Part shown: piece by piece, positions 1 to 64,000 of the stretch
How the letters are laid out: every line of letters begins with the position of its first letter
How positions within the stretch are numbered: position 1 is the first letter of the stretch
Assembly: GCA_035578045.1 (NCBI GenBank)
Contig: DATJWP010000188.1
Location: forward strand, 404-64,403
DNA length: 64,000 bases
Source of the DNA: Polyangia bacterium
Lineage (GTDB): Bacteria; Myxococcota_A; Polyangia; Fen-1088
Reading direction: 5' to 3'
Program-made: the position numbers and the translations under genes
Notes under the pieces: generated by a model
The model's input: the letters and a program-made list of their open reading frames with translations, nothing else
Told to the model about the DNA's origin: nothing
The model's database searches: none

Positions 1-293
1 CGCCTCCTGCTCCGGCTCCCAGTGTCGCGCCGGCCCCACCCGCCCCGGTCGCGGCTGCCACGCAGCCGCCGGCCACCGCGCCGACGCCGCCTCCGGCCGC
101 GGCCGCCGCTCCCCCTGCTCCGCCGGAGCCAGCGATGGGCGGAACCGGCCCGTCACCGGAAACCCACCCGCTGGTGAAGCGCGCGGCCCGCCCCCCCGTT
201 CACAAGTTCGCGACTGCCTCGCCGACCTCCCCGGCCCCCAAGCCCGCCCGCGCCAAGGTCGCCAAGGGCTGGGTGGATCCGTTCGCCGAGTGA
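1..293 (+). CDS. 3' end of a Pro/Ala-rich protein (partial, runs off the window start)
   Basis: Frame 3 is open from the window edge to TGA 291-293. Translation is PPAPAPSVAPAPPAPV...AKVAKGWVDPFAE, with G/C-rich third positions. Confidence 0.45.
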   Translation, partial: PPAPAPSVAPAPPAPVAAATQPPATAPTPPPAAAAAPPAPPEPAMGGTGPSPETHPLVKRAARPPVHKFATASPTSPAPKPARAKVAKGWVDPFAE

Positions 294-402
294 GCGTGTT
301 GATGTAACGGTCGCCGAGCTCGGCGCGCGCCGGGCAGGCGACGTCCCTGCGCGTGCGCCGCCCTTGACGCTTCGACGGAAAAGCGACATACAGACGTCAC
401 TT

Positions 403-475
403 GCGGGATTAACTCAGTTGGTAGAGTGTCAGCTTCCCAAGCTGAATGTCGCCGGTTCGAGCCCGGTATCCCGCT
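403..475 (+). tRNA. tRNA-Gly (anticodon CCC)
   Basis: The cloverleaf folds by hand: acceptor GCGGGAT/ATCCCGC, D-stem ACTC/GAGT, anticodon stem TCAGC/GCTGA with loop TTCCCAA, T-stem GCCGG/CCGGT, T-loop TTCGAGC, discriminator T. CCA is not encoded. Confidence 0.9.
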
Positions 476-564
476 CAAGGAAACGGAGATTCGCCTCCGG
501 GCCCCGAGCGTTTCACCCCGACGCCTCGGGTGATCGATCAGCCCGGACCGGCAGCGCGCGCCGT

Positions 565-617
565 TGCGTTCAACGTTCTGGCAACGTTCATTGCGGGCGC
601 ATGCAACGTTCGTTCGC
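565..617. promoter_or_regulatory. Three phased copies of CAACGTTC (palindromic AACGTT core); candidate operator array
   Basis: CAACGTTC occurs at 571-578, 582-589 and 604-611, with start-to-start spacing of 11 and 22 bp. The array lies in the intergenic region between tRNA-Gly and the EPS locus. Confidence 0.3.
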
Positions 618-881
618 GCCCATCGCGTGAGCCCGTAACCGCATCGGCATTTTGCGATTCGACGGCCGGCCACCCGACGGCTCCAGCCTGAACCCTAGGA
701 AGACCGGACGGGACCTTCACCCGCCGTTCTTTTCCACACTGTCAAAGGACTTATTACGTACGAGTTAAATCTCCGTCAACTACGCAGAGATCTTCTGTGG
801 GCCCCTTGACCACCCCCGGTGTCAGTGATTCATTTGCATCACCGTCGCCAGATCAGAACGAGAGGGAAGGGCGGGAGGCAG

Positions 882-2279
882 ATGCTCAAGCACTACAGGC
901 TAACGATCGCGGCAACCGACCGGGTGATGGACGTGGCCCTGGTGGCGGGAATCTGGCTGGCATCCTTCTGGCTGCGGTTTCACGTGCCCCTGGTGGCGGT
1001 GACCAAAGGTTTCCCGGCTTTTTCGACGTACGCCGCCCTGACCCCGCTGGTGATCGCCATCTGGGGCCTCGTCTTCCAGGCCCACGGCGTCTACGAACCC
1101 CGGCGGTTCCTGCGTGGAAAGTCGCAGTCGGCGATGCTTCTGAGGGCGCACGCCACGGCGCTGCTCTGCTTTATCGCGCTCACCTATATTTTCAGCGAGT
1201 ACAGATATTCGCGCGGCGTCCTCGTCTACTTCGCCCTGTTTGGCGGGGTGACCCTGGTGATCGCGCGGAAGCTTGTGCGCAACGTCTTCACCCTGCTTCG
1301 CCGGCGTTCCGGCCAGCGCGGGGTCCTCCTGGTCGGCGAAGGGCCGTCCGTGGAGCTGCTGATTCGCCGGATCGATCGCTGCCCCGAGCTCGGGATCAGC
1401 GTCGTCGGCGTCCTCGTCTCCGCCGATTCGTCCGCCGAGCAGATCGGCGACAGACCGGTTGTGGGACGGTACGACGAGGTCGTGTCCGCCATCGAGCGGA
1501 CCGGGGCCGACCAGGTTCTGGTGGCACTACCAAGACAGCAATGGAGTGAGCTGGAGGGCCTCCTGGCACAGATCAGCGAGGACACCGTTGACGTCCAGAT
1601 CATTCCGGATATCCACGAGTTTGTAACGATCGGCTGTCAGGTCGAGGACTTCGACGGCATGCCCGTGGTCCGTTTGAACCCTTCCCCTTTGATGGGCTGG
1701 AGCGCCTTCCTGAAGCGGACCACCGACGTCATGTTGTCCATGGTGGCGCTGATCTTCCTGGCGCCCGTCATGCTGGCGATCGCCGCGATCGTCAAGGCGA
1801 CGTCAAACGGCCCGATCATCTACGGGCAGGACCGGATGGGTCTGGATGGTCGAGTGTTCCGGATGTACAAGTTCCGCACCATGCGCCAGGACGCCGAAGC
1901 CAGCAGCGGACCGGTTTGGGCGCGACCTCGCGACGATCGCCGGACGCCGGTCGGCTCCTTCCTTCGTTCGACCAGCCTGGATGAGCTTCCGCAGTTCTGG
2001 AACGTCCTGACCGGCGACATGTCCCTGGTCGGTCCGCGACCCGAACGCCCCGTGTTCGTCCAGCAGTTCCGCCGCGACATCTCGCATTACATGCTGCGCC
2101 ACAAGGTCAAAGCGGGCATCACCGGCTGGGCCCAGGTCAGCGGCTGGCGGGGCAATACGTCGCTCGATGCCCGGATCCGTTGCGACCTCGATTACATTCG
2201 GGATTGGACGTTGTTTCTCGACCTCAAGATACTCGTGCTGACGGTCTGGAAAGGATTCGTCAACAAGAACGCTTACTGA
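882..2279 (+). CDS. Polyprenyl-phosphate hexose-1-phosphate transferase (WbaP/WcaJ/EpsZ-type priming bacterial sugar transferase)
   Basis: N-terminal TM helices, and a C-terminal bacterial sugar transferase motif block (RMYKFRTM, DELPQFWNVLTGDMSLVGPRPERP). I prefer ATG 882, which follows GGGAGG, over the GTG 819 of the track. Confidence 0.85.
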   Translation: MLKHYRLTIAATDRVMDVALVAGIWLASFWLRFHVPLVAVTKGFPAFSTYAALTPLVIAIWGLVFQAHGVYEPRRFLRGKSQSAMLLRAHATALLCFIALTYIFSEYRYSRGVLVYFALFGGVTLVIARKLVRNVFTLLRRRSGQRGVLLVGEGPSVELLIRRIDRCPELGISVVGVLVSADSSAEQIGDRPVVGRYDEVVSAIERTGADQVLVALPRQQWSELEGLLAQISEDTVDVQIIPDIHEFVTIGCQVEDFDGMPVVRLNPSPLMGWSAFLKRTTDVMLSMVALIFLAPVMLAIAAIVKATSNGPIIYGQDRMGLDGRVFRMYKFRTMRQDAEASSGPVWARPRDDRRTPVGSFLRSTSLDELPQFWNVLTGDMSLVGPRPERPVFVQQFRRDISHYMLRHKVKAGITGWAQVSGWRGNTSLDARIRCDLDYIRDWTLFLDLKILVLTVWKGFVNKNAY

Positions 2280-2286
2280 TTATCAG

Positions 2287-2309
2287 CCATTGAGTACGCT
2301 ATTCAATGG
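2287..2309. terminator. Hairpin between convergent genes (CCATTGA-9 nt loop-TCAATGG)
   Basis: Perfect 7-bp inverted repeat immediately after the stop at 2279. There is no clear U-tract, and it overlaps the 3' end of the minus-strand ORF. Confidence 0.25.
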
Positions 2310-2958
2310 TCGGAGGTAGCGTGGAGTCAGGGTCGTTTTGACGAGGGGTTTCCCGTTCGTCGACGTCTGTCCGCACTGGCCGCTTGTGATGTTGTGGAGC
2401 GGACAATTTTCGGGGTCCGACCTCAGTTCGAGATGCTGGACGTGGGGGGGTGGATGTCTGCTGTGACGGGTTTGGATATTCCGGTGCTTGCAACGCGGCG
2501 GCCGGCATCGATTTCTTCGGGAGAAGTGACGCGGCCGACGCCGGTGGCGCCCCCGCAGGCCCATGGATGAGCTTTCGCCGCATGCCTTCGTCATGCTCCG
2601 GGAGCACAAACCAGGTGGCGCCCACCGCGACGAGCGCGACCGCAACCGCGAGCATTCGCCACCCGAAGCGTTTGACGGGCGAAGGTTCGTCGAGGTCGCC
2701 GGGCCGAGGCTCTTGCTCGGCTGGCGACATATGGCGCAACGACTGCCCGATCTCGAAGCCGCCACCGGATCCTTGAACCTGTTCGCCCAGTCCGACCTCC
2801 ACGCTTTGATTGGCGGCGGCCGTCACAGGCGGAGTCAGGGCATCCTCGTCGAGTCCCTCCAGCGATGAAGCGAGTTTTCTGTCCTCCACGTTCTCCCTTG
2901 ACGCCGACTCGTCATCCTGGCTTTCGTCGCCGAAGCCGTGGAGAGGCCTGCCCTGCAC
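2299..2958 (-). CDS. Hypothetical single-pass membrane protein (acidic N-terminus, Pro-rich C-terminus)
   Basis: 219-aa ORF with one clear TM helix (WRMLAVAVALVAVGATWFVL). No recognisable family. Competing overlapping ORFs are shorter. Confidence 0.4.
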   Translation of the reverse strand: MQGRPLHGFGDESQDDESASRENVEDRKLASSLEGLDEDALTPPVTAAANQSVEVGLGEQVQGSGGGFEIGQSLRHMSPAEQEPRPGDLDEPSPVKRFGWRMLAVAVALVAVGATWFVLPEHDEGMRRKLIHGPAGAPPASAASLLPKKSMPAAALQAPEYPNPSQQTSTPPRPASRTEVGPRKLSAPQHHKRPVRTDVDERETPRQNDPDSTLPPTIE

Positions 2959-3045
2959 ATTCGGAAGTTACCACACTGAACGCCCCCCGTGTGGCTGCAT
3001 GCGCTGCGTCCGGAGCCAACCAACGGCGCTTCTCGAACTTGTCTG

Positions 3046-6000
3046 ATGGCAACGCCTTCCCTTTTTGTCTACGCTGATCCACCAATGGGTGAACAATCCC
3101 CGGTCCCCGATCGCGCGTCAACGAGCGATACGGGGGGTTATCCGTTGACTCCGATGCAAGCAGGCATGCTCTTTAGCTCGCTCGTTGCGCCTTCCGCTGG
3201 GTACGATATCGGTCAAGTTGATCTGACGCTTCGCGAACACCTGGACGCCGCCGCGCTGGCGCAGGCCTGGACGTCGGTGGCTCGGCGCCATTGGGCCCTG
3301 TCCTGCCGCGTCGTTTGGGACCGTTTCGACGAGCCGAGGCAGATTCCCGTCCCAGGTGTCTTCGTGCCCGTGGAGGTCATCGACTGCGACGGAGCCGGGC
3401 CCACGGCTATCGAGCAGCAGATCGCGCTCTTCTGCCAGCAGGATCGTTTGCGGGGATTCGATCTTGCCAAGGCTCCGCTGATGCGGGTGACCCTGTTCCA
3501 GGCGGCCGGAGCGCCAACCCGCTTCATCTGCACCTTCCACTACATCCTGATGGACGGCCAGAGCCTGCCTATGGTCCTCACGGAGGTGTTTGCGGTATAC
3601 GATCGTATCCGGCAGGGGGCAACGCCTTCTGGCGCGCCGCCAGCCGGATCGTTTGGGGAGTACGTGCAGTCGCTCGCGCGGCGCGACCGCTCCGCGGGTC
3701 ACGCTCACTTTCGTAAGCTCCTCGAGGGACGAGCGGTTCCGACGAGGCTGGCATTTGCGGAGCTGCCCGATCCGGTCACGGCCGGAGGGGCGCACGCCGT
3801 CATCACGCGTACAACGACCGAGGCGCAGTCCGATGCGATCCGGGCGCTGGCGCGGAGGACTGCGACCAGTGTCGCAGCCGTGGCCCATGCCGCGTGGGCT
3901 CTGGCTCTGTCGCGCTACGCGACCGAGACCGACGTTCTATTCGGAACGGCGTTCTCCGATCGATCCTCGGCGCTGGACGGCGGGGCAGCCTCGATGGTTG
4001 GCCTCATGATCAACGTGCTGCCGATTCGAGCGCACTGCGACGATGAGAGGACCGTGGCCCAGCTTCTATCGGAGCTGGAAGGGCAGCTCGCTTCTCTGCG
4101 CGTTCACGGCCATACGCCCCTCCGGGAGATCGGCGGTCACAACGCCGGGGTTGTGGGTCGCTACTCGCTCGAGACGCTACTGATCGTCGAGCCGGAAGAC
4201 CTTGGCTCCGCCCTCGAACGGATGGGAGGCGAGGCCTGGCGGCATCGCGCGTGCCGGCTATACGAGCAACCGATCGTACCGCTGGCCGTCAAGGTAGCCG
4301 CCGGAACACGGATTAGCGTCCAGGTCCTGTTGGACCTACGCCACTATCGCCAGACCGCGGTCGAACGGCTCGTGACGTCATTCATGCTTGCGTTGGACGA
4401 GCTAGCACGGGATGAAACCCGCGCCCTGGGAGCGGTTTCGGTGATCCCGCCGGGAGACCTGGAAACGACCCGCCGTGTCTGGAATGCGACAAACAGACGA
4501 TTCTCCGATCAACTCCTCGTCCACCAGCTGTTCGAGGCGCAGGTCGGGTCCCGTGGCCAAGCGGTGGCCGTTGAACACGAAGGAGACGCTCTCTCGTATG
4601 AACAGCTGGAGGAGCGTGCGAACCGGGTGGCCCACGCCCTGATTGCCCGCGGGGTGGGTCCCGGCGCTTACGTCGGCATCTGCCTCAGTCGGCGCCCCAG
4701 CTTGGTCGCGGCCATCCTGGGCGTGCTGAAGTCGGGCGCCGCCTACGTGCCACTCGATTCTCAATATCCCCCGGCCCGCCTCGCCGCCATGACCGAAAGC
4801 GTGCACGCCACCCTCCTCGTGACCGAGCAAAGACACGCCCACCTGTTTCCGGAGCTCCCGCAGCTCCTTTTGGATGATGACGACTCCGCCCTCCTGAAGT
4901 TCGCCGAGACCCGACCCGCGATCGAGACGACGCCCTCCGAAGTCTGTTGCGTGTTCTTCACATCTGGCAGCACAGGCACGCCGAACGGCGTGATGGTTTC
5001 GCACCGCGCGATGGTCAACACACTGGAGTGGGTGACCCGTGAGTTCTCCGTCAGGCCCGGCGATCGGCTGCTCTTCGTGACGTCTCCCTGCTTCGACCTC
5101 TCCGTCTACGACATTCTCGGCACCCTCGGTGCAGGTGGCACGGTCGTGATCGCAAACGAGGATCTCCTCCGCAGCCCTTCCGCCCTGGCGAACGCCGTCA
5201 CCGGGCGAGCAATTACGATCTGGAATTCGGCTCCCGCCGCCCTGAACCGCATCCTGCCATTTTTGGCCCCCTTGGCCGCGCCCACGCTTCGTTTGGTGCT
5301 GTCGAGCGGCGATCGGATGCCGACCACCTTGCCGGGCGCGATCCGGGCCCTGTTTCCGGCGGCCGAGATCGTGAATCTTGGTGGCGCCACCGAAGCCGCC
5401 ATCTGGTCGAACTGGTTCCGGGTGAGGGACGTCGATCTCGGCTCTCCCCGAATCCCGTACGGCTGGCCGATCCAGAACTGTCGCTACTACATTCTGGACA
5501 GGGCACTCCGTTCCGTCCCGGTCGGGGTCACCGGAGACCTCTACATCGCCGGGGTCTGCCTGGCCGAGGGGTACCTCAACAATCCCGAGCTCACGGATCG
5601 GCGTTTTCTAATCGACCCTGCGGAGCCCCACGACCGGCTCTACAGAACGGGCGACGTCGCTCGCTACCTAGAGGATGGAACGCTCGATCTGATCGGCCGC
5701 GAGGACCAGCAGATCAAGATCCGAGGGTTCCGCGTGGAGATCGGCGAGGTCGAAGCGGCCTTGGCAGGGATGCCGGGGATCACGCACGCGATCTGCGTCC
5801 CATACCAAGATTCACTGGGTGACCGGTTCCTGGTGGCGTACGTCGTGCCCGCCAATCCGGCCACCGTGAACGCGCAATCCATCAAGGAGTTTCTCGCCCG
5901 GCACCTTCCCGACTTTATGATCCCCGCGCAGATCGTTTTCCTGAAGGAACTTCCCCTCTCGTCGAACGGCAAGCTCGACAGGGCGGCCTTGCGGCGGGAC

Positions 6001-7095
6001 CTGAACCGCGACACGGACACGTTCGTCGCGCCTCGCACGGAACAGGAACGTCGGGTAGCGAACATCTGGGAGCGCCTGCTCGATTTTCGTCCGATCGGCG
6101 TCAACGACGATTTCTTCGAGCGCGGAGGCCACTCGCTCCTCGCTGTCGCCTTCGTCGCGGCGGCCCAAGCCGAGCTGAACCTGGCCATTCCCCTCGAAAG
6201 GCTGATGGAGCGCCCAACGATCGCCTCGCTATTGCGGCAACCCAGCCGTTCGGACAGAGCCGCCGACTCCAAGCGATTTCTGCTCTTCAACATGCACGGA
6301 CACCGGCCCCCGCTGGTCCTGCTCCCGGAGCTTCGCGGCCGAATTTACGTTTACCGCGATCTGCCGAAGTCCTTCGGGACGGAACAGCCGGTCTTACTGG
6401 GCCAACCCGTCGGCGGCGAACCCGAAGATTCGGACATCGAACCGACGATCGAACGGATCGCGGAGATCTACGCCGCCGAGCTGAACCGACTCGTGCCAGA
6501 GGGCCCGATCATCGTGGGCGGGTTCAGCTTCGGCACCACAGTGGCACTCGAGCTGGTGCACCGATTGCGCCAGGCCGGCCGACGGGTGCCGCTGCTCGTG
6601 AGCCTCGACGGACTGGCGCCGGGCTACCCGGCGGCTCTGCCGCTGCCGGCTCGTCTGCTCGCGCACCTGAAGTACGCGGTCGGCGCTCCTGCAGCCACAC
6701 GCCCCCTGTACATCGCCGACCGCTTGGCATCGGCACGAAAGATCCTGTATCGCGCACTGGGTCACGAACACTTGCTGTTTCCGGAGAACCTGTCGGCCCC
6801 GCCAGAAACAATCAAACGGCACATGCGGATCTATCGGCTCAACATGCGGGCGATCAGTTGCTATCGCCCGGCCTTCAAAGAGCCCGGCCCGTTCCTGCTG
6901 CTCCGAGCGGAACGGCCCGAACGCTGGGTCGGAATCGAATCCGAGGAGCCAGACCACGGCTGGCGGCAGTTCGTCACGGGCGCGATAACGATCGAGACGT
7001 TACCCGGCGAGCACCTTACAATCATGCGCCCCAGCAATCATCGTTTGGTTGCCGAGAAGATATCATCCGGAATTGACAGATTGGCCAAATTTTAA
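3046..7095 (+). CDS. Single-module nonribosomal peptide synthetase, C-A-T-TE
   Basis: C domain: YPLTPMQAGMLF, and FHYILMDGQS at 3538-3558. A domain: FFTSGSTGTPNGV, FDLSVYD, NLGGATEAAIWS, YRTGDVARY, IKIRGFRVEIGEVE, SSNGKLDR. PCP: FFERGGHSLLAV, Ser codon 6133-6135. TE: GGFSFG (Ser codon 6526-6528), LVSLDG, PGEHLTI. The start is uncertain (GTG 2989, ATG 3046 or ATG 3085). Confidence 0.9.
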   Translation: MATPSLFVYADPPMGEQSPVPDRASTSDTGGYPLTPMQAGMLFSSLVAPSAGYDIGQVDLTLREHLDAAALAQAWTSVARRHWALSCRVVWDRFDEPRQIPVPGVFVPVEVIDCDGAGPTAIEQQIALFCQQDRLRGFDLAKAPLMRVTLFQAAGAPTRFICTFHYILMDGQSLPMVLTEVFAVYDRIRQGATPSGAPPAGSFGEYVQSLARRDRSAGHAHFRKLLEGRAVPTRLAFAELPDPVTAGGAHAVITRTTTEAQSDAIRALARRTATSVAAVAHAAWALALSRYATETDVLFGTAFSDRSSALDGGAASMVGLMINVLPIRAHCDDERTVAQLLSELEGQLASLRVHGHTPLREIGGHNAGVVGRYSLETLLIVEPEDLGSALERMGGEAWRHRACRLYEQPIVPLAVKVAAGTRISVQVLLDLRHYRQTAVERLVTSFMLALDELARDETRALGAVSVIPPGDLETTRRVWNATNRRFSDQLLVHQLFEAQVGSRGQAVAVEHEGDALSYEQLEERANRVAHALIARGVGPGAYVGICLSRRPSLVAAILGVLKSGAAYVPLDSQYPPARLAAMTESVHATLLVTEQRHAHLFPELPQLLLDDDDSALLKFAETRPAIETTPSEVCCVFFTSGSTGTPNGVMVSHRAMVNTLEWVTREFSVRPGDRLLFVTSPCFDLSVYDILGTLGAGGTVVIANEDLLRSPSALANAVTGRAITIWNSAPAALNRILPFLAPLAAPTLRLVLSSGDRMPTTLPGAIRALFPAAEIVNLGGATEAAIWSNWFRVRDVDLGSPRIPYGWPIQNCRYYILDRALRSVPVGVTGDLYIAGVCLAEGYLNNPELTDRRFLIDPAEPHDRLYRTGDVARYLEDGTLDLIGREDQQIKIRGFRVEIGEVEAALAGMPGITHAICVPYQDSLGDRFLVAYVVPANPATVNAQSIKEFLARHLPDFMIPAQIVFLKELPLSSNGKLDRAALRRDLNRDTDTFVAPRTEQERRVANIWERLLDFRPIGVNDDFFERGGHSLLAVAFVAAAQAELNLAIPLERLMERPTIASLLRQPSRSDRAADSKRFLLFNMHGHRPPLVLLPELRGRIYVYRDLPKSFGTEQPVLLGQPVGGEPEDSDIEPTIERIAEIYAAELNRLVPEGPIIVGGFSFGTTVALELVHRLRQAGRRVPLLVSLDGLAPGYPAALPLPARLLAHLKYAVGAPAATRPLYIADRLASARKILYRALGHEHLLFPENLSAPPETIKRHMRIYRLNMRAISCYRPAFKEPGPFLLLRAERPERWVGIESEEPDHGWRQFVTGAITIETLPGEHLTIMRPSNHRLVAEKISSGIDRLAKF

Positions 7096-7163
7096 GTCCG
7101 CCTCCGGAGGTTTACTTATCGCCTTGACACCTACACGGACGCACGACAGGATGTCTCTGTTGA

Positions 7164-8192
<1,029 letters not shown>

Positions 8193-8195
8193 AGA

Positions 8196-9206
8196 ATGGC
8201 GGACAAGAAGGCCCTGATCACCGGGATCACTGGCCAGGACGGCTCGTACCTGGCAGAGCTGCTCCTTGGCAAAGGCTACGAGGTGAGCGGTATCGTGCGG
8301 CGCTCGAGCTCGTTCAACACGGAACGCCTGCAATCCCACTATCAGGATCCGCACGCGTCGAGCTACCGGCTGCGCCTCATTTACGGCGACCTCGACGACG
8401 GCGCGGCAATAGCGCGGACGATCCGCGACGTAGCGCCGGACGAGATCTACAACCTGGGCGCGCAGAGCCATGTCCGCGTCAGCTTCGACGTGCCAGAGTA
8501 TACAGTCGCCAGCGTGGCGATGGGAACGCTGCGGCTGCTCGAGGCCATTCGAGACACCGGAAAGAGCGTTCGCTTCTATCAGGCATCTTCCAGCGAAATG
8601 TTCGGATCGGCGTCTCCGCCGCAGAGCGAGACGACGCCTTTCCAGCCCCAGAGTCCCTACGCCTGCGCCAAGGTCTTTGCTCACCAGCTTTGTCAGAACT
8701 ATCGGGCCGCCTATGGCCTGTTCATCTCGTGCGGAATTCTCTTCAACCATGAATCTCCGCGGCGCGGGATTCCGTTCGTCACCCGCAAGGTCACCCGGGC
8801 CGCCGCTCGGATCAAGCACGGCCTCGATCGCAAGCTGTACCTGGGCAACCTGGACGCTCGCCGCGACTGGGGCTTTGCCGGAGACTACGTCGATGCGATG
8901 TGGCGGATGCTGCAGGCCGATCGGCCTGACGACTTCGTGATCGCCACCGGCGAGTCACACAGCGTGCGAGAGCTGCTCGACGCGGCCTTCGAAGCCTTGG
9001 GCCTCGACTGGCGCGAATACGTGGAGCTCGATCCGCGCTACCTGAGGCCGACCGAGGTCGATCACCTGGAAGGAGACGCCACCAAGGCGCGGCGGGTGCT
9101 CGGATGGGAGCCACGAGTGCGTTTCAGGGATTTGATCCGGATGATGGTTCAGGCCGACGAGGAGGACATCCGTCTTTCGCTGGCCGGGCGCGCCCCACCC
9201 GCGTAA
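8196..9206 (+). CDS. gmd: GDP-mannose 4,6-dehydratase
   Basis: [56 protein letters not shown]: the classic Gmd motif set. Confidence 0.9.
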
Positions 9207-9218
9207 CGCAGCCGCGAC

Positions 9219-10388
9219 ATGCAACGCCACAGCATCTTTCTCCAGCAACCGATTCTGCCGCCTTATCGGTTGTCGTTCGTCAAACAGCTGGCGAAGTCAC
9301 CTCTTCTGTCGACGACGGTGGCCTACGGACAGGAGCACCCGCGGTCCGCCTTGCGCAGCATCCTAAACCCAGACGGCGTGTCGGTCCGCACTTTGAGGAA
9401 TGTCTTCGTCGCGTCCGATCGGCTGATGACCGCCCAGATGGGCGCGGTGACCGCCTTCGACATCTCGCACTTCGACACCCTGATCTGCACGTTCGATCCA
9501 CGGATCGTCACCAACACACTGCTGGTGCTCAAGGCCAAGCGGCACCACGTGCCGGTCATCCTCTGGGGACACGGCATACGCCCGCGCGGTCGGTTCAAGC
9601 ACCTCTACAAGCGAGCCGCCGAGATCGCCGAGGCAGTGATCCTCTACTCGGCGAAGGGCAAACGCGAGCTGCAGGACCTGGGTGTTCCTGAAGGCAAAAT
9701 GTTCGTCGCCTGGAACTCGATCGATACGCACGTCATCGCGGGCGTGCGTGACGGTAAGCCGCTTCGCGAGCGCGACGGCATCATCTACGTGGGGCGTCTG
9801 GTTCGCGACAAGAAGATCCTGCTACTGATCAAAGGCTTCGCGCGGGCGCGTGGCTCCCTCCCGGCGGCGGCACATCTCTACATCGTCGGGTCCGGACCGA
9901 TGCGTGTGCCTGCCGAGAAGCTGGCCCGCGATCTGGGTATAGCGGCACACGTCACCTTTGCCGGCGAGACCTATCGCGAGGAAGAGGTGGCCAGCTGGAT
10001 GAATCGCTCATGGATCTCGGTCTCGCCCGGGTACATCGGGCTCAGCGTGATCCATGCCTTCGCATACGGCCTCCCGATGATCGCCGGCGATCGCGAACCA
10101 CACAGCCCCGAGGTCGAGGCCTTGCTACCCGGCAAGAATGGCGAGTTCTTTACGGCTGATGACCCGGAAGCGCTGGCCCGTTCGCTGGTATCCATTCACG
10201 CCGATCCTGCACGCTTGACCGCGATGGGTCAGGCGGCGCTCGTCACCAGCGATTTTTTCAGCGTTCGATCGATGGTCGCCGCGTTCGAGCGAGCCGTGGC
10301 TTTCGCCCATGGAGAGGGACCGCCCGATCTGGGCACCTACGGGCTCGACATCGGGCATGGCGCTCTCCACGGGGCCGCGCTGCCGTGA
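9219..10388 (+). CDS. Glycosyltransferase, GT4-like (GT-B fold)
   Basis: C-terminal half shows the GT4 pattern (FAGE...SWISVSPGYIGLSVIHAFAYGLPMIA, E-x7-E-like region). Sits in the co-oriented EPS block. Confidence 0.7.
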   Translation: MQRHSIFLQQPILPPYRLSFVKQLAKSPLLSTTVAYGQEHPRSALRSILNPDGVSVRTLRNVFVASDRLMTAQMGAVTAFDISHFDTLICTFDPRIVTNTLLVLKAKRHHVPVILWGHGIRPRGRFKHLYKRAAEIAEAVILYSAKGKRELQDLGVPEGKMFVAWNSIDTHVIAGVRDGKPLRERDGIIYVGRLVRDKKILLLIKGFARARGSLPAAAHLYIVGSGPMRVPAEKLARDLGIAAHVTFAGETYREEEVASWMNRSWISVSPGYIGLSVIHAFAYGLPMIAGDREPHSPEVEALLPGKNGEFFTADDPEALARSLVSIHADPARLTAMGQAALVTSDFFSVRSMVAAFERAVAFAHGEGPPDLGTYGLDIGHGALHGAALP

Positions 10389-11473
10389 GCGGAGAGCCGC
10401 TCCTGTGCTTGATCGGCACGTTTCCGCCGCCCGTTCACGGGCAGGCGGCCGTGAACGAGGCCGTCCGCAAGCGGGTGGCCGAGGCCGGTTCCCCACACGT
10501 GGTGATCAATCTGGCCGGCGCCTCGCTGGAGCGAGGGTGGCGAACGCGACTCAAACGCATCGGAGCGTTCGGGTCGGGATTGGCATCCTTGCTGAAGCTA
10601 GCGCTGGAGCGGCGGCGGCTCACCATCTACATGAGCGTCTCGGGCGGGTGGGGACAACTATACGAGGCCTGCTTTGCGTCGGTCGGCCGGGCGGTGGACG
10701 CGAGGATGTTCTTGCACCACCACAGCTTTGCGTATCTGGACGAGCGCCGGACGCTGACGGCGCTGCTGGCGTGGATAGCGGGGCCGGAGGCCACCCACGT
10801 GGTCCTTTGCGAGCGGATGGCGCGCCTCCTGCGGGAGCGCTATACGCCGGTGCGGCAGGTCATGGAGATCTCGAACGCTGGCCTGGTGGATCCACCCTCA
10901 GGTGAAGCGACGCCGCGCCCGGCTCTGAAGACGCTCGCCTTTCTCAGCAACGTCTCGCGAGAGAAGGGTGTGCTGCGCTTCCTCGACGTGATCGAGGCCT
11001 TGCGGCGAGAGAGACTGGGCCTTCGCGCCCGGATTGCGGGCCCTTTCCAGGACGCGGAGATCGAAAGCACCGTTCGCCAGCGCCTGGCGCGCCTCGGCGA
11101 TGGCGTGGAATACCTGGGCGCGCGCTACGGCGAAGAGAAGCGGCGCTTCTTCCTCGAAGCGGACGCGCTCCTTTATCCGTCCGACTACGTAAACGAAGCC
11201 GAGCCGCTCGTGATCTGGGAGGCCGTATCTCAAGGACTCCCGGTGGTCGCCTGGGGCCGCGGATGCATCGGTCAGATGCTGTCGGACGGCGCAGGGGCCG
11301 CCGTCCCTGTCGCCGAGGACTTTCTCCCCGACGCCGTGGGCCGCGTCAAGGAGTGGATCTCGCGGCCCGACCTGTTCACCGAGGCGTCGCGGCGAGCGGC
11401 GGAGTCGTTCGCCCACCGGCGCCGGGCCGCCGAAGCCGGCGCCGCAACCCTCATCCGGCTGTTGACATCATGA
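10385..11473 (+). CDS. Glycosyltransferase, GT4-like
   Basis: GTGA start/stop overlap with the upstream GT. C-terminal region has a GT-B type E-x7-E stretch (YPSDYVNEAEPLVIWEAVSQGLPVVA). Confidence 0.65.
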   Translation: MSGEPLLCLIGTFPPPVHGQAAVNEAVRKRVAEAGSPHVVINLAGASLERGWRTRLKRIGAFGSGLASLLKLALERRRLTIYMSVSGGWGQLYEACFASVGRAVDARMFLHHHSFAYLDERRTLTALLAWIAGPEATHVVLCERMARLLRERYTPVRQVMEISNAGLVDPPSGEATPRPALKTLAFLSNVSREKGVLRFLDVIEALRRERLGLRARIAGPFQDAEIESTVRQRLARLGDGVEYLGARYGEEKRRFFLEADALLYPSDYVNEAEPLVIWEAVSQGLPVVAWGRGCIGQMLSDGAGAAVPVAEDFLPDAVGRVKEWISRPDLFTEASRRAAESFAHRRRAAEAGAATLIRLLTS

Positions 11474-12426
11474 CGTTCGAGAGATCACCGGGGTGCGTCC
11501 TGTGCGGGGCACATGTGCAGGAGTCGTTGGACCGCGTCTTCGATGCCCGCTTCGGCGTCCCAGGTTTCTGGACAATCGGCATCTGCTCCGCATGCGGGCT
11601 TGAGCAGACGTTTCCGCTTCTCGACCTCTCCGCGCTCCGGGCCCTGTACGAGGCGCACTACAACTTTGGTGGCGAGAAAGACACGCTGTACGATCGCCTG
11701 CGCGAGCGTTTCCTGGGCTCGGCCGCCTACGCGATGTGGCTGCGTCTTGACGGAGACGTTTCGTTTCACGGCCGCCGAGGCCAGGGGCGACTTCTGGACG
11801 TTGGGTGCAACGAGGGCCGGAGTCTGCTTCGATATCGGGCCGGTGGATTCACCGCAGAAGGGGTGGAGATCAACGCGATGGCGGCGGCTCGTGCCCGGGC
11901 AGCCGGGTTCCGCGTGCACGAAGGCACCATCGAGGACTTTCGCCCCACTCAGCTCTACGATGTGGTGGTTCTGTCGAACGTGCTCGAACACGCGCTGGAT
12001 CCGCGGGACATGCTCCGCCGGGTACGAAGCGTCTTGGCGCCCGGGGGGCAGCTGTGGGTGAGCCTTCCGAACGGGCGTAGCTGGCTGCGTGCCCTCTTCG
12101 GGCGGGCTTGGATCAACTGGCACGTGCCCTTTCATATCGTTCATTTCTCGGAAGCGACCCTAGGCAAGTTACTTCGCGAAGAAGGCTTCGCGGTAGAGTC
12201 GACGAATTGCACAACGCCGGCTGTCTGGGTCTGCCAATCACTCCTGGCCGCCGTTTTTGGCCGGCCGAGCCGCCCCACATTGGCTTTGCGAAACCCGGCG
12301 CTGGTCGGGGGGGTGATGGCGGCCATTCGGGGGCTGTTCTTTCCGGTCTTGTGGGCCGGCGACGTCACCGGCCGAGGAGACTGCCTGGTGGTCACCGCGC
12401 GAAAGGACGCCCGATCGGCGGTGTAG
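11470..12426 (+). CDS. Class I SAM-dependent methyltransferase with N-terminal CxxC...CxxC zinc-ribbon
   Basis: ATGA overlap with the upstream GT. CVLCGAHV...CSACG, SAM motif I LLDVGCNEGRSL, and VVVLSNVLEH. The track ORF start at 11263 is an upstream extension overlapping the GT. Confidence 0.75.
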   Translation: MTFERSPGCVLCGAHVQESLDRVFDARFGVPGFWTIGICSACGLEQTFPLLDLSALRALYEAHYNFGGEKDTLYDRLRERFLGSAAYAMWLRLDGDVSFHGRRGQGRLLDVGCNEGRSLLRYRAGGFTAEGVEINAMAAARARAAGFRVHEGTIEDFRPTQLYDVVVLSNVLEHALDPRDMLRRVRSVLAPGGQLWVSLPNGRSWLRALFGRAWINWHVPFHIVHFSEATLGKLLREEGFAVESTNCTTPAVWVCQSLLAAVFGRPSRPTLALRNPALVGGVMAAIRGLFFPVLWAGDVTGRGDCLVVTARKDARSAV

Positions 12427-12523
12427 GTCTTCTTTGAGAAACCAACGACCCACCGCCAGGCCGGATGGCCCGTTCAGCGTGCCGGCCTGGCCGACAGCCT
12501 GTTACACGGATTGAATACCCACC

Positions 12524-13759
12524 ATGGCCGTTCGTCGGATCTTGATTGTGGCAGTCAACTACTGGCCGGAGCCAACCGGAACAGCTCCTTATACGACCGG
12601 CCTGGCCGAACACCTGGTGACGCGGGACTGGGAGGTCAAGGTCGTCACAACGATGCCCTATTACCCGACCTCGAGTGTTTTCGCCGAGTATCGGTCGGCC
12701 GCCTGGCGGAAGGAGCTTGTGAATGGGGTGCGGATCCTGCGCGGGCGACCGTATGTGCTGAACCGACAGACCGCGTTTGCACGAGCTTTGCTCGAAGCAT
12801 CCTTTCTGCTGAGCTCAGGCCCACTCATCGCCGGGGCCGCGCCGGACCTGGTGCTGGGCATCAGTCCAGGCATCAGTAGTGCTTTGCTCGCTCTGGCTGC
12901 CGCGCGCATCTACCGTGTGCCGCTAGCGCTGTGGATCCAGGATCTCCTGGGAGCCGGCGCCATACAGAGCGGGGTGCCGGGGGGCCAAACGATCGGGTCC
13001 GCAGCGACCCTCGTCGAAGGATGGATAGCTCGACAAGCCGATCGAATCGCCATCATCTCTCAGTCATTCCGTCCGTATCTGGCTGCGGCCGGTGTCTCGG
13101 CTGACAGAATCAGCCGAATCCGGAACTGGACCCACATCGGGCGCGCGACGAGGTCACGCGAAGCCGTTCGTGCCGACTTCGGCCTCGGCAGCTCCGACTG
13201 GATCTGCCTTCATGCGGGAAACATGGGCTACAAGCAGGGCCTCGAGAACATCGTGGATTGTGCCCGACTCGCCCAGTCGGTAGCGCCCGACCTCACCTTC
13301 GTCCTTTTGGGCGACGGCAACCAGCGGGCGATGCTGGAAGAACGAGGACGACATCTACCCAATTTGCGGTTCTTGCCGACCCAGAGCAATGAGCAGTTCG
13401 CCAATGCACTCGCAATGGCCGACGTTCTGCTGGTAAACCAGCGCGCGTCTGTCACGTCGATGTCTCTCCCGAGCAAGCTCACTTCTTACCTCGCGGCAGA
13501 TCGGCCCATCGTGGCCGCAGTGTCTTCCGGTGAGGTGGCGAGCCTCCTGACAGAGGTCGGCGCCGGGGCTGTCGTACCACCGGAATCGCCCGCCGCGCTA
13601 TTGGAACAACTCGTGTCACTCCGCCGCCAGCCCACCTTGGCGGCGGAAATGGCCGCTCGCGGGGCGGAATACGCCCGGACTGTCCTCTCCCCCGGCCAAA
13701 CTCTGACGGCACTCGAGCGGTTCGTCGGCGGACAGGACGATAGGGGTTCGCCGGTGTGA
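12524..13759 (+). CDS. Glycosyltransferase, WcaI-like (GT4)
   Basis: N-terminus ILIVAVNYWPEPTGTAPYTTGLAEHL is typical of WcaI-type GTs. Has a C-terminal GT-B region. Confidence 0.7.
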   Translation: MAVRRILIVAVNYWPEPTGTAPYTTGLAEHLVTRDWEVKVVTTMPYYPTSSVFAEYRSAAWRKELVNGVRILRGRPYVLNRQTAFARALLEASFLLSSGPLIAGAAPDLVLGISPGISSALLALAAARIYRVPLALWIQDLLGAGAIQSGVPGGQTIGSAATLVEGWIARQADRIAIISQSFRPYLAAAGVSADRISRIRNWTHIGRATRSREAVRADFGLGSSDWICLHAGNMGYKQGLENIVDCARLAQSVAPDLTFVLLGDGNQRAMLEERGRHLPNLRFLPTQSNEQFANALAMADVLLVNQRASVTSMSLPSKLTSYLAADRPIVAAVSSGEVASLLTEVGAGAVVPPESPAALLEQLVSLRRQPTLAAEMAARGAEYARTVLSPGQTLTALERFVGGQDDRGSPV

Positions 13760-13762
13760 TTC

Positions 13763-14725
13763 ATGAGGTACAAAGATGCGCTCCGGAAATGCCTGGGAGA
13801 CCTGTACCCGGCAGCTGTTCGGCTTCGCCATTCGCCTTTCGCGCGAACCCTGAAGGCGCTGACCGGCGTTCCTTTGTATTTCGTCCGACAGCGACAAAAT
13901 CCGAGACGCCTACACGCTGACGTCGACGGCATTCGCGGAATGGGCGCTCTGATCGCCCGAGCTATTCTGTTGTTCCGCCACGCTGAACGGTTTGGCCTTG
14001 AAGCATCGATAATATCCACGAATCCTCTCTACGGGGAGGTGCCCGGCGAGGACTGGCTCGATTCGTACTTCTTCACTCCCGGACATACGACCCAAGGGTT
14101 TCCGCTCCGAGGCGTGTCGCTGGATGCCGCGATGAGGTTCGTTGTCCACCCCCACCTGAACCTCACGGACGCCGCCAGACTCTTTCACCTCCACTTCAGG
14201 CCGCGGCCCGTGATTTCGGTACCCTTGCAAGAAGTGCTCTCCAAGACGGCCGGTGGTCTATTTGACCTGTCAATTCACTATCGGGGCACGGACAAGGTCA
14301 TCGAGAGCGGAACCGTTGGGTTCGAGTCCATGGTTCAGCGGATCGACGCAGTCATGGCGCTTTCCAGGTCGCCTCGAACGGTCTTTCTCGCCACTGACGA
14401 CCCTCAGTTCGAACAGACCATCCGAACACGCTACCCTCGGTGCGAGTTCGCCAGCTTCAAGCTCGGCTCCGTTCCCGAGGGCAAACCTCGACATTTTTCT
14501 AGCATGTCGCCCCGAGCTAAAGCCATCGAGGCGATCGTCAACATCTTCCTGATAGCCTCGGCAAAGATGTGCATCCGAACCAGTTCATACCTCTCCGCCG
14601 TGAGCCGAATTGCCAATCCCACGCTGCGGACCTTCACCGTCAACCGCACGCTCGCGGGATCACGGCTGTTCCCCGAAATGGAGCTCCTGGCCGCGGAGGA
14701 ATCCCTCCAATTTGCTCCCGGCTGA
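13763..14725 (+). CDS. Hypothetical protein; candidate fucosyltransferase (HxRxxD motif)
   Basis: SIHYRGTDK resembles motif I (H-x-R-x-x-D) shared by GT11/GT23/NodZ-type fucosyltransferases. It is co-oriented with gmd and fcl. No other family signal was recognised. Confidence 0.4.
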   Translation: MRYKDALRKCLGDLYPAAVRLRHSPFARTLKALTGVPLYFVRQRQNPRRLHADVDGIRGMGALIARAILLFRHAERFGLEASIISTNPLYGEVPGEDWLDSYFFTPGHTTQGFPLRGVSLDAAMRFVVHPHLNLTDAARLFHLHFRPRPVISVPLQEVLSKTAGGLFDLSIHYRGTDKVIESGTVGFESMVQRIDAVMALSRSPRTVFLATDDPQFEQTIRTRYPRCEFASFKLGSVPEGKPRHFSSMSPRAKAIEAIVNIFLIASAKMCIRTSSYLSAVSRIANPTLRTFTVNRTLAGSRLFPEMELLAAEESLQFAPG

Positions 14726-14731
14726 GCGAGT

Positions 14732-15691
14732 TCACTCGCCCGGACGACCGCCCGGGTTGCGAGCGGACATCAGTCGGCTCGACCCGAGCAGCGTGGCGAG
14801 CTTCTTCCTGACCGCCTGAGCGTAGTACCTATACGAGTGAGCGACGTTCGGCAAATGCGACAACAGTGAAAGCCATCGATAGTCGCCCTCCCGGCTCAAG
14901 TCAAACAATCCGAACTGACTGATGACGAAAGGGCTCTGGTCGCCGGGGAGCCTTACCGGCGAGCGAGAGAATCGCCTCTTCTGGAGGTGGATGTAGACGT
15001 ACTCCCGCTGTAACCCATCCCCGGCATCACAAAAAAGCCGGCCATCCCTCCATACGAACAATTGACCCCACCTGTTTGGATGTCGGGTAATGTACAGAAA
15101 GGGTGACCGCGGCGAAATATCCGCAATCATCTCCGCCCTGCAAACGGAGAGATTGTTCTCTCGAAAGATCACGTCGATCCCGTTAGTCTCGTCGAAGGCG
15201 ACTGAATCGTCAGTGGAGAACGCCGCGCGGTAATCTCGCACCCCGCCTGGCAATTCATACGCTGCATTAACGACCGGGTCATTCTTGTAGAGAGTAAAGT
15301 GACCGCGTCTGAATATCTTGACGTACTTCGTGGAGCGCGCCACATCCAACACAGGCGTCAAGTCACCAAAGACCATGTCGAAATCGCAGTGCCCCCACCA
15401 GTCGCAGCCTTTGAGCTCCGGTGCAAAGATCTTTCCAAACGCAGGACGAAAATCGCAGAGCTTGTAGGGGGACCTGAGAGCGATAGGAAAGTTGAAATTG
15501 CTTTGGAAGCGCGCTGCGAGCTCTTTGAATGTCGTGGTCACAAACTGAACGTTGGCTGGCATGCCCTGAGGCGGGGTGAAATCCCCGAAGAACAGAAACT
15601 CCACGCGGCTGTTCTTGGCACAAGAGGCCAGGAAATTGACGAAGTAAGGGGGCATCCGGCCAAAATAGGCATTTATTACGATGACCCTCAT
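14732..15691 (-). CDS. DUF6625-like protein of capsule/EPS loci (putative glycosyltransferase)
   Basis: The N-terminus (VIVINAYFGRMPPYFVNFLASCAKNSRVEFLFF...PYKLCDFRPAFG...WWGHCDFDMVFGDL) matches, from memory, a family common in polysaccharide loci. This is the lowest-GC gene in the window. Confidence 0.5.
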   Translation of the reverse strand: MRVIVINAYFGRMPPYFVNFLASCAKNSRVEFLFFGDFTPPQGMPANVQFVTTTFKELAARFQSNFNFPIALRSPYKLCDFRPAFGKIFAPELKGCDWWGHCDFDMVFGDLTPVLDVARSTKYVKIFRRGHFTLYKNDPVVNAAYELPGGVRDYRAAFSTDDSVAFDETNGIDVIFRENNLSVCRAEMIADISPRSPFLYITRHPNRWGQLFVWRDGRLFCDAGDGLQREYVYIHLQKRRFSRSPVRLPGDQSPFVISQFGLFDLSREGDYRWLSLLSHLPNVAHSYRYYAQAVRKKLATLLGSSRLMSARNPGGRPGE

Positions 15692-15726
15692 TTCTTCCTC
15701 AAGCTAATTGAACACCGCGGCGGGTT

Positions 15727-16632
15727 TCACTTCTGTGGCAATACCGATGTCTGAGGCACGAAGGCCCTCACCCTGTAGAGGATCAGGGAATAGTCCTTGT
15801 TGCGCCCGTGGCTCTTGGCGCTGACTATCAGATAGAAGTGCTGTCGAGCTCCTATCCTCGGACAAGGTGCCGCCATTTTTTCTTTGCCGTCGAGCCACCA
15901 TTTGACTTCCCCTTTCTGCGCATCGACGCTCGCCGCAAATTCGTGCACCGAGGCGCGGTCGACTCGATCTCGTGAGACGTTGTTTCTATTCTGAGAGTTG
16001 CGGTGGTTGTGCGGCGGAGTTCCCGACCAGTCATGAACCGTGCCGGTGAGTCCCGGCCCAAAGCCGCCTTCGTCGATGTCCAACTCCATCCATCGCTCAA
16101 GTTCGGGCGGCAGGTCGCCGTACCGGTCAGATCGCGCGCCGTCGTGCTCGACCGGCATCATCCAGAGCGCGGGCCAATGGTCCGGGTCGTTGTCGGAAAG
16201 ACGAACCGTAAATGAGACATAGAATCCGTCTGAGCCGCTCAAGGTGGGAATGAGACCCGGCGACAGGTCGTGCCGGACGCTGGAAATATCCCCCCCCAAC
16301 TTGACTGCAAGTGCCCCGTCTACGCTCGTGTAGTGATCGTCGGAGGGAGCCTTGTAGTACCACTGGCCGCTGTAGAATGGGAACATACCGGCGCCGGTCG
16401 GTGATACTGCCGCACCGTCGGGGCATTCGTTAACGACCCGCTTTGTCAATCCGGCGGCGGTCGCCCCGGGCGGCACCGATCGATCGGCGCAATTCCCTCC
16501 AGCCGCGGCAAGACCGTGGGTGGATTTGAAAACCGCTAATAGCAATGCAACAGTCCCGCTGATCACCCGACCGGCAGCCAGCTTGCTCGGCGACTCACTC
16601 CGCAGCAGCGATGGTGACCTCGCGCCCGTCAC
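15727..16632 (-). CDS. Secreted GH16-like glycoside hydrolase (concanavalin-like fold)
   Basis: Signal peptide. WPALWMMP, and ELDIDEGG fits the GH16 E-x-D-x-x-E catalytic motif. Confidence 0.6.
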   Translation of the reverse strand: MTGARSPSLLRSESPSKLAAGRVISGTVALLLAVFKSTHGLAAAGGNCADRSVPPGATAAGLTKRVVNECPDGAAVSPTGAGMFPFYSGQWYYKAPSDDHYTSVDGALAVKLGGDISSVRHDLSPGLIPTLSGSDGFYVSFTVRLSDNDPDHWPALWMMPVEHDGARSDRYGDLPPELERWMELDIDEGGFGPGLTGTVHDWSGTPPHNHRNSQNRNNVSRDRVDRASVHEFAASVDAQKGEVKWWLDGKEKMAAPCPRIGARQHFYLIVSAKSHGRNKDYSLILYRVRAFVPQTSVLPQK

Positions 16633-16636
16633 GTCA

Positions 16637-17974
16637 TCACCGTCCCTCGAGCCCCTGGGAAGGATGCTGGTGCTGGGTCAGTGCATCATCCGAAGGGGCG
16701 AAGATCTCAAGCGCGGCGGTCCTCGGGCGATTCAGGTCGAGCAATGACATGGTCGCAAAGAGTGCCTTTTGCATCCACAGGGTGAAGCTGAACTGTGCCT
16801 CAATGAAATGAAAGACGACCAAGAGAAGCAGTAGCAGATCCAGTGAACGCATCTGGCCGTTAACCGCGGCCCGCCCGTGGAGGACCAGGCTTACAACCAG
16901 GAGAAGAAGGATCGACACACCGATTAGTCCGTTCTCAGCCGCAACCTCCAATGTCAGGTTGTGTGGGTATGGTAATGGCGAGTAAGAGGCGAAGGCCCCT
17001 GTACCGACTCCAAGCACTGCATTATGTTCAAAGAGCTCGACGGCCGTCGACTGTCCCTCCATTCGATCGGCAATGGATTGCCCGTGACTTCGTGATGTGA
17101 TGAGTGACATGTTCGTCACCAGCCGTCCGATGAACTCGGGCTTGGCCGCAGCCGGAATCGCCACCAGAAGGGCGCCCACCAGGAGCGTGCCTACCATGGC
17201 GCGGATCGTCGACAGCGTTGGCTGCCGTCCGAACCACCCCACCGACGCGAACACGAGGGTGCCAACGAACGCCAGGACGGTGCCGCGGGTGTTGCTCGCG
17301 AGGAAGACAAACGCTATCAGACCAGTGGAGAGACCGAGGGCACCGAGTCGAGGGGGTCGCCGCCGTCCCATCGCTTCCTGGATCAACCAATACACGCTGA
17401 CTATGAGAGCGGAACCGATTGAGACGCTGAAGGGAATCGGGTGGGCGCTCCCAAGAGTGAGTCGACCTGTCTCGACGGCCGGTCGAAAGAGTAGCGCTAC
17501 GAGGCCAAGGCCCATCGCCAACAGCCAGGTGACCAGCAGGAAAGCCTCGATGTTCCGGCGTGCATACTCGGGCGGGCCGCAAAGGCTCAGGCGACCGGAA
17601 AGGTAGAAACTCAACCCGAGGCAAAAGTACCTTGCTGTGATCTCGAGGCCGCGATGCAGATCGGGCGCGAGGAGCGCGCCGAAAAGTAGATCCCCGCCCA
17701 GGCCGATCAGCAAGAGATCCAGCGGGTGTATGCGAAGGTAGTGGAGCCTCCGGCGAGAGAGAATCGCCGTTATACCCAGCACGAGGATCGGAAGACCTAC
17801 CCCTACGATCGTGTCGGCGGGCGCGGTTGCAGCGGAATCGAAAACTGCCTCAGCTGTCGGCCGAGCTGTCGCACTTCGGAGGAGGTAGCCGTTGACCGCA
17901 ATTGCCAGCCCCGCGGCGGGCCGCCACACTGTACAAAGACCAGCGATCAACAGGACGCCAAACGATGCCAACAT
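16637..17974 (-). CDS. O-antigen ligase/polymerase family membrane protein (Wzy-like)
   Basis: About 10-12 TM helices with a periplasmic loop, and its position between wzc and the hydrolase. Confidence 0.7.
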   Translation of the reverse strand: MLASFGVLLIAGLCTVWRPAAGLAIAVNGYLLRSATARPTAEAVFDSAATAPADTIVGVGLPILVLGITAILSRRRLHYLRIHPLDLLLIGLGGDLLFGALLAPDLHRGLEITARYFCLGLSFYLSGRLSLCGPPEYARRNIEAFLLVTWLLAMGLGLVALLFRPAVETGRLTLGSAHPIPFSVSIGSALIVSVYWLIQEAMGRRRPPRLGALGLSTGLIAFVFLASNTRGTVLAFVGTLVFASVGWFGRQPTLSTIRAMVGTLLVGALLVAIPAAAKPEFIGRLVTNMSLITSRSHGQSIADRMEGQSTAVELFEHNAVLGVGTGAFASYSPLPYPHNLTLEVAAENGLIGVSILLLLVVSLVLHGRAAVNGQMRSLDLLLLLLVVFHFIEAQFSFTLWMQKALFATMSLLDLNRPRTAALEIFAPSDDALTQHQHPSQGLEGR

Positions 17975-17992
17975 GTCAGCGCATCGATAGCG

Positions 17993-20455
17993 TCAGGCAA
18001 CCTCGACGATCCGCGCTATCCCATCTGCGGGGCGATAACCTTTTCCGGCCGAATAGCCGTACTCCTTCGAGTGAACGTCATCGATGCCGTTGACGACCAA
18101 CCCATATTCGAGCACCGGATTTGCCAGAAACCGACGAATATGTTCCTCGGCCGCACGCCGGCGGGTGTTTTGTAGTCGAATGATCGAGACTACTCCGTCG
18201 ACATACCGCGAAAGAATTAGGGCGTCCGAAAGGAGTGGAAAGGGCGGCGAATCCACCAGAACGAAGTCGTAATTCTGTCGCGCAAATGCAATGAGATTGC
18301 CGACTTCGCGGCGAGACAGTAACTCTGCTGCTGCCTGCCCTGAGGGGCTACCCGCCGTTATCGCGTCGAAATTCCCGACGCACGTAGATACCGTGCGAAC
18401 GATGTCACTTCTACGGGGTAGGCTACTCAGCCCCACATCGGGGGATTGTTTGAATAGACGGTGGTGACTGGGCCGGTGCATATCGCCCTCTATCACCATC
18501 ACGCGCTTCCCGTCTGCCACCAACGCCACAGCCAATGAGAGCGTACACAGTGTCTTGCCGTCTCCAGGCATCGGTGACGTCATCAACAACACCTTGACGT
18601 CCCGACGATTCGCGCCCATCCGATACACACTCGCACGCAGGTGACGGAACGACTCCGCGAATGCGGGATCGCCCCCGGCAAACAAATCAAATGGCAAAGC
18701 CTGTCTTGCTCGTTCCGCCTCGAGGCCGCCGCCAGCAGTCTTGCGTTTTGGAATCGTCCCCAGCATCACGAGGTCACCGGTCTCCCTTCTGAGATCGATT
18801 TCAGTTTCAAAGGTTGCCATCACCAGCCGCTTTAAGCCGATCCAGATCACGGCAACAATCAAGCCCAGAGCGGCCGCGCCTATCAGTCGAAGGAAGAGAA
18901 GAGGCGAGTCCTCATGAAACGAAACCTGTGGCGAATCCAGGACGTGATTGCGAGACATCGTCGCGGCCTTGCCTACCGTCGCTTGCTCCTGGTGTTCGAG
19001 CAAAAACGTATACATTTTGCTGAGGACGTCGGCGTTTCGGGTCAGTTGGGCCAACTCTAGTTGGGCGGCCGGCACCGTCTTCATCTTGTCGTGGAAATGC
19101 GCGATCAGGTGGTCCAGCGAGGCCAACTGTTCTTGCGCTCGTGAACGGCGACTCGTTATGTACTTTCGGACGGAATTGGACAGTCCGTCGACTTGGGCGA
19201 GCGCCTCGCGAACCTCGGGTGCATCGTCGGTAAAGCGCTGTCTCTGCCGATCGAGGTCCTGGCGGGCCTGGGCTAAATTCGTACTCAGTCCACTGAGGAC
19301 CGGATCGGATGCTTCACCGACCAGAAACTGCTCAAGGTTAGCACCTGCCTTTTTCAGGCTGCCCGACACCTGATCGAACGCGGCGACCTGCATTTGGGCC
19401 GCCAGCCGTTGCTGCTCGTATTGTGCAGTCTGTTCGATCAGGTTAGTCGTATCGTCACCGAGAACCACGACCGCTGAATTCTGTTTGTAGTCGGCAAGTT
19501 GTTTGTCTGCGTCGTAGAGTGCCTGTTTGACGCTCTTTACCTGCTCTCCGATGAAGGTTTCCGCTTGAGTAGCTTCCTCCGTCTTCCAGGACTGCCGGCG
19601 CTCTAGATATCGGCGCATCAGGCTGTCCACAAACTGAACGGCCAGGTCGGGCGACCGAGATAGAAACTCGATCGCTGCGATGCGGACATTCTCTCCTGGA
19701 GCTGCGGAATTGGGTGACTTGGGCAGGCTGACGGCGAGCGAGTGTTTAATTTCCTCGACTACCGTCGAGGTCGGCGACACTGAAAGGGCGTAGGATGCGC
19801 CTTGCGGGGGGTCGGTCGCCCCGCTCCTGGTGATCGTGAAGGACACGACATCGCTCGAGAACGGCTGCCCGATCTGTCCTCGGCCGATGGCGGGCCCATG
19901 TTCGCCACTGACCAAGAACGCACCACCGCTGGCGAAATCCACCTGAAAGGAGCGTGCTTCTGGAATGTAGGTCGCGAGGCGAGCATCGGTCACCTGAAGC
20001 CGGGAGCCGCTCTCGAGGACCCTCGGATCACGACGAGCCCAGAGCCACCGCCAGAATCGCGGTGGATGCCAACCGACGGGGGCGATACGAGCCGTCAGCC
20101 CCGAGCGCAGAGCGGCCTCTCGGAGGGCGTCGTCACTCTGTAGGATAGCCAGTTCCGTTCCGATCTCATCAGTTTGCCCGCCAACGAAGTCAATCTGTTC
20201 CGGCAGTCCCTCTTGGGCCCCGAGATGGCGCTGGACCTCGCCGAGGTAAAGGCTGCCCTTCGCTCGGAAAGTCATCCGGCCCAAAAGGGTCAAAGCAGCC
20301 ATCGCCATCGTCGCGCCACCGATGCAGATGATCAGCAAGCGGGCGTTTCGTCGAAGCAACATCCAGAGTTCGGATAGCTCGCGCGCGCCAGGGCGGAACA
20401 TAGGGATCGCCCCCACCAGCGCTTTCCGAGAGTCGAGCGGTTCTTGCGACGTCAT
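17993..20455 (-). CDS. Polysaccharide co-polymerase with BY-kinase domain (Wzc/GumC-type, PCP-2a)
   Basis: N-terminal Wzz-like TM and coiled-coil region. C-terminal Walker A SPMPGDGKT and Walker B FVLVDSPP. Tyr-containing tail KEYGYSAGKGY. Confidence 0.85.
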   Translation of the reverse strand: MTSQEPLDSRKALVGAIPMFRPGARELSELWMLLRRNARLLIICIGGATMAMAALTLLGRMTFRAKGSLYLGEVQRHLGAQEGLPEQIDFVGGQTDEIGTELAILQSDDALREAALRSGLTARIAPVGWHPPRFWRWLWARRDPRVLESGSRLQVTDARLATYIPEARSFQVDFASGGAFLVSGEHGPAIGRGQIGQPFSSDVVSFTITRSGATDPPQGASYALSVSPTSTVVEEIKHSLAVSLPKSPNSAAPGENVRIAAIEFLSRSPDLAVQFVDSLMRRYLERRQSWKTEEATQAETFIGEQVKSVKQALYDADKQLADYKQNSAVVVLGDDTTNLIEQTAQYEQQRLAAQMQVAAFDQVSGSLKKAGANLEQFLVGEASDPVLSGLSTNLAQARQDLDRQRQRFTDDAPEVREALAQVDGLSNSVRKYITSRRSRAQEQLASLDHLIAHFHDKMKTVPAAQLELAQLTRNADVLSKMYTFLLEHQEQATVGKAATMSRNHVLDSPQVSFHEDSPLLFLRLIGAAALGLIVAVIWIGLKRLVMATFETEIDLRRETGDLVMLGTIPKRKTAGGGLEAERARQALPFDLFAGGDPAFAESFRHLRASVYRMGANRRDVKVLLMTSPMPGDGKTLCTLSLAVALVADGKRVMVIEGDMHRPSHHRLFKQSPDVGLSSLPRRSDIVRTVSTCVGNFDAITAGSPSGQAAAELLSRREVGNLIAFARQNYDFVLVDSPPFPLLSDALILSRYVDGVVSIIRLQNTRRRAAEEHIRRFLANPVLEYGLVVNGIDDVHSKEYGYSAGKGYRPADGIARIVEVA

Positions 20456-20489
20456 GGCTCAGATCCCTCTTGTTCCTGTCGGTGTGCGC

Positions 20490-21638
20490 TTATTGTGAGA
20501 GAAACTTGATCTGCACGAAGGGTTCAAGCAGCCCAGCGACCGTCTGAAGCGAGGGAAGAATTTCTTGGATCGCTTCGTTCCAAGTCGTCAAAGCGGTTGC
20601 TGGAATGAAGACTATGTCGCCTGGCGCAAGAGCAAATGATGCTGCCTCCCCTCGAAGGATCTTCTCTACGTCGATGACAAAGAACCTTCCTCGATCAGCT
20701 TCGCTGCGAATGACCCTGACGGCGTCCAGACGGCCTTGGGTGCGCTCGCGAAATCCGATTCCGGCCTGAGCCAGCGCCTGCAATATATCCAGGTGCCCCT
20801 GGAAAAATGGTACCGCTCCGCCCCGCGCGTTACTTCCAGCGGCCCCACCGAAGACAAATGCTTGCTCATTTAGATTGTCGGGGACGACGATGGCGTCGCC
20901 GGGCATGAGCCAGATGTTGAACCTGAGATCGCCATCCCGAAGCAGCCGAGAAAAGTTGATCGGTAACTTTTTACCTGCCCGAGCGATATAGGTGCTGCTC
21001 AGACTCGCCTTTTCAAAAACAATGCTGCCCCCAAGGGAAACAGCCTCCAGCAGATGCATTGGTCGATCTGCGTACTTTAGGCCCGGATTGGTGAACTGAC
21101 CTATGAGGTAGTACCGAATGCTGCCGTTGTAAATCACCTGGACGACTACCTTCGGATCCCGCACAAAATGTGCGAGGGCCTGTTCCAGAAAGACTCGCAA
21201 TTGCTCGGAAGTTTTCCCAGCCACTGGGACTGAGCCTATCAGTGGAAACTGAATCTCGCCGTTGTTGTCGACGTAGTAACCCGCAGTTCGCCCTCCTTGA
21301 AGATTACCGGCACCTGCGTTGGATCCCGAGTAGGCTGCTATGGCGAGTTCAGGATGGTTGAACACCGCGACGAGCAGCGTATCCCCCGGCCCGACCTTAT
21401 AAGCCTCGGTGTCTTTGGGCTCAGCGAGATCCGCGAGCACTTTTGGATCGAGAAACTCGTCCTTCTGAGAGACGATCGGCGAGGGCAGCAACCGGGTCGC
21501 CACGACGGGGTGCATGTTGCTCGTTGCGCAACCTGCTCCCACCGCGGTCGCGCAAACTACCGCTACCGCCAGGCCGCGAAGCAGCGTACCGGTTCGGGGC
21601 TCGACGCGTGCTTTCGGGCCAGGGATGCTCGTCCCCAT
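20490..21638 (-). CDS. Polysaccharide export outer-membrane lipoprotein (Wza/OPX family)
   Basis: Lipobox AVGAGC after the signal peptide. YKVGPGDTLLVAVFNHPEL is a Poly_export motif, followed by SLBB-like repeats. I chose the start at ATG 21638; the track start at 22127 would overlap wzx. Confidence 0.8.
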   Translation of the reverse strand: MGTSIPGPKARVEPRTGTLLRGLAVAVVCATAVGAGCATSNMHPVVATRLLPSPIVSQKDEFLDPKVLADLAEPKDTEAYKVGPGDTLLVAVFNHPELAIAAYSGSNAGAGNLQGGRTAGYYVDNNGEIQFPLIGSVPVAGKTSEQLRVFLEQALAHFVRDPKVVVQVIYNGSIRYYLIGQFTNPGLKYADRPMHLLEAVSLGGSIVFEKASLSSTYIARAGKKLPINFSRLLRDGDLRFNIWLMPGDAIVVPDNLNEQAFVFGGAAGSNARGGAVPFFQGHLDILQALAQAGIGFRERTQGRLDAVRVIRSEADRGRFFVIDVEKILRGEAASFALAPGDIVFIPATALTTWNEAIQEILPSLQTVAGLLEPFVQIKFLSQ

Positions 21639-21969
21639 CGAGGTGCGTAAAGTTTGCGTCAAGACTACGTTTCCCACAACGTCACACGCCTCATCACGTG
21701 TAGGGTAAGCTAGCAGGTTTTCTTTTGTGGAACAACGCTTCGGTTTCGCGATCGAAGCCCGCCGCGAATTGGTCTGCTCCCAGCCATTGGGACCGCCGAC
21801 GTTCGCGACCTTCGAGCTCGGCCCCGGGTCCGGCGTTGCCGAGTTGCCATAACCACGAAGGCCGAACGATCGGGTTAACTGTGGATGAACCTCGCGAGGA
21901 AAATCAGCAGCTTGTGTTTCAGCGCTCCCGACCGACGCCGTCCCGGTGGTCGTCCACCTCGCTTCGGCG

Positions 21970-23310
21970 TTACGAAGACGGGCCCTCGGCACCATCGTTC
22001 GCGCTCCTTGCTCGAACGTAGGGCAGGCCGAGAGCCACACATGCGGCCAACGCGGTGACGGCGCCAACTGCCAGAATGCCTGGGATTCCGAACCGGAAGG
22101 CCAGCAGCCGGTACAAGCAGGCAGCAATGGCGCACCGTATCACGAATACTGCCGCCGCCCTCCGGAGGCTGCCAATGCCGTAGGAAATCGCAATCAACAT
22201 GTTCTCAAATGTTGCCGCCGCCATGAAAGCCCCCATGGCCCAGGCTGTCGCCTCCGGGTGTGAAAGCGGAACTCTGTACCACCGTGACGCAATGACGGGA
22301 GTCAAGACGCCCAGGCCCACGAGGGATCCGGCCGCTACGATCGCATTTACCGAAACAGCATGGCGGAGAGCCTTCGCCAACCATCGAAAATCATTCCTCT
22401 GCTTCGCCTCTATGAGTGCTGGCCAGAGCGTGTTGTTGACCATTACGGCGACGCTGATAGCAATCGTATACATTTGCATCAAAATGCCCATTTGGGCGGC
22501 TGCCGTCCCGCCAGTCCATCCGGCTACAAAGATTGGAAGCTGGGTATTGAGATAGGATCCGGCGGATATCAGCGCAAAGGCCCCTCCCGGGAGCAGGAGT
22601 GACTTGGATGCAGACCAGCTAATCCGGCGAATGCCCCGGAGGAGGTAGGGTCGTCGAAGAGCCACGAGCTGAACGAGCGAAAGCAACTTGGTCAGCGCAG
22701 TAGGACCATATGTACCGACGACCATAACTGAGATGAGCGGCCAGCGGACGACCAAGAGGAGAACCGGTATGCTGATCAGCGAAAGGACAAATGACCAGCT
22801 ATTCGTGATCGCTTGCTCTTGATAAGCGGAGTACGTTGCTTCCGCAACGTTACCCACGAGAGTCAGGGGTATGAATAGAGAGAGAATGTACAGAACCGTC
22901 CTCGCTGCATGCTCGAACCCCATGACGGATGGTCCGAGAAGATGCGGCAGATCCTCCATCGTCGCCGTCTTCAGGATCAGGATGGCCGCGAGCATGCCGG
23001 CGGCTACGGACACCGCCAGTCCATTTCCGAAGAGAAGCGACTCTTGCTCACGATCGTCTCGTCCGACTGCTGCCGAGATGAGCCGCGTCAGGGAGGGCGG
23101 AGCGCCGAGGCTCACCAGCGACACCCATGACACCGCGGCTACCGTCGAAGCATAAGCGCCAAACGCTTTTGGCCCTAACGAAGCCACGGCAGCCGGGAAA
23201 GCGAAGATCTGGACGAGCACGCTCCCAACCTTGCTGATGAACGACGAAATAAAGGCGGCGCGCAATCTGCGGTTTCTGCGGGCGCTGTGCGTCTCGTTAG
23301 CGTCGGTCAT
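21970..23310 (-). CDS. Oligosaccharide flippase (Wzx, MOP superfamily)
   Basis: 446 aa with about 12-14 TM helices and a polysaccharide-biosynthesis-protein-like N-terminus. GGAGGA lies upstream of the ATG. Confidence 0.75.
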   Translation of the reverse strand: MTDANETHSARRNRRLRAAFISSFISKVGSVLVQIFAFPAAVASLGPKAFGAYASTVAAVSWVSLVSLGAPPSLTRLISAAVGRDDREQESLLFGNGLAVSVAAGMLAAILILKTATMEDLPHLLGPSVMGFEHAARTVLYILSLFIPLTLVGNVAEATYSAYQEQAITNSWSFVLSLISIPVLLLVVRWPLISVMVVGTYGPTALTKLLSLVQLVALRRPYLLRGIRRISWSASKSLLLPGGAFALISAGSYLNTQLPIFVAGWTGGTAAAQMGILMQMYTIAISVAVMVNNTLWPALIEAKQRNDFRWLAKALRHAVSVNAIVAAGSLVGLGVLTPVIASRWYRVPLSHPEATAWAMGAFMAAATFENMLIAISYGIGSLRRAAAVFVIRCAIAACLYRLLAFRFGIPGILAVGAVTALAACVALGLPYVRARSANDGAEGPSS

Positions 23311-23573
23311 ATTCCTCCGCCCCTGGACTGGCGCTGATACTCATCGCTCACGAGTCGAGCGAGAACCCGCCTCATCTGCCGCGCGACACGGCAGCCGCAT
23401 GATCCCACCTGGCGTTCCTGAGAGCCAGCGCGCTCGTCAGAGCCCGCTGCGCCGCAAGGCTTCCTCACCGGCGGCGGCAACGACGTCGCCAGATCCTCGA
23501 CGAGCGAGATCCCACGACCTGGATGGCACGCAAAGATATACTCCACGCCAGGCCAGACGAACGTCTCGTTCAT
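23307..23573 (-). CDS. Small hypothetical protein, possibly translationally coupled to wzx
   Basis: ATGA stop/start overlap with wzx. Third positions are G/C-rich. No family recognised (MNETFVWPGVEYIFACHPGRG...). Confidence 0.3.
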   Translation of the reverse strand: MNETFVWPGVEYIFACHPGRGISLVEDLATSLPPPVRKPCGAAGSDERAGSQERQVGSCGCRVARQMRRVLARLVSDEYQRQSRGGGI

Positions 23574-23798
23574 CGCCGCTCCGCAATCTTTTACCCGTCT
23601 GCTGTTCGTAGCGCGGGCCACCGACGAGAGTCAAGCAGTCTTCCTGTGGCCTTTGACGCTTGACGGAGATTTAACGGTACCGTAACCGAGCCTTCGCGGC
23701 TCCCCGTCGATTGCGCGTCGGATTTCACGTGCGCACGAACTGCGGGCTTGCAGATTGCCCAGCCCGTCGATTTCCGCGAACTCACGTATCCTGACGTC

Positions 23799-24335
23799 AT
23801 GGCTTTCGCTCGGCGCTTCTTGTGGGTGGTTCCGATCGCCCTGTTCTTCCTGAACCCGGGCTTCGCCTGCTCGTCGGAGACCGAGTATCAGTTCGGGGCC
23901 GCGGAGATGCGGGCGGCGGTGGAAGGAGAGTGGACCTTCGCCATCACGCCGGCCAGCGGGACGCCGGTGCGTGTGCAGGTGCGGGTCTCCCAGGCCGGGC
24001 CGGCGGCGGCGACGACGGCCAGCGCGCGATCGATCGATCTGGTGCGCCCGGCGCATGCCTGTGGCTCGCGAACGCTGCTGGCCGGCGCCAGCGCCTGCGC
24101 CGACGCCACGGACATGCCGCTCGACGTCTCGTTCGTCGACGGAGACGCCCTGTTCTCCGGCGCCGGGTTGTCCGGCAAGTTCACGGTCTACGGGTTGGCT
24201 TTCACTCAGGGTTCGCTGGAGCTCACGCTGGGGCCGTACCAGTTCCTGGCGGTCGTGAACGCCGACGGCTCTCTCCTCAATCCCCAGCTGGGACCGATGG
24301 GGGACCCGGGCACGCTGTCCGTGATGCCGCCCTGA
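23799..24335 (+). CDS. Hypothetical lipoprotein
   Basis: Signal peptide with lipobox (FFLNPGFAC). The start was moved to ATG 23799 inside the track ORF. Confidence 0.5.
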   Translation: MAFARRFLWVVPIALFFLNPGFACSSETEYQFGAAEMRAAVEGEWTFAITPASGTPVRVQVRVSQAGPAAATTASARSIDLVRPAHACGSRTLLAGASACADATDMPLDVSFVDGDALFSGAGLSGKFTVYGLAFTQGSLELTLGPYQFLAVVNADGSLLNPQLGPMGDPGTLSVMPP

Positions 24336-24348
24336 TTCCCCGCCGCTG

Positions 24349-25002
24349 ATGCCCCCGCGCAGAGAGGTTCACCACGCTGAGGCGGTGCAGTGGCTGCGCG
24401 CGCGCGGCCGGATGGACGGCTGCAGCGTCGTGACGTCCCTGCCCGACGTCTCCGAGATGGCCGGGATGAGCGTGGCCGACTGGACGACCTGGTTCGTGGA
24501 CGCCGCGCGCGCCGTGCTCGACGCCGTGCCCGACCCGGGCGTCGCGGTGTTCTTCCAGAGCGACGTCAAGCGCGGCAGCCTCTGGATCGACAAGGGGGCG
24601 CTGGTCCAGCGGGCGGCCGACGGCGCGTGCGCGCCGCTGCTGTTCCACAAGATCGTCTGCCGCAAGCCGGCGGGCAGCCTGACCTTCGGGCGCGCCAGCT
24701 ACTCGCACCTCCTCGGGTACTCGCGCGGCGTGCGCCCGCTGCCCCAGCGCGCCACGGCCGACGTGCTCCCCGACGGCGGTTTCCAGGCGAGCGCCAAGTC
24801 GATGGGCCTGACCGCCTGCCTGGACGCTTGCCGCTTCGTCGCGCGCGAGACCGCGACCACGACCATCGTCGACCCGTTCTGCGGCTACGGCACGGTGCTG
24901 GCGGTGGCCAACGCCATCGGCCTGGACGCCGTCGGCGTGGATCTCTCGGCCCGCATGGTCCGCCGCGCGCGGACGCTCACCGTCGACCTGGACTCAGTCT
25001 GA
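24349..25002 (+). CDS. Putative SAM-dependent methyltransferase (N4/N6 DNA-methylase-like motif order)
   Basis: C-terminal DPFCGYGTVLAVA resembles motif I (DPFxGSGTT). VVTSLPDVSE is a possible degenerate motif IV. No partner nuclease gene is present. Confidence 0.45.
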   Translation: MPPRREVHHAEAVQWLRARGRMDGCSVVTSLPDVSEMAGMSVADWTTWFVDAARAVLDAVPDPGVAVFFQSDVKRGSLWIDKGALVQRAADGACAPLLFHKIVCRKPAGSLTFGRASYSHLLGYSRGVRPLPQRATADVLPDGGFQASAKSMGLTACLDACRFVARETATTTIVDPFCGYGTVLAVANAIGLDAVGVDLSARMVRRARTLTVDLDSV

Positions 25003-25722
25003 CTGGATCGGGCTCAGGGTGACGACGAACGTCGTCCCCCCTTTCTTCGGGCTCTCGACGGCGACCGAGCCTCCGTGCGCCTTGACCAGCTCGCGGACCA
25101 GCCACAGCCCCAGCCCCAACCCGGCCGCGCGGACGTGCGGGATGTCGGGCCGGCGCCGGAACATCCGCTGCCGCACCCGGGCCGGGATCCGGCGGCCGCC
25201 GTCGTGCACGCTGACGACCAGGCGGCGGTCGATCCGATCGACCACCACGGAGATCGGGCGTCCGCCGTGCTGGATGGCGTTCAGGACCAAGTTCTGAGCG
25301 ATCTGCTCGATCGCGGCGGGATCCCAGCGATCGGTCAGGTCCTGCGAGCGGACCTCGACGTCACCGTCGGCCGGCGCCAGGGTGCGCAACATCCGGCGGA
25401 CGGTCTCGCCCACGACGGCCCCCGCATCCACCAGCGATGGGACCACCGTCAGCGAGCCCGAACGATGGAAGTCGACCAGGTGCCCCAGCAGGCGATCGAG
25501 CCGCGTCATCTCGTCGCGCGCGGCCGTCAGGCCATCTCGAAGCTCGGGATCCACGCCGGACCCGATCTCGTTCTCGAGCAAGCGCACGTACATCAGCGTC
25601 GTGGCGAGCGGTGTCCGGATGTAGTGCGCGAACGAGGTCGCCGCCGTGACGGACGACTTCCTTCGTGGGGGCGGATCGGCGCTTGGCCGCAGCTGGCGGA
25701 TCACGGCGGACTTCTCCTTCAT
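24994..25722 (-). CDS. Cytoplasmic histidine kinase (HisKA + HATPase_c)
   Basis: H-box FAHYIRTPLATT, N-box NLVLNAIQHG, G-box GLGLGLWLVRELVKAHGGSV. Confidence 0.85.
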   Translation of the reverse strand: MKEKSAVIRQLRPSADPPPRRKSSVTAATSFAHYIRTPLATTLMYVRLLENEIGSGVDPELRDGLTAARDEMTRLDRLLGHLVDFHRSGSLTVVPSLVDAGAVVGETVRRMLRTLAPADGDVEVRSQDLTDRWDPAAIEQIAQNLVLNAIQHGGRPISVVVDRIDRRLVVSVHDGGRRIPARVRQRMFRRRPDIPHVRAAGLGLGLWLVRELVKAHGGSVAVESPKKGGTTFVVTLSPIQSD

Positions 25723-26096
25723 CGCGCACCGCCCTCGTCCGGACCGGTCGCCGCTTCCAGCGCCGCGCGCAGCACGGCAGGCTCGATCGGCTTGACCAGG
25801 TGCAGATCGAACCCGGCGCCCAGCGCGAGATCGCGATCGCGCGCCTCGCCGAAGCCGGACATCGCGACCAGCCGGCAGGCCGACCCGTCCGCGCGGATCT
25901 GCTTGGCGACCTCGAGCCCATCCAGCTTGGGGAGCCCGATGTCGACCAGCGCGACCGCCGCGCCGGACGTGCGGATCGCGTCCAGGGCGGTCACGCCGTC
26001 ATACGCGGCGATGACGTTCCATCCAAAGCGGCTGAGGAGCAGCCGCACCGCCATGGTCATTTCGCGATTGTCATCCGCGACCACCACGCTCCGCAT
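25719..26096 (-). CDS. Single-domain response regulator (REC)
   Basis: VVVADDN...VALVDIGLPKLDG...SGFG...K pattern. ATGA overlap with the downstream kinase. Confidence 0.85.
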   Translation of the reverse strand: MRSVVVADDNREMTMAVRLLLSRFGWNVIAAYDGVTALDAIRTSGAAVALVDIGLPKLDGLEVAKQIRADGSACRLVAMSGFGEARDRDLALGAGFDLHLVKPIEPAVLRAALEAATGPDEGGAR

Positions 26097-26107
26097 GAGG
26101 GGCGTGG

Positions 26108-28132
26108 TTATACCACCGGCAGCCGGACCACGAACAGGCTTCCCGCGCCGGGACCGTCGCTCTCGGCATGGATCCGCCCGCCGTGCAGCTCGGCGATCCG
26201 CTTGGCCAGCGCCAGTCCCAGTCCCAGCCCCCCCAGCGCGGCGTCACGCGACTGATCCACCTGGGCGAACGACTCGAACACGCGTTCCAGCATCTCCGCG
26301 GGGATCCCGGCGCCGCGGTCCCGGACCGAGACGATCGCTTGCCCACCGTCGCAGACGACCCTCAGGTCGACGCGCCCGCCGTCCGGGCTGTACTTCGCGG
26401 CGTTGTTCAGCAGGTTCGAAAACAGCTGGGCCAGGCGCATTCGGTCGCCCCGGACGGTGGTGCCGGCGTCGGGCCATTCAATCACCAGCTCCAGCCGATT
26501 GCTCTCGATGATGGGCGTGCTGGTCTCGATGGCGTCGGCCAGGACCAGCGACAGCTGCACGGCCTCCGCGCGCATCTGGATGGTCCCGTTCGTGACACGC
26601 GCAACATCCAGGAGGTCTTCGACCAGCCGCCCCAGGTGGGCGGTCTGGCGGCGAATGATTCCGTGGGCGGCGCCGGCCTCCTCGTCGGTGGGCGCCAGCG
26701 CCTGCCCCAGCACGTCGACCGCCAGCGTGATGGGGGCCAGCGGGTTGCGCAGCTCGTGCGCGACCATCGCCACGAACTGGTCCTTGCGACGATCGGCCTC
26801 GAGCAGCGCCTCGGTCATCGCCTGTTCGGCGCGCAGGAGAGCCCGTTGCTCCTCGGCGCGTTTGTGCTCGGTGACGTCTCGTCCCAGCGCCTGGTAGCCG
26901 ACCGCCCCCCCGTGCTCGTCGAACAGGGCCCGTACCCGCCACTGCTCCCATTGCGATTGTCCAGCGGGTCCGTCCTCGCCGTCTTCCCAGGTGGCGAAGG
27001 CCCGCGCCGGCGTCAGGCGACGCAACAGCCGGCGCCGGTCCTCGCGCGTGTCGGGCGGAAACAGCGACCAGAAGCTGGTCCCCAGCAACTCCCGCCGGCT
27101 GCGTCCGGTCCTCTGGCAGCAGGCGCCGTTGACGAACGTCAGCTCGCCGGCAGGCCCGAACCGGCAAATCATGTCGATCTGATCTTCGACCACGGTCTCG
27201 TACTCCCGCTGGCTGGCGCGGAGCTGCTCGCTGGCGCGTTGCCGGTCCTTGAGGAGAGCGGCGAGAAGCAGAAGCGGCGCCGACGTGAAGAACAGAAAAA
27301 GCTGCAACCGGATCAGATCCTGGGCAGGTGAGCCCGTGTGGAATGGACCGCGCCCCGTGAGCGTCCCGCTGATCGCCAGCACCGCCACGAGCAGCAGGGA
27401 ACCGCTGGTCGCGGCCGGACCGAAGCGGACCGCCGCCCAGAACAGGACCGGCACCGGCGCGTACAGGCCGGCAGCCAGCGCGCCGTCGCGGCCCGGTTGC
27501 CCCAGCAGGACCAGACCGCCGATCACCAGCAGCGTCGCCAGCAACCCGCCCGCCTCCGCGGCCCGCGCGCCGTTCCAGCGCGCTTCGGTCAGCTCGGACC
27601 AGCGCGATCGCGCAAACAGGATGACCGGCAGCAGCGCGAGGCCGGCCAGCACGTTCGACAGCAGCCAGGGTGTCCAGGCACCCCAGTAGGCGCCGGGCCC
27701 GCGATACCAGGCCACGACGCCGGCTCCCACGAATGCGCCGGCGAGCGGCGCCAGCACCCCGCCAAAGAGCAAGAACGCCACCGCCCCTCTCAGCGAATCC
27801 AGAGGGCTCCCGCGATCGGCGAACCGGCGCACGCCGATGGCAGCCACCAGCGCGCGGACGTAGTTGGCGAGGTCCGTCATCAGCACGAAGCCGATCGGTG
27901 CGCCGTTCAGATGGTGCGGCCAGAACGTTCCGGCCGACCCGGCCAGCAGGTAGACCCACCAGCGGCGCGGCGGGGACATCAGCAGGGCGGCGGTGACGAC
28001 CGCGTACGGGGGGTAGAGGATGGCCGTCCGGCAGCCGGGGAAGCACAGCGCGTTTCCCGCCAGAGCGCCGCCGGCAGATGCGATGGCCACGGCCAGCGGG
28101 CCGATTGCTCGTGCAGTCCAGGTCCTCGACAT
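26108..28132 (-). CDS. Sensor histidine kinase, MASE1-like membrane domain + PAS + HisKA + HATPase_c
   Basis: About 8 N-terminal TM helices, a PAS-like region (ICRFGPAGELTFVNGACC), H-box VAHELRNPLAPI, and GLGLGLALAKRIAELHGG. Confidence 0.85.
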   Translation of the reverse strand: MSRTWTARAIGPLAVAIASAGGALAGNALCFPGCRTAILYPPYAVVTAALLMSPPRRWWVYLLAGSAGTFWPHHLNGAPIGFVLMTDLANYVRALVAAIGVRRFADRGSPLDSLRGAVAFLLFGGVLAPLAGAFVGAGVVAWYRGPGAYWGAWTPWLLSNVLAGLALLPVILFARSRWSELTEARWNGARAAEAGGLLATLLVIGGLVLLGQPGRDGALAAGLYAPVPVLFWAAVRFGPAATSGSLLLVAVLAISGTLTGRGPFHTGSPAQDLIRLQLFLFFTSAPLLLLAALLKDRQRASEQLRASQREYETVVEDQIDMICRFGPAGELTFVNGACCQRTGRSRRELLGTSFWSLFPPDTREDRRRLLRRLTPARAFATWEDGEDGPAGQSQWEQWRVRALFDEHGGAVGYQALGRDVTEHKRAEEQRALLRAEQAMTEALLEADRRKDQFVAMVAHELRNPLAPITLAVDVLGQALAPTDEEAGAAHGIIRRQTAHLGRLVEDLLDVARVTNGTIQMRAEAVQLSLVLADAIETSTPIIESNRLELVIEWPDAGTTVRGDRMRLAQLFSNLLNNAAKYSPDGGRVDLRVVCDGGQAIVSVRDRGAGIPAEMLERVFESFAQVDQSRDAALGGLGLGLALAKRIAELHGGRIHAESDGPGAGSLFVVRLPVV

Positions 28133-28191
28133 GGGGCCGACGCCCGGCTCAGCGGGCCATGGAGCGAACTTGTAGGTGATAGACTCGGCCC

Positions 28192-29028
28192 ATGCAAGGC
28201 GGGGACGGCTGGCGGGAGGCCTATCAGGCGGCGCGCCTCGCCTGGCCGGCGGTCACGCTCGACTTCCAGCGCTTCGTGGACCACGCGCGGCAGGTCGGGT
28301 TCTCGCCGGACGCAGGCGCCGACCCGGCCAACGCGACTGACCTTTTCCTGGCTTGCGCCGCCGGCCAGGGCGATCGACCGGCGATCGAGGCCCTGGACGA
28401 GCGGTACGTCGCCCCGGCGCGCCACTCGCTGAAACGGCTGGACGCGCGGCCGGAGTTCATCGACGACGTGATGCAGGAGCTCCGGACCAAGCTGCTGCTG
28501 CCGCCCGAGCCGCGGATCCTGCGTTACGGCGGGCGTGGCCCCCTGCTGGCGTGGATCCGCGTCGCCGCCACCCGGATCGCGATCGACGCCCTGCGGGCCG
28601 TGCGCGAGGTGGTCGGGCGAGAGGCGCGCGATCCGGATTCCCTGGACCAGGTGGACTTCGGCCCCGAAGTGCAGCTGCTGCGGGCGGCCTATCGCGAGGC
28701 CTTCCAGGAGGCGATGAGCGCGGCGGTGGGGGCGCTGTCGCCCAAGGACCGCAACCTGCTGCGGCGCCACCTGATCGACCACATGACGCTGGAAGAGATG
28801 GCCGCCCCCTACAACGTGCACCCCGCGACCGTGGCGCGGCGCCTGATGGGGCTGCGCGAGGAGATCGCGGCCTCGGTGCGCGAGCACCTGGCGGTCCGCC
28901 ACCGCTCGCAGGGGGGGTCGACGTCGCTCGAGAGCCTGGCGCAGGCCATCCGCAGCGAGGTGTACGTCAGCCTGGCGCCCTTCCTGGGGCGAACCAACGA
29001 ACCCTCCGATGGCGGCAAAGAGCCATGA
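28192..29028 (+). CDS. Sigma-70 family (ECF-like) RNA polymerase sigma factor
   Basis: Region 2-like DDVMQELRTKLL and region 4 HTH (MTLEEMAAPYNVHPATVARRL). Sits directly upstream of a Ser/Thr kinase. Confidence 0.7.
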   Translation: MQGGDGWREAYQAARLAWPAVTLDFQRFVDHARQVGFSPDAGADPANATDLFLACAAGQGDRPAIEALDERYVAPARHSLKRLDARPEFIDDVMQELRTKLLLPPEPRILRYGGRGPLLAWIRVAATRIAIDALRAVREVVGREARDPDSLDQVDFGPEVQLLRAAYREAFQEAMSAAVGALSPKDRNLLRRHLIDHMTLEEMAAPYNVHPATVARRLMGLREEIAASVREHLAVRHRSQGGSTSLESLAQAIRSEVYVSLAPFLGRTNEPSDGGKEP

Positions 29029-29066
29029 CTACGCGGGGTTCCCTGCGGTAACCTCCACCTCGACGA

Positions 29067-30575
29067 ATGCCGCTCCAGGACGACGGACCCTCGGCGTGCA
29101 TCGACGAGAACACCGTGCTGGATTTCGTCCAGGGGCGCCTGGACAAGGCCGAAGTGGCCCGGATCGACGAGCACGCGGACGGCTGCCTGTCCTGCCGCAA
29201 GGCGATCGACGTGGCGGTCCGGGCCTTCCGCGAGCGGGCCACCGGCGTGGACCACGATCCCGTCAACCTGACCCGCTTCGTCGTGGGCGACAGGCTGGAC
29301 GGCCGCTACCGGATCACCCGCTTCATCGCCCGCGGCGGCATGGGCGAGGTCTACGAGGCCGAGGACGAGGTCCTGGGGACCCAGATCGCCCTCAAGACGA
29401 TCGGCGCCGCCATCGCCGACAACCCGCAGTCGGCGCGCCGCCTGAAGCAAGAGGTCAACCTGGCGCGGCGGATCACGCACCCCAACGTCTGCCGCATCTT
29501 CGACCTGGGCGTCCACGAGCAGGGGCGCCCGGGAACCGGCGTCCTCTTCATCACCATGGAGCTGATCCAGGGGGTCAGCCTGGCGCAGCGGGTGAAGGAA
29601 CGGGGACGGTTCACGCCCGAGGCCGCCCTGCCGATCGTCAAGGCGATGGCCGGGGCGCTGGGCGCCGCCCACCGGGCCGAGGTCGTGCACCGCGACTTCA
29701 AGAGCGACAACGTGCTGCTGGCCCCCGACGGGCCCGACCGGGAGCGCGTGGTGGTCATGGACTTCGGCCTGGCGCGCAACACCTCGCTGAACACGCACGA
29801 CTCGACGCAGGGGCGCGGCCTGGAAGGCACGCTCGCGTACATGGCGCCCGAACAGCTGGAGGGGCAGAGCGCCCGGGAGGCCGCGGACATCTACGCGCTG
29901 GGGCTGGTGATGTACGAGATGCTGACCGGCCAGCTTCCGTTCGCGCCGGCGTCGGGAGGGGCCTGGCTGCGGGCCGCCTGGCGGCGCGTCGTCGAGCCGA
30001 TCCCGCCCGTGCGCGCGGTGATTCCCGAGATCGATCCGCGCTGGAGCGACGTGATCGAGCGCTGCCTGGAGAAGGAGGTCGAGCGCCGTCCGGCCACGGC
30101 GGACGGTGTGGTTCTGGCGCTGCTGGGCGAGGCGCCGCCGCAGCGGCCCGTGCCACCGCCGGCTCCGGCGCAGGTGGCGGTGGTGGAGGCCATCACGGCG
30201 ACTCGCGCGGTCCGGCCTCGCTGGCCGTGGGCAGCGGCCGCGGCGATCGGCGTGTTGGCTGTCCTGATCGTGTCGACCGCCGTGCGCCGCCGGCCGCCGC
30301 CGGCGGCGACCGTGACCGTTCCGGCCGCGCCGGCGCCGGCGCCGGCGAAGATGGCACCGCCGGCGTCGCCGGTCGCGCCGCCACCACCGCCCGGCGCTCC
30401 ACCGAGCGTCGAGCCACCGGCGCCGCCCGCCCCGCCTCATCACACGGCCCCGCCAAAACCAGCCCACCACGAACAGGCCGCTGCGCCTGCGGCTGCCAGC
30501 CCCGACGCCGGCGTGACGCCCGCGGCCACGCATCGTCGATCCGCCGACCCGAACGACGGGTTCATCTTCAAGTGA
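29067..30575 (+). CDS. Ser/Thr protein kinase with N-terminal zinc anti-sigma-like (HxxxCxxC) segment, TM helix and Pro-rich tail
   Basis: HADGCLSC at 29172-29195. Kinase motifs GGMGEVYEA, ALK, HRDFKSDNVLL, DFGLAR, GTLAYMAPEQ. TM helix WPWAAAAAIGVLAVLIVSTAV. Confidence 0.9.
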   Translation: MPLQDDGPSACIDENTVLDFVQGRLDKAEVARIDEHADGCLSCRKAIDVAVRAFRERATGVDHDPVNLTRFVVGDRLDGRYRITRFIARGGMGEVYEAEDEVLGTQIALKTIGAAIADNPQSARRLKQEVNLARRITHPNVCRIFDLGVHEQGRPGTGVLFITMELIQGVSLAQRVKERGRFTPEAALPIVKAMAGALGAAHRAEVVHRDFKSDNVLLAPDGPDRERVVVMDFGLARNTSLNTHDSTQGRGLEGTLAYMAPEQLEGQSAREAADIYALGLVMYEMLTGQLPFAPASGGAWLRAAWRRVVEPIPPVRAVIPEIDPRWSDVIERCLEKEVERRPATADGVVLALLGEAPPQRPVPPPAPAQVAVVEAITATRAVRPRWPWAAAAAIGVLAVLIVSTAVRRRPPPAATVTVPAAPAPAPAKMAPPASPVAPPPPPGAPPSVEPPAPPAPPHHTAPPKPAHHEQAAAPAAASPDAGVTPAATHRRSADPNDGFIFK

Positions 30576-30579
30576 ATCG

Positions 30580-31386
30580 ATGAGGACCCTCACGCTCGCG
30601 TCCGTGCTGCTCGGCCTGTGTCTGGCCGGCCCCGCGCGCGCGCAGCCGGCCGGCGGCGGTGACGAAGCCGCCGCCACCGAGCTGGTCGAGCAAGCCGCGC
30701 GCGCTTACGACCAGAACCAGCTCGATGAAGCGCTGCAGTTGCTCTCGCGCGCGTACGCGCTGTCGCCGCGGGCATCGATCCTCTACAACCAGGCCCAGGT
30801 CCTGCGCACCAAGGACGATTGCGCCGGCGCGCTGGACGCCTACCGCCGCTTCATCGACGCGACCGCCCCCGACGACCCCAACCGCGAGCGCGCCCTGCGC
30901 TGGCGCGACGAGATGCAGACCTGCGCCGATCAGCGGGCCCCGCATCCGGCAGCGGTGAAGTTGACGCCACCCGAGCCCGCGCGCGGGGCCGTGACACCGC
31001 CGCCTGCCGTCGTGCTCAGCGCTCCAGCCACATCCGGGAACACCGCGGCCTACCCCACCAATAATCACCGCCGCACCATGCGCACGGGCGGGTGGGCCCT
31101 GATCGGGGTCGGGGTCGTCGCGGCCGGCACGGCGGCCGTATTCGCCTGGAAAGCTCGCGACATCCAGAACCAGATCAACGCCGAGCTCGGGCAGAGCGCG
31201 ACGTGGACCGCCCCGGAACAGTCCCAGAGCGCGCAACTGAGCAGCTATGCGTCCCGGACCTACTGGTCCGCGGGGCTGGCGGCCCTGGCCGGAGGCGGCG
31301 GCGCCACCCTGCTGATCCTCTCGCGCCCGCCCGCCGCGGCCGGGGAAAGCCACGTCGCGCTGCTCGGATGGTCGGGCAACTTCTGA
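30580..31386 (+). CDS. Secreted/membrane TPR-like protein
   Basis: Signal peptide (LCLAGPARAQP), a TPR-like helical region and C-terminal TM helices. There is a 4-nt gap after the kinase gene. Confidence 0.55.
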   Translation: MRTLTLASVLLGLCLAGPARAQPAGGGDEAAATELVEQAARAYDQNQLDEALQLLSRAYALSPRASILYNQAQVLRTKDDCAGALDAYRRFIDATAPDDPNRERALRWRDEMQTCADQRAPHPAAVKLTPPEPARGAVTPPPAVVLSAPATSGNTAAYPTNNHRRTMRTGGWALIGVGVVAAGTAAVFAWKARDIQNQINAELGQSATWTAPEQSQSAQLSSYASRTYWSAGLAALAGGGGATLLILSRPPAAAGESHVALLGWSGNF

Positions 31387-31436
31387 CGCGCCGATGCCAT
31401 GACACGCAGCTCGCCGAAAAATATTCCCCGATCGGG

Positions 31437-31463
31437 CGCAAAACAGCGCAATCCGATCCGTCC
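31437..31463 (+). promoter_or_regulatory. Promoter-like motif CGCAAAAC-N14-CGTC (copy 1), ECF-type
   Basis: The sequence cgcaaaacagcgcaatccgatccgtcc lies 11 nt upstream of the LamG lipoprotein ATG. It is about 21/27 identical, ungapped, to the copy at 33642-33668. Confidence 0.45.
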
Positions 31464-31473
31464 CCCTCATGGA

Positions 31474-32403
31474 ATGTCCCGCTCGGCAGCCCTCCCCGGC
31501 CTGGCGGCGCTCCTGGCGCTGACCGGTTGCTTTCAGATCAACGCCGAGAGCTGCCGCCTGATCTGCACCCCGGAGGTGGGATGCCCCAACGACATGACCT
31601 GCGGGTCTCAGGGCCTCTGTGTCACGCCGGGCGTCGAGATGTGCGCCCCGCTGCCGAACGGGGACGCCGGCCCCCCCGCCACGCTCACGCACAACGGGAT
31701 GAGCTTCACCCTCCCGGCCGCGGTCGCCGCCAACATGGTCCTGCTCCTGTGGCCAGATTATCTTGACGCCCCCGTCGGCTCGCCAGTGACGGTCTGGCGA
31801 GACGAGTCCGGCCACCGCAACGACGCCCAGGCCACCTATCCGACCACGGCGCCCCCACACGTCATCGCCGACGGCGTGCAACTCGACCCGAGCCAAGTCG
31901 GAAGCGGGTTCGAGGTTGTGAATAGTCCCTCGCTGGACCTCGGTTCTGGCGACTTCGCGGTCATGGTCGTCGCGGGGCTACTTGCGAAGGTCAATCCAAT
32001 AACGCTGTTTTCCAAGTCCGATTCTGTGGTCACCAACAGCCGCAAGACCGTGATTCGGTACTATCCGTCATCACCTTCGACGGGTACACCACAAGGCTTC
32101 GTCGACGACACGCAGATCTTTTCGGGAACGGACACGACGCAGCCTTCAGTGGGCGTCTACGGACTTCGACGGGTAGCGGATCACGTGGACCTGCGCTTGA
32201 ATGCCGGCGTCTTGATGGGCGCCGATCTTCCCGCAGGCGCCTCCACGACCAACTCGGAAGACCTCTATCTGGGAACGGCTGACCTCGAGACCTATACGGC
32301 CGATTCGCTCGAGGCAGTGATCATCTTGAAGGGTCCCGTCACCGATAACGACCTGAACGACTTGGAATCTTACCTGACGGCGGTCTTCAGGATGCCGAAC
32401 TGA
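31474..32403 (+). CDS. Lipoprotein with LamG/concanavalin-like domain
   Basis: Lipobox LALTGC. SLDLGSGDFAVMVVA is typical of Laminin_G_3-like jelly rolls. The start was moved to ATG 31474. Confidence 0.55.
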   Translation: MSRSAALPGLAALLALTGCFQINAESCRLICTPEVGCPNDMTCGSQGLCVTPGVEMCAPLPNGDAGPPATLTHNGMSFTLPAAVAANMVLLLWPDYLDAPVGSPVTVWRDESGHRNDAQATYPTTAPPHVIADGVQLDPSQVGSGFEVVNSPSLDLGSGDFAVMVVAGLLAKVNPITLFSKSDSVVTNSRKTVIRYYPSSPSTGTPQGFVDDTQIFSGTDTTQPSVGVYGLRRVADHVDLRLNAGVLMGADLPAGASTTNSEDLYLGTADLETYTADSLEAVIILKGPVTDNDLNDLESYLTAVFRMPN

Positions 32404-32421
32404 GCGTCGGACCTCCCGCCG

Positions 32422-33462
32422 CTACTGGCACATCGGGTTGCAGGCGGTCTGGTTGTTCGGCAAGAACGTTTCTGCGACGCACAGGTTGTCCCACCAGGTG
32501 TCGCTGCAGTAAGTGTCCTCGTTGTAGATGGCGATCGTGCAATTGGAGGCGTCCGGATAGAAAGGATAGCCCGTCGTGTGGACCTGGCTGCAATCACACC
32601 GACGCGAACAGTTGATCATCTCGTTCACGCACCGCTGGATCCAGCTGGTCGAGCAACAGAACGAATCCATTGCACAGACGTCCGCGACACAGCCATACAT
32701 CCCACACCCGGAAGCGAGCGGACCGCCCGTCTTGCACGGGGAGTGTGTACAACCGAGGGTCAGGCTCTCGATTCTGAACGTCGTTCCGGGTGGCGGCGGA
32801 AGCTTTTCTCCGAGCGCGGAGATGTGGTCCAGCATCACGCTCTCGCCCGATAGCCGGAGAGCTCGGTCCTGGCTGGCGACTGTGCCGGTAGCGCTGACGC
32901 CGACCAGGATGCTGTGATCGGGCTGCACGGCCACGCTCACCTGGGTGGCCACGTTGCTGGTGGCGAGCCGCTGGGCCAGCGTGACGTTGCCGCTGGCGTC
33001 CAGTCGGGCAACGAACACGTCGCGCTGACCGGAATGGCGCCCCTGGGCTTCCAGCACCTTCTGGCCGAAGGTCACTTTCCCCTGGAACGTTCCGGAGATG
33101 ACGACGCTCCCATCAGGATCGATGGCGGCGCCCGTCGCCGCGTCGTCCCCCGGCCCACCGAACCGCTGGGGCGGGAAGAGCGGTGCGCCTGACGGGCCGG
33201 TCTTGACGACGAAGATGTCGGTCCCCCCGACGCTGGTCAGCCTGCCGCCCGCGACGGTCACCTCGCCCCGGAAGGAGCCGGCCAGCACCTGGTTGCCCGC
33301 CGCGTCGGTGGCGAGCACCGTCTGAAGGGCAATCGATGGCGGCGGCGGGACCGTCGGCGCCGGCGGGCCGGCCTGCCGAGAAGCGCATCCTGTGATGCCA
33401 AGCACGGCACCCGCTACGAGTGCCGCTCTGCCACTGAGCACGGAACGAAAACGGAGCGCCAT
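32422..33462 (-). CDS. Lipoprotein with beta-propeller-type repeats and a C-terminal Cys-rich module
   Basis: Lipobox LGITGC. Repeated GxFxGxVTxxG units (SBBP-like). The last ~110 aa contain about 20 Cys. Confidence 0.6.
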   Translation of the reverse strand: MALRFRSVLSGRAALVAGAVLGITGCASRQAGPPAPTVPPPPSIALQTVLATDAAGNQVLAGSFRGEVTVAGGRLTSVGGTDIFVVKTGPSGAPLFPPQRFGGPGDDAATGAAIDPDGSVVISGTFQGKVTFGQKVLEAQGRHSGQRDVFVARLDASGNVTLAQRLATSNVATQVSVAVQPDHSILVGVSATGTVASQDRALRLSGESVMLDHISALGEKLPPPPGTTFRIESLTLGCTHSPCKTGGPLASGCGMYGCVADVCAMDSFCCSTSWIQRCVNEMINCSRRCDCSQVHTTGYPFYPDASNCTIAIYNEDTYCSDTWWDNLCVAETFLPNNQTACNPMCQ

Positions 33463-33641
33463 CAGTCCCCCCTAATGGTCCCGCGGTACCAACGGGCGCC
33501 CCATCATCTCTTCCGTTCAGGAAAATCGCAATTTCAATCGGCCCGGGGGACCTCGCGTTCACGCACTTGCTGGCGCATACGGAGCCGACGCAGGGGGGCT
33601 CCTGCCGCTGTCAGAACGTCGCGAGAATAATCTCTTCCGGA

Positions 33642-33668
33642 CGCAAAACCGGCAATTCCGATCCGTCT
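33642..33668 (+). promoter_or_regulatory. Promoter-like motif CGCAAAAC-N14-CGTC (copy 2), with a degenerate tandem copy at 33507-33546
   Basis: The sequence cgcaaaaccggcaattccgatccgtct lies 60 nt upstream of the ECF sigma ATG. The upstream degenerate copy reads atctcttccgttcaggaaaatcgcaatttcaatcgg. Confidence 0.45.
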
Positions 33669-33728
33669 AGGGGGTGGAAGCGAGAGCAGGGGTCAATCAG
33701 CCCGTCTGGGGGGACAGGAGCCTTGGCC

Positions 33729-34391
33729 ATGGATGGATCGGAAAGTAGTAATCAGGACGCAGCCTTCGAGCAGCGGATCGGGGCGTTGTATCCGCAGCTG
33801 TTCCGGCTGGCGCTGCGGCTGTGCCGGAACCACGCGGACGCGCACGATCTGGCGCAGGACGCGGTCGAGCGGGGGCTGCGGAACCGGGGGCAGTTCCGCA
33901 CCGGGGGGTTGCCCGATCGGTGGATGTTCACGATCTTGCGACGGATTTTCCTGGACGACTTCCGGGGGCGGCGCCGGCGGGCCCGGGTGCCGTTGCTGGA
34001 AGAACACGAGGCCATCACGGTGGCGGATCCGGAGCCTCCGGAGGTCTGGGAAAACTTCGGCCTCGAGGATGTCGAGCGGGCCCTGCTGTGCGTGGACCGG
34101 ATGGGGCGCGAGGTCTTCTCGCTGTTCGCCTTCGACCGGCTCCCGCAGCAGGAGATCGCGCGGCGGCTGTCGATCTCGGCGAAGACGGTGGCGACGCGGA
34201 TGTTCCGCACCCGAGGCAAGCTGCGCGAGCTGCTGGAGTCCGGGGCGTACCGGCGCCAGCTGGTTCTCCTGCCGCCGGCCGAACCGGCGGCTCAAACCCC
34301 GGCGCTGCTCCCTGCCGGTCCCCACGCACCGCGCACCCGCGCGGCGGCGGTGCGCCGCAGGGCCCGGGTCAGCGCCAGCGGAGTCGCCTGA
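33729..34391 (+). CDS. ECF-type RNA polymerase sigma factor
   Basis: Region 2 (LYPQLFRLALRLCRNHADAHDLAQDAVERGL) and region 4 (LPQQEIARRLSISAKTVATRMFRTRGKLRELL). The start was moved to ATG 33729. Confidence 0.8.
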   Translation: MDGSESSNQDAAFEQRIGALYPQLFRLALRLCRNHADAHDLAQDAVERGLRNRGQFRTGGLPDRWMFTILRRIFLDDFRGRRRRARVPLLEEHEAITVADPEPPEVWENFGLEDVERALLCVDRMGREVFSLFAFDRLPQQEIARRLSISAKTVATRMFRTRGKLRELLESGAYRRQLVLLPPAEPAAQTPALLPAGPHAPRTRAAAVRRRARVSASGVA

Positions 34392-34485
34392 CCGAGTCGG
34401 GCGCCTGTTCACGTGGGCGTGCTGACCCCACCCGGCGAGCCTCCGGCTCGTCGGGGTCACGGCGCTTGGCTGAACGGCGCTCCTC

Positions 34486-35340
34486 CTAGGACGGCGGGGG
34501 CATCAAGGCCGCGCAGGCGGGCGGGAGCGTGGGCTCGGCACGGGCCTGGTCGGTCTCGGCTTTCTTGGTGTGCGTGGCCTGGGCGTCCCGGCTGAACCAC
34601 CACGCGAGGTTGGTGCCGCAGCCGTCGTTGGGCGGCGGCTCCTGCGGCACGCACTGCGGGCTATCGGGCGGGCACTTGAGACGGACGTGGAAGTGATCGT
34701 GGTGGCCCCACCAGGGGCGCAGTCGCGACTGCCAGGCGGCGTGCGCCGTGGCGGGCGCCTCGCAGAGCCGCTTCTTGATGGCGGGATTCACGAAGATCCG
34801 GTCCACCGCCGGATCGGCGGCGGCCAGCGCCAGCAGCGACAGGACCTTGGGTGTCCAGACCTTGGTGGTGGCGTGCGTCTTCAGATCGATGACCGCCGGC
34901 GGCATCAGGCGCTCGCGGTCGCGGGCGTCCAGGTGCCCGGCGCGCACGCCGGCCGGGGCGACGTACCCGATGTCGGCGTCCAGCCCGGTCTGGTGGCTGC
35001 GGTGGCCGCTGGGCGTGGGCCCGCCGCGCGGCTGCGACAGGTCGCCGATGACCAGCGGGCCCAGCTTGGCTTTCCGCGCGGACGCCGCCAGCCGCTCGAC
35101 GTACTCGACCAGAAGCGGGTGGCCGAACCGGCGGTTGCGATCGAGGTGCAACACCTCATATCCGGGTCCGCTGACCGGCAGCGTGGCCGCGCCCTGAAGG
35201 CAGCCGCAGCTGCAGGTGCCAATCGACAGCGCGGGCCCGTCGGCGGGCGCGCGCTGCGCCTGCCACTGCTTGGCCACCAGGCCGCGCGACGCGGCGCCGG
35301 GGTCGACGGCGAGCAACACGCCGATCACCGCGGACAACAT
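34486..35340 (-). CDS. mepA: Penicillin-insensitive murein endopeptidase (peptidase M74)
   Basis: HRSHQTGLDADI and WWGHHDHFHVRL are MepA zinc-ligand motifs. A signal peptide is present. Confidence 0.8.
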   Translation of the reverse strand: MLSAVIGVLLAVDPGAASRGLVAKQWQAQRAPADGPALSIGTCSCGCLQGAATLPVSGPGYEVLHLDRNRRFGHPLLVEYVERLAASARKAKLGPLVIGDLSQPRGGPTPSGHRSHQTGLDADIGYVAPAGVRAGHLDARDRERLMPPAVIDLKTHATTKVWTPKVLSLLALAAADPAVDRIFVNPAIKKRLCEAPATAHAAWQSRLRPWWGHHDHFHVRLKCPPDSPQCVPQEPPPNDGCGTNLAWWFSRDAQATHTKKAETDQARAEPTLPPACAALMPPPS

Positions 35341-36232
35341 GCTCGGGTATTGTACCCTTCCCGCCCTCGTGAGACCCGTTCAACGCGACTGGCGCGGCTT
35401 GCCGGCGGTCCTGGCCGGCGCCTCGGTGCTGGGGATCTCCGCCATTTTCGTGAAGTGGGCGATGGCAGGCGGCGCCTCGGTGCTGACGATCGGTTTCTAT
35501 CGAATGGTGTTCGCGCTGCCGGGCGCGCTGCTGCTGGCGCGCGCCTCGGGCGGGCGGGCGGACGGGATCGGCCGGAAGTGGGCGATCGCGGCCGGCGTCT
35601 TCTTCTCGGCGGACGTGGCCCTCTGGCACCTGGCGATGCGCTACACCTCTGCGGCCAACGCGACGCTGCTGGTGGGGCTGTCGCCCATCTGGGTCGCGCT
35701 GACGGCCGCGCTGGTCTGGCGGCAGCGATTCAGCGCGCTCGGCTGGCTGGGGCAGGCGGTGGGGCTAGGGGGCGCTCTGATCCTGGCGCTGGCGCGCGGC
35801 GCGCGGACCGGCAACGGCCACGGCGAGGCCATCGCCTTCGGCGCCAGCTTCTGCTACGCGGCCTTCACGCTGACCATGAGCCGCGCGCGCCGCACGCTCG
35901 GCGCGCCGCAGGCGCTGGTCTGGATGAGCCTGACCTGCCTGGTCGTCTTCGCGCTGGCGAGCGCGATCGCGCGAGACCCGCTGGCCGGCTACGACGGGCG
36001 CGCCTGGCTGTCGCTGGTCGGGCTGGGGCTGATCGTGCAGCTGCTCGGCTGGTGGCTCAACAGCTGGGGGCTGGGGCACGTCGACGCCGCCACCGGCGCC
36101 ATCGCGCTGCAGATGCAACAGGTGGCGACGCTGTTCCTGTCGGCCTGGCTGCTGGCCGAGCCGCTGCGCCCGCTGGGGATGCTGGGCGGCGGCCTGATCA
36201 TGGCCGGGATCGTGATGGTGGCTCAGATGTAG
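35339..36232 (+). CDS. DMT superfamily (EamA-like) transporter
   Basis: Ten predicted TM helices in two EamA-like halves. The start is uncertain: ATG 35339 overlaps the mepA start, and a downstream GTG is possible. Confidence 0.7.
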   Translation: MLGYCTLPALVRPVQRDWRGLPAVLAGASVLGISAIFVKWAMAGGASVLTIGFYRMVFALPGALLLARASGGRADGIGRKWAIAAGVFFSADVALWHLAMRYTSAANATLLVGLSPIWVALTAALVWRQRFSALGWLGQAVGLGGALILALARGARTGNGHGEAIAFGASFCYAAFTLTMSRARRTLGAPQALVWMSLTCLVVFALASAIARDPLAGYDGRAWLSLVGLGLIVQLLGWWLNSWGLGHVDAATGAIALQMQQVATLFLSAWLLAEPLRPLGMLGGGLIMAGIVMVAQM

Positions 36233-37449
36233 CGCGGCCAGCCCGTGCGGTGGGCGGCCTTGTACCGCCGGTACCAGCGGCAGATCGGGTAGAGGAACGC
36301 GACGACCGCCGCGGCGCCCAGGTACGTCGCGCCCAGCCCCAGCTTTTCGTGCACCCCCAGCAGGCGCGAGCTGTTGGCCAGCAGCGGGAAGTGCAGCAGG
36401 TAAAAGAACATGGGCGTCTGCCCCAGCACCACCAGCAACCCGTTGACGCTGGCCTCGCGGTGCTCGGCGATCCGGAACATGACCGACAGGATCAACGCCA
36501 TCAGCCCCAGCTCCAGCGCGACGTAGGTGATCGACGGGGGGTACTTGCTGACGTGCAGCCACTGCACCGGCGCCGCCGAATCGCGCAGCAGGAACATGTT
36601 CCCGTAGCCGTTGGCGGCGCGCAGCACCAGAAACACCGCCAGCGCCGCCAGGCCGGCCAGGGCGGTGTCGCGCGCCGCGGTGTCGCGCGCCGCGGGCTTC
36701 GTAACCAGGCGCCGCCCCCACGACCAGCCGAGCAGCAGCATCGCCAGCCAGTGGATCGTCGGGTACGCGACGATGACGTGCCCGTGAACACCGCCGGTCA
36801 GCAACAACGACACGGGCCAGGAGTCCGCGACGCCCGCGCTCATCGCCAGCCGGACCAGCAGCTCGCCGCCGGCGATCAGCGCCAGCGCAACCAGCGGCGC
36901 CGCGCGATCGGGGAGCCGCCGCAACGGGATCATCAGGATGTAGGCGCTGCCGATCCCGTACAGGACCTGCAAGACGAACAGGCCGTGATCGATCACGGTC
37001 AGCGAGATCCAGAGCTCGAACGCCGCGATGATCGCGCCGCGCACCAGGATGTACCTGTCGATCCGCCAGGAACCCTGGGAGGGTTCCCGAGACCTCCCCC
37101 GACGACTCCGCTGGGCAGAGCCCAGCTCCGTCAACGCGACGTCGCGCGGGCGGTCGCCGGTAGCGATCTGGCGCGACACCGTGAACGCCAGGCTGACGCC
37201 GGCGAGAAACAGAAACGTCGGCGCGCAGAGATGCGTGATCCAGCGGGTCAGGAACTGCGCCGCCGGCAGCGGCGAGCCGGGGTGGTACATCCAGGCGGCG
37301 TCGGTGAACAGGCGCCCGGCGTTGAACGAGTCCGAGCTGTGGTCGATGGCCATCAACACCATCACCAGCCCGCGCATCCAGTCCAGCGGGGCCAGGCGCG
37401 ACGCGGCGCGCGCCCGCGTCGCATCGGTCGCCCCCTCGGAACCCATCAA
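36223..37449 (-). CDS. DUF1624 / heparan-alpha-glucosaminide N-acetyltransferase-like membrane protein
   Basis: LDWMRGLVMVLMAIDHSS N-terminal motif and multiple TM helices. It carries an in-frame repeat-derived loop (see the repeat at 37059-37137). Confidence 0.65.
   Translation of the reverse strand: MMGSEGATDATRARAASRLAPLDWMRGLVMVLMAIDHSSDSFNAGRLFTDAAWMYHPGSPLPAAQFLTRWITHLCAPTFLFLAGVSLAFTVSRQIATGDRPRDVALTELGSAQRSRRGRSREPSQGSWRIDRYILVRGAIIAAFELWISLTVIDHGLFVLQVLYGIGSAYILMIPLRRLPDRAAPLVALALIAGGELLVRLAMSAGVADSWPVSLLLTGGVHGHVIVAYPTIHWLAMLLLGWSWGRRLVTKPAARDTAARDTALAGLAALAVFLVLRAANGYGNMFLLRDSAAPVQWLHVSKYPPSITYVALELGLMALILSVMFRIAEHREASVNGLLVVLGQTPMFFYLLHFPLLANSSRLLGVHEKLGLGATYLGAAAVVAFLYPICRWYRRYKAAHRTGWPRYI
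37059..37137. repeat. Hairpin-rich short repeat, copy A (REP/MITE-like), inside the DUF1624 CDS
   Basis: Near-identical, in inverted orientation, to both arms of 52005-52122. Contains the palindromes GGAACCCT-ggg-AGGGTTCC and CTGGGC-aga-GCCCAG. Confidence 0.7.
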
Positions 37450-37500
37450 CTCCGCTTTGTCGAACGTGGCGCCGGCGAAGTCAATCTGCTAAAGCCATTC

Positions 37501-37590
37501 GGTCCGGGCGACTGGCGAGTCCGTGGAATCGACCACGAGGGAGCCCGGACGCAATCGATCGGGCCGCTCGCCTGGGTCCCCTGTTTTCCT
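37501..37590 (+). promoter_or_regulatory. ZTP (pfl-motif) riboswitch with putative terminator expression platform
   Basis: P1 is GTCCGGG (37502-08) pairing with CCCGGAC (37544-50). The conserved blocks GACTGGCG, CCACnnGGGAGC and CGCCTGGG are all present. The alternative pairing of 37539-48 with 37572-80 is followed by CTGTTTT. It lies 23 nt upstream of glyA. Confidence 0.7.
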
Positions 37591-37612
37591 GCCAACGCAG
37601 AACGGAGGGACC

Positions 37613-39094
37613 ATGAACTTTTCGAGCTCGCCTCGTCTCGCCCGCTACCTGGCCGGCACCGACGGCCGACCGGTGAACCCGGCCGCCGTCGCGCAGCTGG
37701 CCGCGCTCGATCACCTCTCGGTGGCCGCGCCGGGCATCGCGGGCGCGATCCTCAAGGAGCTGGCCGACCAGCGCGCCACGCTGAAGCTGATCGCCAGCGA
37801 GAACTTCAGCTCGCTGGCCGTGCAGCTGGCGCAGGGGAGCTGGCTGACCGACAAGTACGCCGAGGGTTTCCCGGGCCACCGGTTCTACGCCGGGTGCGAG
37901 AACGTCGACACGATCGAGGCCGAGGCGGTCAAGTTGGCCTGCGACCTGTTCGGCGCCGACCACGCCTACGTGCAGCCGCACTCGGGCGCCGACGCGAACC
38001 TGGTGGCGTTCCTGGCCATCCTCGCCGCACGCGTCGAGGCACCGCTGGCGCGTGAGCTGGGCCAGACCGACGCCGCCAAGCTGCCGCCCGAGGAGTGGGA
38101 GAAGCTGCGGGTGGCCTTCGGCAGCCAGCGGCTGCTGGCGCTGGACTACTACGCCGGCGGTCACCTGACCCACGGGTATCGCCACAACGTCTCGAGCCGC
38201 CTGTTCGAGGTCTCGACGTACACGGTCGACCGCGCCACGAGCCTCATCGATCTGGACGCGCTCCGCGAGCAGGCGCTGCGCGTCCGGCCGCTGATCCTGC
38301 TGGCCGGTTACAGCGCTTACCCGCGGCGGCTGGACTTCGCCCGGCTGCGGGCCATCGCGGACGAGGCGGGCAGCGTGCTGATGGTCGACATGGCCCACTT
38401 CGCGGGGCTGGTGGCCGGCAAGGTCTTCACCGGCGCCGACGATCCGGTGGCGTACGCCGACGTCGTCACGACGACCACCCACAAGACGCTGCGCGGTCCG
38501 CGCGGCGGGCTGGTGCTGTGCCGCAAGCCCTTCGCCGAATATCTCGATCGCGGCTGCCCGATGATCCTGGGCGGTCCGCTGCCGCACGTGATGGCGGCCA
38601 AGGCTGTGGCGCTGCGCGAGGCCGGCACGCCCGAGTTCCGGACCTACGCCGCGCGCATCGTCGAGAACGCGCGCGCCCTGGCGGCCGCCTGCCAGGCCCA
38701 GGGGCTGCACGTCGTGACCGGCGGGACCGACAACCACCTGTTGCTGCTCGACGTGGGCCGGCTGGGGATCACCGGCCGGCAGGCCGAGTCCGCGCTGCGG
38801 GCCTGCGGCATCACGCTGAACCGCAACGCGCTGCCGTTCGATGCGAACGGCCCCTGGTACACCAGCGGGCTGCGCCTGGGGACGCCGGCGCTGACCACGC
38901 GCGGCCTCGGTCCCGCCGAGATGGCAACGGTTGCGGCCGCCGTCGCCCGTGTCCTCCGGGCCACCACGCCCGAGGGCGACAGCCGCGCCAAGTACCAGCT
39001 GGCCGACGACGCGGCAGACGAGGCGCGGGCCGCGGTCGCGGCGCTGACTGCGGCGTTCCCCCTGTACCCGGAGCTGGGCGACCCGGCTGCCTGA
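37613..39094 (+). CDS. glyA: Serine hydroxymethyltransferase (long form, ~494 aa)
   Basis: LIASENF, HSGADANL, GGHLTHG and the PLP-lysine motif TTTTHKTLRGPRGG. ATG 37613 follows GGAGGG. Confidence 0.9.
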   Translation: MNFSSSPRLARYLAGTDGRPVNPAAVAQLAALDHLSVAAPGIAGAILKELADQRATLKLIASENFSSLAVQLAQGSWLTDKYAEGFPGHRFYAGCENVDTIEAEAVKLACDLFGADHAYVQPHSGADANLVAFLAILAARVEAPLARELGQTDAAKLPPEEWEKLRVAFGSQRLLALDYYAGGHLTHGYRHNVSSRLFEVSTYTVDRATSLIDLDALREQALRVRPLILLAGYSAYPRRLDFARLRAIADEAGSVLMVDMAHFAGLVAGKVFTGADDPVAYADVVTTTTHKTLRGPRGGLVLCRKPFAEYLDRGCPMILGGPLPHVMAAKAVALREAGTPEFRTYAARIVENARALAAACQAQGLHVVTGGTDNHLLLLDVGRLGITGRQAESALRACGITLNRNALPFDANGPWYTSGLRLGTPALTTRGLGPAEMATVAAAVARVLRATTPEGDSRAKYQLADDAADEARAAVAALTAAFPLYPELGDPAA

Positions 39095-39097
39095 CGA

Positions 39098-39343
39098 TCA
39101 GCGCCGGGCGGCCGACTTCGGAGAATGCAGCCGGTTGGTCTGCCGCAGCTTCAGGTTGCTGGCGACCTTGATGCGGTTGGCGCCGCGCCGCGACGACTTG
39201 CGCGACGGCTGCGTCGTGGCCGGTCGGTCCTCTTCCTGGTAGGCGGCCTTCTTGGCGACCCGCGGGGCCTGGTTGTGGGGCCCCGGCCTCGCGGTCTTGC
39301 GCTTCTTGGGTTTCGGCGCCCGCTTCGGCCCGGAACGTTCCAT
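39098..39343 (-). CDS. Small highly basic Lys/Arg/Pro-rich hypothetical protein
   Basis: MERSGPKRAPKPKKRKTARPG...; third positions are strongly G/C-biased. No family recognised. Confidence 0.4.
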   Translation of the reverse strand: MERSGPKRAPKPKKRKTARPGPHNQAPRVAKKAAYQEEDRPATTQPSRKSSRRGANRIKVASNLKLRQTNRLHSPKSAARR

Positions 39344-39472
39344 TTCACTGCGCGCCCGCTCGGCTCTTGTTGCCACGCCCACCTCCTCTTGCGAAGTTGG
39401 GCGCGCCCTGGCCAATCGCAAGCCTCAAAGAAACCCGGCGGAGTGGTTATGGATCAGGGGTGGAGGTGAGCC

Positions 39473-40039
39473 ATGCGATGCAGGGATATCGCCAGTGAGA
39501 ACATCGAGAGCCTGCCGGAGAACGCGTCGGTCGCCGATGCCGCCAAGCTGATGGCCGCCAGCGGGCTCGGGTTCCTGCCGATCTGCGACACCAAGCGCAA
39601 GGTCCTGGGCGTCGTGACCGACCGCGACCTGGTCGTCCAGTCAATGGCGCGCGGGCTGGATCCCGGGCTGACGCCCATCACCAGCCTGATGAGCCGTCCG
39701 CCCGTGACCTGTTTCGTGGACGGCGACCTGGAGATGGCCGAGCGAATGATGGCGGAAGAACAGAAGTCGCGCCTGGTGCTGGTCGACGAAAGCGGCGGCT
39801 TCGCCGGCGTGCTCAGCATCGCGGACATCGCCGAGCGCGCGCCCAAGCGCGAGGCGCTGCGCACGCTGCAGGCCGTCCTGTGGCGCGAGGCGCTGGGCCC
39901 GCGCGGCGGCGCGCCGCGCGACCAGGAACCGTTCCTGACGCCGGAACCCGAGCCCACCGGGGACCACGCGCACGCCCACGCACGCGACACGGTGTTCACC
40001 GGCGGCCGCCACGACGGGGGATACACCGAGTTCCCGTGA
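39473..40039 (+). CDS. CBS domain pair protein
   Basis: Two CBS-like units (GFLPICD...VLGVVTDRDLV and SRLVLVDESGGFAGVLSIADI). GGAGGTGA RBS. Confidence 0.8.
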   Translation: MRCRDIASENIESLPENASVADAAKLMAASGLGFLPICDTKRKVLGVVTDRDLVVQSMARGLDPGLTPITSLMSRPPVTCFVDGDLEMAERMMAEEQKSRLVLVDESGGFAGVLSIADIAERAPKREALRTLQAVLWREALGPRGGAPRDQEPFLTPEPEPTGDHAHAHARDTVFTGGRHDGGYTEFP

Positions 40040-40176
40040 GAGCGGACCTCCCCCGGCACCTTCGGTGCCGGCCCCTCCCGCTTCGCGGCGCTTCGCGAGA
40101 GGGGCGCGGAGCTCACAGCGCGCACGCGGCGCGTGCCGCGCGGAGCGGCAGCGAGCCGGATCCGTCGAGAGCCAGG

Positions 40177-41760
40177 TCAAGGCGTCGGCGCGTGTTCCTG
40201 ACCGGGCATGGCCGGGGCGCGCGGCTCGTCTTCCGTCTCGGGCACGTCCGGGATCTCGCGCGCCTCCAGCGCCGCCATGGCTGGGCCGTTCAACACCCGC
40301 CCGTGCGGGTCGAAGCGGCTGCCGTGGCAGGGGCAGTCCCAGCTCTTCTCGGTGCTGTTCCAGTGGACCAGACAGCCGAGGTGCGTGCACGCCGGCGACA
40401 GCGCCGACAGCTCGCCGTTGGCGTTCCGGTAGATCGCCAGCCGCTCTCCCCCCAGCGACACCACTTGCCCCTCGCCGGGCTGGATTGCGGCCAGCGCCTC
40501 CGGGCCGGGGTACGGCAGCCGGTCCTGGATCAGGTGCTTCGGGTAGTCGACGTTCTCGGTGATGAACGAGCGGGCCGACGCGAGCGGCTTGATCCGCGTC
40601 GGGTGCAGGAGCTCCGTGAAGCGGCTCTTGCCGTGAATGATCTGCTCCGCCAGCACCATCGCCGCCAGCGTCCCGTTGGTCATGCCGTTGCCCGCGTATC
40701 CGCTGGCCACGTGGATGTGCGTCGAGGCCGAGTTCCGCCCCACCAGCGGCAGCCCGTCGACGGGGACGATGATCTGCCCCGACCAGCGGTAGTCGGTGGC
40801 CGCCACCTCGCGCCCGAACTTCTCGCGCACATAGTTCTCGAGGTGGATGAACGGGATCGCGGTGTCCTCGTCCTCGCCGACCTTGTGGTCGTCGCCGCCC
40901 ACCACCACGTAATTGCGATCGCCGATCTTCTGGCTGCGCGTGTAGTGGTAGGGGTCGCCCAGGTCCCAGAACAGCGCGTCCGCGCCGGGCGCCGGCTGTT
41001 CGAACGCGACCGCGTACGTCCGGTAGGCGGCCAGCTTGGTGTGCAGCAGGAATCGATTCGAGATGGGCACGTGCGCCGCCACCACCACCTCGCGCGCCGT
41101 GACCACGCCCCGATCGGTGTTGACGCGGCAGATGCCCCCCGATTCCTCGATCCCCACCACCTGCGTCTCCTCGAACAGCTGCACACCGTCGCGCGTGGCA
41201 GCCTCGACCAGCGCCTGCAGGTAGAGGCGAGGGTGAAAGGTGGCCTGGTTCTCGAAACGTAACCCGCGTGCCACCGGAAAGGGCAACGGCACCTCGTCGG
41301 TCAGCGACGCCTCCAGCCCCAGCTTCTCGACCGCGCGCGCCTCCGCCTCCAGCTCGGCCAGCTCGCTGCGCTTCTCGGCGTACAGGTAGCCCGGCACCCG
41401 GCGGAAGTCGCACAGGACCTGCAGCTCGTGCGCGAGCGTGGCGATCTGATCGATCGCCAGGCGCTGCCCCTCGGCCGCCAGCCGCGCCCCGCCGACCCCG
41501 AAGCGCGAGATCAACGTGTGGTAGCGCGTGTCCAGCGCCTCGGTCAGGTGCGCGGTGGTCTTGCCCGTCTCGCCCTTGCCCACCCGCCGCGCCTCGATGA
41601 TGGCCACCCGCCGCCCACCCGACTGCAGCAGCCGCGCGGCCGTGACCCCCGTGATCCCGGCCCCCACGACCGCCACGTCGACCGCCAGGTTCGAGGACAG
41701 TGGCGCGTAGGTGGTGGGCGGAACCGCGTCCGACCATAGGGAGTTCGTGTAATTGGGCAT
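40177..41760 (-). CDS. FAD-dependent oxidoreductase fused to a C-terminal Rieske [2Fe-2S] domain
   Basis: VAVVGAGITGVTAARLL dinucleotide fold, and CTHLGCLVHW...CPCHGSRF Rieske ligands. Confidence 0.85.
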   Translation of the reverse strand: MPNYTNSLWSDAVPPTTYAPLSSNLAVDVAVVGAGITGVTAARLLQSGGRRVAIIEARRVGKGETGKTTAHLTEALDTRYHTLISRFGVGGARLAAEGQRLAIDQIATLAHELQVLCDFRRVPGYLYAEKRSELAELEAEARAVEKLGLEASLTDEVPLPFPVARGLRFENQATFHPRLYLQALVEAATRDGVQLFEETQVVGIEESGGICRVNTDRGVVTAREVVVAAHVPISNRFLLHTKLAAYRTYAVAFEQPAPGADALFWDLGDPYHYTRSQKIGDRNYVVVGGDDHKVGEDEDTAIPFIHLENYVREKFGREVAATDYRWSGQIIVPVDGLPLVGRNSASTHIHVASGYAGNGMTNGTLAAMVLAEQIIHGKSRFTELLHPTRIKPLASARSFITENVDYPKHLIQDRLPYPGPEALAAIQPGEGQVVSLGGERLAIYRNANGELSALSPACTHLGCLVHWNSTEKSWDCPCHGSRFDPHGRVLNGPAMAALEAREIPDVPETEDEPRAPAMPGQEHAPTP

Positions 41761-41844
41761 GACGGCGCTCCTCGGCCGGCCAATGTAAGGCTCCGCTCGT
41801 CAAAGTCGACGCCGCCGCAGCGCGAAGTTCGGGAATCTTCCCGA

Positions 41845-42546
41845 TCAGCCCGGCCGGGTCATGCGCGCGATGCGGGCCGCGTGCGCCGGGTAGCGCGCCG
41901 CCAGCTCGGGCCCCGTCGCCAGCTCGAAGTCCGCGAAGTCGAAGCCGGGCGCCACCGTGCAGCCGAACAGGCAATGCGTGGCGCCTTCGACCAGCTCCGC
42001 GGCGAACCAGGTGCCGGCGGGGATGACGATCTGCGGCCGCTCGCCGGCCGCGATGTCCGTCCCCAGCCGCCGCACCTGCCCGCCGTCTCCCGGTCCAAGC
42101 AGCAGCACCTCCAGCGGCCCGCCTTCATAGAAGTGGAAGACCTCGTCCGAAACGAGTCGGTGCAGGTAGGTGGTTGGAGCATCGCGCGCGATCAAGAAAT
42201 AGATCGCCGTCGACGCGGCCCGCGGGGCGCCGTGGGGCAACCCGTCGATGGTCAGGGGCGCGCGGTAGGTCTCGACGAAGTGCCCGCGTTCCGGGTGTGG
42301 CATGAGCCCGAGCAACCGGATCAACTCTTCGGCGCGCGCGCGATCACACAGCGGGCAATCGATGGACGCCCCCACGCGCGCGCCGCGCTGATCGGGATCC
42401 AGCACCCAGGGGCGCTCTTGCCAGGGCGGCTGGTGGCGCACGTGCTGCCCATGCCCGCACGCCAGCTCGGCGACCCAGTCGCCCGACTCGTCGCTGTGAA
42501 ACCCGGCGATCGTCGTGCGCGCCATCTTCAGCTCTGGTACCTGCAA
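41845..42546 (-). CDS. DUF3565-like N-terminal segment fused to a DUF985-type cupin
   Basis: DESGDWVAELACGHGQHVRHQPPWQERPW (DUF3565-like), then GHFVETYRA...FHFYEGGPLEVLLL (cupin). Confidence 0.6.
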   Translation of the reverse strand: MQVPELKMARTTIAGFHSDESGDWVAELACGHGQHVRHQPPWQERPWVLDPDQRGARVGASIDCPLCDRARAEELIRLLGLMPHPERGHFVETYRAPLTIDGLPHGAPRAASTAIYFLIARDAPTTYLHRLVSDEVFHFYEGGPLEVLLLGPGDGGQVRRLGTDIAAGERPQIVIPAGTWFAAELVEGATHCLFGCTVAPGFDFADFELATGPELAARYPAHAARIARMTRPG

Positions 42547-42698
42547 GGGCGAGTTAGTTCAAGCCCTCTCTACAGGGGCGGTCGCTTGCTGGGACTTCGG
42601 GTCCACCTCCTTCGCGGCGGCAACCGAGGTCACAGGCCTCCGCGGTCCTGCTTCGGCCATCACTCACGGCGGATCTCCACTGACAGGGGCATATCGGG

Positions 42699-43709
42699 TC
42701 AGGTCTTGGCCGCCGGACGGTCCAGGCGTCCGTCCGGATGGCGGGCGAACCGGCCCTCGCCGCGCGGGTGGACCGGCTCGTCGGAGGGCCAGGACCAGCC
42801 GCCGAAGCCGGTTCGCTGGTAGTCGGCGAAGGCCTGCTGCACCTCGGCCCGCGTCGTCATCACGAACGGACCGTACGCCACCACCGGCTCGCCGATGGGG
42901 CGCCCCTGCAGCAGCAGCAGCTCGACCGGACCGGCCGCCGCCTCCAGGGTCACGTCGCGGTCACTGCGCAGCACGATCTCGCCCGCGCCCCGCATCTCTC
43001 GGCCGGCCACGCGGACCATCTCGCCCCGGAAGAAGTAGAGGGTGCGGTTCAGTCCGGTGGACCCGGCGGGCAGCGTCCAGCGGGCGCCTGGCTGCAGCGC
43101 GATGGTCCAGATCGCCACCTCGGCGCGCGGGTCGGAGGCCCACGAATCGGGCGGCGGTGGTGGCGCGGCCACCTCACCCAGCCGGCCCGCCACCAGCGTG
43201 ACCGCCCCGTCCGGGATCCGGACGATGGGGATCGTCTCGCGCCACAGCATCGAGAAGGCGGGCGGCACCAGCTTCTTCGCGCGCGGCAGGTTCAGCCAGA
43301 TCTGGAACAGCTCGAGCGGGTTGGGCCGATCCTGGGCGAGCAGCGGGAACGTCTCGGCGTGGACGACGCCGCCGCCGGCGGTCAGCCACTGCACGTCTCC
43401 GTCGCCATAGCGGGCGGCGGCCCCGACCGAGTCGGTGTGGTCGATGAACCCGCGGCGCACGACCGTCACCGTCTCGAAGCCGCGGTGGGGGTGCGGCGGG
43501 AAACCCGGCACCTCGCGCCCGTGGTACATGCGCCAGCCGTCGCGCCCCTGGAAGTCCTGTCCCAGCTCCCGGCCGTCCAGCGAGGCGGCCGGGCCCATCC
43601 GATCGTTGCCAGCCGGATAGCCGTCGACGTGGTACACGCAGGTGATGAACGGGTCGCGCGCCGGCCAGGGGAATCCGAGCGGCGCCAGGGACAAGATCTC
43701 GTCGGCCAT
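42699..43709 (-). CDS. Pirin family protein
   Basis: HPHRGFETVTVV metal-binding motif, bicupin length. Confidence 0.85.
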   Translation of the reverse strand: MADEILSLAPLGFPWPARDPFITCVYHVDGYPAGNDRMGPAASLDGRELGQDFQGRDGWRMYHGREVPGFPPHPHRGFETVTVVRRGFIDHTDSVGAAARYGDGDVQWLTAGGGVVHAETFPLLAQDRPNPLELFQIWLNLPRAKKLVPPAFSMLWRETIPIVRIPDGAVTLVAGRLGEVAAPPPPPDSWASDPRAEVAIWTIALQPGARWTLPAGSTGLNRTLYFFRGEMVRVAGREMRGAGEIVLRSDRDVTLEAAAGPVELLLLQGRPIGEPVVAYGPFVMTTRAEVQQAFADYQRTGFGGWSWPSDEPVHPRGEGRFARHPDGRLDRPAAKT

Positions 43710-45069
43710 GCCCGAAGCTTATTCCGAGACGGCCCGCGCGCTCGCCATCCTGCGCGGACACGGATGGAACGCCACCTCGTTCCAGATACTGGAGCCCGGG
43801 TTCCGCTACTGGTTCGAGCCGCAGGTGTGCGTCGCGTACATCGACACGGGGCGGGCCTGGGTGGCCGCCGGTGCGCCGATCGGCCCACCCCACCTGGTGC
43901 CGGCGGCGGCGCAGCGGTTCGCGGCCGCGGCGGCCGGCAACGGGCGCCGCGCCTGCTTCTTCGGCACCGAGGATCGGTTCGCCACCACCAGCCCATTCGC
44001 CGCGATGCGGATCGGGGAACAGCCCGTCTGGGACCCGCGCGCCTGGGACGACACGGTCCGCGCCACCGCCAGCCTGCGCGCGCAGATCCGGCGCGCCGGC
44101 GCCAAGGGGGTCGAGGTCCGCCCGTTCGATCCGCGGCTGCTGGCGGACACGAACAGCCAGGCGCGCCGAGACGTCGATCGCCTGATCGCGCGCTGGCAGG
44201 CCGCACACCCGATGCCGCCGATGGGCTTCCTGGTCCAGATGCACCTGGACAGCGCCCTCGAGGAGCGCCGCCTTTTCGCCGCTCACCTCGGCAATTCGCT
44301 GGTGGGCTTCCTGAGCATGGTGCCGGTGTTCGCCCGGCCCGGCTGGTTCATCGAGGACCTGCTGCGGCTGCCCCACGCCCCGAACGGCACCGCCGAGCTG
44401 CTGGTCGACGCCGCGATGCGGGCGGCTGCGGCCGCGGGGACGGCCTACGTCACGCTGGGGCTGGCTCCGCTGGCGGGTGAGGTCGGTCCCTGGCTCCGCA
44501 TCGCGCGCCGGACCGGCCTGCCCCTCTACGACTTCCGCGGCGTGCAGGCCTTCAAGGCCAAGCTCCGCCCCCAGTCCTGGGCGCCGATCCACATCTCTTA
44601 TCCGCGCGGCCAGAGCGGGATCGCGACGGTGTACGACGCGCTGGCCGCCTTCGCGCGCGGCGGCCTCTTGCGGTTCGGGGTCGAGACGCTGCTCCGCCGG
44701 CCCGGCGTCCTCATCCAGGCGCTCGCGCTGATCCTGGTCCCCTGGACGATCCTGATCGCCTTCGCCCCGGCCGAGCGCTGGTTCCCGTCGCCGGCCGTGA
44801 AGTGGGGCTGGGTGGCTTTCGACGCGGCGCTGGCGCCAGCCCTCTCCAGCCTGGCGCGCCGGTGGCGGCGCGGCCTGGACACCACGCTCGCCACGCTGGT
44901 CACCACCGACGCGGCCGCCACGCTGTTTCAGCTGATCGCCTGGAACCTGCGCCATGGTCCGCGCGGCGCGCTGACCTGGATTGTCGGCGCGATCTCCGTC
45001 ATCGCGCCCACGCTGGTGGCCGCCCTCCTGTGGGCCGGGCGGCGATCGGGCCGCGCGAACGCCGCCTGA
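43708..45069 (+). CDS. DUF2156 (lysyl-phosphatidylglycerol synthase C-terminal-like) domain protein with C-terminal TM helices
   Basis: LRGHGWNATSFQILEPGFRYWF... is typical of DUF2156. There are four hydrophobic helices in the last ~130 aa. The start was moved to ATG 43708. Confidence 0.6.
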   Translation: MPEAYSETARALAILRGHGWNATSFQILEPGFRYWFEPQVCVAYIDTGRAWVAAGAPIGPPHLVPAAAQRFAAAAAGNGRRACFFGTEDRFATTSPFAAMRIGEQPVWDPRAWDDTVRATASLRAQIRRAGAKGVEVRPFDPRLLADTNSQARRDVDRLIARWQAAHPMPPMGFLVQMHLDSALEERRLFAAHLGNSLVGFLSMVPVFARPGWFIEDLLRLPHAPNGTAELLVDAAMRAAAAAGTAYVTLGLAPLAGEVGPWLRIARRTGLPLYDFRGVQAFKAKLRPQSWAPIHISYPRGQSGIATVYDALAAFARGGLLRFGVETLLRRPGVLIQALALILVPWTILIAFAPAERWFPSPAVKWGWVAFDAALAPALSSLARRWRRGLDTTLATLVTTDAAATLFQLIAWNLRHGPRGALTWIVGAISVIAPTLVAALLWAGRRSGRANAA

Positions 45070-45140
45070 AAAATCGGGCCTCGGGCCTTTTCCGATCTCA
45101 GCCGGAGGCTTTCTTTTCCGACTGTGGTTCAATCCCGCGC

Positions 45141-46148
45141 ATGTCCGGCGACAAGACCACGTTCGCGGTCACGCGAGCGCCCGACGAGGGATCGCGCTTT
45201 CGTCGCGACGACGGCGGGCGGTTCGTGAACCTGGACGGGTCTGGCCCGCACCCGTTCGGCGACGTCTACAAGTGGGCCGTCGCCGACAAGCTGGCCGGGC
45301 GGCGTCGCAAGTCGCCGCCGGGCGCCGCGGTGCCCACGGTGTCCGTCGACCCCGCCGCCCTGCGCGACCCGCCGCCGCACGGCCAGGGCGCTCGCGTGAC
45401 CTGGCTCGGGCACGCGAGCTGGCTGATCCAGATCGGCGGCGCGTCGCTGCTGGTCGATCCCGTGCTGGGTACGTCGATCACCGGATTCATCACGCGGAAC
45501 GTCCCCGCGCCGCTGGCGCCCGAGACGCTGCCTCCCATCACCGCCCAGCTGGTGACCCACAACCATTACGACCACATGGACCTCCCGAGCCTGCGCGCGG
45601 TCGGCGCGCCGGTGCTGGCCGGAATCGGAAACGGGCGGTCGGTGGGCGGTCACCCCTCCGTGACGGAGCTGGGGTGGTGGGACACCGCGGACGTGGCCGG
45701 ACTCCGGGTGACGTTCGTCCCCAGCCAGCACTGGAGCCGGCGCGCCCTGGAGCCCCCCAACCGGGCGCTCTGGGGTGGGTTCGTGGTCGAGAGCGGCGGG
45801 GTGCGGATCTACCACGCGGGGGACACCGCCTACTTCGAAGGCTTCCGGGAAATTGGCCGGCGTTTCCCCAACATCGACGCGGCCTTGTTGCCCATCGGCG
45901 CCTACGACCCGGCCTGGTTCATGTCCAAGCAACACATGAACCCGGAAGAAGCGCTGCAAGCGTTTACCGACCTGGGCGCTCGCCGGGTCATCGCCATGCA
46001 TTGGGGAACCTTCAAGTTGACGGACGAGCCCCTCGATGAGCCGCCCGCGCTCTTCCGGGAGAAGGCGGAAGCCCGGGGTCTGGCCCGCCAGGCGGCCCAC
46101 GTCGCGGCGATCGGGGAAACGATCGTGGTCCCGCTGTCAGCCTCCTGA
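45141..46148 (+). CDS. MBL-fold metallo-hydrolase (NAPE-PLD-like)
   Basis: VTWLGHASWLIQ, THNHYDHMD, YHAGDT, HWGTF. The start was moved to ATG 45141. Confidence 0.8.
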   Translation: MSGDKTTFAVTRAPDEGSRFRRDDGGRFVNLDGSGPHPFGDVYKWAVADKLAGRRRKSPPGAAVPTVSVDPAALRDPPPHGQGARVTWLGHASWLIQIGGASLLVDPVLGTSITGFITRNVPAPLAPETLPPITAQLVTHNHYDHMDLPSLRAVGAPVLAGIGNGRSVGGHPSVTELGWWDTADVAGLRVTFVPSQHWSRRALEPPNRALWGGFVVESGGVRIYHAGDTAYFEGFREIGRRFPNIDAALLPIGAYDPAWFMSKQHMNPEEALQAFTDLGARRVIAMHWGTFKLTDEPLDEPPALFREKAEARGLARQAAHVAAIGETIVVPLSAS

Positions 46149-46175
46149 CCGTCCGGCCCCCGGCCACCCGCCTAC

Positions 46176-47609
46176 ATGAAACTTTCGCGATACACGCAAG
46201 AAACTTTGGGGGTGTCCGGTCACCGCCACTCCGAAGGCACCATTTTCACGGGATTTTCGGCGCTTACGGCACAGCATGCTTTTTGCATTATCAAGCCCGC
46301 TGTGGTGGTTCTGCGCGCGCTCATCCTGGTGGCCCTGGCCGCCTCTGTCGCTTTCGCGGCAGAGCTTCCGCCCGAGCCTACCCTCCCCGCGACGCTGACC
46401 CTGCGGGACGCGCTGGACATCTTCCGGTCGCACGGCCTGGACCTGCTGATCGCGGAGGCGGCGGCCGAGGGGGCGGCGGGCGACGTGATGGCGGCCAACG
46501 CGATCCCGAACCCCAGCGCCTCGGCCGGCTGGTACCACTTCTTCTTCGAGGACGGCACCTTCAACACCCACAACGGCTGGTTCGTCGGGCTGGGCGACTC
46601 GAACGCCATCATGGACACCCTTTCGGGCAAGCGTGGCTTGCGCCGGGGCGTCGCCGAGGCGGCCCTGGCGGCGGCGCGCCTCCAGCGGGCGGACGCCCAG
46701 CGGACGCTGGAGATGCAGGTCAAGCAGCAGTACTTCCAGGTGATGGCCGCGGAGAAGGCGCTGGAGCTCGCGCGCGAAACCGCGGCGTCCACCGGCCGGA
46801 CATTCGAGCTGAACCAGGTCCGGTACAAGAGCGGCGCGATCTCGGAGGTCGACCTGTCGCGCACCGAGGTGGCCAAGCTGGAGGCCGAGCAGGCCGTCGA
46901 CACCTCGACGCAGGCGGTGCTCGTGACGAAGGTCCAGCTCGCCTTCTTGCTCGGGCGGCGGCAGACGTTCGCCGACTTCCAGATCGACGGCAGCCAGCTC
47001 CGCTTCGTGGTCCCGCCGGCGCTCGAAGGCACCACCCCCCAGCGGCTGGTCGATCACGCGCTCGAGGCGCGGCCGGATCTACAAGCGCAAGAGAACCAGC
47101 GGGTGCGGGCCGGTCGCTCCGTCGAGCTGGCGCACCGGCTGCGCTTTCCGGACCTGGGCATCAACGCCGACTATCAGTGGCAGGGCTCGCCCAGCTCCCC
47201 GAACGCCATCTCGCCGCCGACCCTGCAGCTCTCGCTGACCGGCGCCATCCCGCTGCTCTATCAGCAGCAGGGCGAGATCAAGAAGGCCCAGGCCGACGTT
47301 CGCACGCAGGACGCGCAGGCGGCGAAGCTGCGGGCGCAGGTGATGGCCGACGTCGAGAGCGCCTACTCGGGCTGGCTGACGGCGCGGCAGCTGGTGCAGC
47401 GGATGGAGGGGCGGCTGCTCGAGCGCGCGCAGCGCGCCCGCGACCTGGTCGAGTTTCAATATCAGAAGGGGGCGGCGTCGTTGCTGGAGTACCTGGACGC
47501 GCAGCGCACCTACGTGGCGACGAAGGGCGAGTACATTCAAGACCTCGCGGCCTACTGGAACGCGATCTTCCAGATCGAGGCCGCGACGGCGACGGAGCTG
47601 GTTCAATGA
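46176..47609 (+). CDS. TolC/CzcC-family outer membrane efflux protein
   Basis: Two OEP-type repeats, with a signal peptide ending VAFAAE. The real start is possibly GTG 46302, because ATG 46176 adds ~40 aa before the signal peptide. Confidence 0.75.
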   Translation: MKLSRYTQETLGVSGHRHSEGTIFTGFSALTAQHAFCIIKPAVVVLRALILVALAASVAFAAELPPEPTLPATLTLRDALDIFRSHGLDLLIAEAAAEGAAGDVMAANAIPNPSASAGWYHFFFEDGTFNTHNGWFVGLGDSNAIMDTLSGKRGLRRGVAEAALAAARLQRADAQRTLEMQVKQQYFQVMAAEKALELARETAASTGRTFELNQVRYKSGAISEVDLSRTEVAKLEAEQAVDTSTQAVLVTKVQLAFLLGRRQTFADFQIDGSQLRFVVPPALEGTTPQRLVDHALEARPDLQAQENQRVRAGRSVELAHRLRFPDLGINADYQWQGSPSSPNAISPPTLQLSLTGAIPLLYQQQGEIKKAQADVRTQDAQAAKLRAQVMADVESAYSGWLTARQLVQRMEGRLLERAQRARDLVEFQYQKGAASLLEYLDAQRTYVATKGEYIQDLAAYWNAIFQIEAATATELVQ

Positions 47610-48751
47610 AGGTTCGGGTCGTTCGTTCGTTCGTCATCGCCGCCCTGGGCGTCCTGCCCCTGGCTTGCCAGAGCGCCCCCGCCGCGACGAAGCCGGTGGT
47701 GCAGCCCCCGCAGGACGAGGTCTGGCTGACCGAGCAGCAGGTTCGCGACGCCAAGGTCCGGATCGAGGCGGTCGGGAAGCACCCGGTCGGAAACGAGATC
47801 GTCACCAGCGGCAAGATCGCCTTCGACGACCTGCGCGTCTCGCACGTCTACTCGCCGGTCACCGGGCGAATCCTGCGCATCCTGGCCGAGCCGGGCCAGC
47901 GGATGAAGAAGGGCGCTCCGCTGGCGACCATCGAGTCGCCGGACGTCGGAAACGCCTTTGCCGACCTGGACAAGGCCCAGGCCGACCAGATCGCTGCCCA
48001 GCACGAGGTACGCCGGCAGCAGGAGCTGTTCGAGGCGCACGCCGGCTCGCAGCGCGACTTCGAGTCGGCCGAGGACAACTTCCGAAAGTCCAAGGCCGAA
48101 ATGGAGCGCGCGCAGCAAAAGGCGCGCCTGTTCCGTTCGGCGCAGGCCGACAAGGTCACGCAGGAGTTCACGCTGCGCGCCCCGATCGAGGGCGAGGTGA
48201 TCTTCCGCAGCGTCAACCCCGGCACCGAGATTCAGGGGCAATACTCGGGCGGCGCAGCTCCCGAGCTGTTCACGGTGGGCGAGCTGGACTCGGTCTGGGT
48301 GTTCGCCGACGTGTTCGAGATGGACCTGGCCCGGGTCAAGCGCGGCGCGCCGGTGTCGATCAAGGTCGTCGCCTACCCGGAGAAGGTGTTCGGGGGGAAG
48401 GTGGACTGGATCTCCGACGCGCTCGATCCCGTCGCGCGCACGGCCAAGGTGCGCTGCTCGATCCCGAACCCGGGGCGCGAGCTGAAGCCGGAGATGTACG
48501 CGACGGTCAGCATCTCGGTGGACGCGCCGGCGGTGTCGGCGCTGCCCCGGAGCGCGCTCCTGCGCATCGCCGATCAGACCGTGGTCTTCGTCGAGAACGG
48601 CAACACGGCCGATGGGCGCCTGAAGTTCGTCCGCCGCATCATCGCGGTGAACGAGGACGAGGGGAGCGACTACGTGCCGATCGTGCGGGGGGTCGACACG
48701 GGTGAAAAGGTCGTGACCTCGGGCGGAATTCTCCTCTCCGGAATGCTTTAG
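47606..48751 (+). CDS. RND efflux periplasmic adaptor (MFP, CzcB/HlyD-like)
   Basis: ATGA overlap with the upstream gene, lipobox-like LPLAC, and a barrel-sandwich/coiled-coil pattern. Confidence 0.8.
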   Translation: MKVRVVRSFVIAALGVLPLACQSAPAATKPVVQPPQDEVWLTEQQVRDAKVRIEAVGKHPVGNEIVTSGKIAFDDLRVSHVYSPVTGRILRILAEPGQRMKKGAPLATIESPDVGNAFADLDKAQADQIAAQHEVRRQQELFEAHAGSQRDFESAEDNFRKSKAEMERAQQKARLFRSAQADKVTQEFTLRAPIEGEVIFRSVNPGTEIQGQYSGGAAPELFTVGELDSVWVFADVFEMDLARVKRGAPVSIKVVAYPEKVFGGKVDWISDALDPVARTAKVRCSIPNPGRELKPEMYATVSISVDAPAVSALPRSALLRIADQTVVFVENGNTADGRLKFVRRIIAVNEDEGSDYVPIVRGVDTGEKVVTSGGILLSGML

Positions 48752-48771
48752 TGAATTAGAAGGCTGCGGAC

Positions 48772-51700
48772 ATGATCCCCAAGTTAGTCCGCTTCGTCCT
48801 GCGGATGCCGGCCTTCGTGCTGATCTTCGCGGCGGGGCTGGTGGCGCTGGGGCTCTACTGTTATCAGCAGCTCGACATCGAGGCCTACCCCAACCCGGTG
48901 GCGCCGATGATCGAGATCATCACCCAGCCCACCGGCTGGAGCGCCGAGGAGGTCGAGCGCTACGTCACCATCCCGCTGGAGAACGGCCTGAACGGGATGA
49001 TCGACCTGGACCACATCCGGTCGCAGTCGTTGTTCGGCCTGTCCGACGTGAAGTGCTACTTCACCTGGAGCGCCGACTACCACTTCGCGCAGCAGCGGGT
49101 GCTGAACCGGCTGAGCTTCATCACGCTGCCGCCCGGCATGACGCCGCAGCTGTCGCCCTGGAGCGCCATCGGCGAGGTGTTCCGCTACGTCGTCCGCGGC
49201 GAGGGCTACTCGCTGACCGACCTCAAGACGGCCGAGGACTGGGTCCTCGAGCGACAGTTCCGCCAGGCCCCCGGCGTCATCGACGTCGTCAGCTTCGGCG
49301 GCGAGACCAAGGAGTACCACGTCGAGGTCGACCCCTTCCGGCTGAAGGGGCACGGGGTGACGCTGACGCAGCTGGTGAACGCGCTGGCCAACGCCAACCA
49401 GAACGTGGGCGGCCAGCGCCTGACCATCGGCGAGCAGTCCTACGACGTCCGCGGCATCGGCATCATCAAGTCGCTCAGCGACATCCGCGAGGTCGTGCTG
49501 AGCGAGCAGAAGGGGACGCCGGTCCGGGTGCGGGACGTCGCCGAGGTGTCGGTCGGGCACGCGCCCCGGCTGGGCATCGTCGGCAAGGACCTGGAGCCCG
49601 ACGTCGTGCAGGGGACCGTGCTCATGCGCTACGGCGGCGACTCGATGAAGACGCTGCAGTCGGTGCACGAGCGTCTCGACTACATGAACCATTACCATGT
49701 GCTGCCGCCGGGCATGCGCATCGAGCCGTACTACGACCGCGCCACGCTGGTGAAGCTGACGACCCACACCGTCCTCGAGAACCTGGTGATGGGCATGTTC
49801 CTGGTGGCGGTGGTGCTCTGGCTGTTCCTGGGCCACGGGCGGGCCGCGCTGATCACGGCGCTCAACATCCCGCTGGCGCTGATGTGCGCCTTCATCGGGA
49901 TGGTGTTCACCGGCACGCCCGCCAACCTGATCTCGCTGGGCGCGGTCGACTTCGGCATCGTCGTCGATTCGACGGTCATCGTGATGGAGAACGTGTTCCG
50001 GCACATGGCCGCGCCCGGCAAGCGCAACTCGATCGAGCGCATCCTGCTGGCGGCGGGCGAGGTCGGACCGCCGATGTTCTCGTCGACGCTGGTCATCGCG
50101 GTGGCCTTCATCCCGCTGTTCACGCTGTCCGGGGTGTCGGGCGTGATCTTCTCGCCCATGGCCCACACCTACGCCTTCGCGATCGGCGGCGCCATCGTGC
50201 TGTCGCTGACCCTGACGCCGGTGCTGGCCGAGCGCGGCCTGAAGATCGGCACGCTGGGCGACCACGAGCACGACAACTGGCTGATGCGGGCGCTCAAGCG
50301 CTTCTACATCCCGCTGTTCAACTTTTCGCTGCGGCACAAGAAGACGGCCGTGGCCATCGGCACGACCGTGGTCCTGGCCAGCCTGATCGCGGGCACCCGG
50401 CTGGGGCGCGAGTTCATGCCCAAGCTCGAAGAGGGGAACTTCTGGATCCGCGCCACGCTGCCCACGTCGATCTCGCTGGAGCAGTCGTCGAAGTACGTCG
50501 GGCGGATGCGGTCGGTCATCCTGGGCTGCCCCGGCGAGGGGAGCTGCGACCTGGCCAGCCGCAAGCGGCCCGAGATCACCAGCGTCGTGTCGCAGCTGGG
50601 CCGCCCCGACGACGGCACCGACGTCTCGGGGTTCTACAACATCGAGCTCTTCGCGCCGCTCAAGCCGTCCAAGGACTGGCGGCGGGGCGTCACCAAGGAG
50701 CAGATGACCGAGGACCTCTCGCACGAGCTGGGCGAGGCCTTCCCCGGCGTCATCTTCAACTTCTCCCAGATGATCTCGGACAACGTCGAGGAGGCGATGT
50801 CGGGGGTCAAGGGCGAGAACACGGTGAAGGTGTTCGGCCCCGACCTGCGCGTCAACGAGGCCAAGGCCAACGAGATCGTCGACGTGATGGCCAAGATCAA
50901 GGGGGTCGAGGACCTGGCGCTGTTCCCGTCGCTGGGGCAGCCGGACGTGCGCATCACCCCCAACCGCGTGATGTGCGGCCGCTACGGTCTGAACGTGGGC
51001 GACGTGGCCGCCGTCGTGCAGGCGGCCATCGGCGGCCAGGCCGTCACGCAGGTCTACGAGGGGGAGAAGCACTTCGACCTGACCGTCCGCTGGGCCGCGG
51101 CCTATCGCAAGGACCTGAAGGCGATCCGGGACATCCTGGTGGCCACGCCCGACGGGGCGCAGGTGCCGCTGGGGCAGATCGCGCACATCGAGAAGGAAGA
51201 GGGCCCGTCGCTCATCTACCGCGAGGACAACCGGCGGTACGCGCCGGTCAAGTTCTCCGTGCGCGGGCGCGACCTGGCGTCGACCATCCACGAGGCGCAG
51301 GAGGAGATCGAGGCCAAGGTGAAGCTCCCCTACGACACGCACCTCGAGTGGGCGGGCGAGATCAACCAGCTGAACGAGGCGACCGGACGGCTGGCGCTGA
51401 TCATCCCGCTGACGCTGCTGGTGATCGCGATGCTGGTCTATTCGTCGGTGAAGAACTGGAAGGACATGCTGATCGTGCTGGCCGGCATCCCGGTCGCCTG
51501 CACCGGCGGCATCCTGGCGCTGTTCATCACCCGCACGCACTTCTCGATCTCGGCGGCGATGGGGTTCATCTCGATCTTCGGGGTGTCGATCCAGGACGCG
51601 CTGCTGGTGGTCACCTACGCGCAGCGGCTCTGGAACGAGGGGCACGGGCTGGAAGAAGGGGCGCGCGAGGCCGCCGAGCGCTGGCTGCGCCCGGTGCTGA

Positions 51701-52002
51701 TGACCACGTTCGTGGCGATGCTGGGCCTGACCCCGGCCGCGCTCTCCCACGGCATCGGCGCGGACACGCAGAAGCCGCTGGCCATCGTCGTCATCGGCGG
51801 CGCGCTGATCCTGGCGTTGCTGCCGCGCCTGCTGCAGCCGCCGTTGCTGGTGCTGGCGCACCAGCGCGAGCGGCGCTGGACCCGCCGGTCCGAGGCCCTG
51901 CGCGCGCTGGAGGCCCACCGGCGCGCGACGGAGGGGACCAACCCGACGCTCTCGCTCAAGCTGCCGCAGCCGCCGGAGGGCGGGGGCGACTCGCAAGGCT
52001 GA
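48772..52002 (+). CDS. CusA/CzcA-family heavy-metal efflux RND transporter
   Basis: 1076 aa with 12 TM helices. TM4 DFGIVVDSTVIVMEN fits the HME-RND DFG-x3-D-x6-EN signature. Confidence 0.9.
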   Translation: MIPKLVRFVLRMPAFVLIFAAGLVALGLYCYQQLDIEAYPNPVAPMIEIITQPTGWSAEEVERYVTIPLENGLNGMIDLDHIRSQSLFGLSDVKCYFTWSADYHFAQQRVLNRLSFITLPPGMTPQLSPWSAIGEVFRYVVRGEGYSLTDLKTAEDWVLERQFRQAPGVIDVVSFGGETKEYHVEVDPFRLKGHGVTLTQLVNALANANQNVGGQRLTIGEQSYDVRGIGIIKSLSDIREVVLSEQKGTPVRVRDVAEVSVGHAPRLGIVGKDLEPDVVQGTVLMRYGGDSMKTLQSVHERLDYMNHYHVLPPGMRIEPYYDRATLVKLTTHTVLENLVMGMFLVAVVLWLFLGHGRAALITALNIPLALMCAFIGMVFTGTPANLISLGAVDFGIVVDSTVIVMENVFRHMAAPGKRNSIERILLAAGEVGPPMFSSTLVIAVAFIPLFTLSGVSGVIFSPMAHTYAFAIGGAIVLSLTLTPVLAERGLKIGTLGDHEHDNWLMRALKRFYIPLFNFSLRHKKTAVAIGTTVVLASLIAGTRLGREFMPKLEEGNFWIRATLPTSISLEQSSKYVGRMRSVILGCPGEGSCDLASRKRPEITSVVSQLGRPDDGTDVSGFYNIELFAPLKPSKDWRRGVTKEQMTEDLSHELGEAFPGVIFNFSQMISDNVEEAMSGVKGENTVKVFGPDLRVNEAKANEIVDVMAKIKGVEDLALFPSLGQPDVRITPNRVMCGRYGLNVGDVAAVVQAAIGGQAVTQVYEGEKHFDLTVRWAAAYRKDLKAIRDILVATPDGAQVPLGQIAHIEKEEGPSLIYREDNRRYAPVKFSVRGRDLASTIHEAQEEIEAKVKLPYDTHLEWAGEINQLNEATGRLALIIPLTLLVIAMLVYSSVKNWKDMLIVLAGIPVACTGGILALFITRTHFSISAAMGFISIFGVSIQDALLVVTYAQRLWNEGHGLEEGAREAAERWLRPVLMTTFVAMLGLTPAALSHGIGADTQKPLAIVVIGGALILALLPRLLQPPLLVLAHQRERRWTRRSEALRALEAHRRATEGTNPTLSLKLPQPPEGGGDSQG

Positions 52003-52004
52003 AC

Positions 52005-52122
52005 GCGTTGACGGAGCTGGGCTTTGCCCAGCCCGGGGTCCCCGCGAAGGTCCGCCTTCGCGGGGTGGTTTGGAGTCGTCGCGGGAGGTTCAAGGAACCC
52101 TCCCAGGGTTCCTGTCTGATCG
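52005..52122. repeat. Hairpin-rich short repeat, copy B (REP/MITE-like), with an extra internal 11-bp stem-loop
   Basis: The arms match copy A in inverted orientation. The internal CCCCGCGAAGG-tccg-CCTTCGCGGGG (52040-52065) is absent from copy A. The repeat spans the czcA / HTTM convergent junction. Confidence 0.7.
52040..52073 (+). terminator. Possible terminator for the efflux operon (11-bp GC stem, 4-nt loop, then TGGTTTGG)
   Basis: Strong stem 38 nt after the czcA stop. The U-tract is weak. Confidence 0.35.
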
Positions 52123-53007
52123 AAAAAGCTTCTTGAGCCATCGCTCGGGCATGTAGCACGCGAGCAACAGCGTGCTCATCAGCAGCGCGAACCAGATCAC
52201 CGGACCGAACATCAGCCCGATGAGCGCGTGCATCGACAGCGCGGCCACGACGGCGACGGGCCGGGTCCAGCGCAGCGCGAACCAGAGGGGCGCCAGCACC
52301 TCGAAGGCCAGCGACAGGTACTGCAGCCCCTGCCACCCCCAGGCCGGCACCGCCCGCCCCAGCGCCCACGACACGATGGTCTGGTAGTTGTCGTGCAGGT
52401 GGCTCCAGAGCACGTCGCCGCCCAGCCAGTCGCCGCGCAGCTTGGCGATCCCCGCGCCCGAGTACATCGCCGCCAGGAACACCTGGAAGAAGCGGATCAC
52501 GCCGCCCGAGACGTGCGTCGGCAGCAGCTCGCCGGGGTGTTTGCGACGCCGCAGCCAGGCATCCACGCTGTAACGCGCCCCGGATGGCGTCAGGCAGAGC
52601 GCCAGCGACAGCATCGGCCCCAGCTTGCTGACCGTGAACGCCTCCAGCCGGTCGGCCAGCGCGACGTAGGCCAGCAACGTCGCGAAGACCGCGGCGGCCG
52701 CGCGCGTGAACAGCCCCGCCGCCACGCACAGGCCCGACACCACCATGGCGACGCCGATCGCCCAGGCCAGGCCGATCGGCACCGGCGGGATGTAGAGCGG
52801 CTGGCGCCAGTCGCCGCCCAGGTCGGGGACCCGGAAGCCGGCGGCGCTGAGCCATTCGTCCGCGTGCGCGATGCGCGAGGACTGAAACGCGAGCAGCACC
52901 AGCGGCAGCACGATGCGCGCCAGGGCCAGCCGCTCGATCGGCTGCGGCGCGTCCAGCCAGGCGCGAAGCTTCTCGGTCCAGGTCTGCTGGACGACGGCCT
53001 GCCTCAT
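52090..53007 (-). CDS. HTTM (vitamin K-dependent gamma-carboxylase-like) domain membrane protein
   Basis: N-terminus WLDAPQPIERLALARIVLPLVLLAFQ..., multi-TM. ATGA overlap with the upstream gene. The track ORF start at 53553 is an extension across that gene. Confidence 0.65.
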   Translation of the reverse strand: MRQAVVQQTWTEKLRAWLDAPQPIERLALARIVLPLVLLAFQSSRIAHADEWLSAAGFRVPDLGGDWRQPLYIPPVPIGLAWAIGVAMVVSGLCVAAGLFTRAAAAVFATLLAYVALADRLEAFTVSKLGPMLSLALCLTPSGARYSVDAWLRRRKHPGELLPTHVSGGVIRFFQVFLAAMYSGAGIAKLRGDWLGGDVLWSHLHDNYQTIVSWALGRAVPAWGWQGLQYLSLAFEVLAPLWFALRWTRPVAVVAALSMHALIGLMFGPVIWFALLMSTLLLACYMPERWLKKLFRSDRNPGRVP

Positions 53008-53630
53008 GGCGACTTGCGCTCCGCGCAACGTTGCTCGCGCTCGGCCGACCCCGTGACGTACCAGTACTTGCGCTGCACCTCTTGCGGGTACTCGGACAGC
53101 GGCAGCCGCTGGTAGCGCGGCGCGGGCGTCCCGGCCGGCGGAATGGGGATGCGCAAGCTCAGCAGCATCACGCCGCCGATCGGCTGGTCGGGGTGCAGTC
53201 GGTTCTGCTCGCGCTCGAGGTACGCGTCCAGCGCCTCGAGCACGCGCCGCTGGCGATAGTGAAAGAACATCGCGCGATAAAAACGGTTCTCCTTGTCGTC
53301 GCGCCGGATCGGGAAGAACGGGCGAACGTCCAGCTCCTCGAAGCGGCCGAGATCGCACCGCCACGCTTCGGCCCGCCATTCGATGACGTCGCGCGCCGCG
53401 TGGGGAAACAGCTCGGCCTCCTGCACGAAGAAGCGCAGCGGCAGCGGCAAGATCACGTCGGCGAGCTTGAGCCCCGCGCCCTCGAGCCAGACCAGCAGGG
53501 CGTAGGCGGCGGCCAGGACCGTGACCAGGGTCCTGGCGCGACGCGAGAGCCACGGCTGCGCCACGACACGCCCATCCGTCGGTCGTGCCCCGGCCTTGCC
53601 GGGCTTCGCCGTGCTCGAGCCCGCCGCCAT
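53004..53630 (-). CDS. Hypothetical membrane-anchored protein, translationally coupled to the HTTM gene
   Basis: One N-terminal TM helix (TLVTVLAAAYALLVWL). G/C-rich third positions. No family recognised. Confidence 0.5.
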   Translation of the reverse strand: MAAGSSTAKPGKAGARPTDGRVVAQPWLSRRARTLVTVLAAAYALLVWLEGAGLKLADVILPLPLRFFVQEAELFPHAARDVIEWRAEAWRCDLGRFEELDVRPFFPIRRDDKENRFYRAMFFHYRQRRVLEALDAYLEREQNRLHPDQPIGGVMLLSLRIPIPPAGTPAPRYQRLPLSEYPQEVQRKYWYVTGSAEREQRCAERKSP

Positions 53631-53751
53631 GCGCTGGATCTATCAGCAGTCGGGCCCAGGCTTGAAGGAAAAGCGAGTGGGGTGTGCGGGGAGATCCATT
53701 AACCGAAACGCTGGCTTCGGGTCATTCATCTGAATCCTGGAGGTTTCGAAC

Positions 53752-54198
53752 ATGCGACGGATACTCACGCTGGTGCTTGGGGTTGCCCTGACGGCTCTGC
53801 CCGCCGCGGCGTTCGCTCGCGGCGGTGGGTTTCACGGCGGGGGCGGTGGCTTTCACGGCGGGGGCGGGTTCCACGCAGCGCCGGCCGGCGGGTTCCACGC
53901 CGCCCAGGCGCCGGGCTTCCGCGCAGCGCCCGGCTACTACCACGGGGGCGGATATGGCTGGCACGGCGGCTACGGCTATCGCGCCCCGACCTACGGCGGG
54001 ATCGGCGGCCGCTACGTCGGCCCGGGCTACCGCTTCTATCACCCGGGCTACTGGGGCTGGAACGGCGGCGTGCGCGTCTGGATTGGCCCGGGCTGGGGCT
54101 ACCCGTACGCCACCCCCGGCTGCAGCTGGGTCCAGCCCGGCTGGGTCTGGAACGGCGCTCAGTGGGTCTGGCAGGAAGGCTACTGCGCGTCGTACTGA
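53752..54198 (+). CDS. Small secreted Gly/His/Tyr/Trp-rich protein (GGFH repeats, YxWGxW-like C-terminus)
   Basis: Signal peptide ending AAFA. Four GGFH units. YWGWNGG and WVWNGAQWVW. Terminal Cys pair. Confidence 0.6.
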   Translation: MRRILTLVLGVALTALPAAAFARGGGFHGGGGGFHGGGGFHAAPAGGFHAAQAPGFRAAPGYYHGGGYGWHGGYGYRAPTYGGIGGRYVGPGYRFYHPGYWGWNGGVRVWIGPGWGYPYATPGCSWVQPGWVWNGAQWVWQEGYCASY

Positions 54199-55988
54199 GG
54201 CTTCCGGCCTCCGGCCTCGGGCCTCGGGGAAGAAAGTCGAAGGCGCCGGCGGCGATTGGCGGCGAGCGCCAGGGCGGCCAGCATGATGGCCAGGCCGCCG
54301 GCGCCCGGACCGCTCGCGTCGCACGAGCAGGTCTGGATGCCGCCCGGGTGTCCCATCGGCGTGATACCGCCCGTTCCGGGGCTGGCGCCGCCCGTGCCGC
54401 CCAGGTAGCCACCGCTGCCGGTCGTGCCGCCGGTCGCGGGATAGCCGCCGGTGCCGCTGACGCCGCCGGTCGCCGACTGGCCGCCGGTGCCGGTCGACAC
54501 GCCCGCGTCGTGCGGGACGATGGGCCCGCCGGCCGGGATGGCGCACTCACCGTCGTTGCATAGCTGTCCGACCGGGCAGACCACGCCCTGGCAAGCGTCC
54601 ACGCAAGCGCCCTTGACGCACACCTGCGGTGCCTTGCAGGTGAGCTTCTCGCAGCCGCTGTCGACGCAGCTCCCGCTGTTGCTGCAGGTCTGGCCGGCCG
54701 CGCAGGGGCGGCACGAGCAAGGCGGCACGCACGCGCCGTTGTCGCAGATGGGCGTGTTGCCGGTGCACTTCACGCCGTCGCACGGGTCGACGCAGCTGCC
54801 GATGCGGCAGACCTGTCCCGGCGGGCAGATCACGCCGTTGCAACCACCAATACAGGTCCCCTCGTAGCAGGTCTGCTCGAGCCCACAGGTGACCCCGATG
54901 CACGCGGGATCCTTGCAGAGCTGGTCGGCGTGGTCGCACTCGGTCGGGGGGTTGCAAGGGAACTCGCTGTTGGTGCAGGCGCCCAGGCACTGCCCCTGGC
55001 TGCACACGAACCCCGTCGGACAGAGGCCGGGCGCGTCCGGGTCGTCGACGACGCCGTTGCAGTCATCGTCGAGGCCGTTGCAGACCTCGTTCGACTTCTG
55101 GATGTTGGGCTGGCAGGTGATCATCTGACCGCCGCTGGAGCACTGGGTGGTCCCACCCGCGCACACGCCGGGCATGCCGGTGTCGCAGTCGACCCCGCCA
55201 CCCTGGCAGTTGAGACCGGTCACATAAAAGACGAAGTCGTTGAAGTCGCCGTCACAGTTCTGATTCCACGACGCCGGCGTCATCGGCTCGTCTTCGAACG
55301 CGATGTAGTACGAGCTGGGGTCAACGGTCGACTGATAGATGAGCGTCGTGACCCATGGAACGTTGTACTTCGTCGAGATGGTGTTTAGGTTGGCCTCTGA
55401 ATACTTCGTCTGCGAGCACTGGCCCGAGTTGCCCATCAGTGCAAACCCGACCTGGCCGCCCTTATAGCGCGTGTCGCTGGCGATCGACGAGGCGTTCCAC
55501 GTGTAGTTCACCCAAGTGTGCTGCCCAGCCTGGTTCGGATCCATGTTCGGCTCGGCCATCGGGCAGAAATCCCCGTCGGTGCAGCTTATGCCCATGGGAG
55601 GCGCTTGCTTCAGGTTAGCCGGCACCAGGACGTAGATCTGATTCGCCGCCGGCGGCGTGTTGCTTCCCGGCATGGCGTTGTACCAGCCCAGCGCATTGGC
55701 GCAGCCGCCGCCGTGAAGAACGATCTGACCTGTGAACCCGCACTGGGGCGAGAACGTCCCTGGCGTAGTCTGCGCATCCTTGGACGGATTGAGTGTCTCG
55801 CCGCGAATCGCGAACAAGCCGGCCAAAGTGTCATCGCTCGCCATGAACCCTCGGCTGGTGACCACGGAGATCTCCGCCGCCGGCGTAGGCTGGGGCAGCA
55901 TCGTACCGTCCGGCTCGCTGACGGTCGCGTGGGCGGGCGCGCTCGCGGCGATCGCCAGCGCGGCGAGCGGAAGCCGCATTTTGCGCAT
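54180..55988 (-). CDS. Secreted DUF4114 + Cys-rich repeat protein with MYXO-CTERM-like sorting tail
   Basis: Signal peptide MRKMRLPLAALAIAASAPAHA. ...CDGDFNDFVFYVTGL (DUF4114). CNGLDDDCNGVVDD and many C-x-x-G-x-C repeats. The tail is CSCDASGPGAGGLAIMLAALALAANRRRR. The start was moved from 56426. Confidence 0.75.
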   Translation of the reverse strand: MRKMRLPLAALAIAASAPAHATVSEPDGTMLPQPTPAAEISVVTSRGFMASDDTLAGLFAIRGETLNPSKDAQTTPGTFSPQCGFTGQIVLHGGGCANALGWYNAMPGSNTPPAANQIYVLVPANLKQAPPMGISCTDGDFCPMAEPNMDPNQAGQHTWVNYTWNASSIASDTRYKGGQVGFALMGNSGQCSQTKYSEANLNTISTKYNVPWVTTLIYQSTVDPSSYYIAFEDEPMTPASWNQNCDGDFNDFVFYVTGLNCQGGGVDCDTGMPGVCAGGTTQCSSGGQMITCQPNIQKSNEVCNGLDDDCNGVVDDPDAPGLCPTGFVCSQGQCLGACTNSEFPCNPPTECDHADQLCKDPACIGVTCGLEQTCYEGTCIGGCNGVICPPGQVCRIGSCVDPCDGVKCTGNTPICDNGACVPPCSCRPCAAGQTCSNSGSCVDSGCEKLTCKAPQVCVKGACVDACQGVVCPVGQLCNDGECAIPAGGPIVPHDAGVSTGTGGQSATGGVSGTGGYPATGGTTGSGGYLGGTGGASPGTGGITPMGHPGGIQTCSCDASGPGAGGLAIMLAALALAANRRRRLRLSSPRPEAGGRKPQYDAQ

Positions 55989-56110
55989 AGCAAAGCTAAG
56001 GGGGGCCCGCTCCATCCTCGGATCTTGCGCTTTTTCTCGCGATCCGGGAAGGCTGTTGCCGCGAGGATCCGGCCGAGGTAGATCGGACGCCACTTTTGGG
56101 AGGCCCCGCA

Positions 56111-56620
56111 ATGGAGTACTTGATCGTTCGACAGTTCGCTCGGTCGCTCCGGAACCTGGACGTGATCCTGGAGAAGGCGCTGAAGCACGCGGAAGCGCGC
56201 AAGTTCGACCCGGACAACATGTTCGGGCTCCGCCTGTTCCCGGACATGCTGCCGTTCGCGACACAGGTCCGGATCGCCTGTGACACCGCCAAGGCGACCG
56301 CCGCCAACCTGGCGGGCAAGGAGGCGCCGAAGCACGAGGACAACGAGAAGACTTTCGCCGAGTTGCGCGGCCGGATTGGCAAGTGCCTGGCCTATCTGGA
56401 GACGCTGACGGAGAAGGACTTCGCAAATGTGAAGCCTGACGCGCTGGTCAAGCTGCCGAACCGCCCCGGCAAGGCAATGCACGCGCGCGAGTACCTGATT
56501 GCGCGTCAGGTTCCGAACTTCTACTTCCACGTCACGACCGCCTACGACCTGCTGCGCACGAGCGGCGTCGAGCTGGGGAAGGCCGACTACCTGGGACCGC
56601 TGGATATCGTCGAAGCTTGA
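56111..56620 (+). CDS. DUF1993 domain protein
   Basis: MEYLIVRQFARSLRNLDVILEKA...FPDMLPFATQVRIACD...NFYFHVTTAYDLLR matches DUF1993 from memory. GGGAGG RBS. Confidence 0.7.
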   Translation: MEYLIVRQFARSLRNLDVILEKALKHAEARKFDPDNMFGLRLFPDMLPFATQVRIACDTAKATAANLAGKEAPKHEDNEKTFAELRGRIGKCLAYLETLTEKDFANVKPDALVKLPNRPGKAMHAREYLIARQVPNFYFHVTTAYDLLRTSGVELGKADYLGPLDIVEA

Positions 56621-57579
56621 GCCGCCCGGCCATCGCCCGGGTCACGCTGGTGGCGTCGCTCTTCGCGACGCTGGCCGGCGGCGTGGCCCGGGCGCAGGAC
56701 GACGACGGTCCCGTCGTCCAGAAGTTCTATCCGCCGCCGGTCGACGGACCCGCGCTGCGCCTGCCGGAGCCGCCCAGGCGCCTGTACCTGGACGGCGCAT
56801 TCGCGATCAGCAACGATCTGTCTGCTCTGCCCTACATCGAGGGCAAGGGGACCAACTTTCGATTCGCGCTGGGCGGCGCCTGGCGCTGGGATCGTTTCTC
56901 CGTCGACGTAGAGGTCCCTTTCGCCAACGTCACGACGCTGAACGTGACGATGGTGCCGGGGGGCATGCCGAATCCGACCAGGCAGACAGCGACCTCATTG
57001 GGTGACATCCGGGTGGGCGCGGTTTGGAGCGAGCGTCTCGCGGGTGAGGCGGCGATCGCCGGCATCGGCCTGCGCACGCGGCTGGCGACGCACACGACGC
57101 ACTTCGACTTCTACCTGCCGCAGACCTACGCGAATGTCTCTTACCCCTTCCCCTACTACTTCGACATCGAACCAACTGCGATCTTCGGTGGCGCGATCGG
57201 CCGCTTCACGTACGTCGTCAACGAAGGGGCTCTGATCATGGTCGGCCCGAATGGCACCTTCCTGGACATGGAGGTGGTGGTCCCGACGATCATGTTCTGG
57301 GACTCTCACGTCGCGGTGGCCTATGCGCCCTGGGACTTCCTGGGAGCGTCGGTCGAGCTCGGGACCGACATCCAGTTGAACCAGGTGAACGACCCGCAGT
57401 TCCCGATCGACAGTCTCCGCTCCATCTGGCTGGCGCCGGCGCTGCAGTTCCACATCCAGGACTGGCGCGTCGACGCGATCGCCCGCATCGGGATCGGGAA
57501 GAAATCAGAGGCGTTCGGGGTGCTGGAATACGTCGGGACGGACTCCTACACCCTGCGTCTCACCTACGCTTTCAAGTAG
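56617..57579 (+). CDS. Putative outer-membrane beta-barrel protein
   Basis: TTGA start/stop overlap. Signal peptide ending GVARAQDD, alternating beta-strand pattern, C-terminal YTLRLTYAFK. Confidence 0.5.
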   Translation: MSRPAIARVTLVASLFATLAGGVARAQDDDGPVVQKFYPPPVDGPALRLPEPPRRLYLDGAFAISNDLSALPYIEGKGTNFRFALGGAWRWDRFSVDVEVPFANVTTLNVTMVPGGMPNPTRQTATSLGDIRVGAVWSERLAGEAAIAGIGLRTRLATHTTHFDFYLPQTYANVSYPFPYYFDIEPTAIFGGAIGRFTYVVNEGALIMVGPNGTFLDMEVVVPTIMFWDSHVAVAYAPWDFLGASVELGTDIQLNQVNDPQFPIDSLRSIWLAPALQFHIQDWRVDAIARIGIGKKSEAFGVLEYVGTDSYTLRLTYAFK

Positions 57580-57604
57580 TCCAGAAACGGCTTAGGCTTG
57601 GCCG

Positions 57605-58048
57605 ATGCGCCTAGCTTTCATTTTGTTATGCGCGGTCGTCGTCGGCTGCTCGTCGAACAACGCCTACAAGCCCGACGGCGGCCACGTCGACGCGCTCACG
57701 TACGATCTGTCGCTGGACCTGCCGCCAGGCTGCCCGCCGGGACAAGGGAACGAAAAAGGAGTGGGCAAGCCCTGCACGCGCAACGGCCACGAGTGCGGCT
57801 CACCGCTCATCTGCGCCTGCGACACGGTCTCAGGCCTCACGCTCAACGGTCTGCCGTGCATCTGCACGATGGCCGGGTTGGATCGGACACCCAGCAATCC
57901 CGATCCGTGCAGCTTGGAGCCGTCAGATATCTGCGGGTCGGGCGCGACCTGCTGCAACTACCTGAGCACGGCTTTCTACTGCAGCCCGAACGTCTGCCTG
58001 CCGGGCGGCGAGTGCATCCAGTTCTCCGCCGCCGACGCCGGTCACTAG
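57605..58048 (+). CDS. Small Cys-rich lipoprotein
   Basis: Lipobox VVVGCSS. The mature ~125 aa contain 16 further Cys after the lipobox Cys. Confidence 0.55.
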   Translation: MRLAFILLCAVVVGCSSNNAYKPDGGHVDALTYDLSLDLPPGCPPGQGNEKGVGKPCTRNGHECGSPLICACDTVSGLTLNGLPCICTMAGLDRTPSNPDPCSLEPSDICGSGATCCNYLSTAFYCSPNVCLPGGECIQFSAADAGH

Positions 58049-59286
58049 TTGCAGGTCTTTTCGTTGCGCGGCGTCGTCTGGCAGCCGGCGGCGGAGCAGC
58101 AGTAGCCGGCGGCGCAGTCGTGCGTGCCCGAGCAGTCGGTGACGCAGCTGTTGCCGCTGCAGTGGACGGCCTGGGCGCAGGCGTTGCCGCCGGTGCACGA
58201 GATGTGATTCGTCCCGGCGTTGCCTGAAACCGTCGAGCCGCAGCTGGACGGGCCGGTGCACTGGACCGTGCAGTTGTTGCCGCCGCAGGTGACGGCGCCC
58301 TGGCACGAGCCCTGGCCCGAGCAGACCAGCGTGGCCGTGGCGCCGGAGACGGAGACCGACGACGAGCACGAGCCGACGCCGCTGCAGGTGACGGTGCAGG
58401 GGTTTCCGCCGCATTTGATCGGCTGCGTGCAAGCCCCGTCGGGGCAGGTGACCGCGCAGCTGGTGGCGCCGTGGCAGTCGATCGGCGTCGTGCACCCGCC
58501 GGGGGGGCAGGTGATGCGGCAGTCCATCCCCATCGGGCAGACGATCGGCTGATCGCAGGGGGAGCAGGCCGAGCCGCAATCGAAGCGGCAGGTCGCCCCG
58601 TCGCAGGCTCCGCCGGCTTTCAGGCAGTCGACGCAGCTCGCGCTCGCGTCGGGCGGGCCGCAGACCGGCGCCACGCCCGCGTCGCTCATCGGCGCGCCGG
58701 CCGCGCCGCCGCTCCCCGAACCGCCCCCGTCGCTGCCGGATGCGCCGCCGCTGTCGGCGACGCCTGACGCGCCGCCGCTGGCCGAGCCTCCGCCGTCGCC
58801 GGCCTCGCCACCCGTCGCGTCAGCGCCGCCCGCGCCCAGCGACACGCCGCCCGTGCCCAGCGACAGGCCGCCCGCTCCCGACGCCGGGCCACCCGTGCCG
58901 GGGTCGGCGCCGGCCGCTCCCGTCGATCCACCTTGGCCCGACGCGCCGGCGTCGCCGGGCGCGGAGCCCGCGGTTCCTGGAACCCCGCCGGCGGAGTCAT
59001 CGCCCGAACCGCCCGAACCGCTCGAACCGCCCGAACCGCCCGAACTCGCCTCTATCGTGCTGCCCGCGCCGCCGGAGCCGACCATGGCAATGCCGGTCCC
59101 CCCCGAGCCGGAGGAGGCGACGTGGCCGCCCGTCCCCACCAGCGCCACGTTGCCGCCGGCGCCCGCGCCGGTCCCCGTCGACGACAGGCCGGAATGATCG
59201 ACCCGGCACCCGTCTCCAAAGAGCGGCACCGGTGCGATCGCACAGACGACGAGGGTCGCCCGTATCAAGCGCGAGCCTGTTTTCAA
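58045..59286 (-). CDS. Lipoprotein with Gly/Ser/Ala-rich linker and a periodic Cys-ladder C-terminal domain
   Basis: Proposed TTG start at 59286 after AGAGGA. Signal with LFGDGC. About 170 aa of low-complexity G/S/A sequence, then about 200 aa with Cys every 4-8 residues (VTCSGVGSC, VTCGGNNCTVQCTG...). Confidence 0.55.
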   Translation of the reverse strand: MKTGSRLIRATLVVCAIAPVPLFGDGCRVDHSGLSSTGTGAGAGGNVALVGTGGHVASSGSGGTGIAMVGSGGAGSTIEASSGGSGGSSGSGGSGDDSAGGVPGTAGSAPGDAGASGQGGSTGAAGADPGTGGPASGAGGLSLGTGGVSLGAGGADATGGEAGDGGGSASGGASGVADSGGASGSDGGGSGSGGAAGAPMSDAGVAPVCGPPDASASCVDCLKAGGACDGATCRFDCGSACSPCDQPIVCPMGMDCRITCPPGGCTTPIDCHGATSCAVTCPDGACTQPIKCGGNPCTVTCSGVGSCSSSVSVSGATATLVCSGQGSCQGAVTCGGNNCTVQCTGPSSCGSTVSGNAGTNHISCTGGNACAQAVHCSGNSCVTDCSGTHDCAAGYCCSAAGCQTTPRNEKTCN

Positions 59287-59378
59287 TTTTCCGTTCCTCT
59301 GAACGGGCGCCGTTGCGCCGGGAAGTTGACTCGGAACGGGACGCGCGGCGAGCCCCTCGCCGCGTTTCCCGCGACTGC

Positions 59379-61619
59379 CTACAGACTCCCCTTGTCGATC
59401 ACGATGGCAACCTTGACCCACTGGGGGACGTGGTTGCCGACGACCATGCCGGTCGCCTGCATGGCGTTCTGACCAGGCAGCCAGACCGGCGCCCGGCTCG
59501 GATCCATGTCGATGTTCTCCCCGGCCACGACGCCCGTGAACCAGAGCTGCGGCTGCGAGGTCGTGAGCCCGCCCGTGTTGAGCTGGCTGCCGTAGGGGCG
59601 GCGCGACGAGAACGCCACCCAGTAGAGCGTCGTCCCCCGGAAGATCCCCACGTCCGGGCTGAACCGCGGCCAGGAGTTGTCGTAGCTCGTCGAGCCGCCG
59701 TTGGCGTTGCTGAGCTCCTTGGGGGCGCCCCCGGTGATCGGCACCCACTCGAGCTTCGCCGAAGAGTCGTCGTATCCGTCGCAGGTGCCGGTTCCGTACC
59801 CGGCCGACCCGTTGTAGTTGATGTCGGGGTCGGTGCCGCAGGTGCTCTGGTTGTAGACGACGAACTTGCTGTCCTCACTGATGCACGGGTAGTACATCGT
59901 CTGCCCGCTGACCCGCTTGACCAGCACCTTGGCGTTGTCCATGACGGCGCTCGCCGTCGCGCCGGCGAGCGCAATCTGGCCGCCCTTCTTGAGGTCGCCG
60001 TTCTGTCCCCCGGGATTGCCCGTCGAGTCGGCGGTCGCCGCCGTTGCGAACGACGTGAAAGCCAGGTACGAGCCGTCGTGGCTCCAGAACGGGTCGGACT
60101 GGTACATGTCGGGCGAAGAGGTTGCGAACGTCAGCCCCATCGGTGCCAGTGTCGCGTTCGTCCCGCTGACCGTGACGCCGTTGGTGTACAGCTTCGCCTT
60201 GTACATGCTGACCATCACGTCGCCGTTCGGTCCCCAGGCCGTCTCGGTCGCGAAGGCGTCCTTGCGGTACTCCTGCCAGTAACAGGTCGAATCACTGGTT
60301 GCCGTGGCGTTGGGATCGTTGCAGCCGCTGCCGCCCGTCGCGGTCGGGTTGTCGAGCAGCAGCGCCTGATTCCCGATGTCCAGCAGCTCCCAGTTCGCGG
60401 CGTTGTAGGTCGACGAGCCACCGATCGTGAGCGCCATGTACTTGCCGTCGTTGGTGATCGTGTGGCAGCCGATGCAGTGGCCCCCCGCGACACCCCCGTT
60501 CCAGGCCTGGGGCCCCCCCTGGTAGGGCGGCGTCGAATTGGGGCCACCATCGTCCGTCCAGACCAGCTGCGGCGCCGGGTTGGTCGCCGAGAAGTCGTAG
60601 CGGTAGATGGCGGTGCCGTTGGGCGGGTTCTGGGTGGTGTCCTGCAGGCAGTAGTTGGGGGGGTCTGCCGCCGTCGCGGTGGGGCAAGGCTTCTGGTTCG
60701 GGAGCACCGTCCAGTAATAGAGGCCGCCGGTCAGCCCCGCTTGCGCCCAGTCGACGCTGACCGGGGCCGACTCGACCGGGGCGCCGCTGGCCTTGGCGAC
60801 GCGCGCGGTGATCTTGATGTCGTCGGTCTCGCAGCTCGGCACGAACAGCTGCGTGAGCGCCAGCGGGATGGTGACGTAGCAGGCGCTGGCCGAATTCAGG
60901 TTGGCGCCGCCGGTCTCGCAGGCGCCGTAGTAGTTCACGTTGACGTTGCCGCTGTTGGCGGTCTGAAAGTTGATCCGGGCGCTGGTGCCGGCGGTAGCCA
61001 CGTGGACCTGGATCGGACCCAGGTTCTCGGGGAACAGCGAGCTGTCGAGCGGGTAGGTGATCATCGTCGAGCCCGAGGGGCTGCCGTCCAGCTTGCCCAT
61101 GTCGACCGTGCCGCACCCGGTTCCGCCGAAGTCGGAACAGGTGAAGTTGCCGCTGAAGGTCGCGACCAGCGTCACCGGGGCGCTGTTGACGTCACCGCTC
61201 GACGCCGTGATGGTGTAGGTGCCGGGCGCGGAGACGGTCACGCTGCCGCCCAGGTTCTGGATGCCGGTCCCGGGGCTGGACGACCAGTTCACCTGACTGC
61301 TGACGTCCCGGCTGCTGCCGTCCATGAACGTGCCGGTGGCGGTGTACGACGCCGTCCCGGTCAGCGTCCCCGGGCTGGATCCCGCGGTCAGGCTCACGCT
61401 GGGCGTCCCGCTGACCGAGAGGCCGGTCAAGCCCTGGATGGAGGGCATCATCATGATGATGACGTTGCCGGTGCCACCCGTTCCGGTTCCCCCGCCGCTG
61501 GTCCCACCCGTGCCGCCCACGCGCGGCTTCACGCCGGCGCAACCAAATCCGGAAACCAGTCCGCCACCCACCAGGGCGACGGCGCACAAAGCTAGGCTGA
61601 GCAAAGGTCGTGAACGCAT
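59379..61619 (-). CDS. Large lipoprotein: Big_2-like Ig domain + TolB/PD40-like propeller region, contains CIGCH
   Basis: Lipobox VSGFGC. Ig-like segment (TATGTFMDGSSRDVSSQVNWSS...). FWSHDGSYLAFTS is a PD40-like repeat. CIGCH at 60462-60476. Confidence 0.65.
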   Translation of the reverse strand: MRSRPLLSLALCAVALVGGGLVSGFGCAGVKPRVGGTGGTSGGGTGTGGTGNVIIMMMPSIQGLTGLSVSGTPSVSLTAGSSPGTLTGTASYTATGTFMDGSSRDVSSQVNWSSSPGTGIQNLGGSVTVSAPGTYTITASSGDVNSAPVTLVATFSGNFTCSDFGGTGCGTVDMGKLDGSPSGSTMITYPLDSSLFPENLGPIQVHVATAGTSARINFQTANSGNVNVNYYGACETGGANLNSASACYVTIPLALTQLFVPSCETDDIKITARVAKASGAPVESAPVSVDWAQAGLTGGLYYWTVLPNQKPCPTATAADPPNYCLQDTTQNPPNGTAIYRYDFSATNPAPQLVWTDDGGPNSTPPYQGGPQAWNGGVAGGHCIGCHTITNDGKYMALTIGGSSTYNAANWELLDIGNQALLLDNPTATGGSGCNDPNATATSDSTCYWQEYRKDAFATETAWGPNGDVMVSMYKAKLYTNGVTVSGTNATLAPMGLTFATSSPDMYQSDPFWSHDGSYLAFTSFATAATADSTGNPGGQNGDLKKGGQIALAGATASAVMDNAKVLVKRVSGQTMYYPCISEDSKFVVYNQSTCGTDPDINYNGSAGYGTGTCDGYDDSSAKLEWVPITGGAPKELSNANGGSTSYDNSWPRFSPDVGIFRGTTLYWVAFSSRRPYGSQLNTGGLTTSQPQLWFTGVVAGENIDMDPSRAPVWLPGQNAMQATGMVVGNHVPQWVKVAIVIDKGSL

Positions 61620-61801
61620 AATGTTGCTCCAACGCTGGGGGGACAGGCGCCGGGTGGCGCAGGGGCCTCGCCTCCCGGGGGCACCTTGAGGGGCCGACTA
61701 TACTGCGGCCCGTTACTGGGGGCTACGGGGTAAAGGGTAACGCGCCGCGGGTCCCGCGGGCTCCCAGGCTTGACCCCGGCGCGGTATCCAGCCGACCATG
61801 T

Positions 61802-62479
61802 TTGGTCATGAACGCCTCCAATCTCCGTACCGCCCTCACCCTGGCAGCGGCCGTCACTCTGACCGGGTGCGGCGGGGGGCTGCAGTACAAGGTCGACGAC
61901 TCCTCGCTGGACGCGGTCCCCGCAGGCGAGAAGCAGGACGTCTTCACCGCCCAGAACGACGTCGAGGTCGCGCGCAGCGAGCAGCGCACCGCCAAGAACC
62001 AGCTCGAGTCCTGGGAGCGTGACCGGGACATCGCCAAGAAAGAGAAGGAGCAGGCCGACCTGGAGGTCGAGAAGTCGGCCACCGAGCAGGAGTCCGCCAA
62101 CGCGGCGCACGACGAGAACCGAGCGAACGCGGCCCGCCACGGCAAGGAGATCGCGGATATGGGCGTCCGCGCCGCCGAGGCCAAGCTGGACTGGCTGGAC
62201 GAGAAGCACGATTGGCTGGAAGCGACGCAGAGGGCGGCCGACGCGCACGCCGCCGCCGCCGACGCCAAGGTCCAGCTGGAGAAGGCCAAGCTGGCCCAGC
62301 AGAAGGGGATCAAACCGGACAGCAGCTTCTCGGTCGACCACTTCCAGGACCAGTGGAACGACAAGAACAGCGACTGGCAGTCGGCCAAGAAGAAGGCCGA
62401 TTCGGAGCAGAAGGACGCGCAGAGCAAGGAAGAGAAGTGGAAAGACCTGACCAATCAGCAGGCCAAGATGAAGGGATGA
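61802..62479 (+). CDS. Coiled-coil lipoprotein (Lys/Glu/Ala/Asp-rich)
   Basis: Lipobox VTLTGC, then about 200 aa of heptad-like charged sequence. Confidence 0.6.
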   Translation: MVMNASNLRTALTLAAAVTLTGCGGGLQYKVDDSSLDAVPAGEKQDVFTAQNDVEVARSEQRTAKNQLESWERDRDIAKKEKEQADLEVEKSATEQESANAAHDENRANAARHGKEIADMGVRAAEAKLDWLDEKHDWLEATQRAADAHAAAADAKVQLEKAKLAQQKGIKPDSSFSVDHFQDQWNDKNSDWQSAKKKADSEQKDAQSKEEKWKDLTNQQAKMKG

Positions 62480-62537
62480 GGTCGGTTGCCGCTGGCCAAC
62501 CCCCCGCCCCTGGTCTAGGCTCATCGCCGGGGAATTC

Positions 62538-64000
62538 TTGAGCACGAGCGACCGAGAAGCCCTGTTGGCCGGCATGGCCGCCGCCCGAGCCGAGGCCGTT
62601 CCGGAGCGCACCGAGCCGGAGCGCTCGGGCTATGTTCCGCCGCTGGAAACGGCGCGGATCCTGGTCGTCGACGACGAGAAGGTCATCCGCGACATCCTGG
62701 CCGACTTCCTGACCGAGGAGGGCTACGTCGTGCACGCCGTCGAGGACGGCGCGCAGGCCCTGGAGGAGCTGCACCACCGCAGCTACAACCTGGTCCTGTC
62801 GGATCTCAAGATGCCGAACCTCAGCGGCCTCGAGCTGATCCAGAAGATCTCCGAGGAGAGCATCCCCGTCCTGACGGTGATCATGACGGGGTTCGGCACC
62901 GTCGAGACCGCCATCGAGGCCATGAAGAAGGGGGCGTACGACTACGTCCTCAAGCCGTTCAAGGTCGACGAGGTGATCCACATCGTGCAGCGCGGCCTGG
63001 ATCGGCAGCGGCTGCAGCACGAGAACATCCGTCTCAAAGACGCGCTGTCGATCTACAAAATCAGCGAGGCGATCGCGACCTCGCTGTCGGTCGAGAAGGT
63101 GCTGGACCTGGTGCTCGACGCGACCATCGATGCGGTCGACGCGGACGTGGTCAGCCTGCTGCTGGAAGACCCCAAGCAGGCCGGGCGCTTCGTCGAGCAG
63201 ATGCGGAAGGTTTCGGAGCGCGCCGCCCCCGGCGTCGAGGCGCCGCCGCTGAACCTGACCGAGGCGCTGCCGCTGTTCCGCGAAGACCGGCCGCTGCTGG
63301 TCCACGGAAACGGGTCGTACCGGTTCCTCGAGTCGCCGCCGCGCGACATCGACCGCCACCTGATCAGCCTGTGCAGCATCCCGCTGAAGCTGAACGGCCG
63401 CATCATCGGCATGCTGAACGCGTACAGCTACACGCGCGGGAACAAGTTCTCCGAGGGGCAGCGCAAGATGCTGTACGTGCTGGCCAGCCGGGCCGCCGTC
63501 TCGATCGAGAACGCGCGCCTGTACGAGCACCTGGTCGACGCGAACAAGGATCTGACGCGCGCCAACGTCTCGCTGGAAGAGAACTTCAAGCAGTCGATCA
63601 TCGGGTTCGCCCACGCGCTGGAGGAGTCGGACCGCTACACGCGCGGCCACTCCGAGCGGGTCGCGATGTACGCCCGCATCATCGCCATCGGCCTGCGCCT
63701 GACCGAGGCGGACATCGCCACGGTCGTCAAGGTCGGCCTGATGCACGACGTCGGCAAGATCGGCGTGCGCAACGACAAGCTGAACAAGCCCGGCAAGCTG
63801 ACGCCCGAAGAGCTGGCCATGTTCCGGTCCCACCCCGCCAAGGGGAAGCGGATCCTCGAGCCGATCCCGTTCATGCGCGACATCGTCCCCGGTTGTTACT
63901 GCCACCACGAGGCGTGGGACGGGTCGGGCTATCCGCAGGGGCTGATCGGTGACCACATCCCGCTGATCGGGCGGATCGTGGCCATCGCCGACGCCTACGA
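62538..64000 (+). CDS. Response regulator with REC + GAF + HD-GYP domains (partial, runs off the window end)
   Basis: Frame open to the window end. ILVVDDEKVIRD...LVLSDLKMPNLSG...KPF (REC), a GAF-like middle region, then HSERVA...LMHDVGKIGV...HHEAWDGSGYPQGL (HD-GYP). The start is TTG 62538 or ATG 62574. It is absent from the ORF track because it has no stop codon. Confidence 0.85.
   Translation, partial: MSTSDREALLAGMAAARAEAVPERTEPERSGYVPPLETARILVVDDEKVIRDILADFLTEEGYVVHAVEDGAQALEELHHRSYNLVLSDLKMPNLSGLELIQKISEESIPVLTVIMTGFGTVETAIEAMKKGAYDYVLKPFKVDEVIHIVQRGLDRQRLQHENIRLKDALSIYKISEAIATSLSVEKVLDLVLDATIDAVDADVVSLLLEDPKQAGRFVEQMRKVSERAAPGVEAPPLNLTEALPLFREDRPLLVHGNGSYRFLESPPRDIDRHLISLCSIPLKLNGRIIGMLNAYSYTRGNKFSEGQRKMLYVLASRAAVSIENARLYEHLVDANKDLTRANVSLEENFKQSIIGFAHALEESDRYTRGHSERVAMYARIIAIGLRLTEADIATVVKVGLMHDVGKIGVRNDKLNKPGKLTPEELAMFRSHPAKGKRILEPIPFMRDIVPGCYCHHEAWDGSGYPQGLIGDHIPLIGRIVAIADAY

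What the first reader, a model, noticed from the sequence alone, without database searches (positions are those of the whole stretch)
3046..7095. Complete single-module NRPS (C-A-T-TE) embedded in a Wzx/Wzy fucose-type EPS locus: candidate carrier-dependent aminoacylation of a polysaccharide
A complete single-module NRPS sits between the priming phosphoglycosyltransferase (882-2279) and the fcl-gmd-GT-GT-MT-GT block. It faces the wzx-wza-wzc-wzy block on the other strand. NRPS modules are not normal components of Wzx/Wzy loci. The window contains no second module, PKS, MbtH or tailoring gene. A module that loads one residue and has its own TE fits transfer of one aminoacyl group onto a non-peptide acceptor. 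Precedents for carrier-protein-dependent aminoacylation of glycoconjugates are DltABCD (D-Ala on teichoic acid) and Vibrio AlmEFG (Gly on lipid A). My hypothesis is that the EPS repeat unit, or a lipid-linked intermediate, is decorated with cysteine or a related residue. The alternative is an unrelated small-metabolite gene that landed in the island.
Basis: partly seen in the sequence, partly recalled or inferred. Interest (0 to 1): 0.8.

Follow-up and report, generated by a model that had tools for sequence, protein, structure and literature searches.

The report
Cysteine-loading NRPS inside a polysaccharide operon
A complete one-module peptide synthetase predicted to load cysteine is a conserved part of an exopolysaccharide gene cluster in several uncultured soil bacteria, so it may attach an amino acid to the sugar polymer, but this chemistry is unproven.

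Summary
Window 3046-7095 (+) encodes a complete C-A-T-TE synthetase. It lies between a WcaJ-type priming phosphoglycosyltransferase and an fcl-gmd-GT-GT-MT-WcaI-like block, and converges on wzx-wza-wzc-wzy. The 64 kb window holds no other NRPS, PKS, MbtH or PPTase gene. The A-domain code is DLYNLSLIWK, which is listed among cysteine codes.

- The NRPS keeps its place next to the same GT in three further metagenomic lineages (77, 57 and 48% identity; host GC 58-73%), despite other rearrangements.
- In a fifth lineage it is flanked by a GT2 and a membrane AT3 acyltransferase.
- Its TE domain belongs to a clade (bootstrap 100) that also holds free-standing TE and T-TE proteins encoded in PGT/GT loci.
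- The nearest other relatives (39-48%) are orphan genes in unrelated contexts, and their TE falls outside that clade.
- In this genome alone the catalytic second His of the C domain is Tyr (CAC to TAC).

My best reading, at about 0.4, is that the module loads Cys and its TE passes a cysteinyl or N-acyl-cysteinyl group to a glycan-pathway acceptor. The main rival is a free N-acyl-cysteine-type metabolite made alongside the EPS. The acceptor, the linkage and the role of the C domain are all inferred.

The parts
403..476 (+). tRNA-Gly(CCC), just upstream of the low-GC island
   Evidence: Rfam and ARAGORN. The island at 819-23310 has GC 0.62 against 0.70 for the rest of the window, and GC3 0.66-0.83 against 0.85-0.98. 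No att-like repeat was found.
819..2279 (+). Priming phosphoglycosyltransferase, WcaJ type (Und-P glucose-1-P transferase)
   Evidence: Pfam Bac_transf plus CoA_binding_3. TIGR03023 scores 478.5 bits against a cut-off of 410.75. It is 75% identical to the PGT directly upstream of the NRPS in L005.
2280..3045 (.). About 770 nt gap between the PGT and the NRPS, holding an antisense ORF (2299-2958, 219 aa, one TM-like segment) that matches no family
   Evidence: A gap of similar size is present in the P0002 contig but absent in L005, where the PGT stop overlaps the called NRPS start.
3046..7095 (+). Single-module NRPS, C-A-T-TE
   Evidence: Pfam, motifs, 100% identical to P0001 from a Polyangia MAG.
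3136..4428 (+). Condensation domain, most like DCL-type C domains
   Evidence: PDB phmmer gives McyB C1 6e-55, PvdL 1.6e-42, SrfA-C 5e-39 and TycB1 1.5e-33, against 1e-7 to 1e-11 for TycC6, CDA C1, LgrA and EntF. The subtype labels of those reference domains come from my own knowledge.
3541..3543 (+). TAC (Tyr185) in place of the catalytic second His of HHxxxDG
   Evidence: The window reads CAC-TAC where L005 and L165 read CAC-CAC. All nine compared relatives keep HH.
4531..5973 (+). Adenylation domain with code DLYNLSLIWK (Cys)
   Evidence: The core motifs YRTGD, GRxDxQxKxRG and NGKLDR are intact.
6052..6237 (+). Thiolation (carrier) domain, GGHS Ser1049
6310..7065 (+). Thioesterase domain, Ser1180/Asp1207/His1342, with a long helical lid
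   Evidence: Pfam; invariant triad in alignment A2; AF2 model with pLDDT 85.6. The best PDB relatives are the AB3403 TE, the FAS TE, NocB and the Pks13 TE. It falls in a clade with glycan-locus TE proteins.
7212..8192 (+). fcl-like GDP-4-keto-6-deoxymannose epimerase/reductase
   Evidence: Pfam Epimerase/GDP_Man_Dehyd. NF047922 scores 283.9 bits, below its cut-off of 500. It is 73% identical to the gene after the NRPS in L165.
8196..9206 (+). GDP-mannose 4,6-dehydratase (gmd)
   Evidence: Pfam 8.9e-135; 86% identical to the L165 gene.
9219..10388 (+). GT1/GT4 glycosyltransferase ('GT389'), the gene that stays with the NRPS in every EPS-type relative
   Evidence: Orthologues are 88% (P0122, the P0002 contig), 69% (L005) and 64% (L165) identical.
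10385..11473 (+). Second GT1-family glycosyltransferase
   Evidence: A 362-aa GT follows GT389 in the P0002 contig as well.
11263..12426 (+). SAM-dependent methyltransferase; its true start probably lies downstream of the overlap
12524..13759 (+). WcaI-family glycosyltransferase
   Evidence: NF007640 scores 278.8 bits against a cut-off of 276.
13763..14725 (+). 320-aa protein of unknown family, with a weak FUT8-like hit only
14732..15691 (-). DUF6625 protein
15727..16632 (-). 301-aa protein with an N-terminal hydrophobic segment and no family
16637..17974 (-). Wzy-type polymerase (Wzy_C, 10 TM-like segments)
17993..20455 (-). Wzc-like co-polymerase / tyrosine-kinase-type protein (GNVR, AAA_31)
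   Evidence: 47% identical to the L165 gene.
20490..22127 (-). Wza-type outer-membrane export protein (Poly_export, SLBB)
21970..23310 (-). Wzx-like flippase (weak MatE hit, 8 TM-like segments)
   Evidence: 49% identical to the L165 gene.

Best explanation
The gene encodes a cysteine-activating single-module NRPS that is a stable working part of a WcaJ-initiated, 6-deoxyhexose-containing Wzx/Wzy polysaccharide operon. Proposed mechanism: the A domain adenylates L-Cys and loads it on the phosphopantetheine arm of Ser1049. In relatives with an intact HHxxxDG motif the N-terminal DCL-like C domain may first N-acylate it, but in this genome the catalytic His is Tyr, so that step is probably weak or absent. 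The TE takes the cysteinyl or acyl-cysteinyl group on Ser1180 and passes it to a nucleophile of the glycan pathway instead of water. The most likely acceptor is a hydroxyl of the undecaprenyl-diphosphate-linked repeat unit on the cytoplasmic face, before Wzx flips it. Shown here: the domain set, intact A/T/TE catalytic residues, the Cys code, conserved placement in the operon, and a TE clade that tracks glycan loci. Inferred: the acceptor, the linkage, the timing, and what the C domain does.
For: Domain architecture and motifs are. The code DLYNLSLIWK equals a listed Cys signature. Synteny holds in several lineages. The P0002 contig has PGT, a small ORF, NRPS, GT389 and GT362, with Wza further on. 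L005 has PGT (75%), NRPS (57%) and GT389 (69%), with an overlapping stop/start at the first junction and a 4-nt gap at the second. L165 (GC 0.58) has Wzc, a Wzy-like gene, a 348-aa ORF, NRPS (48%), fcl (73%), gmd (86%), GT389 (64%) and Wzx (49%). L086 and L085 are two strains 86% identical in nucleotides that together give GT2-NRPS-AT3 acyltransferase. These NRPSs group together at 48-77% identity, against 39-48% to the orphan group. T and TE identity fall away most sharply between the two groups: TE is 53-84% within the EPS group and 32-38% to orphans, while A stays at 52-56%. In the TE neighbour-joining tree, the EPS NRPSs, L085, P0156 and the free-standing P0153 (T-TE, between a hexapeptide acyltransferase and GTs) and P0154 (TE overlapping a PGT, with GTs nearby) form a clade with 100% bootstrap that excludes the orphan TEs. 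There is precedent for a TE that offloads onto a sugar: the Pks13 TE releases its product onto trehalose (PMC9210659). Pks13 is also the only NCBIfam model that the isolated TE region of this family matches, though weakly. The second His of the C domain is replaced in the window protein and in several family members (HD, HP, HR), which fits a module that does not always need condensation.
Against: No experiment or chemistry links the enzyme to a glycan. The four EPS-type loci are homologous, so they show retention of one arrangement, not independent recruitment. Contexts are known for only about a dozen family members, and P0002, P0153 and P0154 come from a single metagenome. Orphan relatives with the same architecture sit in unrelated neighbourhoods, so the module type can release a product unaided. 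The closest solved TEs (AB3403, FAS) include hydrolytic enzymes, and Foldseek does not separate transferase from hydrolase. The island encodes no amino-sugar pathway and no DltB-, AlmG- or AT3-type membrane transferase. More distant GT389 homologues sit in EPS loci with no visible NRPS. The His-to-Tyr change could instead mean the gene is starting to decay.
Confidence: 0.4

Rival explanations
1. The NRPS makes a free or membrane-bound small molecule, most simply a long-chain N-acyl-cysteine or another Cys-derived lipoamino acid. The C domain would take an acyl-CoA or acyl-ACP donor and the TE would hydrolyse the product. The gene would sit in the EPS operon only because the product is made together with the matrix, for example as a surfactant, signal or metal/redox ligand.
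For: Orphan relatives with the same architecture stand alone in unrelated contexts, so they must form a product from primary-metabolism donors. Most family members keep HHxxxDG. The best solved TE relatives are the AB3403 TE and the long-chain fatty-acid synthase TE. There is a documented precedent for lipoamino-acid genes lying next to EPS genes: N-acyl amino acid synthase genes are often adjacent to the EPS-associated PEP-CTERM/exosortase system (PMC7293339, citing Craig et al. 2011).
Against: In this genome the catalytic His needed for N-acylation is Tyr. The C domain resembles DCL-type elongation domains, not the CDA starter C domain. Free-standing TE and T-TE proteins of the same TE clade occur in PGT/GT loci with no A or C domain, where no amino-acid product can be made. 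The operon position between the PGT and GT389 has been kept through rearrangements. No exosortase or PEP-CTERM gene was seen in the window.
Confidence: 0.3
2. The protein is the termination module of a split pathway. Its C domain would receive a donor from a separate adenylating enzyme and carrier protein, or from another NRPS, encoded elsewhere in the genome, as with EntF, AB3403, SrfA-C and ObiF1. Its location in the island would then say nothing about its function.
For: [quoted passage not shown] The C domain is of the DCL-like elongation type. The MAG contig is 101 kb and only 64 kb of it was visible.
Against: No partner is present in the 64-kb window or in any of the roughly 15-27 kb relatives' contigs. 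The catalytic His is lost here. Conserved operon embedding with glycan genes would be unexpected for a mere hitch-hiker.
Confidence: 0.12
3. In this genome the gene is an inactive or decaying remnant, or the His-to-Tyr change is an assembly error and tells us nothing.
For: The change is a single C-to-T transition in the catalytic codon and is unique to this MAG. The NRPS diverges faster than its neighbours: 48-57% identity against 64-86% for the PGT, gmd, fcl and GT389.
Against: The 1,368-codon ORF is uninterrupted and all A, T and TE catalytic motifs are intact. Its GC3 matches the neighbouring island genes. Several other family members also lack the second His, which points to tolerance and not decay.
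Confidence: 0.08

Closest known systems
AB3403 (ABBFA_003403) of Acinetobacter baumannii, a free-standing C-A-T-TE termination module (PDB 4ZXH/4ZXI)
   Same: It has the same four-domain single-module architecture and a similar length (1320 aa). Its TE is the closest solved relative by sequence profile (9.8e-24) and by fold (Foldseek 3e-16, 26% identity). Its pathway product is also undefined (PMC10510592).
   Different: The AB3403 structure has glycine bound in the A domain, and the module receives its donor from a separate A enzyme and carrier protein in its own operon. Its C domain is not among the hits to this C domain. It is not in a Wzx/Wzy locus.
DltABCD (D-alanylation of teichoic acids) and Vibrio AlmEFG (glycine on lipid A)
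   Same: The logic is the same: one amino acid is adenylated, carried as a thioester on a phosphopantetheinyl carrier, and transferred to a glycoconjugate without being built into a peptide. The A domain scores 273 and 264 bits on the two DltA models, both below their cut-offs, as generic ANL similarity.
   Different: In those systems A and T are separate small proteins, and the transfer needs dedicated membrane transferases (DltB/DltD, AlmG; from my own knowledge). Here A and T are fused with a C and a TE domain, and the island has no membrane transferase. Only the L085 relative has an adjacent AT3 membrane acyltransferase.
Pks13 thioesterase domain (mycolic acid condensase)
   Same: It is a type I TE that releases its carrier-bound acyl product onto a sugar (trehalose) and not onto water (PMC9210659). 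Pks13 is the only NCBIfam model matched by the isolated TE region here and by P0154 and P0156, and it is among the fold hits.
   Different: The similarity is weak (24-31 bits, about 20% identity). Pks13 handles very long acyl chains within a PKS, not an aminoacyl group in an NRPS.
N-acyl amino acid synthases linked to PEP-CTERM/exosortase EPS loci
   Same: They are amino-acid-derived small-molecule genes that recur next to exopolysaccharide assembly genes, with an unexplained functional link (PMC7293339).
   Different: Those enzymes are small N-acyl amino acid synthases and not NRPSs. I saw no exosortase or PEP-CTERM genes in the window.
Colanic-acid-type Wzx/Wzy loci (WcaJ, WcaI, Gmd, Fcl, Wza, Wzc, Wzx, Wzy)
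   Same: The PGT passes the WcaJ cut-off and one GT passes the WcaI-family cut-off. gmd, an fcl-like gene, Wza, Wzc-like, Wzy and Wzx-like genes are all present.
   Different: To my knowledge colanic-acid loci carry no NRPS. This locus has no hexapeptide acetyltransferase, and it has extra unknown genes (DUF6625 and the 320-aa and 301-aa ORFs).

Membership tests
NRPS termination module (C-A-T-TE) | Condensation domain with the catalytic HHxxxDG motif | tested here: not met
   The domain is present (Pfam 4.9e-48) but the motif reads HYILMDG. The second His is Tyr (TAC at 3541-3543), while relatives read HH.
NRPS termination module (C-A-T-TE) | Adenylation domain with core motifs and a readable specificity code | tested here: met
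   AMP-binding 3.3e-78 plus AMP-binding_C. TIGR01733 scores 413.6 bits against a cut-off of 317.4. The code is DLYNLSLIWK.
NRPS termination module (C-A-T-TE) | Carrier domain with the phosphopantetheinylation Ser | tested here: met
   PP-binding 3.5e-12; GGHSLL with Ser1049. The PPTase is not in the window.
NRPS termination module (C-A-T-TE) | C-terminal type I thioesterase with a Ser-Asp-His triad | tested here: met
   Thioesterase 5.8e-19. GFSFG, SLDG and GEH are invariant in A2. The fold model has pLDDT 85.6 and matches TE structures.
NRPS termination module (C-A-T-TE) | An upstream donor (carrier protein or module) encoded with it | tested here: not met
   There is none in the 64-kb window or in the relatives' contigs. 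The rest of the genome was not visible.
Dlt/Alm-type carrier-dependent aminoacylation of glycoconjugates | A dedicated A enzyme and carrier that load one amino acid | tested here: met
   A and T are present, but fused into one protein together with C and TE.
Dlt/Alm-type carrier-dependent aminoacylation of glycoconjugates | A dedicated membrane transferase (DltB MBOAT/DltD, or AlmG) | tested here: not met
   The island has no MBOAT, AT3 or LpxL-like gene. The related L085 has an Acyl_transf_3 gene 34 nt downstream.
Dlt/Alm-type carrier-dependent aminoacylation of glycoconjugates | A demonstrated aminoacylated glycoconjugate product | not testable with these tools
   This needs EPS chemistry on an expressed locus.
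Wzx/Wzy-dependent polysaccharide locus | Priming PGT, flippase, polymerase and Wza/Wzc export pair | tested here: met
   The WcaJ equivalog is passed. Wzy_C and Poly_export pass their Pfam cut-offs. GNVR, AAA_31 (Wzc-like) and MatE (Wzx-like) are just below theirs, but the proteins are 47-49% identical to the L165 Wzc and Wzx and have the expected TM patterns.
Wzx/Wzy-dependent polysaccharide locus | GDP-fucose supply (Gmd plus Fcl) | tested here: inconclusive
   gmd is clear (8.9e-135). The fcl-like protein scores 283.9 on NF047922, below the cut-off of 500, so a different GDP-6-deoxyhexose is possible.
EPS-linked N-acyl amino acid synthase systems | NAS-family synthase next to exosortase/PEP-CTERM genes | tested here: not met
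   The enzyme here is an NRPS. I saw no exosortase or PEP-CTERM gene among the ORFs scanned.
Sugar-offloading thioesterases (Pks13-TE type) | TE fold related to the Pks13 TE | tested here: inconclusive
   The matches are weak (30.6 bits on NF040607; Foldseek 1e-13, TMq 0.62) and no better than matches to hydrolytic or cyclising TEs.
Sugar-offloading thioesterases (Pks13-TE type) | Transfer to a sugar hydroxyl instead of water | not testable with these tools
   This needs an enzyme assay.

The most novel reading that the evidence does not exclude
A previously unrecognised way of decorating Wzx/Wzy polysaccharides. A cytoplasmic single-module NRPS loads cysteine, and a specialised thioesterase clade acts as the glycan acyl/aminoacyl transferase. 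That clade is found fused to C-A-T, as T-TE, or free-standing next to priming transferases. The result would be a thiol-bearing (cysteinylated) exopolysaccharide or lipid-linked intermediate.
Probability: 0.35. Interest if true: 0.85.

Novelty: new variant of a known kind. Interest (0 to 1): 0.62.

Why it matters
Amino-acid decorations of bacterial surface polysaccharides change charge, immune recognition, phage susceptibility and metal binding, yet the enzymes that add them are poorly known. If this reading is right, an NRPS module with a glycan-directed thioesterase would be a new enzymatic route, related in logic to Dlt and Alm but built differently. A cysteinylated EPS would carry free thiols, which matters for redox chemistry, metal binding and cross-linking in soil biofilms. 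The TE clade found here, including its free-standing forms beside priming transferases, gives a concrete search handle for such systems in genomes. If the rival is right, the locus adds an NRPS example to the unexplained link between lipoamino-acid synthesis and EPS assembly.

Tried and rejected
- Scans of genome contigs and metagenome contigs with the whole protein returned almost only generic NRPSs at 40% identity or less. Only L085 and L086 were family members.
- The first protein search was saturated by generic NRPS hits and missed the L165 orthologue. I found that one only by searching with the neighbouring GT.
- A tblastn of the TE against plasmids gave only generic NRPS TEs below 30% identity.
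- Rfam over the island found only the tRNA. The promoter/terminator scan of 2200-7300 was at or below chance. I found no att-like repeat of the tRNA 3' end.
- NCBIfam gave no equivalog for the NRPS.
- The AF2 and Foldseek analysis of the TE confirmed the fold but could not separate a transferase from a hydrolase.
- Literature searches for an NRPS in Wzx/Wzy or O-antigen loci found no direct precedent. The Lipocone paper was not relevant.
- An hmmsearch with the TE profile over all 170 fetched loci added no further EPS-type members.
- I considered a heterocyclisation (Cy) domain because the A domain is of the Cy-associated Cys type. I rejected this because the alignment to McyB and the PDB ranking show an ordinary C domain.
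- I considered thiazolidine formation between Cys and the Gmd keto-sugar product. It remains untested speculation, because two EPS-type relatives show no gmd/fcl on their short contigs (19 kb and 6 kb).

Full report
**What is in the sequence.**
The window comes from a high-GC Polyangia MAG. The protein is 100% identical to P0001, named 'MAG TPA: Polyangia bacterium', from a 101-kb contig. Residue numbers below count from 2989.

- Pfam finds Condensation (50-382), AMP-binding (515-863), AMP-binding_C (920-995), PP-binding (1022-1083) and Thioesterase (1108-1359), so this is a complete C-A-T-TE module.
- The carrier serine (Ser1049) and the TE residues Ser1180, Asp1207 and His1342 are in place.
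- The A-domain core motifs are intact. The ten specificity residues, read off the A4/A5/A10 anchors, are DLYNLSLIWK. A 2025 survey lists this signature among cysteine-activating domains (PMC12283262).
- By sequence the C domain is much closer to McyB C1, PvdL, SrfA-C and TycB1 (E 6e-55 to 1.5e-33) than to TycC6, the CDA starter C domain, LgrA or EntF (1e-7 to 1e-11). I know the first group as domains that take D-configured donors, so I call this domain DCL-like. That label is an inference.
The second histidine is tyrosine, through a single CAC-to-TAC change at 3541-3543. Every close relative reads HH.

**The surroundings.**
- The NRPS lies in a 22-kb island (819-23310) with GC 0.62 against 0.70 elsewhere, and GC3 0.66-0.83 against 0.85-0.98. 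The island begins just after a tRNA-Gly(CCC) gene.
- Upstream is a large phosphoglycosyltransferase that passes the WcaJ equivalog cut-off.
- Downstream are an fcl-like gene (below the Fcl cut-off), gmd, two GT1/GT4 genes, a methyltransferase, a GT that passes the WcaI-family cut-off, and an unknown 320-aa ORF.
- Converging on the minus strand are a Wzx-like flippase, Wza, a Wzc-like protein, Wzy, an unknown 301-aa ORF and a DUF6625 protein.
- Pfam scans of about 30 ORFs in the remaining 40 kb found signalling, efflux and housekeeping genes, but no other NRPS or PKS module, MbtH or PPTase.

**Relatives and their contexts.**
Full-length relatives fall into two groups (identity matrix).

Group 1 is 48-77% identical to the window protein, and every member lies in a polysaccharide locus:
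- The P0002 contig has PGT, a small ORF, the NRPS, GT389 (88%) and GT362, with Wza further on.
- L005 has PGT (75%), NRPS (57%) and GT389 (69%). The PGT stop overlaps the called NRPS start, and only 4 nt separate the NRPS from the GT.
- L165, from a 58%-GC organism, has Wzc (47%), a Wzy-like gene, a 348-aa ORF, NRPS (48%), fcl (73%), gmd (86%), GT389 (64%), Wzx (49%), a GT4 and a hexapeptide acyltransferase.

The NRPS-GT389 adjacency has therefore survived the gain or loss of fcl-gmd between the two genes and the reshuffling of the export genes.

L085 and L086 are two strains 86% identical in nucleotides. They carry a 43-45% relative flanked by a GT2 upstream and an Acyl_transf_3 membrane acyltransferase 34 nt downstream.

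Group 2 (P0004, P0005, P0006, and P0009, which lacks a TE) is 39-48% identical to group 1. Its members are lone genes among housekeeping, signalling or unknown genes, with no glycan genes nearby. Three of them have Asp in place of Asn at code position 278, giving DLYDLSLIWK. More distant GT389 homologues (42-46%) lie in EPS loci without a visible NRPS.

**The thioesterase is the part that tracks glycan loci.**
- Per-domain identities show that the A domain stays at 52-56% between the groups, while the TE drops from 53-84% within group 1 to 32-38% between groups.
- A profile of the group-1 TE found free-standing proteins at 42-46% identity. P0154 is a TE alone whose start overlaps the end of a PGT, with GTs beside it. 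P0153 is a T-TE didomain between a hexapeptide acyltransferase and two GTs. P0156 is a TE alone, about 2 kb from a cluster of FemAB-like, GT, PIG-L and nucleotidyltransferase genes.
- All of them keep the catalytic triad and several family-specific invariant motifs.
- In a neighbour-joining tree (277 columns, 50 bootstraps) the group-1 TEs, L085, P0156, P0153 and P0154 form a clade with 100% support. The orphan TEs fall outside it.
- An exhaustive search of 1.84 billion representatives found 466 proteins at E ≤ 1e-30. Many are 1280-1470-aa single modules with code DLYNLSLIWK or DLYD[LMF]SLIWK, and several have a substituted second His (HD, HP, HR).

So the window protein belongs to a sizeable, uncharacterised family of cysteine-type single modules, and a sub-clade of that family is tied to glycan genes.

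**Nearest characterised relatives.**
- The TE profile's best solved match is the TE of AB3403, a free-standing C-A-T-TE module of Acinetobacter baumannii with no defined product. The fatty-acid synthase TE, NocB and the Pks13 TE follow.
- An AlphaFold model (pLDDT 85.6) shows a canonical alpha/beta hydrolase with a long helical lid and gives the same ranking. This does not separate hydrolysis from transfer.
[quoted passage not shown] No such partner is encoded here.
- The Pks13 TE shows that a TE can release its product onto a sugar (PMC9210659).
- N-acyl amino acid synthase genes are known to lie next to EPS-associated exosortase genes (PMC7293339). This is a real precedent for the rival reading.

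**Interpretation.**
At about 0.4, the best-supported reading is that this module loads cysteine and its TE delivers a cysteinyl or N-acyl-cysteinyl group to an acceptor of the polysaccharide pathway. The acceptor is probably the lipid-linked repeat unit on the cytoplasmic side.
- For: retention in the operon across deep divergence and across very different host GC contents; tight gene spacing in L005; the TE clade shared with A-less and C-less proteins in PGT/GT loci; the AT3 neighbour in L085; and the apparent dispensability of the C-domain histidine.
- Against: there is no chemistry. The EPS-type loci are homologous and not independent. Contexts are known for only about a dozen members, three of them from one sample. 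Orphan relatives show the architecture can work alone. The island has no membrane transferase and no amino-sugar genes.

The main rival, at about 0.3, is a free N-acyl-cysteine-type metabolite made alongside the EPS. A split pathway with a partner encoded elsewhere (about 0.12) and a decaying gene (about 0.08) remain possible.

**Novelty and verdict.**
The NRPS itself is an ordinary kind of enzyme. What is unusual is its conserved place inside a Wzx/Wzy operon and the glycan-associated TE clade. My literature searches found no description of either. If the decoration model holds, it is a new variant of carrier-protein-dependent aminoacylation of glycoconjugates (the Dlt/Alm logic), built from different parts.

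Noticed in passing
window 403-476 and 819-23310: A tRNA-Gly(CCC) gene lies directly upstream of the whole EPS locus. The locus has much lower GC and GC3 than the rest of the window, which suggests a horizontally acquired island. L165, with 86% gmd identity, comes from a 58%-GC organism. I found no att-like repeat.
   Followed up: partly
window 3541-3543: The catalytic second His of the C-domain HHxxxDG motif is Tyr (CAC to TAC) in this MAG only. Several more distant family members also carry HD, HP or HR at this position.
   Followed up: yes
window 43642-46148: A stand-alone LPG_synthase_C protein (the MprF C-terminal aminoacyl-lipid synthase domain) overlaps a metallo-beta-lactamase-fold ORF. 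An OEP/AcrB efflux pair follows at 46176-52002.
   Followed up: no
window 2299-2958 (-): A 219-aa antisense ORF with one hydrophobic segment fills the ~770-nt gap between the PGT and the NRPS and matches no family. A comparable gap with a 71-aa ORF exists in the P0002 contig, but L005 has none.
   Followed up: partly
window 15727-16632 (-) and 13763-14725 (+): Two island ORFs match no Pfam or NCBIfam family. The 301-aa one has an N-terminal anchor and an ELDIDE stretch that resembles the GH16 ExDxxE motif. The 320-aa one has an HYRGTD stretch reminiscent of fucosyltransferase motif I, plus a weak FUT8 hit. Both motif readings are by eye.
   Followed up: no
L085 3767-4912 and L086 647-1585: In a 43-45% relative of the NRPS, seen in two strains 86% identical in nucleotides, the gene is followed by an Acyl_transf_3 (OafA/OpgC-type) membrane acyltransferase and preceded by a GT2. 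The layout recalls DltA/C plus DltB.
   Followed up: partly
P0004, P0005, P0006 and many representatives: A large set of single-module C-A-T-TE proteins carries Asp in place of Asn at code position 278 (DLYD[LMF]SLIWK). Their substrate might be a cationic Cys isostere such as 2,3-diaminopropionate, but that is pure speculation.
   Followed up: no
L004 3-680: The TE-less family member P0009 is preceded on its contig by a separate ORF fragment that matches the TE profile (141 bits). In that lineage the TE may be encoded as a separate gene.
   Followed up: no
window 36223-37449 (-) and 52090-53553 (-): An HGSNAT_cat/Acyl_transf_3-like membrane acyltransferase and an HTTM-domain protein lie outside the island, in host-composition DNA.
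   Followed up: no

Follow-up and report, generated by a model that had tools for sequence, protein, structure and literature searches.

Carrier-protein-dependent aminoacylation of envelope glycans is performed by the D-alanylation system DltABCD and by AlmEFG of Vibrio, which adds glycine to lipid A. These Dlt and Alm systems, like the locus described here, have an adenylation enzyme and a carrier domain within or beside glycan genes, whereas here the adenylation (A) and carrier (T) domains are fused to a condensation (C) and a thioesterase (TE) domain. No Pfam match to an MBOAT/DltB or AlmG-type transferase was obtained among the ORFs scanned up to 26.5 kb of the window, that is, the whole stretch of 64,000 nucleotides which was analysed.

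In condensation domains the second His of the HHxxxDG motif is usually, but not always, required; its mutation is not always fatal and its role is debated (PMC11546977). This residue (H142) is essential in the C-like enzyme MxgH, which O-acylates a sugar (PMC13638107). Some natural domains lack it. Streptothricin ORF18, a C domain with the motif HQxxxDM, has an amino-sugar acceptor (PMC11546977), and I domains and MxgE (HP, still essential) have special roles (PMC13638107). These proteins, and the glycopeptide X domain with its HRxxxDD, resemble the protein of the window in carrying a residue other than His at the catalytic position of an otherwise well-folded C domain. In them the replacement is a conserved family trait, whereas the protein of the window is the one sequence to show it and its nearest relative retains His.

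A single-module NRPS gene with the domain order C-A-T-TE was identified at 3085-7095 on the forward strand, encoding 1336 aa from an ATG at 3085 (P0002, the database version). The reading frame is open from a GTG at 2989, and 2989-7095 (+) would give a protein of 1368 aa (P0001). Pfam matches in P0001 came in the order Condensation (residues 50-382), AMP-binding (515-863), AMP-binding_C, PP-binding (1022-1083) and Thioesterase (1108-1359). The C domain was placed at 3136-4497 (+), P0001 residues about 50-503, and it matched PF00668 over residues 50-382 with 164.4 bits (cut-off 30.6), or with 167.9 bits when the whole genome was scanned. The A domain (4531-5973, +) was assigned by Pfam, and its code, read from a profile alignment, was DLYNLSLIWK, which is of the cysteine type and falls in the predominant cluster of Cys-activating signatures (PMC12283262). 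The T domain (6052-6237, +) has an intact GGHSL phosphopantetheine site, and the TE domain (6310-7065, +) has GFSFG as its GxSxG motif and a C-terminal PGEH motif. The core motifs of the A domain were also present, with A3 reading TSGSTGTPNG (Lys to Asn), and the 4-kb ORF was free of frameshifts and stops.

NCBIfam matches to EntF, MxcG and SolG-type NRPS were all below threshold. EntF-type C-A-T-TE termination modules have the same four domains and a similar size, and the EntF model could be aligned over residues 80-1211, far below its cut-off. The window's gene differs from them in having polysaccharide genes as neighbours and an A code for Cys instead of Ser; aryl-carrier or isochorismatase partner genes were not seen in the window.

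The neighbouring genes form a Wzx/Wzy-type exopolysaccharide locus. Upstream of the NRPS gene, a priming sugar-phosphate transferase (CoA_binding_3 and Bac_transf) was found at 819-2279 (+), and such a gene also lies beside both P0003, the sole close homologue of the NRPS, and a related protein of another genome (L172). Downstream, at 7212-13759 and co-oriented with the NRPS gene (+), lie an epimerase/reductase (fcl-like), a GDP-mannose 4,6-dehydratase (gmd), two GT1 glycosyltransferases, a methyltransferase and a GT4. Export and polymerisation genes lie in an operon at 14732-23310 on the reverse strand, and encode a DUF6625 protein, the product of an ORF without assignment, a Wzy-like polymerase, a Wzc-like protein (weak GNVR and ATPase matches), Wza (Poly_export) and a flippase-like protein (weak MatE match). 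An antisense ORF at 2299-2958 was compared with the sigma factor at the same position of the L172 locus, and no similarity was found.

At 3538-3558 (+), where the C domain would be expected to carry HHxxxDG, the NRPS ORF has the in-frame codons cac tac atc ctg atg gac ggc and so reads H-Y-I-L-M-D-G, in agreement with the initial annotation. The residues are H184-Y185-I-L-M-D189-G190 in P0001, and the first two are H152 and Y153 in P0002. The Tyr codon TAC (3541-3543, +; Tyr185 of P0001), at the position of the catalytic second His, where P0003 has His, is a single transition apart from the His codon CAC. The Tyr occupies the second-His position of HHxxxDG, and three independent alignments agreed on this. 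In a phmmer search against all PDB sequences, "tfhyilmdg" was paired gaplessly with "nhhhiildg" of McyB, and PvdL was aligned likewise. In a profile alignment of about 1,000-1,900 C-family domains the Tyr fell in the second-His column. In a MAFFT alignment of 36 sequences H140 was invariant and H141 was at least 90% conserved, with the window's protein as the sole deviant. In an AlphaFold2 model built from that alignment (pLDDT 88.9, pTM 0.90) the central strand (133-140) ends with H-Y and the long helix (148-164) comes shortly after; this is the HHxxxDG site described in the literature (PMC11546977). A different His in the catalytic column was ruled out by the gapless phmmer, profile and MAFFT alignments and by the fitting secondary structure of the model; bringing any other His there would need an indel. 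Thus the reading of the initial annotation, in which the second His is replaced by Tyr when the motif is aligned on DG, was borne out, and the profile alignment and structure model that it had proposed gave no alternative His.

The sole close homologue, P0003, is a C-A-T-TE protein of 1321 aa, 66% identical over the C-domain query region in a word-index search and 69% identical in the MAFFT alignment. Its motif is canonical, WTFHHILMDGES (FHHILMDGES), and its gene order matches the window, with a Bac_transf priming transferase, the NRPS, a 389-aa GT1 and a 362-aa GT1, and with GT4 and Poly_export nearby. The next relatives are C-A-T-TE proteins of 35-41% identity with WTFHHILLDGRSF. The second His was present in P0003 and in all 34 other aligned clade members, so the conservation of Tyr that the initial annotation had proposed to check was absent, only the window's protein deviating. 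An exhaustive phmmer search of 1.84 billion representative proteins returned P0003 as the only close relative, the rest being about 30% identical and none exceeding about 40%, and scans of 185,579 species genomes (GTDB) and of JGI metagenomes gave nothing above 41% identity. Among 61 related genomes scanned, a full-length orthologue was found in 0 of the 36 of the same genus or family. Relatives between 69% and 100% identity were absent from the word-index, related-genome, GTDB, JGI and exhaustive phmmer searches alike. Since the syntenic homologue P0003 keeps the canonical His, the Tyr would have arisen on the branch leading to this MAG, and on sequence comparison it appears to be a genuine point substitution (CAC to TAC) that is private to this lineage and not a family trait.

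A second private change lies beside it. The TGC codon at 3529-3531 (+) encodes Cys181 at a position where the clade conserves Trp to at least 90%, so WTFHH has become CTFHY. In P0002 numbering, the private deviations at clade columns of at least 90% conservation were F76V, W149C, H153Y and R420H, with W149C and H153Y falling within five residues and both in the catalytic motif, while P0003 had two mild deviations at the same class of columns, L29I and L132S. These substitutions bear on whether the T at 3541 could be an assembly or consensus error, or a minor variant fixed by MAG binning, in an organism which truly has HHxxxDG. The host MAG consists of 207 contigs with 87% completeness and 4% contamination, the codon is a single base from His, and no second copy of the sequence exists in any collection searched, all of which would be compatible with such an error. 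Against it, the second non-synonymous private change stands only 12 bases upstream in a 4-kb ORF with no frameshift or stop, and substitution errors are rare and would be unlikely to land on the catalytic codon by chance. The Trp to Cys change beside the Tyr, together with R420H, makes a single miscalled base less likely and favours real divergence around the active site, and an error is the least probable of the readings weighed here.

Relative rates were estimated with 21 outgroup sequences, by counting for each branch the changes that occurred on it alone. The C domain had 23.2 unique changes on the branch of this MAG and 21.3 on that of P0003 (69.6% identity between the two proteins), the A domain 18.3 and 15.7 (79.8%), the T domain 2.2 and 1.5 (85.9%), and the TE domain 6.4 and 5.4 (83.1%). 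No acceleration of the C domain was seen on the branch of this MAG, and the balanced counts gave no evidence for its decay. The private changes amount to a small excess of radical substitutions centred on the active site, while general decay appears to be absent. A strain-specific mutation indicating decay had been named in the initial annotation as an alternative; the change does seem to be lineage-specific, but the ORF is intact, the other motifs are present and the rate is not accelerated, so decay gained no support.

For the subtype of the C domain, the best PDB sequence matches by phmmer were McyB C1 (9e-55) and PvdL C3 (2e-42), followed by BacC (bacitracin synthetase 3), SrfA-C and TycB1 (1e-33 to 1e-39), while LCL, starter and EntF-type domains reached only E-values of 1e-7 to 1e-16. 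Foldseek placed TycB1 first (9bfd_B, TMq 0.86, prob 1.00), then SrfA-C and PvdL E2-C3-A3, over a TMq range of 0.76-0.86. Because the top matches all follow an epimerisation (E) domain, the C domain is assigned to the DCL type by its sequence and predicted fold, which answers the subtype comparison suggested at the outset with DCL and not starter, Cy or X. With the DCL domains of TycB1, SrfA-C, PvdL C3, McyB C1 and bacitracin synthetase 3 it has in common the C1 motif YPLTPMQxGMLF and the active-site Asp and Gly. It differs from them in having Tyr for the second His, in opening a lone module and in the lack of an E or other C-family domain in the MAG: it was the only Condensation-family (PF00668) match in this 87%-complete MAG, where no E-domain partner that would supply a D-configured donor was visible.

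The AlphaFold2 model and the Foldseek comparison gave the domain a CAT-like fold of two lobes, in which the motif sits on the loop that joins the central strand to the long helix; the second His of HHxxxDG, a mark of condensation domains, was lacking. The domain stands at the N-terminus of the first and sole module (C-A-T-TE), as a starter C domain would, and yet affinity to characterised starter C domains was lacking, CDA C1 giving an E-value of 4.5e-8 against 1e-55 for the DCL type. A Cy domain would have DxxxxD instead of HYILMDG, although the A code is of the Cys type, the usual companion of Cy domains.

Nor did the domain look like an X or I domain, in which the His is lost family-wide. 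A dedicated, non-catalytic docking or scaffold domain of this kind, through which a tailoring enzyme would be recruited in trans to act on the amino acid held by T, would explain why the second His is absent, as in X domains (HRxxxDD) and I domains, and why the fold was predicted confidently and looks intact. True scaffold families lack the His throughout, whereas here one sequence does and the family overall bears HHxxxDG(R/W)S; the domain is also N-terminal, whereas an X domain would separate the last T from the TE. The ORFs scanned at 1-26.5 kb included no P450 or oxygenase partner. The conserved X-domain-like scaffold role put forward in the initial annotation was not supported, given the canonical HH of P0003 and the other C-A-T-TE clade members, and a dedicated scaffold function is considered very unlikely.

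The preferred reading, held with moderate confidence from sequence comparison, is that a real private substitution cripples the condensation step while A-T-TE stays functional. A-T-TE would be the conserved working core, in which a cysteine-like amino acid is loaded on the carrier domain and then off-loaded by the TE, probably onto a glycan intermediate as the gene context suggests. With Tyr for His, the condensation (capping) step would most likely be abolished or severely weakened in this lineage; the aminoacyl group would leave the module without a cap, and the C domain would be retained for its structural contribution. Only gene context points to a capping role of the C domain and to a glycan as acceptor.

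The relative-rate counts, which show no acceleration of the C domain, count against loss, and relaxed constraint is not demonstrated by them. It also speaks against loss that enzymes mutated at the second His can stay active (PMC11546977).

The Tyr-bearing C domain might instead be still competent or retuned, with the hydroxyl of the Tyr positioning or activating a sugar hydroxyl, an amine or the Cys thiol, in which case HY would be adaptive for a non-peptide partner. Functional domains without the second His do exist (ORF18 with HQxxxDM, MxgE with HP), and two metagenome contigs that are 96% identical to each other (L141 and L143) both retain another variant, HCxxxDGRS. The unaccelerated rate and the polysaccharide setting would also fit, and the paired Trp to Cys and His to Tyr changes could be compensatory. 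But there is no known functional precedent for a bulky Tyr at the site of the residue proposed to act as base or in positioning, and the motif proved to be rare. Among 1,835 distinct C-superfamily domains, collected from all homologues and loci fetched in the analysis, the second position was His in 1780 (97.0%), Gln in 22 and Tyr in 3 (0.16%), and HYxxxDG occurred in 1 of the 1,835, the window's protein alone. No second HYxxxDG came from the 1.84-billion-protein search either, and a full-text literature search for "HYxxxDG" returned zero papers. Moreover, syntenic P0003, with the same presumed partner, keeps HH. The two related suggestions of the initial annotation therefore stood only in part: the gene does sit among polysaccharide genes, as would fit a non-peptide partner, and non-canonical natural C domains with unusual partners are documented (ORF18, I domains, MxgE), but the Tyr is neither tied to the partner nor conserved. 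A C domain that is still active or retuned is considered less likely than a crippled one.

As a single-sequence oddity with a normal nearest homologue, the motif cautions against inferring function from one atypical motif. The gene still has some value as a natural test of what the second His does, a matter under debate, with the HH-bearing P0003 as a control. A more promising lead than the Tyr is the glycan-associated NRPS cassette itself, which points to NRPS-type decoration of exopolysaccharide; no published account of such decoration was found in the literature searched.

The code DLY[N/D][L/M]SLIWK is common to P0002, P0003, about twelve C-A-T-TE proteins and two proteins of related genomes, the A-T-TE parts of which are 45-46% identical to that of the window. 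One of these two, L172, aligns end to end over A-T-TE at 46% identity with five gaps only, and is an F-A-T-TE protein with a formyltransferase (F) in place of C, encoded two genes from a Bac_transf 52% identical to that of the window. L173 likewise has an N-terminal formyltransferase in place of C, and its F-A-T-TE is fused to a GT2 glycosyltransferase. These cassette relatives recall the F-A-T formylation modules of LgrA in bearing an N-terminal formyltransferase where the window's protein has C. They differ from LgrA in that the closest matches to their F domain are ArnA, FMT and sugar N-formyltransferases, with LgrA absent among its matches at E<=1e-3, and in the fusion of one of them to GT2.

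Since relatives carry F where the window's protein has C, the C position suggests a head for N-capping. The cassette would then supply an amino acid to the glycan, while its N-terminal head would modify the tethered amine, by acylation in the case of C and by formylation in the case of F. Given the nearest relatives of the F domain, F might act on a sugar amine instead. An undescribed class of glycan-linked cassettes could be proposed, in which a Cys-type A(DLYxxSLIWK)-T-TE with swappable heads (C, F or none), sometimes fused to GT2 and encoded beside the priming sugar transferase of exopolysaccharide loci, attaches a capped or uncapped cysteine-like residue to the polysaccharide repeat unit; by the His to Tyr change, nature would have switched between decoration with and without a cap, or retuned the C domain to a sugar nucleophile; this proposal as a whole is rather doubtful.

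A polysaccharide setting general to the C-A-T-TE clade of 35-40% identity was only partly found. P0032, a member of the clade, has an MBOAT gene directly behind it, much as DltB follows DltA/DltC, and Bac_transf, Poly_export and EpsX lie further downstream, but P0017 and P0020 lie among NRPS paralogues; glycan genes like those of the window were not shown at most metagenome C-A-T-TE loci. Other contigs carry A-T-TE paralogues with no head alongside their C-A-T-TE genes. In the same MAG as the window, a second glycan locus has an A-T-TE gene between Bac_transf and GT genes, and a T-TE protein is encoded beside a GT2-GtrA gene.

Among 1,835 condensation (C)-family domains surveyed, Gln was by far the commonest replacement at the second His of the active-site motif (n=22, of which 15 read HQxxxDG), and Tyr, which occupies this position in the window's NRPS (HYxxxDG), was rare, as were Cys, Pro, Arg and Ala. 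Cys was found there in two metagenome contigs (L141 and L143), which were 96% identical and encoded one and the same NRPS, whose N-terminal C domain (residues 17-464 of the ORFs) carried the motif HCxxxDGRS. The full ORF of L143 could be aligned with the window's NRPS as far as its thioesterase (TE) region. A non-His variant can thus be retained in this broad family while its sequences diverge to some extent. An atypical motif was also observed in the adenylation (A) domain of the window's NRPS, where A3 (P-loop) reads TSGSTGTPNG (4957-4986), so that Asn replaces the Lys of PKG, a residue that is usually conserved; this Asn was common to the window's NRPS, its close homologue P0003 and P0029, and absent from the rest of the C-A-T-TE clade.

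The A-T-TE portion (T, carrier) was also found behind a formyltransferase (F) domain in a same-family and a same-genus genome, as an F-A-T-TE protein of 1459 aa (L172, 3695-8074, minus strand) and an F-A-T-TE-GT2 protein of 1857 aa (L173, 471-6044, minus strand). Both were 45-46% identical to the window's NRPS over A-T-TE and had the A-domain code DLYDMSLIWK, and the nearest matches of their F domain were ArnA, FMT and sugar N-formyltransferases. L172 has as neighbours a sigma-70 gene and a priming sugar-phosphate transferase (Bac_transf) gene, the latter 52% identical to that of the window. In the window, the 800 bp between the priming transferase and the NRPS (2280-3084) contained only an antisense 219-aa ORF, which matched no Pfam family and showed no similarity to the sigma factor that L172 has at the equivalent position; on the P0003 contig, a 71-aa gene occupies this place.

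In the locus of the clade member P0032 (L176, 10001-24035), the C-A-T-TE gene was followed by a 112-aa ORF, MBOAT, a 416-aa ORF, GH44, Acetyltransf_6, Bac_transf, Poly_export and EpsX, a gene order resembling the Dlt system inside a polysaccharide locus. On the P0017 contig, from the same metagenome as P0003 (JGI sample 3300047160), C-A-T-TE and A-T-TE genes (two of each) lay side by side with a hexapeptide-repeat acyltransferase.

A second glycan locus was revealed in the window's own MAG (L178, contig C187, 5215-15445), with Bac_transf, a glyoxalase/dioxygenase-fold protein, prephenate dehydrogenase, an A-T-TE protein of 1036 aa, an epimerase/dehydratase, GT1 and GT2. Such a gene content suggests a substituent derived from an aromatic amino acid and loaded by an NRPS-like enzyme. 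Locus L179 (contig C187, 4093-9222) encoded a T-TE protein of 991 aa, whose N-terminal region of ~620 aa had no Pfam match, and the adjoining gene was GT2-GtrA (polyprenyl-phosphate glycosyltransferase-like). In addition, a 1243-aa fusion protein of this MAG (L180, contig C118, 348-4079, minus strand) combined fatty-acyl reductase-like (NAD_binding_4 and Sterile), AMP-binding, PP-binding and PlsC-type acyltransferase domains.

Follow-up and report, generated by a model that had tools for sequence, protein, structure and literature searches.

Cysteine-activating adenylation (A) domains are known from Cy-A-T modules such as those of BmdB (bacillamide) and PchE (pyochelin), in which the A domain is partnered with a heterocyclization (Cy) domain carrying a DxxxxD motif and often with an oxidase; the yersiniabactin, bleomycin, and epothilone pathways also use Cy-A(Cys)-T modules. 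For module 2 of BmdB, a crystal structure with a cysteine-vinylsulfonamide adenylate inhibitor has been reported (PMC10510592). A different arrangement is present in the thiocoraline, echinomycin, triostin, and SW-163 pathways, where cysteine is loaded by C-A-P-E, C-A-M-P, and C-A-M-P-TE modules, an ordinary condensation (C) domain being paired with the cysteine-loading A domain and the thiol being kept in the product (PMC4052310). These modules are parts of chromophore-primed four-module assembly lines. C-A-PCP-TE in a single protein of about 1300 aa is found in AB3403 of Acinetobacter baumannii and in EntF, whose donor is supplied by a free-standing A enzyme together with a carrier (PMC10510592). 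AB3403 was crystallized with glycine, EntF loads serine, and both lie outside polysaccharide loci. Transfer of amino acids to surface glycoconjugates is performed by the Dlt system (DltA to DltD), which D-alanylates teichoic acids, and by AlmEFG, which places glycine on Vibrio lipid A; in both cases a small amino acid is first activated by an adenylating enzyme, placed on a carrier, and then transferred.

In the 64,000-nucleotide stretch of Polyangia DNA analyzed here (the window), a gene for a nonribosomal peptide synthetase (NRPS) of one module was found, with the following features:

3085..7095, + strand: single-module NRPS gene, C-A-T-TE, 1336 aa (P0002), based on an ORF open from 2989, the protein record, and Pfam
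3136..4488, + strand: DCL/starter-like condensation domain, closest among solved structures to McyB, PvdL, SrfA-C, and TycB
3538..3558, + strand: C3 motif H-Y-I-L-M-D-G, with Tyr153 in the place of the second His (TAC, a single transition away from CAC)
4531..5973, + strand: adenylation domain (AMP-binding and AMP-binding_C)
4960..4989, + strand: A3 motif TSGSTGTPNG, in which the Lys of PKG that is usual in A domains is an Asn
6052..6237, + strand: carrier (T) domain with GGHSL, phosphopantetheine-attachment Ser at 6133-6135
6310..7065, + strand: thioesterase (TE) domain with the Ser of GGFSFG at 6526-6528, the Asp in SLDG, and the His at 7012-7014 (PGEHL)

The reading frame is unbroken across 1336 codons, and Pfam places Condensation, AMP-binding, PP-binding, and Thioesterase in this order on one polypeptide, as in AB3403 and EntF. 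The best solved match of the TE domain was the AB3403 TE (67.6 bits), and EntF was among the best NCBIfam matches of the protein; DltA-type models remained far under their cut-offs. The T-domain Ser, the Ser, Asp, and His of the TE domain, and the A10 Lys are all kept, and each is invariant or near-invariant in the family of homologues described below (T Ser and TE His invariant, TE Asp in 85 and TE Ser in 78 of 91 members). Judging from these motifs, the A, T, and TE domains look intact. At the variable position of the A3 motif, 81 family members have Lys and 10 have Asn. A phosphopantetheinyl transferase of Sfp size is encoded in the same genome, in which the window gene holds the only C domain; the sole other A and T matches are on another contig.

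Adenylation pocket and its partner domain

An earlier note on this DNA had derived the specificity code DLYNLSLIWK by hand and assigned the A domain to the cysteine type. Smith-Waterman alignment to GrsA residues 186-526, the letters of which were verified against PDB 1amu_A, returned the same ten residues at exactly the codons named before, so the hand alignment was not shifted. The pocket is encoded as follows:

5095..5973, + strand: ten pocket codons giving DLYNLSLIWK, aligned to GrsA (PDB 1AMU) numbering
+ strand: D235 5095-5097, L236 5098-5100, Y239 5107-5109, N278 5224-5226
+ strand: L299 5299-5301, S301 5305-5307, L322 5377-5379
+ strand: I330 5401-5403, W331 5404-5406, K517 5971-5973

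The code is indeed a published one, as it appears in the list of cysteine codes in PMC12283262 and matches at 10 of 10 positions. The nearest solved A domains to a 141-aa segment around the pocket were the cysteine-activating domains of BmdB (108.8 bits, with 9 of 9 variable pocket residues identical) and then PchE (82.7 bits), compared to 52.8 bits for the glycine domain of LgrA; given these scores, the pocket match to cysteine domains is evidently not due to chance. FDLSVYD, ITIWN, LVLxSGD, and LGGATEAxIW are common to the window A domain and BmdB, and PchE, which shares the LGGATEAxIW core, differs in the pocket only by Phe239. In a phylogenetic tree, the DLY..IW codes formed one clade with 99% SH-aLRT. 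As far as can be read from the sequence, the window A domain is thus a genuine member of the cysteine-type clade, and to this extent the assignment to the cysteine type stands; most likely, L-cysteine is the amino acid that the domain adenylates and passes to the neighboring carrier domain.

In the domain upstream of the A domain, a Cy-type DxxxxD or DxxxxDxxS motif was not found. With HYILMDG as its C3 motif and ordinary C domains as its best solved matches, this partner is C-like, just as the note had described it. Oxidases or reductases for thiazole or thiazolidine formation were absent from the Pfam and NCBIfam matches of the genes between 1 and 26.5 kb. In these respects the module differs from the Cy-A-T modules, with which it shares the pocket, and we infer that the protein does not form thiazolines and for this reason has no Cy domain. 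The product would be expected to keep a free thiol, a prediction that follows from a cysteine-type pocket behind an ordinary C domain and is useful for annotation.

Is this pairing unusual, as had been proposed? That cysteine codes normally go with Cy domains was borne out by a comparison set of generic multi-module NRPSs (27-37% identity, from genome-contig and metagenome-contig searches), in which five A domains with a cysteine code followed a DxxxxDxxS motif and two (L079, L003) followed HHxxxDG. Nevertheless, "unusual" overstates the case: C-A modules for cysteine are documented (PMC4052310), and a C domain with this pocket is the rule in a family of at least 91 members. The combination is therefore not new chemistry. 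The likeness to the thiocoraline-type modules is one of architecture, and the window module is not part of such an assembly line.

What is peculiar to the window protein is the Tyr in its C domain. The column of the second His in the C3 motif holds His in 86, Arg in 2, Gln in 2, and Tyr in 1 of the 91 family members, the Tyr being unique to the window copy; AB3403 and EntF also differ from it in this residue. Window-specific losses were found at 5 of 41 near-invariant columns of the C domain compared to 2 of 178 elsewhere (Fisher p = 0.003). A relative-rate test by domain revealed no C-specific acceleration of overall substitutions, so only the loss of near-invariant residues is specific to the C domain. 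Because of HYxxxDG and the other near-invariant residues lost, the C domain may be weakened. However, some C domains can do without the second His of HHxxxDG (PMC10510592), and therefore the domain may still work.

A family of stand-alone modules

The at least 91 homologues have the layout C-A-T-TE or formyltransferase-A-T-TE, stand alone, and in some cases carry a GT2 domain fused after the TE domain. The 91 homologues share the pocket D-L-Y-(D/N)-(M/L)-S-L-I-W-K, and the family amounts to several hundred clusters in the protein collection. The DLY..IW clade of the tree splits into the A domains of Cy-linked multi-module enzymes (support 97) and those of the stand-alone family (support 100, 43 rows including the window); the window domain is thus in a subclade without a characterized member that is sister to, and outside, the biochemically known cysteine domains. 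We found no paper describing this family or its products, the majority code DLYDMSLIWK did not appear in the literature searched, and a literature search brought up no relevant report of NRPSs in loci for exopolysaccharide or capsule. The family is uncharacterized and undescribed.

Its separate position raises the question of whether the cysteine code is transferable to so divergent a clade or whether the domain really activates some other small amino acid (serine, alanine, glycine, 2,3-diaminopropionate, or a nonproteinogenic thiol amino acid). In most members, Asn and Leu give way to Asp278 (72/91) and Met299 (67/91), and cysteine specificity may therefore not hold for the whole family; the near-identical code DLYNLSGVWK is said to accommodate alanine (PMC12283262); and the broader clade includes domains for glycine (LgrA) and for alpha-methylserine (FmoA3, 6lta). 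For the window domain itself we nevertheless consider another substrate rather unlikely, in view of the complete code, the identity with BmdB at all nine variable pocket residues, and a pocket segment score twice as high against cysteine domains as against the glycine domain. Basal members of the family have the canonical Asn278, as does the sister clade, and in one relative a gene for a thioredoxin-like protein is translationally coupled to the NRPS gene, which fits thiol chemistry.

Close relatives of the host do not share the gene: an orthologue above 50% identity was absent from 60 of their genomes. The same was true when the search was widened to the phylum (400 genomes) and the class (300 genomes), which is weak evidence since only two candidates were scored per genome. 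The cultured myxobacteria Minicystis, Sorangium So ce1128, and Myxococcus CA023 gave multi-module matches only, and the genome-contig search with the family alignment and the metagenome-contig search with the protein yielded just two family members (L099 and L100). Where the NRPS is 57% identical, the products of neighboring genes are 69-75% identical, indicating that the NRPS evolves faster. The absence from the 60 relatives and the faster evolution are also what one would expect of a gene that is dispensable or in decay.

Decay is suggested by further observations. The window protein carries 11 substitutions at columns conserved to at least 95%, the third-highest number among the 91 members (median, 1), its branch shows a modest surplus of changes (85 versus 57), its C3 and A3 motifs read HYxxxDG and PNG in place of PKG, and its gene lies in a lower-GC block adjoining a tRNA gene. 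That the gene is a passenger of a horizontally acquired island which has lost its usefulness is still improbable in our judgment. Six of the 11 substitutions are common to a 75% identical relative and are therefore old, PNG occurs in 10 family members, and the window-specific losses are concentrated in the C domain. The open frame, the T-domain Ser, the TE triad, the A10 Lys, and the pocket residues are intact.

The polysaccharide locus and a possible role of the module

The NRPS gene is located within a co-oriented run between wcaJ and the genes for fcl, gmd, and glycosyltransferases (GTs), in a block with a GC content of 0.60-0.65 compared to 0.67-0.72 around it. The neighboring features are:

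403..476, + strand: tRNA-Gly(CCC), left edge of the lower-GC block
819..2279, + strand: priming undecaprenyl-phosphate glucose phosphotransferase of the WcaJ type, directly upstream of the NRPS gene
7212-8192, + strand: fcl-like GDP-L-fucose synthase
8196-9206, + strand: gmd, GDP-mannose 4,6-dehydratase
9219..11473, + strand: two glycosyltransferases of the GT4/GT1 type (389 and 362 aa)
from 11263, + strand: SAM methyltransferase, start uncertain, overlapping the preceding GT gene
12524-13759, + strand: WcaI-family glycosyltransferase
16637..23310, - strand: Wzy-like polymerase, Wzc-like co-polymerase/tyrosine kinase, Wza-like exporter, and Wzx-like flippase

The WcaJ model TIGR03023 scored 478 bits and was over its cut-off, as were the gmd and WcaI-family models. 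The polymer-export genes were assigned by matches to Wzy_C, GNVR/AAA_31 (Wzc-like), and Poly_export and by a weak Wzx-like match; with the priming transferase, flippase, polymerase, co-polymerase, and outer-membrane exporter, the Wzx/Wzy-dependent (colanic-acid-like) set is complete. This genomic setting, which the earlier note did not mention, is more remarkable than the pairing of a C domain with a cysteine code. A hidden small ORF or carrier gene in the 800 nt that separate wcaJ from the NRPS gene (2280-3084) was considered and ruled out, as the ORFs there are of low complexity and have no Pfam match.

The same context recurs in the family. A WcaJ-NRPS-GT cassette is also present in the 75%- and 57%-identical relatives; a WcaJ-type gene is syntenic with the NRPS gene in the P0003 and P0004 loci. 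In the P0003 locus, the NRPS gene is followed by genes equal in length to the two window GT genes (389 and 362 aa), and the first window GT is 69% identical to the product of the gene after the NRPS gene in L098. Glycan genes were linked to the NRPS gene in 12 of the 16 neighborhoods examined, as exopolysaccharide loci, GT2 fusions, adjacent Acyl_transf_3 or GT2 genes, or nearby Bac_transf genes. The fusion of GT2 to the same polypeptide occurs in two lineages, and three members are paired with a membrane protein of the Acyl_transf_3 type, analogous in logic to DltB or AlmG. The A-T-TE core thus recurs in glycan loci and as GT2 fusions in uncultured Polyangia and other bacteria.

Based on these findings, we propose that the stand-alone module loads L-cysteine and passes a noncyclized cysteinyl unit with a free thiol to an acceptor of the glycan pathway, a proposal to which we assign an even chance. 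The A domain would load cysteine on the T domain, and the C domain, if still active, would cap the amino group, a step that is probably weakened here given HYxxxDG, the other lost conserved residues, and a locus without a partner supplying the donor. On the cytoplasmic side, the Ser-Asp-His thioesterase would then hand the cysteinyl unit to a lipid-linked sugar intermediate, at a hydroxyl group or an amine, or else release it to water. In contrast to the Dlt and AlmEFG systems, A and T are fused here with C and TE, and the locus had no Pfam match to a membrane acyltransferase (AT3, MBOAT, AlmG) or a DltD-type esterase, which would restrict any transfer to the cytoplasm. The unannotated proteins of the locus were considered as hidden membrane acyltransferases and ruled out, as none has multiple transmembrane segments.

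Alternatively, the product might be a free small molecule, such as an N-acyl- or N-formyl-cysteine lipoamino acid or an oligomer made by the TE domain in the manner of AB3403 or EntF, and the module might merely share an island or regulation with polysaccharide genes. The C-A-T-TE architecture and the TE domain closest to AB3403 are in line with this, since the AB3403 and EntF pathways release discrete products and draw on a free-standing A enzyme with a carrier (PMC10510592). In the P0006 and P0008 loci, a gene for a fatty-acyl-AMP-ligase-like plus carrier protein is translationally coupled to the NRPS gene, a formyltransferase-A-T-TE-GT2 gene of the same genus adjoins an OEP/HlyD/MacB efflux set, and 4 of the 16 neighborhoods are without glycan genes. 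Neither an acyl-donor enzyme or a free-standing A enzyme plus carrier nor a small-molecule exporter was found in the window locus, however, and the position of the NRPS gene between wcaJ and the fcl/gmd/GT genes, the conservation of this cassette in relatives at 57-75% identity, and the GT2 fusions in two lineages also speak against a free product, which we therefore regard as possible but on the unlikely side.

Transfer of cysteine to a glycan acceptor might extend beyond the window. It is a tentative and, on balance, doubtful generalization that the widespread family (C or formyltransferase cap, cysteine-type A, T, and TE, sometimes with GT2 or Acyl_transf_3) puts thiol-bearing cysteine substituents on Wzx/Wzy polysaccharides or glycolipids. 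If true, "thiolated" exopolysaccharides that are redox active or bind metals would be reached by a thioester-templated route, with a carrier-bound aminoacyl thioester as acyl donor in place of acetyl-CoA. Modules decorating polysaccharides would represent an unrecognized class of polymer modification: such a module would be listed as an orphan NRPS by tools for mining biosynthetic gene clusters and be passed over in glycan annotation. The decoration idea is testable, as cultured Microbulbifer species carry a family member; in Microbulbifer elongatus and M. hainanensis (P0067, P0066), translational coupling links the NRPS gene to an Acyl_transf_3 gene. In the 6.1-Mb genome of the window, only four Bac_transf genes are present, and two further carrier/TE genes are located in other glycan loci.

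Binding-pocket code and domain layout of the NRPS

The adenylation feature lies in an open reading frame at 2989..7095 on the plus strand, for which the recorded protein P0002 (1336 amino acids) starts at 3085. Pfam assigned the following domains, with residues counted from the first codon of the ORF:

residues 50-382, Condensation
residues 515-995, AMP-binding and AMP-binding_C
residues 1022-1083, PP-binding
residues 1108-1359, Thioesterase

The ORF therefore encodes a single complete module of condensation (C), adenylation (A), carrier (T), and thioesterase (TE) domains. As a reference for the pocket we used GrsA residues 186-526, whose letters and numbering were identical to those of PDB 1amu_A, and every protein was locally aligned to this fragment. 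GrsA itself returned DAWTIAAICK and the window protein returned DLYNLSLIWK, the code read by hand in the earlier note. The ten codons are located at 5095-5097, 5098-5100, 5107-5109, 5224-5226, 5299-5301, 5305-5307, 5377-5379, 5401-5403, 5404-5406, and 5971-5973; the bounds given earlier, 5095 and 5973, thus belong to the codons for D235 and K517, and the hand alignment was not shifted. The C motif upstream of the A domain is HYILMDG (3538-3558), and the DxxxxDxxS cyclisation motif was absent from the NRPS protein. As first described, the partner is a C-like domain with HYxxxDG, and the module is not of the heterocyclisation (Cy) type.

Predicted substrate and pairing with a condensation domain

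A 2025 survey covering 2051 A domains includes the code DLYNLSLIWK with its cysteine-activating signatures (PMC12283262). When the 141-residue segment carrying positions 235-331 alone was searched against all PDB sequences, BmdB (108.8 bits) and PchE (82.7 bits) were followed by FmoA3 (6lta; 74.5 bits) and the LgrA Gly module (52.8 bits). In the printed alignment, all nine variable pocket positions were the same in BmdB and the window protein. Module 2 of BmdB is a Cy-A-PCP module crystallised with a cysteine-vinylsulfonamide inhibitor, and PchE provides a cysteine-derived thiazoline of pyochelin (PMC10510592). When 98 A-domain cores were placed in a maximum-likelihood tree, all DLY..IW domains grouped in one clade (SH-aLRT 99), sister to a Gly-like DIL..IW clade. 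One subclade (support 97) held A domains of multi-module NRPSs, six following a Cy-like motif and two following HHxxxDG; the other (support 100; 43 rows) comprised the window protein together with related stand-alone proteins.

The identical pocket and the separate placement mark the window A domain, as judged from its sequence, as near kin of proven cysteine domains in a separate lineage without a characterised member. Cysteine, the type assigned in the earlier note, is a fairly probable substrate in view of the code, the BmdB and PchE matches, and the DLY..IW clade; a different true substrate is a less probable rival reading.

The premise that cysteine domains are normally partnered with Cy domains stands as a tendency, since among the fetched NRPS loci cysteine-type codes followed Cy-like motifs in five (L013, L020, L023, L036, L092) versus ordinary HHxxxDG domains in two (L079, L003). 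The pairing with a C domain is rarer in these loci, but it has precedent: the thiocoraline, echinomycin, triostin, and SW-163 synthetases contain C-A-P-E, C-A-M-P, and C-A-M-P-TE modules for cysteine in which the thiol is kept (PMC4052310). In the family of 91 homologues (1290-1460 amino acids, 40-77% identical, all C-A-T-TE), the pocket reads D-L-Y-(D 72/N 19)-(M 67/L 24)-S-L-I-W-K. The first histidine of the C motif is present in 91 of 91 members and the second in 86, the others having R (two), Q (two), or, in the window protein alone, Y. An ordinary C domain with a cysteine-type pocket is thus the rule within this family, and the pairing is not unusual there. By its sequence the window A domain adds one more member to the known cysteine class, and the A-domain observation alone is modest.

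Glycan genes around the NRPS and its relatives

The NRPS is gene 2 of a co-oriented run, and the genes further downstream lie on the opposite strand:

819-2279, plus: WcaJ-type undecaprenyl-phosphate glucose phosphotransferase (TIGR03023, 478 bits, above cut-off)
3085-7095, plus: NRPS
7212-8192, plus: fcl-like
8196-9206, plus: gmd (above cut-off)
9219-11473, plus: two GT4/GT1 enzymes
11263-12426, plus: methyltransferase
12524-13759, plus: WcaI-family glycosyltransferase (GT; 278.8 versus an NCBIfam cut-off of 276 bits)
14732-15691, minus: DUF6625
16637-17974, minus: Wzy-like
17993-20455, minus: Wzc-like
20490-22127, minus: Wza-like
21970-23310, minus: Wzx-like

Since the WcaI-family score exceeds its cut-off, the locus has a recognisable colanic-acid-type candidate fucosyltransferase (12524-13759). 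As listed, the methyltransferase ORF overlaps that of the second GT by ~210 nt (both within 10385-12426). Because the methyltransferase domain begins only at residue 173 of its ORF, the true start is probably further downstream, or else there is an N-terminal domain without assignment. The 800 nt that separate wcaJ from the NRPS (2280-3084) contained no credible ORF and no Pfam match. A promoter, a leader, or a small gene could lie there; at the equivalent place, a 71-residue ORF is present in the P0003 locus.

The GC content is 60-65% over 1-24 kb versus 67-72% in the remaining window. The lower-GC block begins directly after tRNA-Gly(CCC) (403-476), and a DNA-methylase-like fragment (24349-25002) lies near its right edge. 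A search of 60 related genomes for an NRPS orthologue with >50% identity found none. The 1-24 kb polysaccharide locus is probably a horizontally acquired island.

We compared 16 family neighbourhoods, including the window, some of which are related to one another, and found a link to glycan genes in 12. The locus of P0003 (75% identical) contains, in order, Bac_transf, the small ORF, the NRPS, GTs of 389 and 362 residues (lengths equal to those in the window), GT4, and Poly_export. That of P0004 (57%) contains Bac_transf, the NRPS, and a GT; the genes on either side share 75% and 69% identity with their window counterparts and are thus more conserved than the NRPS. In the case of P0045, the NRPS is followed by an unknown gene, Acyl_transf_3, GT2, Wzx, WcaD, GH16, GT4, GT2, and Wzc. 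The P0006 and P0008 loci contain UDP-glucose dehydrogenase, GT2, Bac_transf, WecG, hexapeptide transferases, Poly_export, EpsX, and Wzx, and a fatty-acyl-AMP-ligase-like and carrier gene coupled to the NRPS. GT2 is fused to C-A-T-TE in P0118 and lies immediately upstream of the NRPS in locus L100.

Acyl_transf_3 follows the NRPS in P0067 (Microbulbifer elongatus) and at L099. Such genes lie directly after or near the NRPS of three family members (L095 6256-7509, L097 14155-15324, L099 3767-4912), which suggests that the carrier-bound aminoacyl thioester may serve as donor for the acyltransferase.

In relatives from a same-genus genome (G002) and a same-family genome (G031), a formyltransferase (Formyl_trans_N/C) replaces the C domain, and both proteins have the code DLYDMSLIW. 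The former (L195 471-6044) is one 1857-residue F-A-T-TE-GT2 protein with GT2 after the TE; its gene adjoins an alcohol dehydrogenase and an OEP/HlyD/MacB efflux set. The latter (L196 3695-8074) lies ~1 kb from a Bac_transf gene, with an ECF sigma gene nearby.

The window's genome has only four Bac_transf genes in 6.1 Mb, so that a gene picked at random has, by our estimate, a ~1% chance of being within 10 kb of one; at least three independent family lineages have the NRPS within that distance. No glycan genes were found in the other four of the 16 neighbourhoods (P0016, P0030, P0037, P0090), which would fit a rival explanation, a free lipoamino-acid-type product. The P0037 NRPS is translationally coupled to a thioredoxin-like gene (Thioredoxin_7, L180 14029-14586, overlapping its stop codon), which fits thiol chemistry of the product.

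Condition of the window copy and proposed function

Of the 193 columns conserved to at least 95%, the window protein departs from the consensus in 11 (family median 1; rank third of 91), and six of these departures are old, being shared with P0003. Changes specific to the window branch, in columns at least 94% conserved, affect 5/41 in the C domain (E43G, W149C, H153Y, P223A, R420H; 1336-residue numbering) versus 2/178 elsewhere (one-sided Fisher p = 0.003). Total substitutions on the window branch (85 versus 57) are in modest excess and show no C-domain specificity. The A3 motif is PNG instead of PKG, with Asn there in 10 of 91 members. These changes would suit a decaying gene, a rival explanation, but the copy retains every pocket residue, the A10 Lys, the Ser of the T domain, and the Ser/Asp/His of the TE. 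The second His of the C motif is dispensable in some C domains (PMC10510592), and the window C domain is probably weakened rather than proven dead. The TE nucleophile is Cys instead of Ser in 13 of 91 members (P0002 column 1148). The genome, an 87% complete MAG that we place in class Polyangia because its set of same-class genomes matches that of Minicystis rosea, encodes one Sfp-size PPTase and, besides that of the NRPS, no further C domain.

The conserved core is a cysteine-type A domain with T and TE, and from it we infer the following scheme. The interchange of C and formyltransferase suggests that the N-terminal domain caps the tethered amino acid at its amino group, as the F domain of LgrA does by formylation. 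In the P0006 type, the coupled acyl-AMP ligase and carrier could provide the acyl donor; in the window, the cysteinyl thioester is likely to stay uncapped or to be capped in some other way, because there is no acyl donor gene and the C domain is eroded. The TE would then pass the unit to a nucleophile. The acceptor we favour is a lipid-linked sugar intermediate at the cytoplasmic face, which would offer a hydroxyl or an amine; the reasons are the place of the NRPS, after the priming transferase and before the GTs, and the GT2 fusions elsewhere. Where relatives have Acyl_transf_3, the natural alternative would be to pass the unit across the membrane in a Dlt-like manner.

The NRPS has the architecture of EntF and AB3403, with a TE closest to that of AB3403, but lacks the canonical HHxxxDG and the dedicated donor enzyme of this type. 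The closest analogues in function are Dlt and AlmEFG, whose defining membrane partners this locus lacks. No description of the family or its glycan association was found in the literature searched.

Two further glycan-type loci are present on contig C187 of the same genome, outside the window. The first (L197 1010-12446) encodes Bac_transf, a two-domain glyoxalase/HPPD-like dioxygenase, a prephenate dehydrogenase, a 1036-residue (C-remnant)-A-T-TE protein, an epimerase/dehydratase, GT1, and GT2. The pocket of this A-T-TE protein, SIFHSGICMK, is without Asp235, which makes an alpha-amino acid an improbable substrate; an aryl or keto/hydroxy acid derived from 4-hydroxyphenylpyruvate may be used instead. 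The second (L198 5992-18770) encodes GT87, a PMT_2 GT-C enzyme, GT2-GtrA, and a methyltransferase, then a 991-residue protein with ~620 residues without domain match followed by PP-binding and Thioesterase, and then GT2, a UbiA prenyltransferase, and an AlgX-like SGNH acyltransferase. Carrier/TE proteins thus occur beside glycan genes three times in this genome.

Follow-up and report, generated by a model that had tools for sequence, protein, structure and literature searches.

A probable non-autonomous mobile repeat of Polyangia that lies in frame within protein-coding genes

The Correia elements (CREE) of Neisseria have terminal inverted repeats of about 26 bp, an IHF site and a TA duplication. 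To our knowledge, in-frame "selfish palindromes" have long been presented as a peculiarity of Rickettsia. Many copies of the Rickettsia palindromic elements, RPE-1 to RPE-10 (Ogata et al. 2000, 2002), are reported to lie in frame in unrelated housekeeping genes (PMC10969869). Most bacterial MITEs have terminal inverted repeats of 4-30 bp and TA at their termini, with IHF sites also reported, and QMITE1 of Coxiella burnetii is drawn with terminal inverted repeats, direct repeats and a potential IHF site (PMC5896051). Our search of the literature returned no report of MITE- or REP-like elements in myxobacteria. Here we describe a block of 78 nt in a 64,000-nt stretch of DNA (hereafter the window) from the metagenome-assembled genome (MAG) of a Polyangia bacterium (6.1 Mb, 70% G+C, 87% complete, 207 contigs). 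Judging from comparisons of sequences, this block is very probably a copy of a small, non-autonomous and recently mobile Polyangia repeat that was inserted in coding sequence and is translated.

The block is located at positions 37059-37138 of the window, on the minus strand, in a gene for a polytopic membrane protein (Table 1). Relative to orthologues without it, the block adds 78 nt, or 26 codons, and the reading frame stays open through it, adding 26 residues that read VALTELGSAQRSRRGRSREPSQGSWR. On the gene strand the site has the sequence GACGT-CG-CGTTGACGGAGCTGGGCTCTGCCCAGCGGAGTCGTCGGGGGAGGTCTCGGGAACCCTCCCAGGGTTCCTGGCGGAT-CG-ACAGG. The host ORF encodes 408 aa, with a probable start one codon in, and its insert-free orthologues have 381 aa. 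Assignment of the host protein to HGSNAT_cat (PF07786, formerly DUF1624) was based on a Pfam match of 49.6 bits versus a cut-off of 22 (E 4.9e-13, residues 18-273) that spans the insert; thousands of homologues were identified, and those that are named are from "Polyangia bacterium" MAGs. An AlphaFold2 model of the host protein had a mean pLDDT of 80 and a pTM of 0.82, and in it residues 100-124, between helices 63-96 and 125-152, had a pLDDT of ~35, on which basis the added peptide is predicted to be a floppy loop between two transmembrane helices. These results agree with a first-pass annotation of the window, which had placed the segment within a DUF1624 coding sequence, in an open frame and in a predicted loop between transmembrane helices. 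The two palindromes it had named, that of hairpin 2 (Table 1) and CTGGGC/GCCCAG, are both present. The repeat it had delimited as 79 nt is real, and its size is now revised to an insert of 78 nt, made up of the 76-nt core and one CG.

The same annotation had considered the segment to be nearly identical, in inverted orientation, to the two arms of a sequence at 52005-52122, and this was borne out by a repeat search, in which 37058-37109 paired with 52072-52123 (52 nt, 87% complementary) and 37110-37138 with 52004-52032 (29 nt, 97% complementary). The window consequently holds one short and one long copy in opposite orientations, the long copy having 39 extra nt. The long copy is located between two convergent genes: it begins 2 nt past the TGA of an RND (czcA-like) pump gene (48772-52002), and it supplies the end of the gene at 52090-53553, for which the encoded peptide is the element's minus frame 0.

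Table 1. Coordinates of the two repeat copies in the window and of the gene that hosts the short copy
Feature	Position in window	Strand	Description and basis
Host gene, HGSNAT_cat (DUF1624) / acyltransferase-3 type polytopic membrane protein	36223..37449	-	Pfam, homologues, alignment, AlphaFold2
Core of short (subfamily A) copy	37061..37136	-	76 nt; gene strand CGTTGACGGAG...CCTGGCGGAT; filled/empty alignment with L033, L034
CG, upstream junction (gene orientation)	37137..37138	-	Pairs with CG at 37059-37060; one of the two CGs is the extra copy
CG, downstream junction, then AC	37059..37060	-	Target AT·CG·AC; filled/empty alignments, target logo
Hairpin 1	37104..37132	-	GACGGAGCTGGGC-TCT-GCCCAGCGGAGTC; 13-position stem with conserved internal GGA/GGA mismatch, inside outer CGC/GCG stem; also in single-sequence fold
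Hairpin 2	37069..37087	-	GGAACCCT-CCC-AGGGTTCC; sequence, consensus and single-sequence folds
Long variant copy	52004..52122	+	CG + 115-nt core + CG; 117 nt counted CG to CG
Extra 39-nt hairpin module	52034..52072	+	11-bp GC stem, nested inside outer stem of long variant
Last 10 codons (RSDRNPGRVP) and TGA stop of gene 52090-53553	52090..52122	-	Supplied by long copy; ORF list

Alignment of orthologues indicated that the loop is lineage-specific. The block was absent from the orthologues of 15 same-genus genomes and from 28 metagenome orthologues (P0002-P0024 and P0026-P0030), with identities of up to 87%, and in alignments of 19 and then 48 proteins every lineage except three had an uninterrupted ...GDRPRD·IDRY... 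(here and below, raised dots mark the site and the borders of the CG). The DNA of two metagenome contigs, L033 and L034, in which the gene order matches that of the window (SHMT, DUF1624, EamA), has a clean 78-nt gap, CCGCGCGAC·ATCGAC, such that the empty site is CGCGAC-AT-CG-AC and the filled site is GACGT-CG-(76 nt)-CG-AC. The exceptions, in addition to the window, are two further species of the genus, G041 (which corresponds to the JGI metagenome contig L032) and G023, both of which carry the element at the identical codon position and in the same orientation. Such coincidence would be expected if the 26-residue loop were ancestral to the DUF1624 orthologues of the group and had been precisely lost in most lineages, with the czcA-proximal and other copies being derived or unrelated. 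We consider that history very unlikely. All of the empty sites are equal in length and have no remnant of the element, most of the 85 copies of the family (described below) are outside the DUF1624 gene, and in a maximum-likelihood protein tree calculated with the insert removed the three filled lineages were not monophyletic, each of them having closer relatives with empty sites. In addition, the window copy is a 78-nt member of subfamily A, whereas the copies of G041 and G023 are 81-nt subfamily-B types that are 76% and 62% identical to it. The scattering of the filled lineages in the tree and their different subfamilies indicate that the DUF1624 site was hit at least two times independently. 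A contig from an independent ENA assembly (L031), 99.9% identical to the window over 7 kb, carries a partial element at this position; it differs from the window by a 42-nt in-frame deletion of hairpin 1 and by two substitutions, all of them within the element.

The repeat proved to be abundant in its own genome. A BLAST search with the block identified at least 40 matches (E down to 4e-28), and three rounds of nhmmer increased the number to 85 non-overlapping copies; a four-unit tandem array was found on contig C134. The window copy is 91% identical to the subfamily A consensus. The element consists of a 76- or 79-nt core, in which an outer CGC/GCG stem encloses hairpin 1 and is followed by hairpin 2, with a third hairpin of 39 nt in some copies. 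As the 39-nt hairpin was found only within the genome's four long copies, with no free occurrence outside them, we rejected its designation as an independent nested repeat. Searches with a covariance model of the element (R1) identified 33 to more than 100 copies per genome, the number scored being capped at 102, in each of the 24 same-genus genomes searched. The element is present in all 25 other genomes of the genus, every member of which is an uncultured soil MAG. Across the class, R1 matched 47 of the 301 genomes sampled and the remaining 254 were negative; the positive genomes comprised all of those sampled from the genus and 28 of 35 from other genera of its family (f1), plus members of families f12, f20 and f29.

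To call copies inside genes, a codon-usage score was trained on 942 long ORFs of the genome and applied to the flanks of every copy. At least 21 of the 85 copies lie in frame inside genes, their two flanks sharing a coding frame and an ORF spanning the copy, and ~7 further copies are crossed by an ORF whose coding score is weaker on one side; because these calls were derived from a codon-usage score and not from a gene finder, the in-gene fraction is approximate, at 21 to ~31 of 85. Pfam domains flank or span the insert in at least 13 of the in-gene copies. The copies with Pfam support are in cysS, polA, mpl, dinB, aspartokinase-ACT, lhr, ureF, DUF72, a urea-carboxylase-type carboxyltransferase (CT), an amidohydrolase, hlyD, hpt and glgX-malQ, as well as in the DUF1624 gene. 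Since cysS is single-copy in the assembly, its insert-bearing allele must work.

Two properties of the element are consistent with its presence inside so many genes. Firstly, measured from CG to CG, 33 of the 41 measurable copies are 78, 81, 117 or 120 nt long, all multiples of three. The same was observed for 22 of 27 copies outside genes, and therefore the addition of whole codons is a property of the family as a whole and not only of the copies that survive in genes. Secondly, five of the six frames are free of stop codons in the consensus sequences of both subfamilies, and all five open frames, in both orientations, are used in genes; the sixth frame, which has stops, is never used.

Because the MAG is 87% complete and split into 207 contigs, and short-read assemblies often break or mis-join at repeats, the insert might be suspected of having arisen during metagenome assembly or binning, as a repeat-induced chimera. 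The chance of this appears to be negligible: the ENA contig shows a partial element there too, the JGI contig and the GTDB genome (L032 and G041) agree with each other, the frame is preserved in all 21 genes, and genus assemblies of only 5 to 10 contigs hold 97 to more than 100 copies each.

The secondary structure of the element is conserved. RNAalifold analysis of 67 full copies identified compensatory changes, which keep both hairpins, at 12 of the 20 consensus pairs. In hairpin 1, for instance, UA is changed to CG in 12 copies and AU to GC in 10, and the pair that closes the stem of hairpin 2 covaries as GC in 30 copies, AU in 20 and CG in 8. In addition, the GGA/GGA mismatch of hairpin 1 is conserved on one strand only. 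A stop codon is located 0-20 nt before the element in 17 copies, and 21 nt before it in one more, and in three copies, including the window's second copy, the flanking gene ends inside the element. The long copy, folded as single-stranded DNA, has a free energy of -37.3 kcal/mol (z = -5.4). All of these observations would suit a repeat that is chiefly a functional structured element (a REP-like mRNA stabiliser, a terminator or a protein-binding site), selected at gene ends and present within genes by accident. We regard this as improbable. The covariation may equally reflect the needs of a mobilising enzyme, and relative to genes both orientations, as well as five frames, are represented among the copies. 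No T-run follows either hairpin, an Rfam scan of the region produced chance-level matches only, and the window copy has a folding energy of -45 kcal/mol as RNA, a modest improvement on shuffled sequences (z = -2.05). Furthermore, the presence and absence of the element between species at otherwise conserved sites points to spread rather than to a conserved function.

Our preferred reading, that of a recently mobile repeat, gained additional support from other genes. For nine other in-gene copies, the joined flanks were used as one query each against 26 genomes of the genus, and among the matches listed there was no element-sized gap across the junctions, with only the polA linker varying in length. 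The nine sites listed are thus judged from these matches to be empty in relatives, and on that basis the insertions appear to be recent and species-specific. Clean filled/empty DNA alignments were obtained for six sites (cysS, aspartokinase, DUF72, mpl, C47 and a periplasmic-binding protein), and in 6 of 6 filled/empty pairs the dinucleotide CG was the sole sequence common to both junctions. Each insertion equals the core plus one CG, producing the additions of 78, 81, 117 or 120 nt.

The target of insertion is also biased. The logo of the flanks is G-R-T·CG·W-C, with T at position -1 in 51 of 72 copies, a purine at position -2 in 60 of 72 and, despite the 70% G+C of the genome, A or T at position +1 in 33 of 41. 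The DUF1624 site (GAC/GCG-AT·CG·AC) matches this preferred target and sits in a tolerant loop. At the left junction the base that precedes the CG derives from the target, and the T that precedes the right CG is part of the element. A duplication of TCG (three nt) or longer was rejected, given that the base before the CG differs between left and right, e.g., G versus T at aspartokinase. It should be noted that the common CG could be chance microhomology, since there are 1.8 million CG sites in the genome, yet it is present at all six clean junctions. We detected no terminal inverted repeats: when the 5' end CGCGTTGACGG was compared with the reverse complement of the 3' end CGATCAGACAGG, 6-7 of the first 11 positions matched, and the palindromes of the element are internal. 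The CG-flanked junctions are compatible with a 2-nt staggered cut at a roughly symmetric T·CG·A (that is, a 2-bp duplication), with a CG crossover core, or with single-strand insertion 3' of ...GATCG.

The last of these options corresponds to movement of the element as single-stranded DNA by an HUH/Y1 transposase, either as an IS200/IS605-derived palindrome-associated element or as a REP/RAYT system, whereby the element would insert 3' of ...GATCG and itself end in GATCG, with no true duplication. Several features of the element are in keeping with such a process, namely that there are no terminal inverted repeats, that a hairpin is located near each end (hairpin 2 ending 10 nt before the right end), and that the element ends on the right in the sequence favoured for the left half of the target (GAT-CG). 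By reasoning only, a 78-nt element would also be physically easier to move single-stranded than as a double-stranded circle. Nevertheless, we consider this route unlikely. The Y1_Tnp domain (PF01797) was not found in the element's own genome or in 15 of the 26 genus genomes, all of which bear the element, although this is weak evidence as the MAGs are incomplete. Where PF01797 genes are present they are not flanked by the element, there being none within 1.5 kb of the eight PF01797 loci (R1, E up to 1). In addition, the 4-5 nt just 5' of hairpin 2, the position of the guide in IS608-type elements, are the most variable part of the element, and the roughly symmetric target logo (T·CG·A) better suits a dimeric cut-and-paste enzyme. 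A larger parent element was likewise not found in the own genome, where the partial copies gave no pairs of left and right halves. The 3.4-kb stretch between two inverted copies on contig C191 contains ordinary genes (a glycerol-kinase-like gene and a hydrolase gene).

We propose that an enzyme supplied in trans would insert the element at the CG within the partly palindromic G-R-T·CG·W-C target, either through a 2-nt staggered cut that duplicates the CG or through strand exchange at a CG core. Selection would then purge those copies that break a frame or are otherwise harmful. The survivors would be those located in spacers, very often directly behind a stop codon, those from which a gene takes its C-terminal codons and its stop, and those lying in frame in loops and linkers that tolerate them.

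We also speculate, with considerable reservation, that this is a "coding-competent" mobile element that has been shaped by selection on the element itself. Its modules would be whole-codon units (76+2 and 79+2 nt, with an additional 39 nt) with five stop-free frames, so that any copy landing in a tolerant loop would survive, and the element would steadily supply a whole family of Polyangia with new loops, linkers and C-termini for their proteins. The enzyme that moves it, as yet undescribed, would act without terminal inverted repeats, recognise the pair of internal hairpins and use T·CG·A as the core for insertion. If this were true, the T·CG·A preference would account for the repeated hits at one codon in different species.

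Several consequences follow for the study of these genomes. In-frame behavior is frequent in these free-living soil myxobacteria of high G+C, and affects polA and the single-copy gene cysS among others, which suggests that it is a general outcome wherever an active short repeat adds whole codons and lacks stops. The dozens of natural filled/empty pairs, in ~25 species, are material with which to assess how proteins tolerate random loops of 26-27 residues, and are also useful for following loop decay (as in the 42-nt in-frame deletion of the 99.9%-identical strain) and the rewriting of gene ends. For annotation, the inserts inflate protein lengths and can mislead alignments and calls of starts and stops in Polyangia MAGs. 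Lastly, CG-flanked ends that have no inverted repeats point to a mobilising enzyme that is yet to be found.

Among the systems with which the Polyangia element can be compared are the RPEs. Both are short, dispersed palindromic repeats with a large in-frame share that is read as extra peptide, and the RPEs, too, are not known to have a transposase (PMC10969869). The defining behavior of RPEs, a palindromic repeat in frame in many unrelated protein genes, was observed for 21 of the 85 copies. The two differ in that no sequence relation was found, as judged by Rfam and peptide patterns, and in that the Polyangia element is 78-120 nt long versus about 100-150 nt for the RPEs (PMC10969869). Its length classes are all multiples of three and CG is common to its junctions. 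A conserved peptide of the RPE type was not found among the element's peptides, which differ by frame; in place of a single conserved peptide the element uses five frames and both orientations. The host, a free-living soil bacterium with a 6-Mb genome of 70% G+C, belongs to another phylum.

The Correia elements are similarly high-copy repeats of ~100 nt, which can occur within or beside genes and change the ends of these. Unlike them, and unlike classical MITEs, the Polyangia element lacks terminal inverted repeats, and the dinucleotide at its flanks is CG instead of TA. The resemblance to RPEs and Correia elements proposed in the first-pass annotation consequently holds for the RPE-like in-frame behavior, and does not extend to membership of either family, with neither of which it was found to have sequence in common. 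QMITE1 and QMITE2 copies likewise form in-frame fusions with genes, to which they contribute C-terminal residues and stop codons, and the peptides that they encode are basic (PMC5896051). Their mid-gene in-frame cases are mostly in hypothetical proteins (PMC5896051), whereas those of the Polyangia element include cysS, polA and mpl.

Like the Polyangia element, the REP/REPIN sequences associated with RAYT (Y1) genes are GC-rich hairpin repeats that are common just past stop codons and between convergent genes and are sometimes in tandem. REPs, however, are extragenic by definition and are tied to a REP-flanked RAYT gene, whereas about one quarter of the Polyangia copies are intragenic, each unit has two different hairpins, and no Y1 gene flanked by the element was found. 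In a comparison with IS200/IS605-derived palindrome-associated elements, hairpins were seen near both ends of the Polyangia element, along with a target, (G)AT-CG, that equals its right end, variable bases at the guide position and no linked Y1 gene. Taken together, these comparisons place the Polyangia element as a new RPE-like repeat, one that behaves as do the Rickettsia RPEs and some Coxiella MITEs but is outside the RPE, Correia and REP/RAYT families.

The long copy of the element in the window fills the entire spacer between two convergent genes. The RND pump gene ends in a TGA, and the element begins 2 nt further on. For the gene on the opposite strand, the element encodes both the stop and the final ten residues (RSDRNPGRVP), so the C-terminus of that protein is derived from the element. 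At the other end of a reading frame, a copy elsewhere in the same genome occupies the very 5' terminus of an ORF resembling glycerol kinase (FGGY) and precedes its conserved DQGTTGT motif. The real start codon of this ORF may lie downstream of the element; alternatively, the protein may gain an N-terminal extension from the element.

Element copies considered here and their locations
Feature	Sequence	Position	Context
Long copy	window	52004-52122	between genes 48772-52002 (+) and 52090-53553 (-)
5'-end copy	C191 (same genome)	46952-47049	FGGY ORF
Deletion variant	L031 (ENA ERZ27256576, contig k141_1074855)	about 3300-3345 (window 37097-37140)	DUF1624 locus
Tandem array, four head-to-tail units	C134 (same genome)	2427-2745	outside the window

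The independently assembled metagenome contig L031 is 99.9% identical to the window across 7 kb, with about 3 to 5 differences in that whole length outside the element. Within the element, hairpin 1 has been lost through a 42-nt in-frame deletion and the remainder carries two substitutions. Given so few differences elsewhere, either changes are concentrated locally in the element, as in a hot spot, or the hairpin was collapsed in assembly.

The units of the tandem array belong to an 81-nt subfamily variant, and the array lies in a non-coding stretch. Because every unit terminates in GAT-CG, the preferred insertion target, the array could have arisen either through slippage or through repeated insertion of the element into its own end.

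In most copies, hairpin 1 (e.g. window 37104-37132) has GGAG in both arms, and the resulting internal mismatch (G.A / G.G / A.G) is conserved on one strand only; in a few copies the hairpin has instead become perfectly paired (CCAAGC/GCTTGG, GCCGC/GCGGC). This strand asymmetry hints that the recognised form of the element is a single strand, of either DNA or RNA.

The near-complete assembly of a same-genus genome (G009, 5 contigs) contains 15 weak matches (24-35 bits) to the Y1_Tnp transposase domain PF01797, in ORFs 160-740 aa long; the number in most of the genus's short-read MAGs is zero or one. At the single G009 locus examined, no copy of the element was found beside the Y1-like gene. This multi-copy family of Y1-like genes may drop out of fragmented MAGs.
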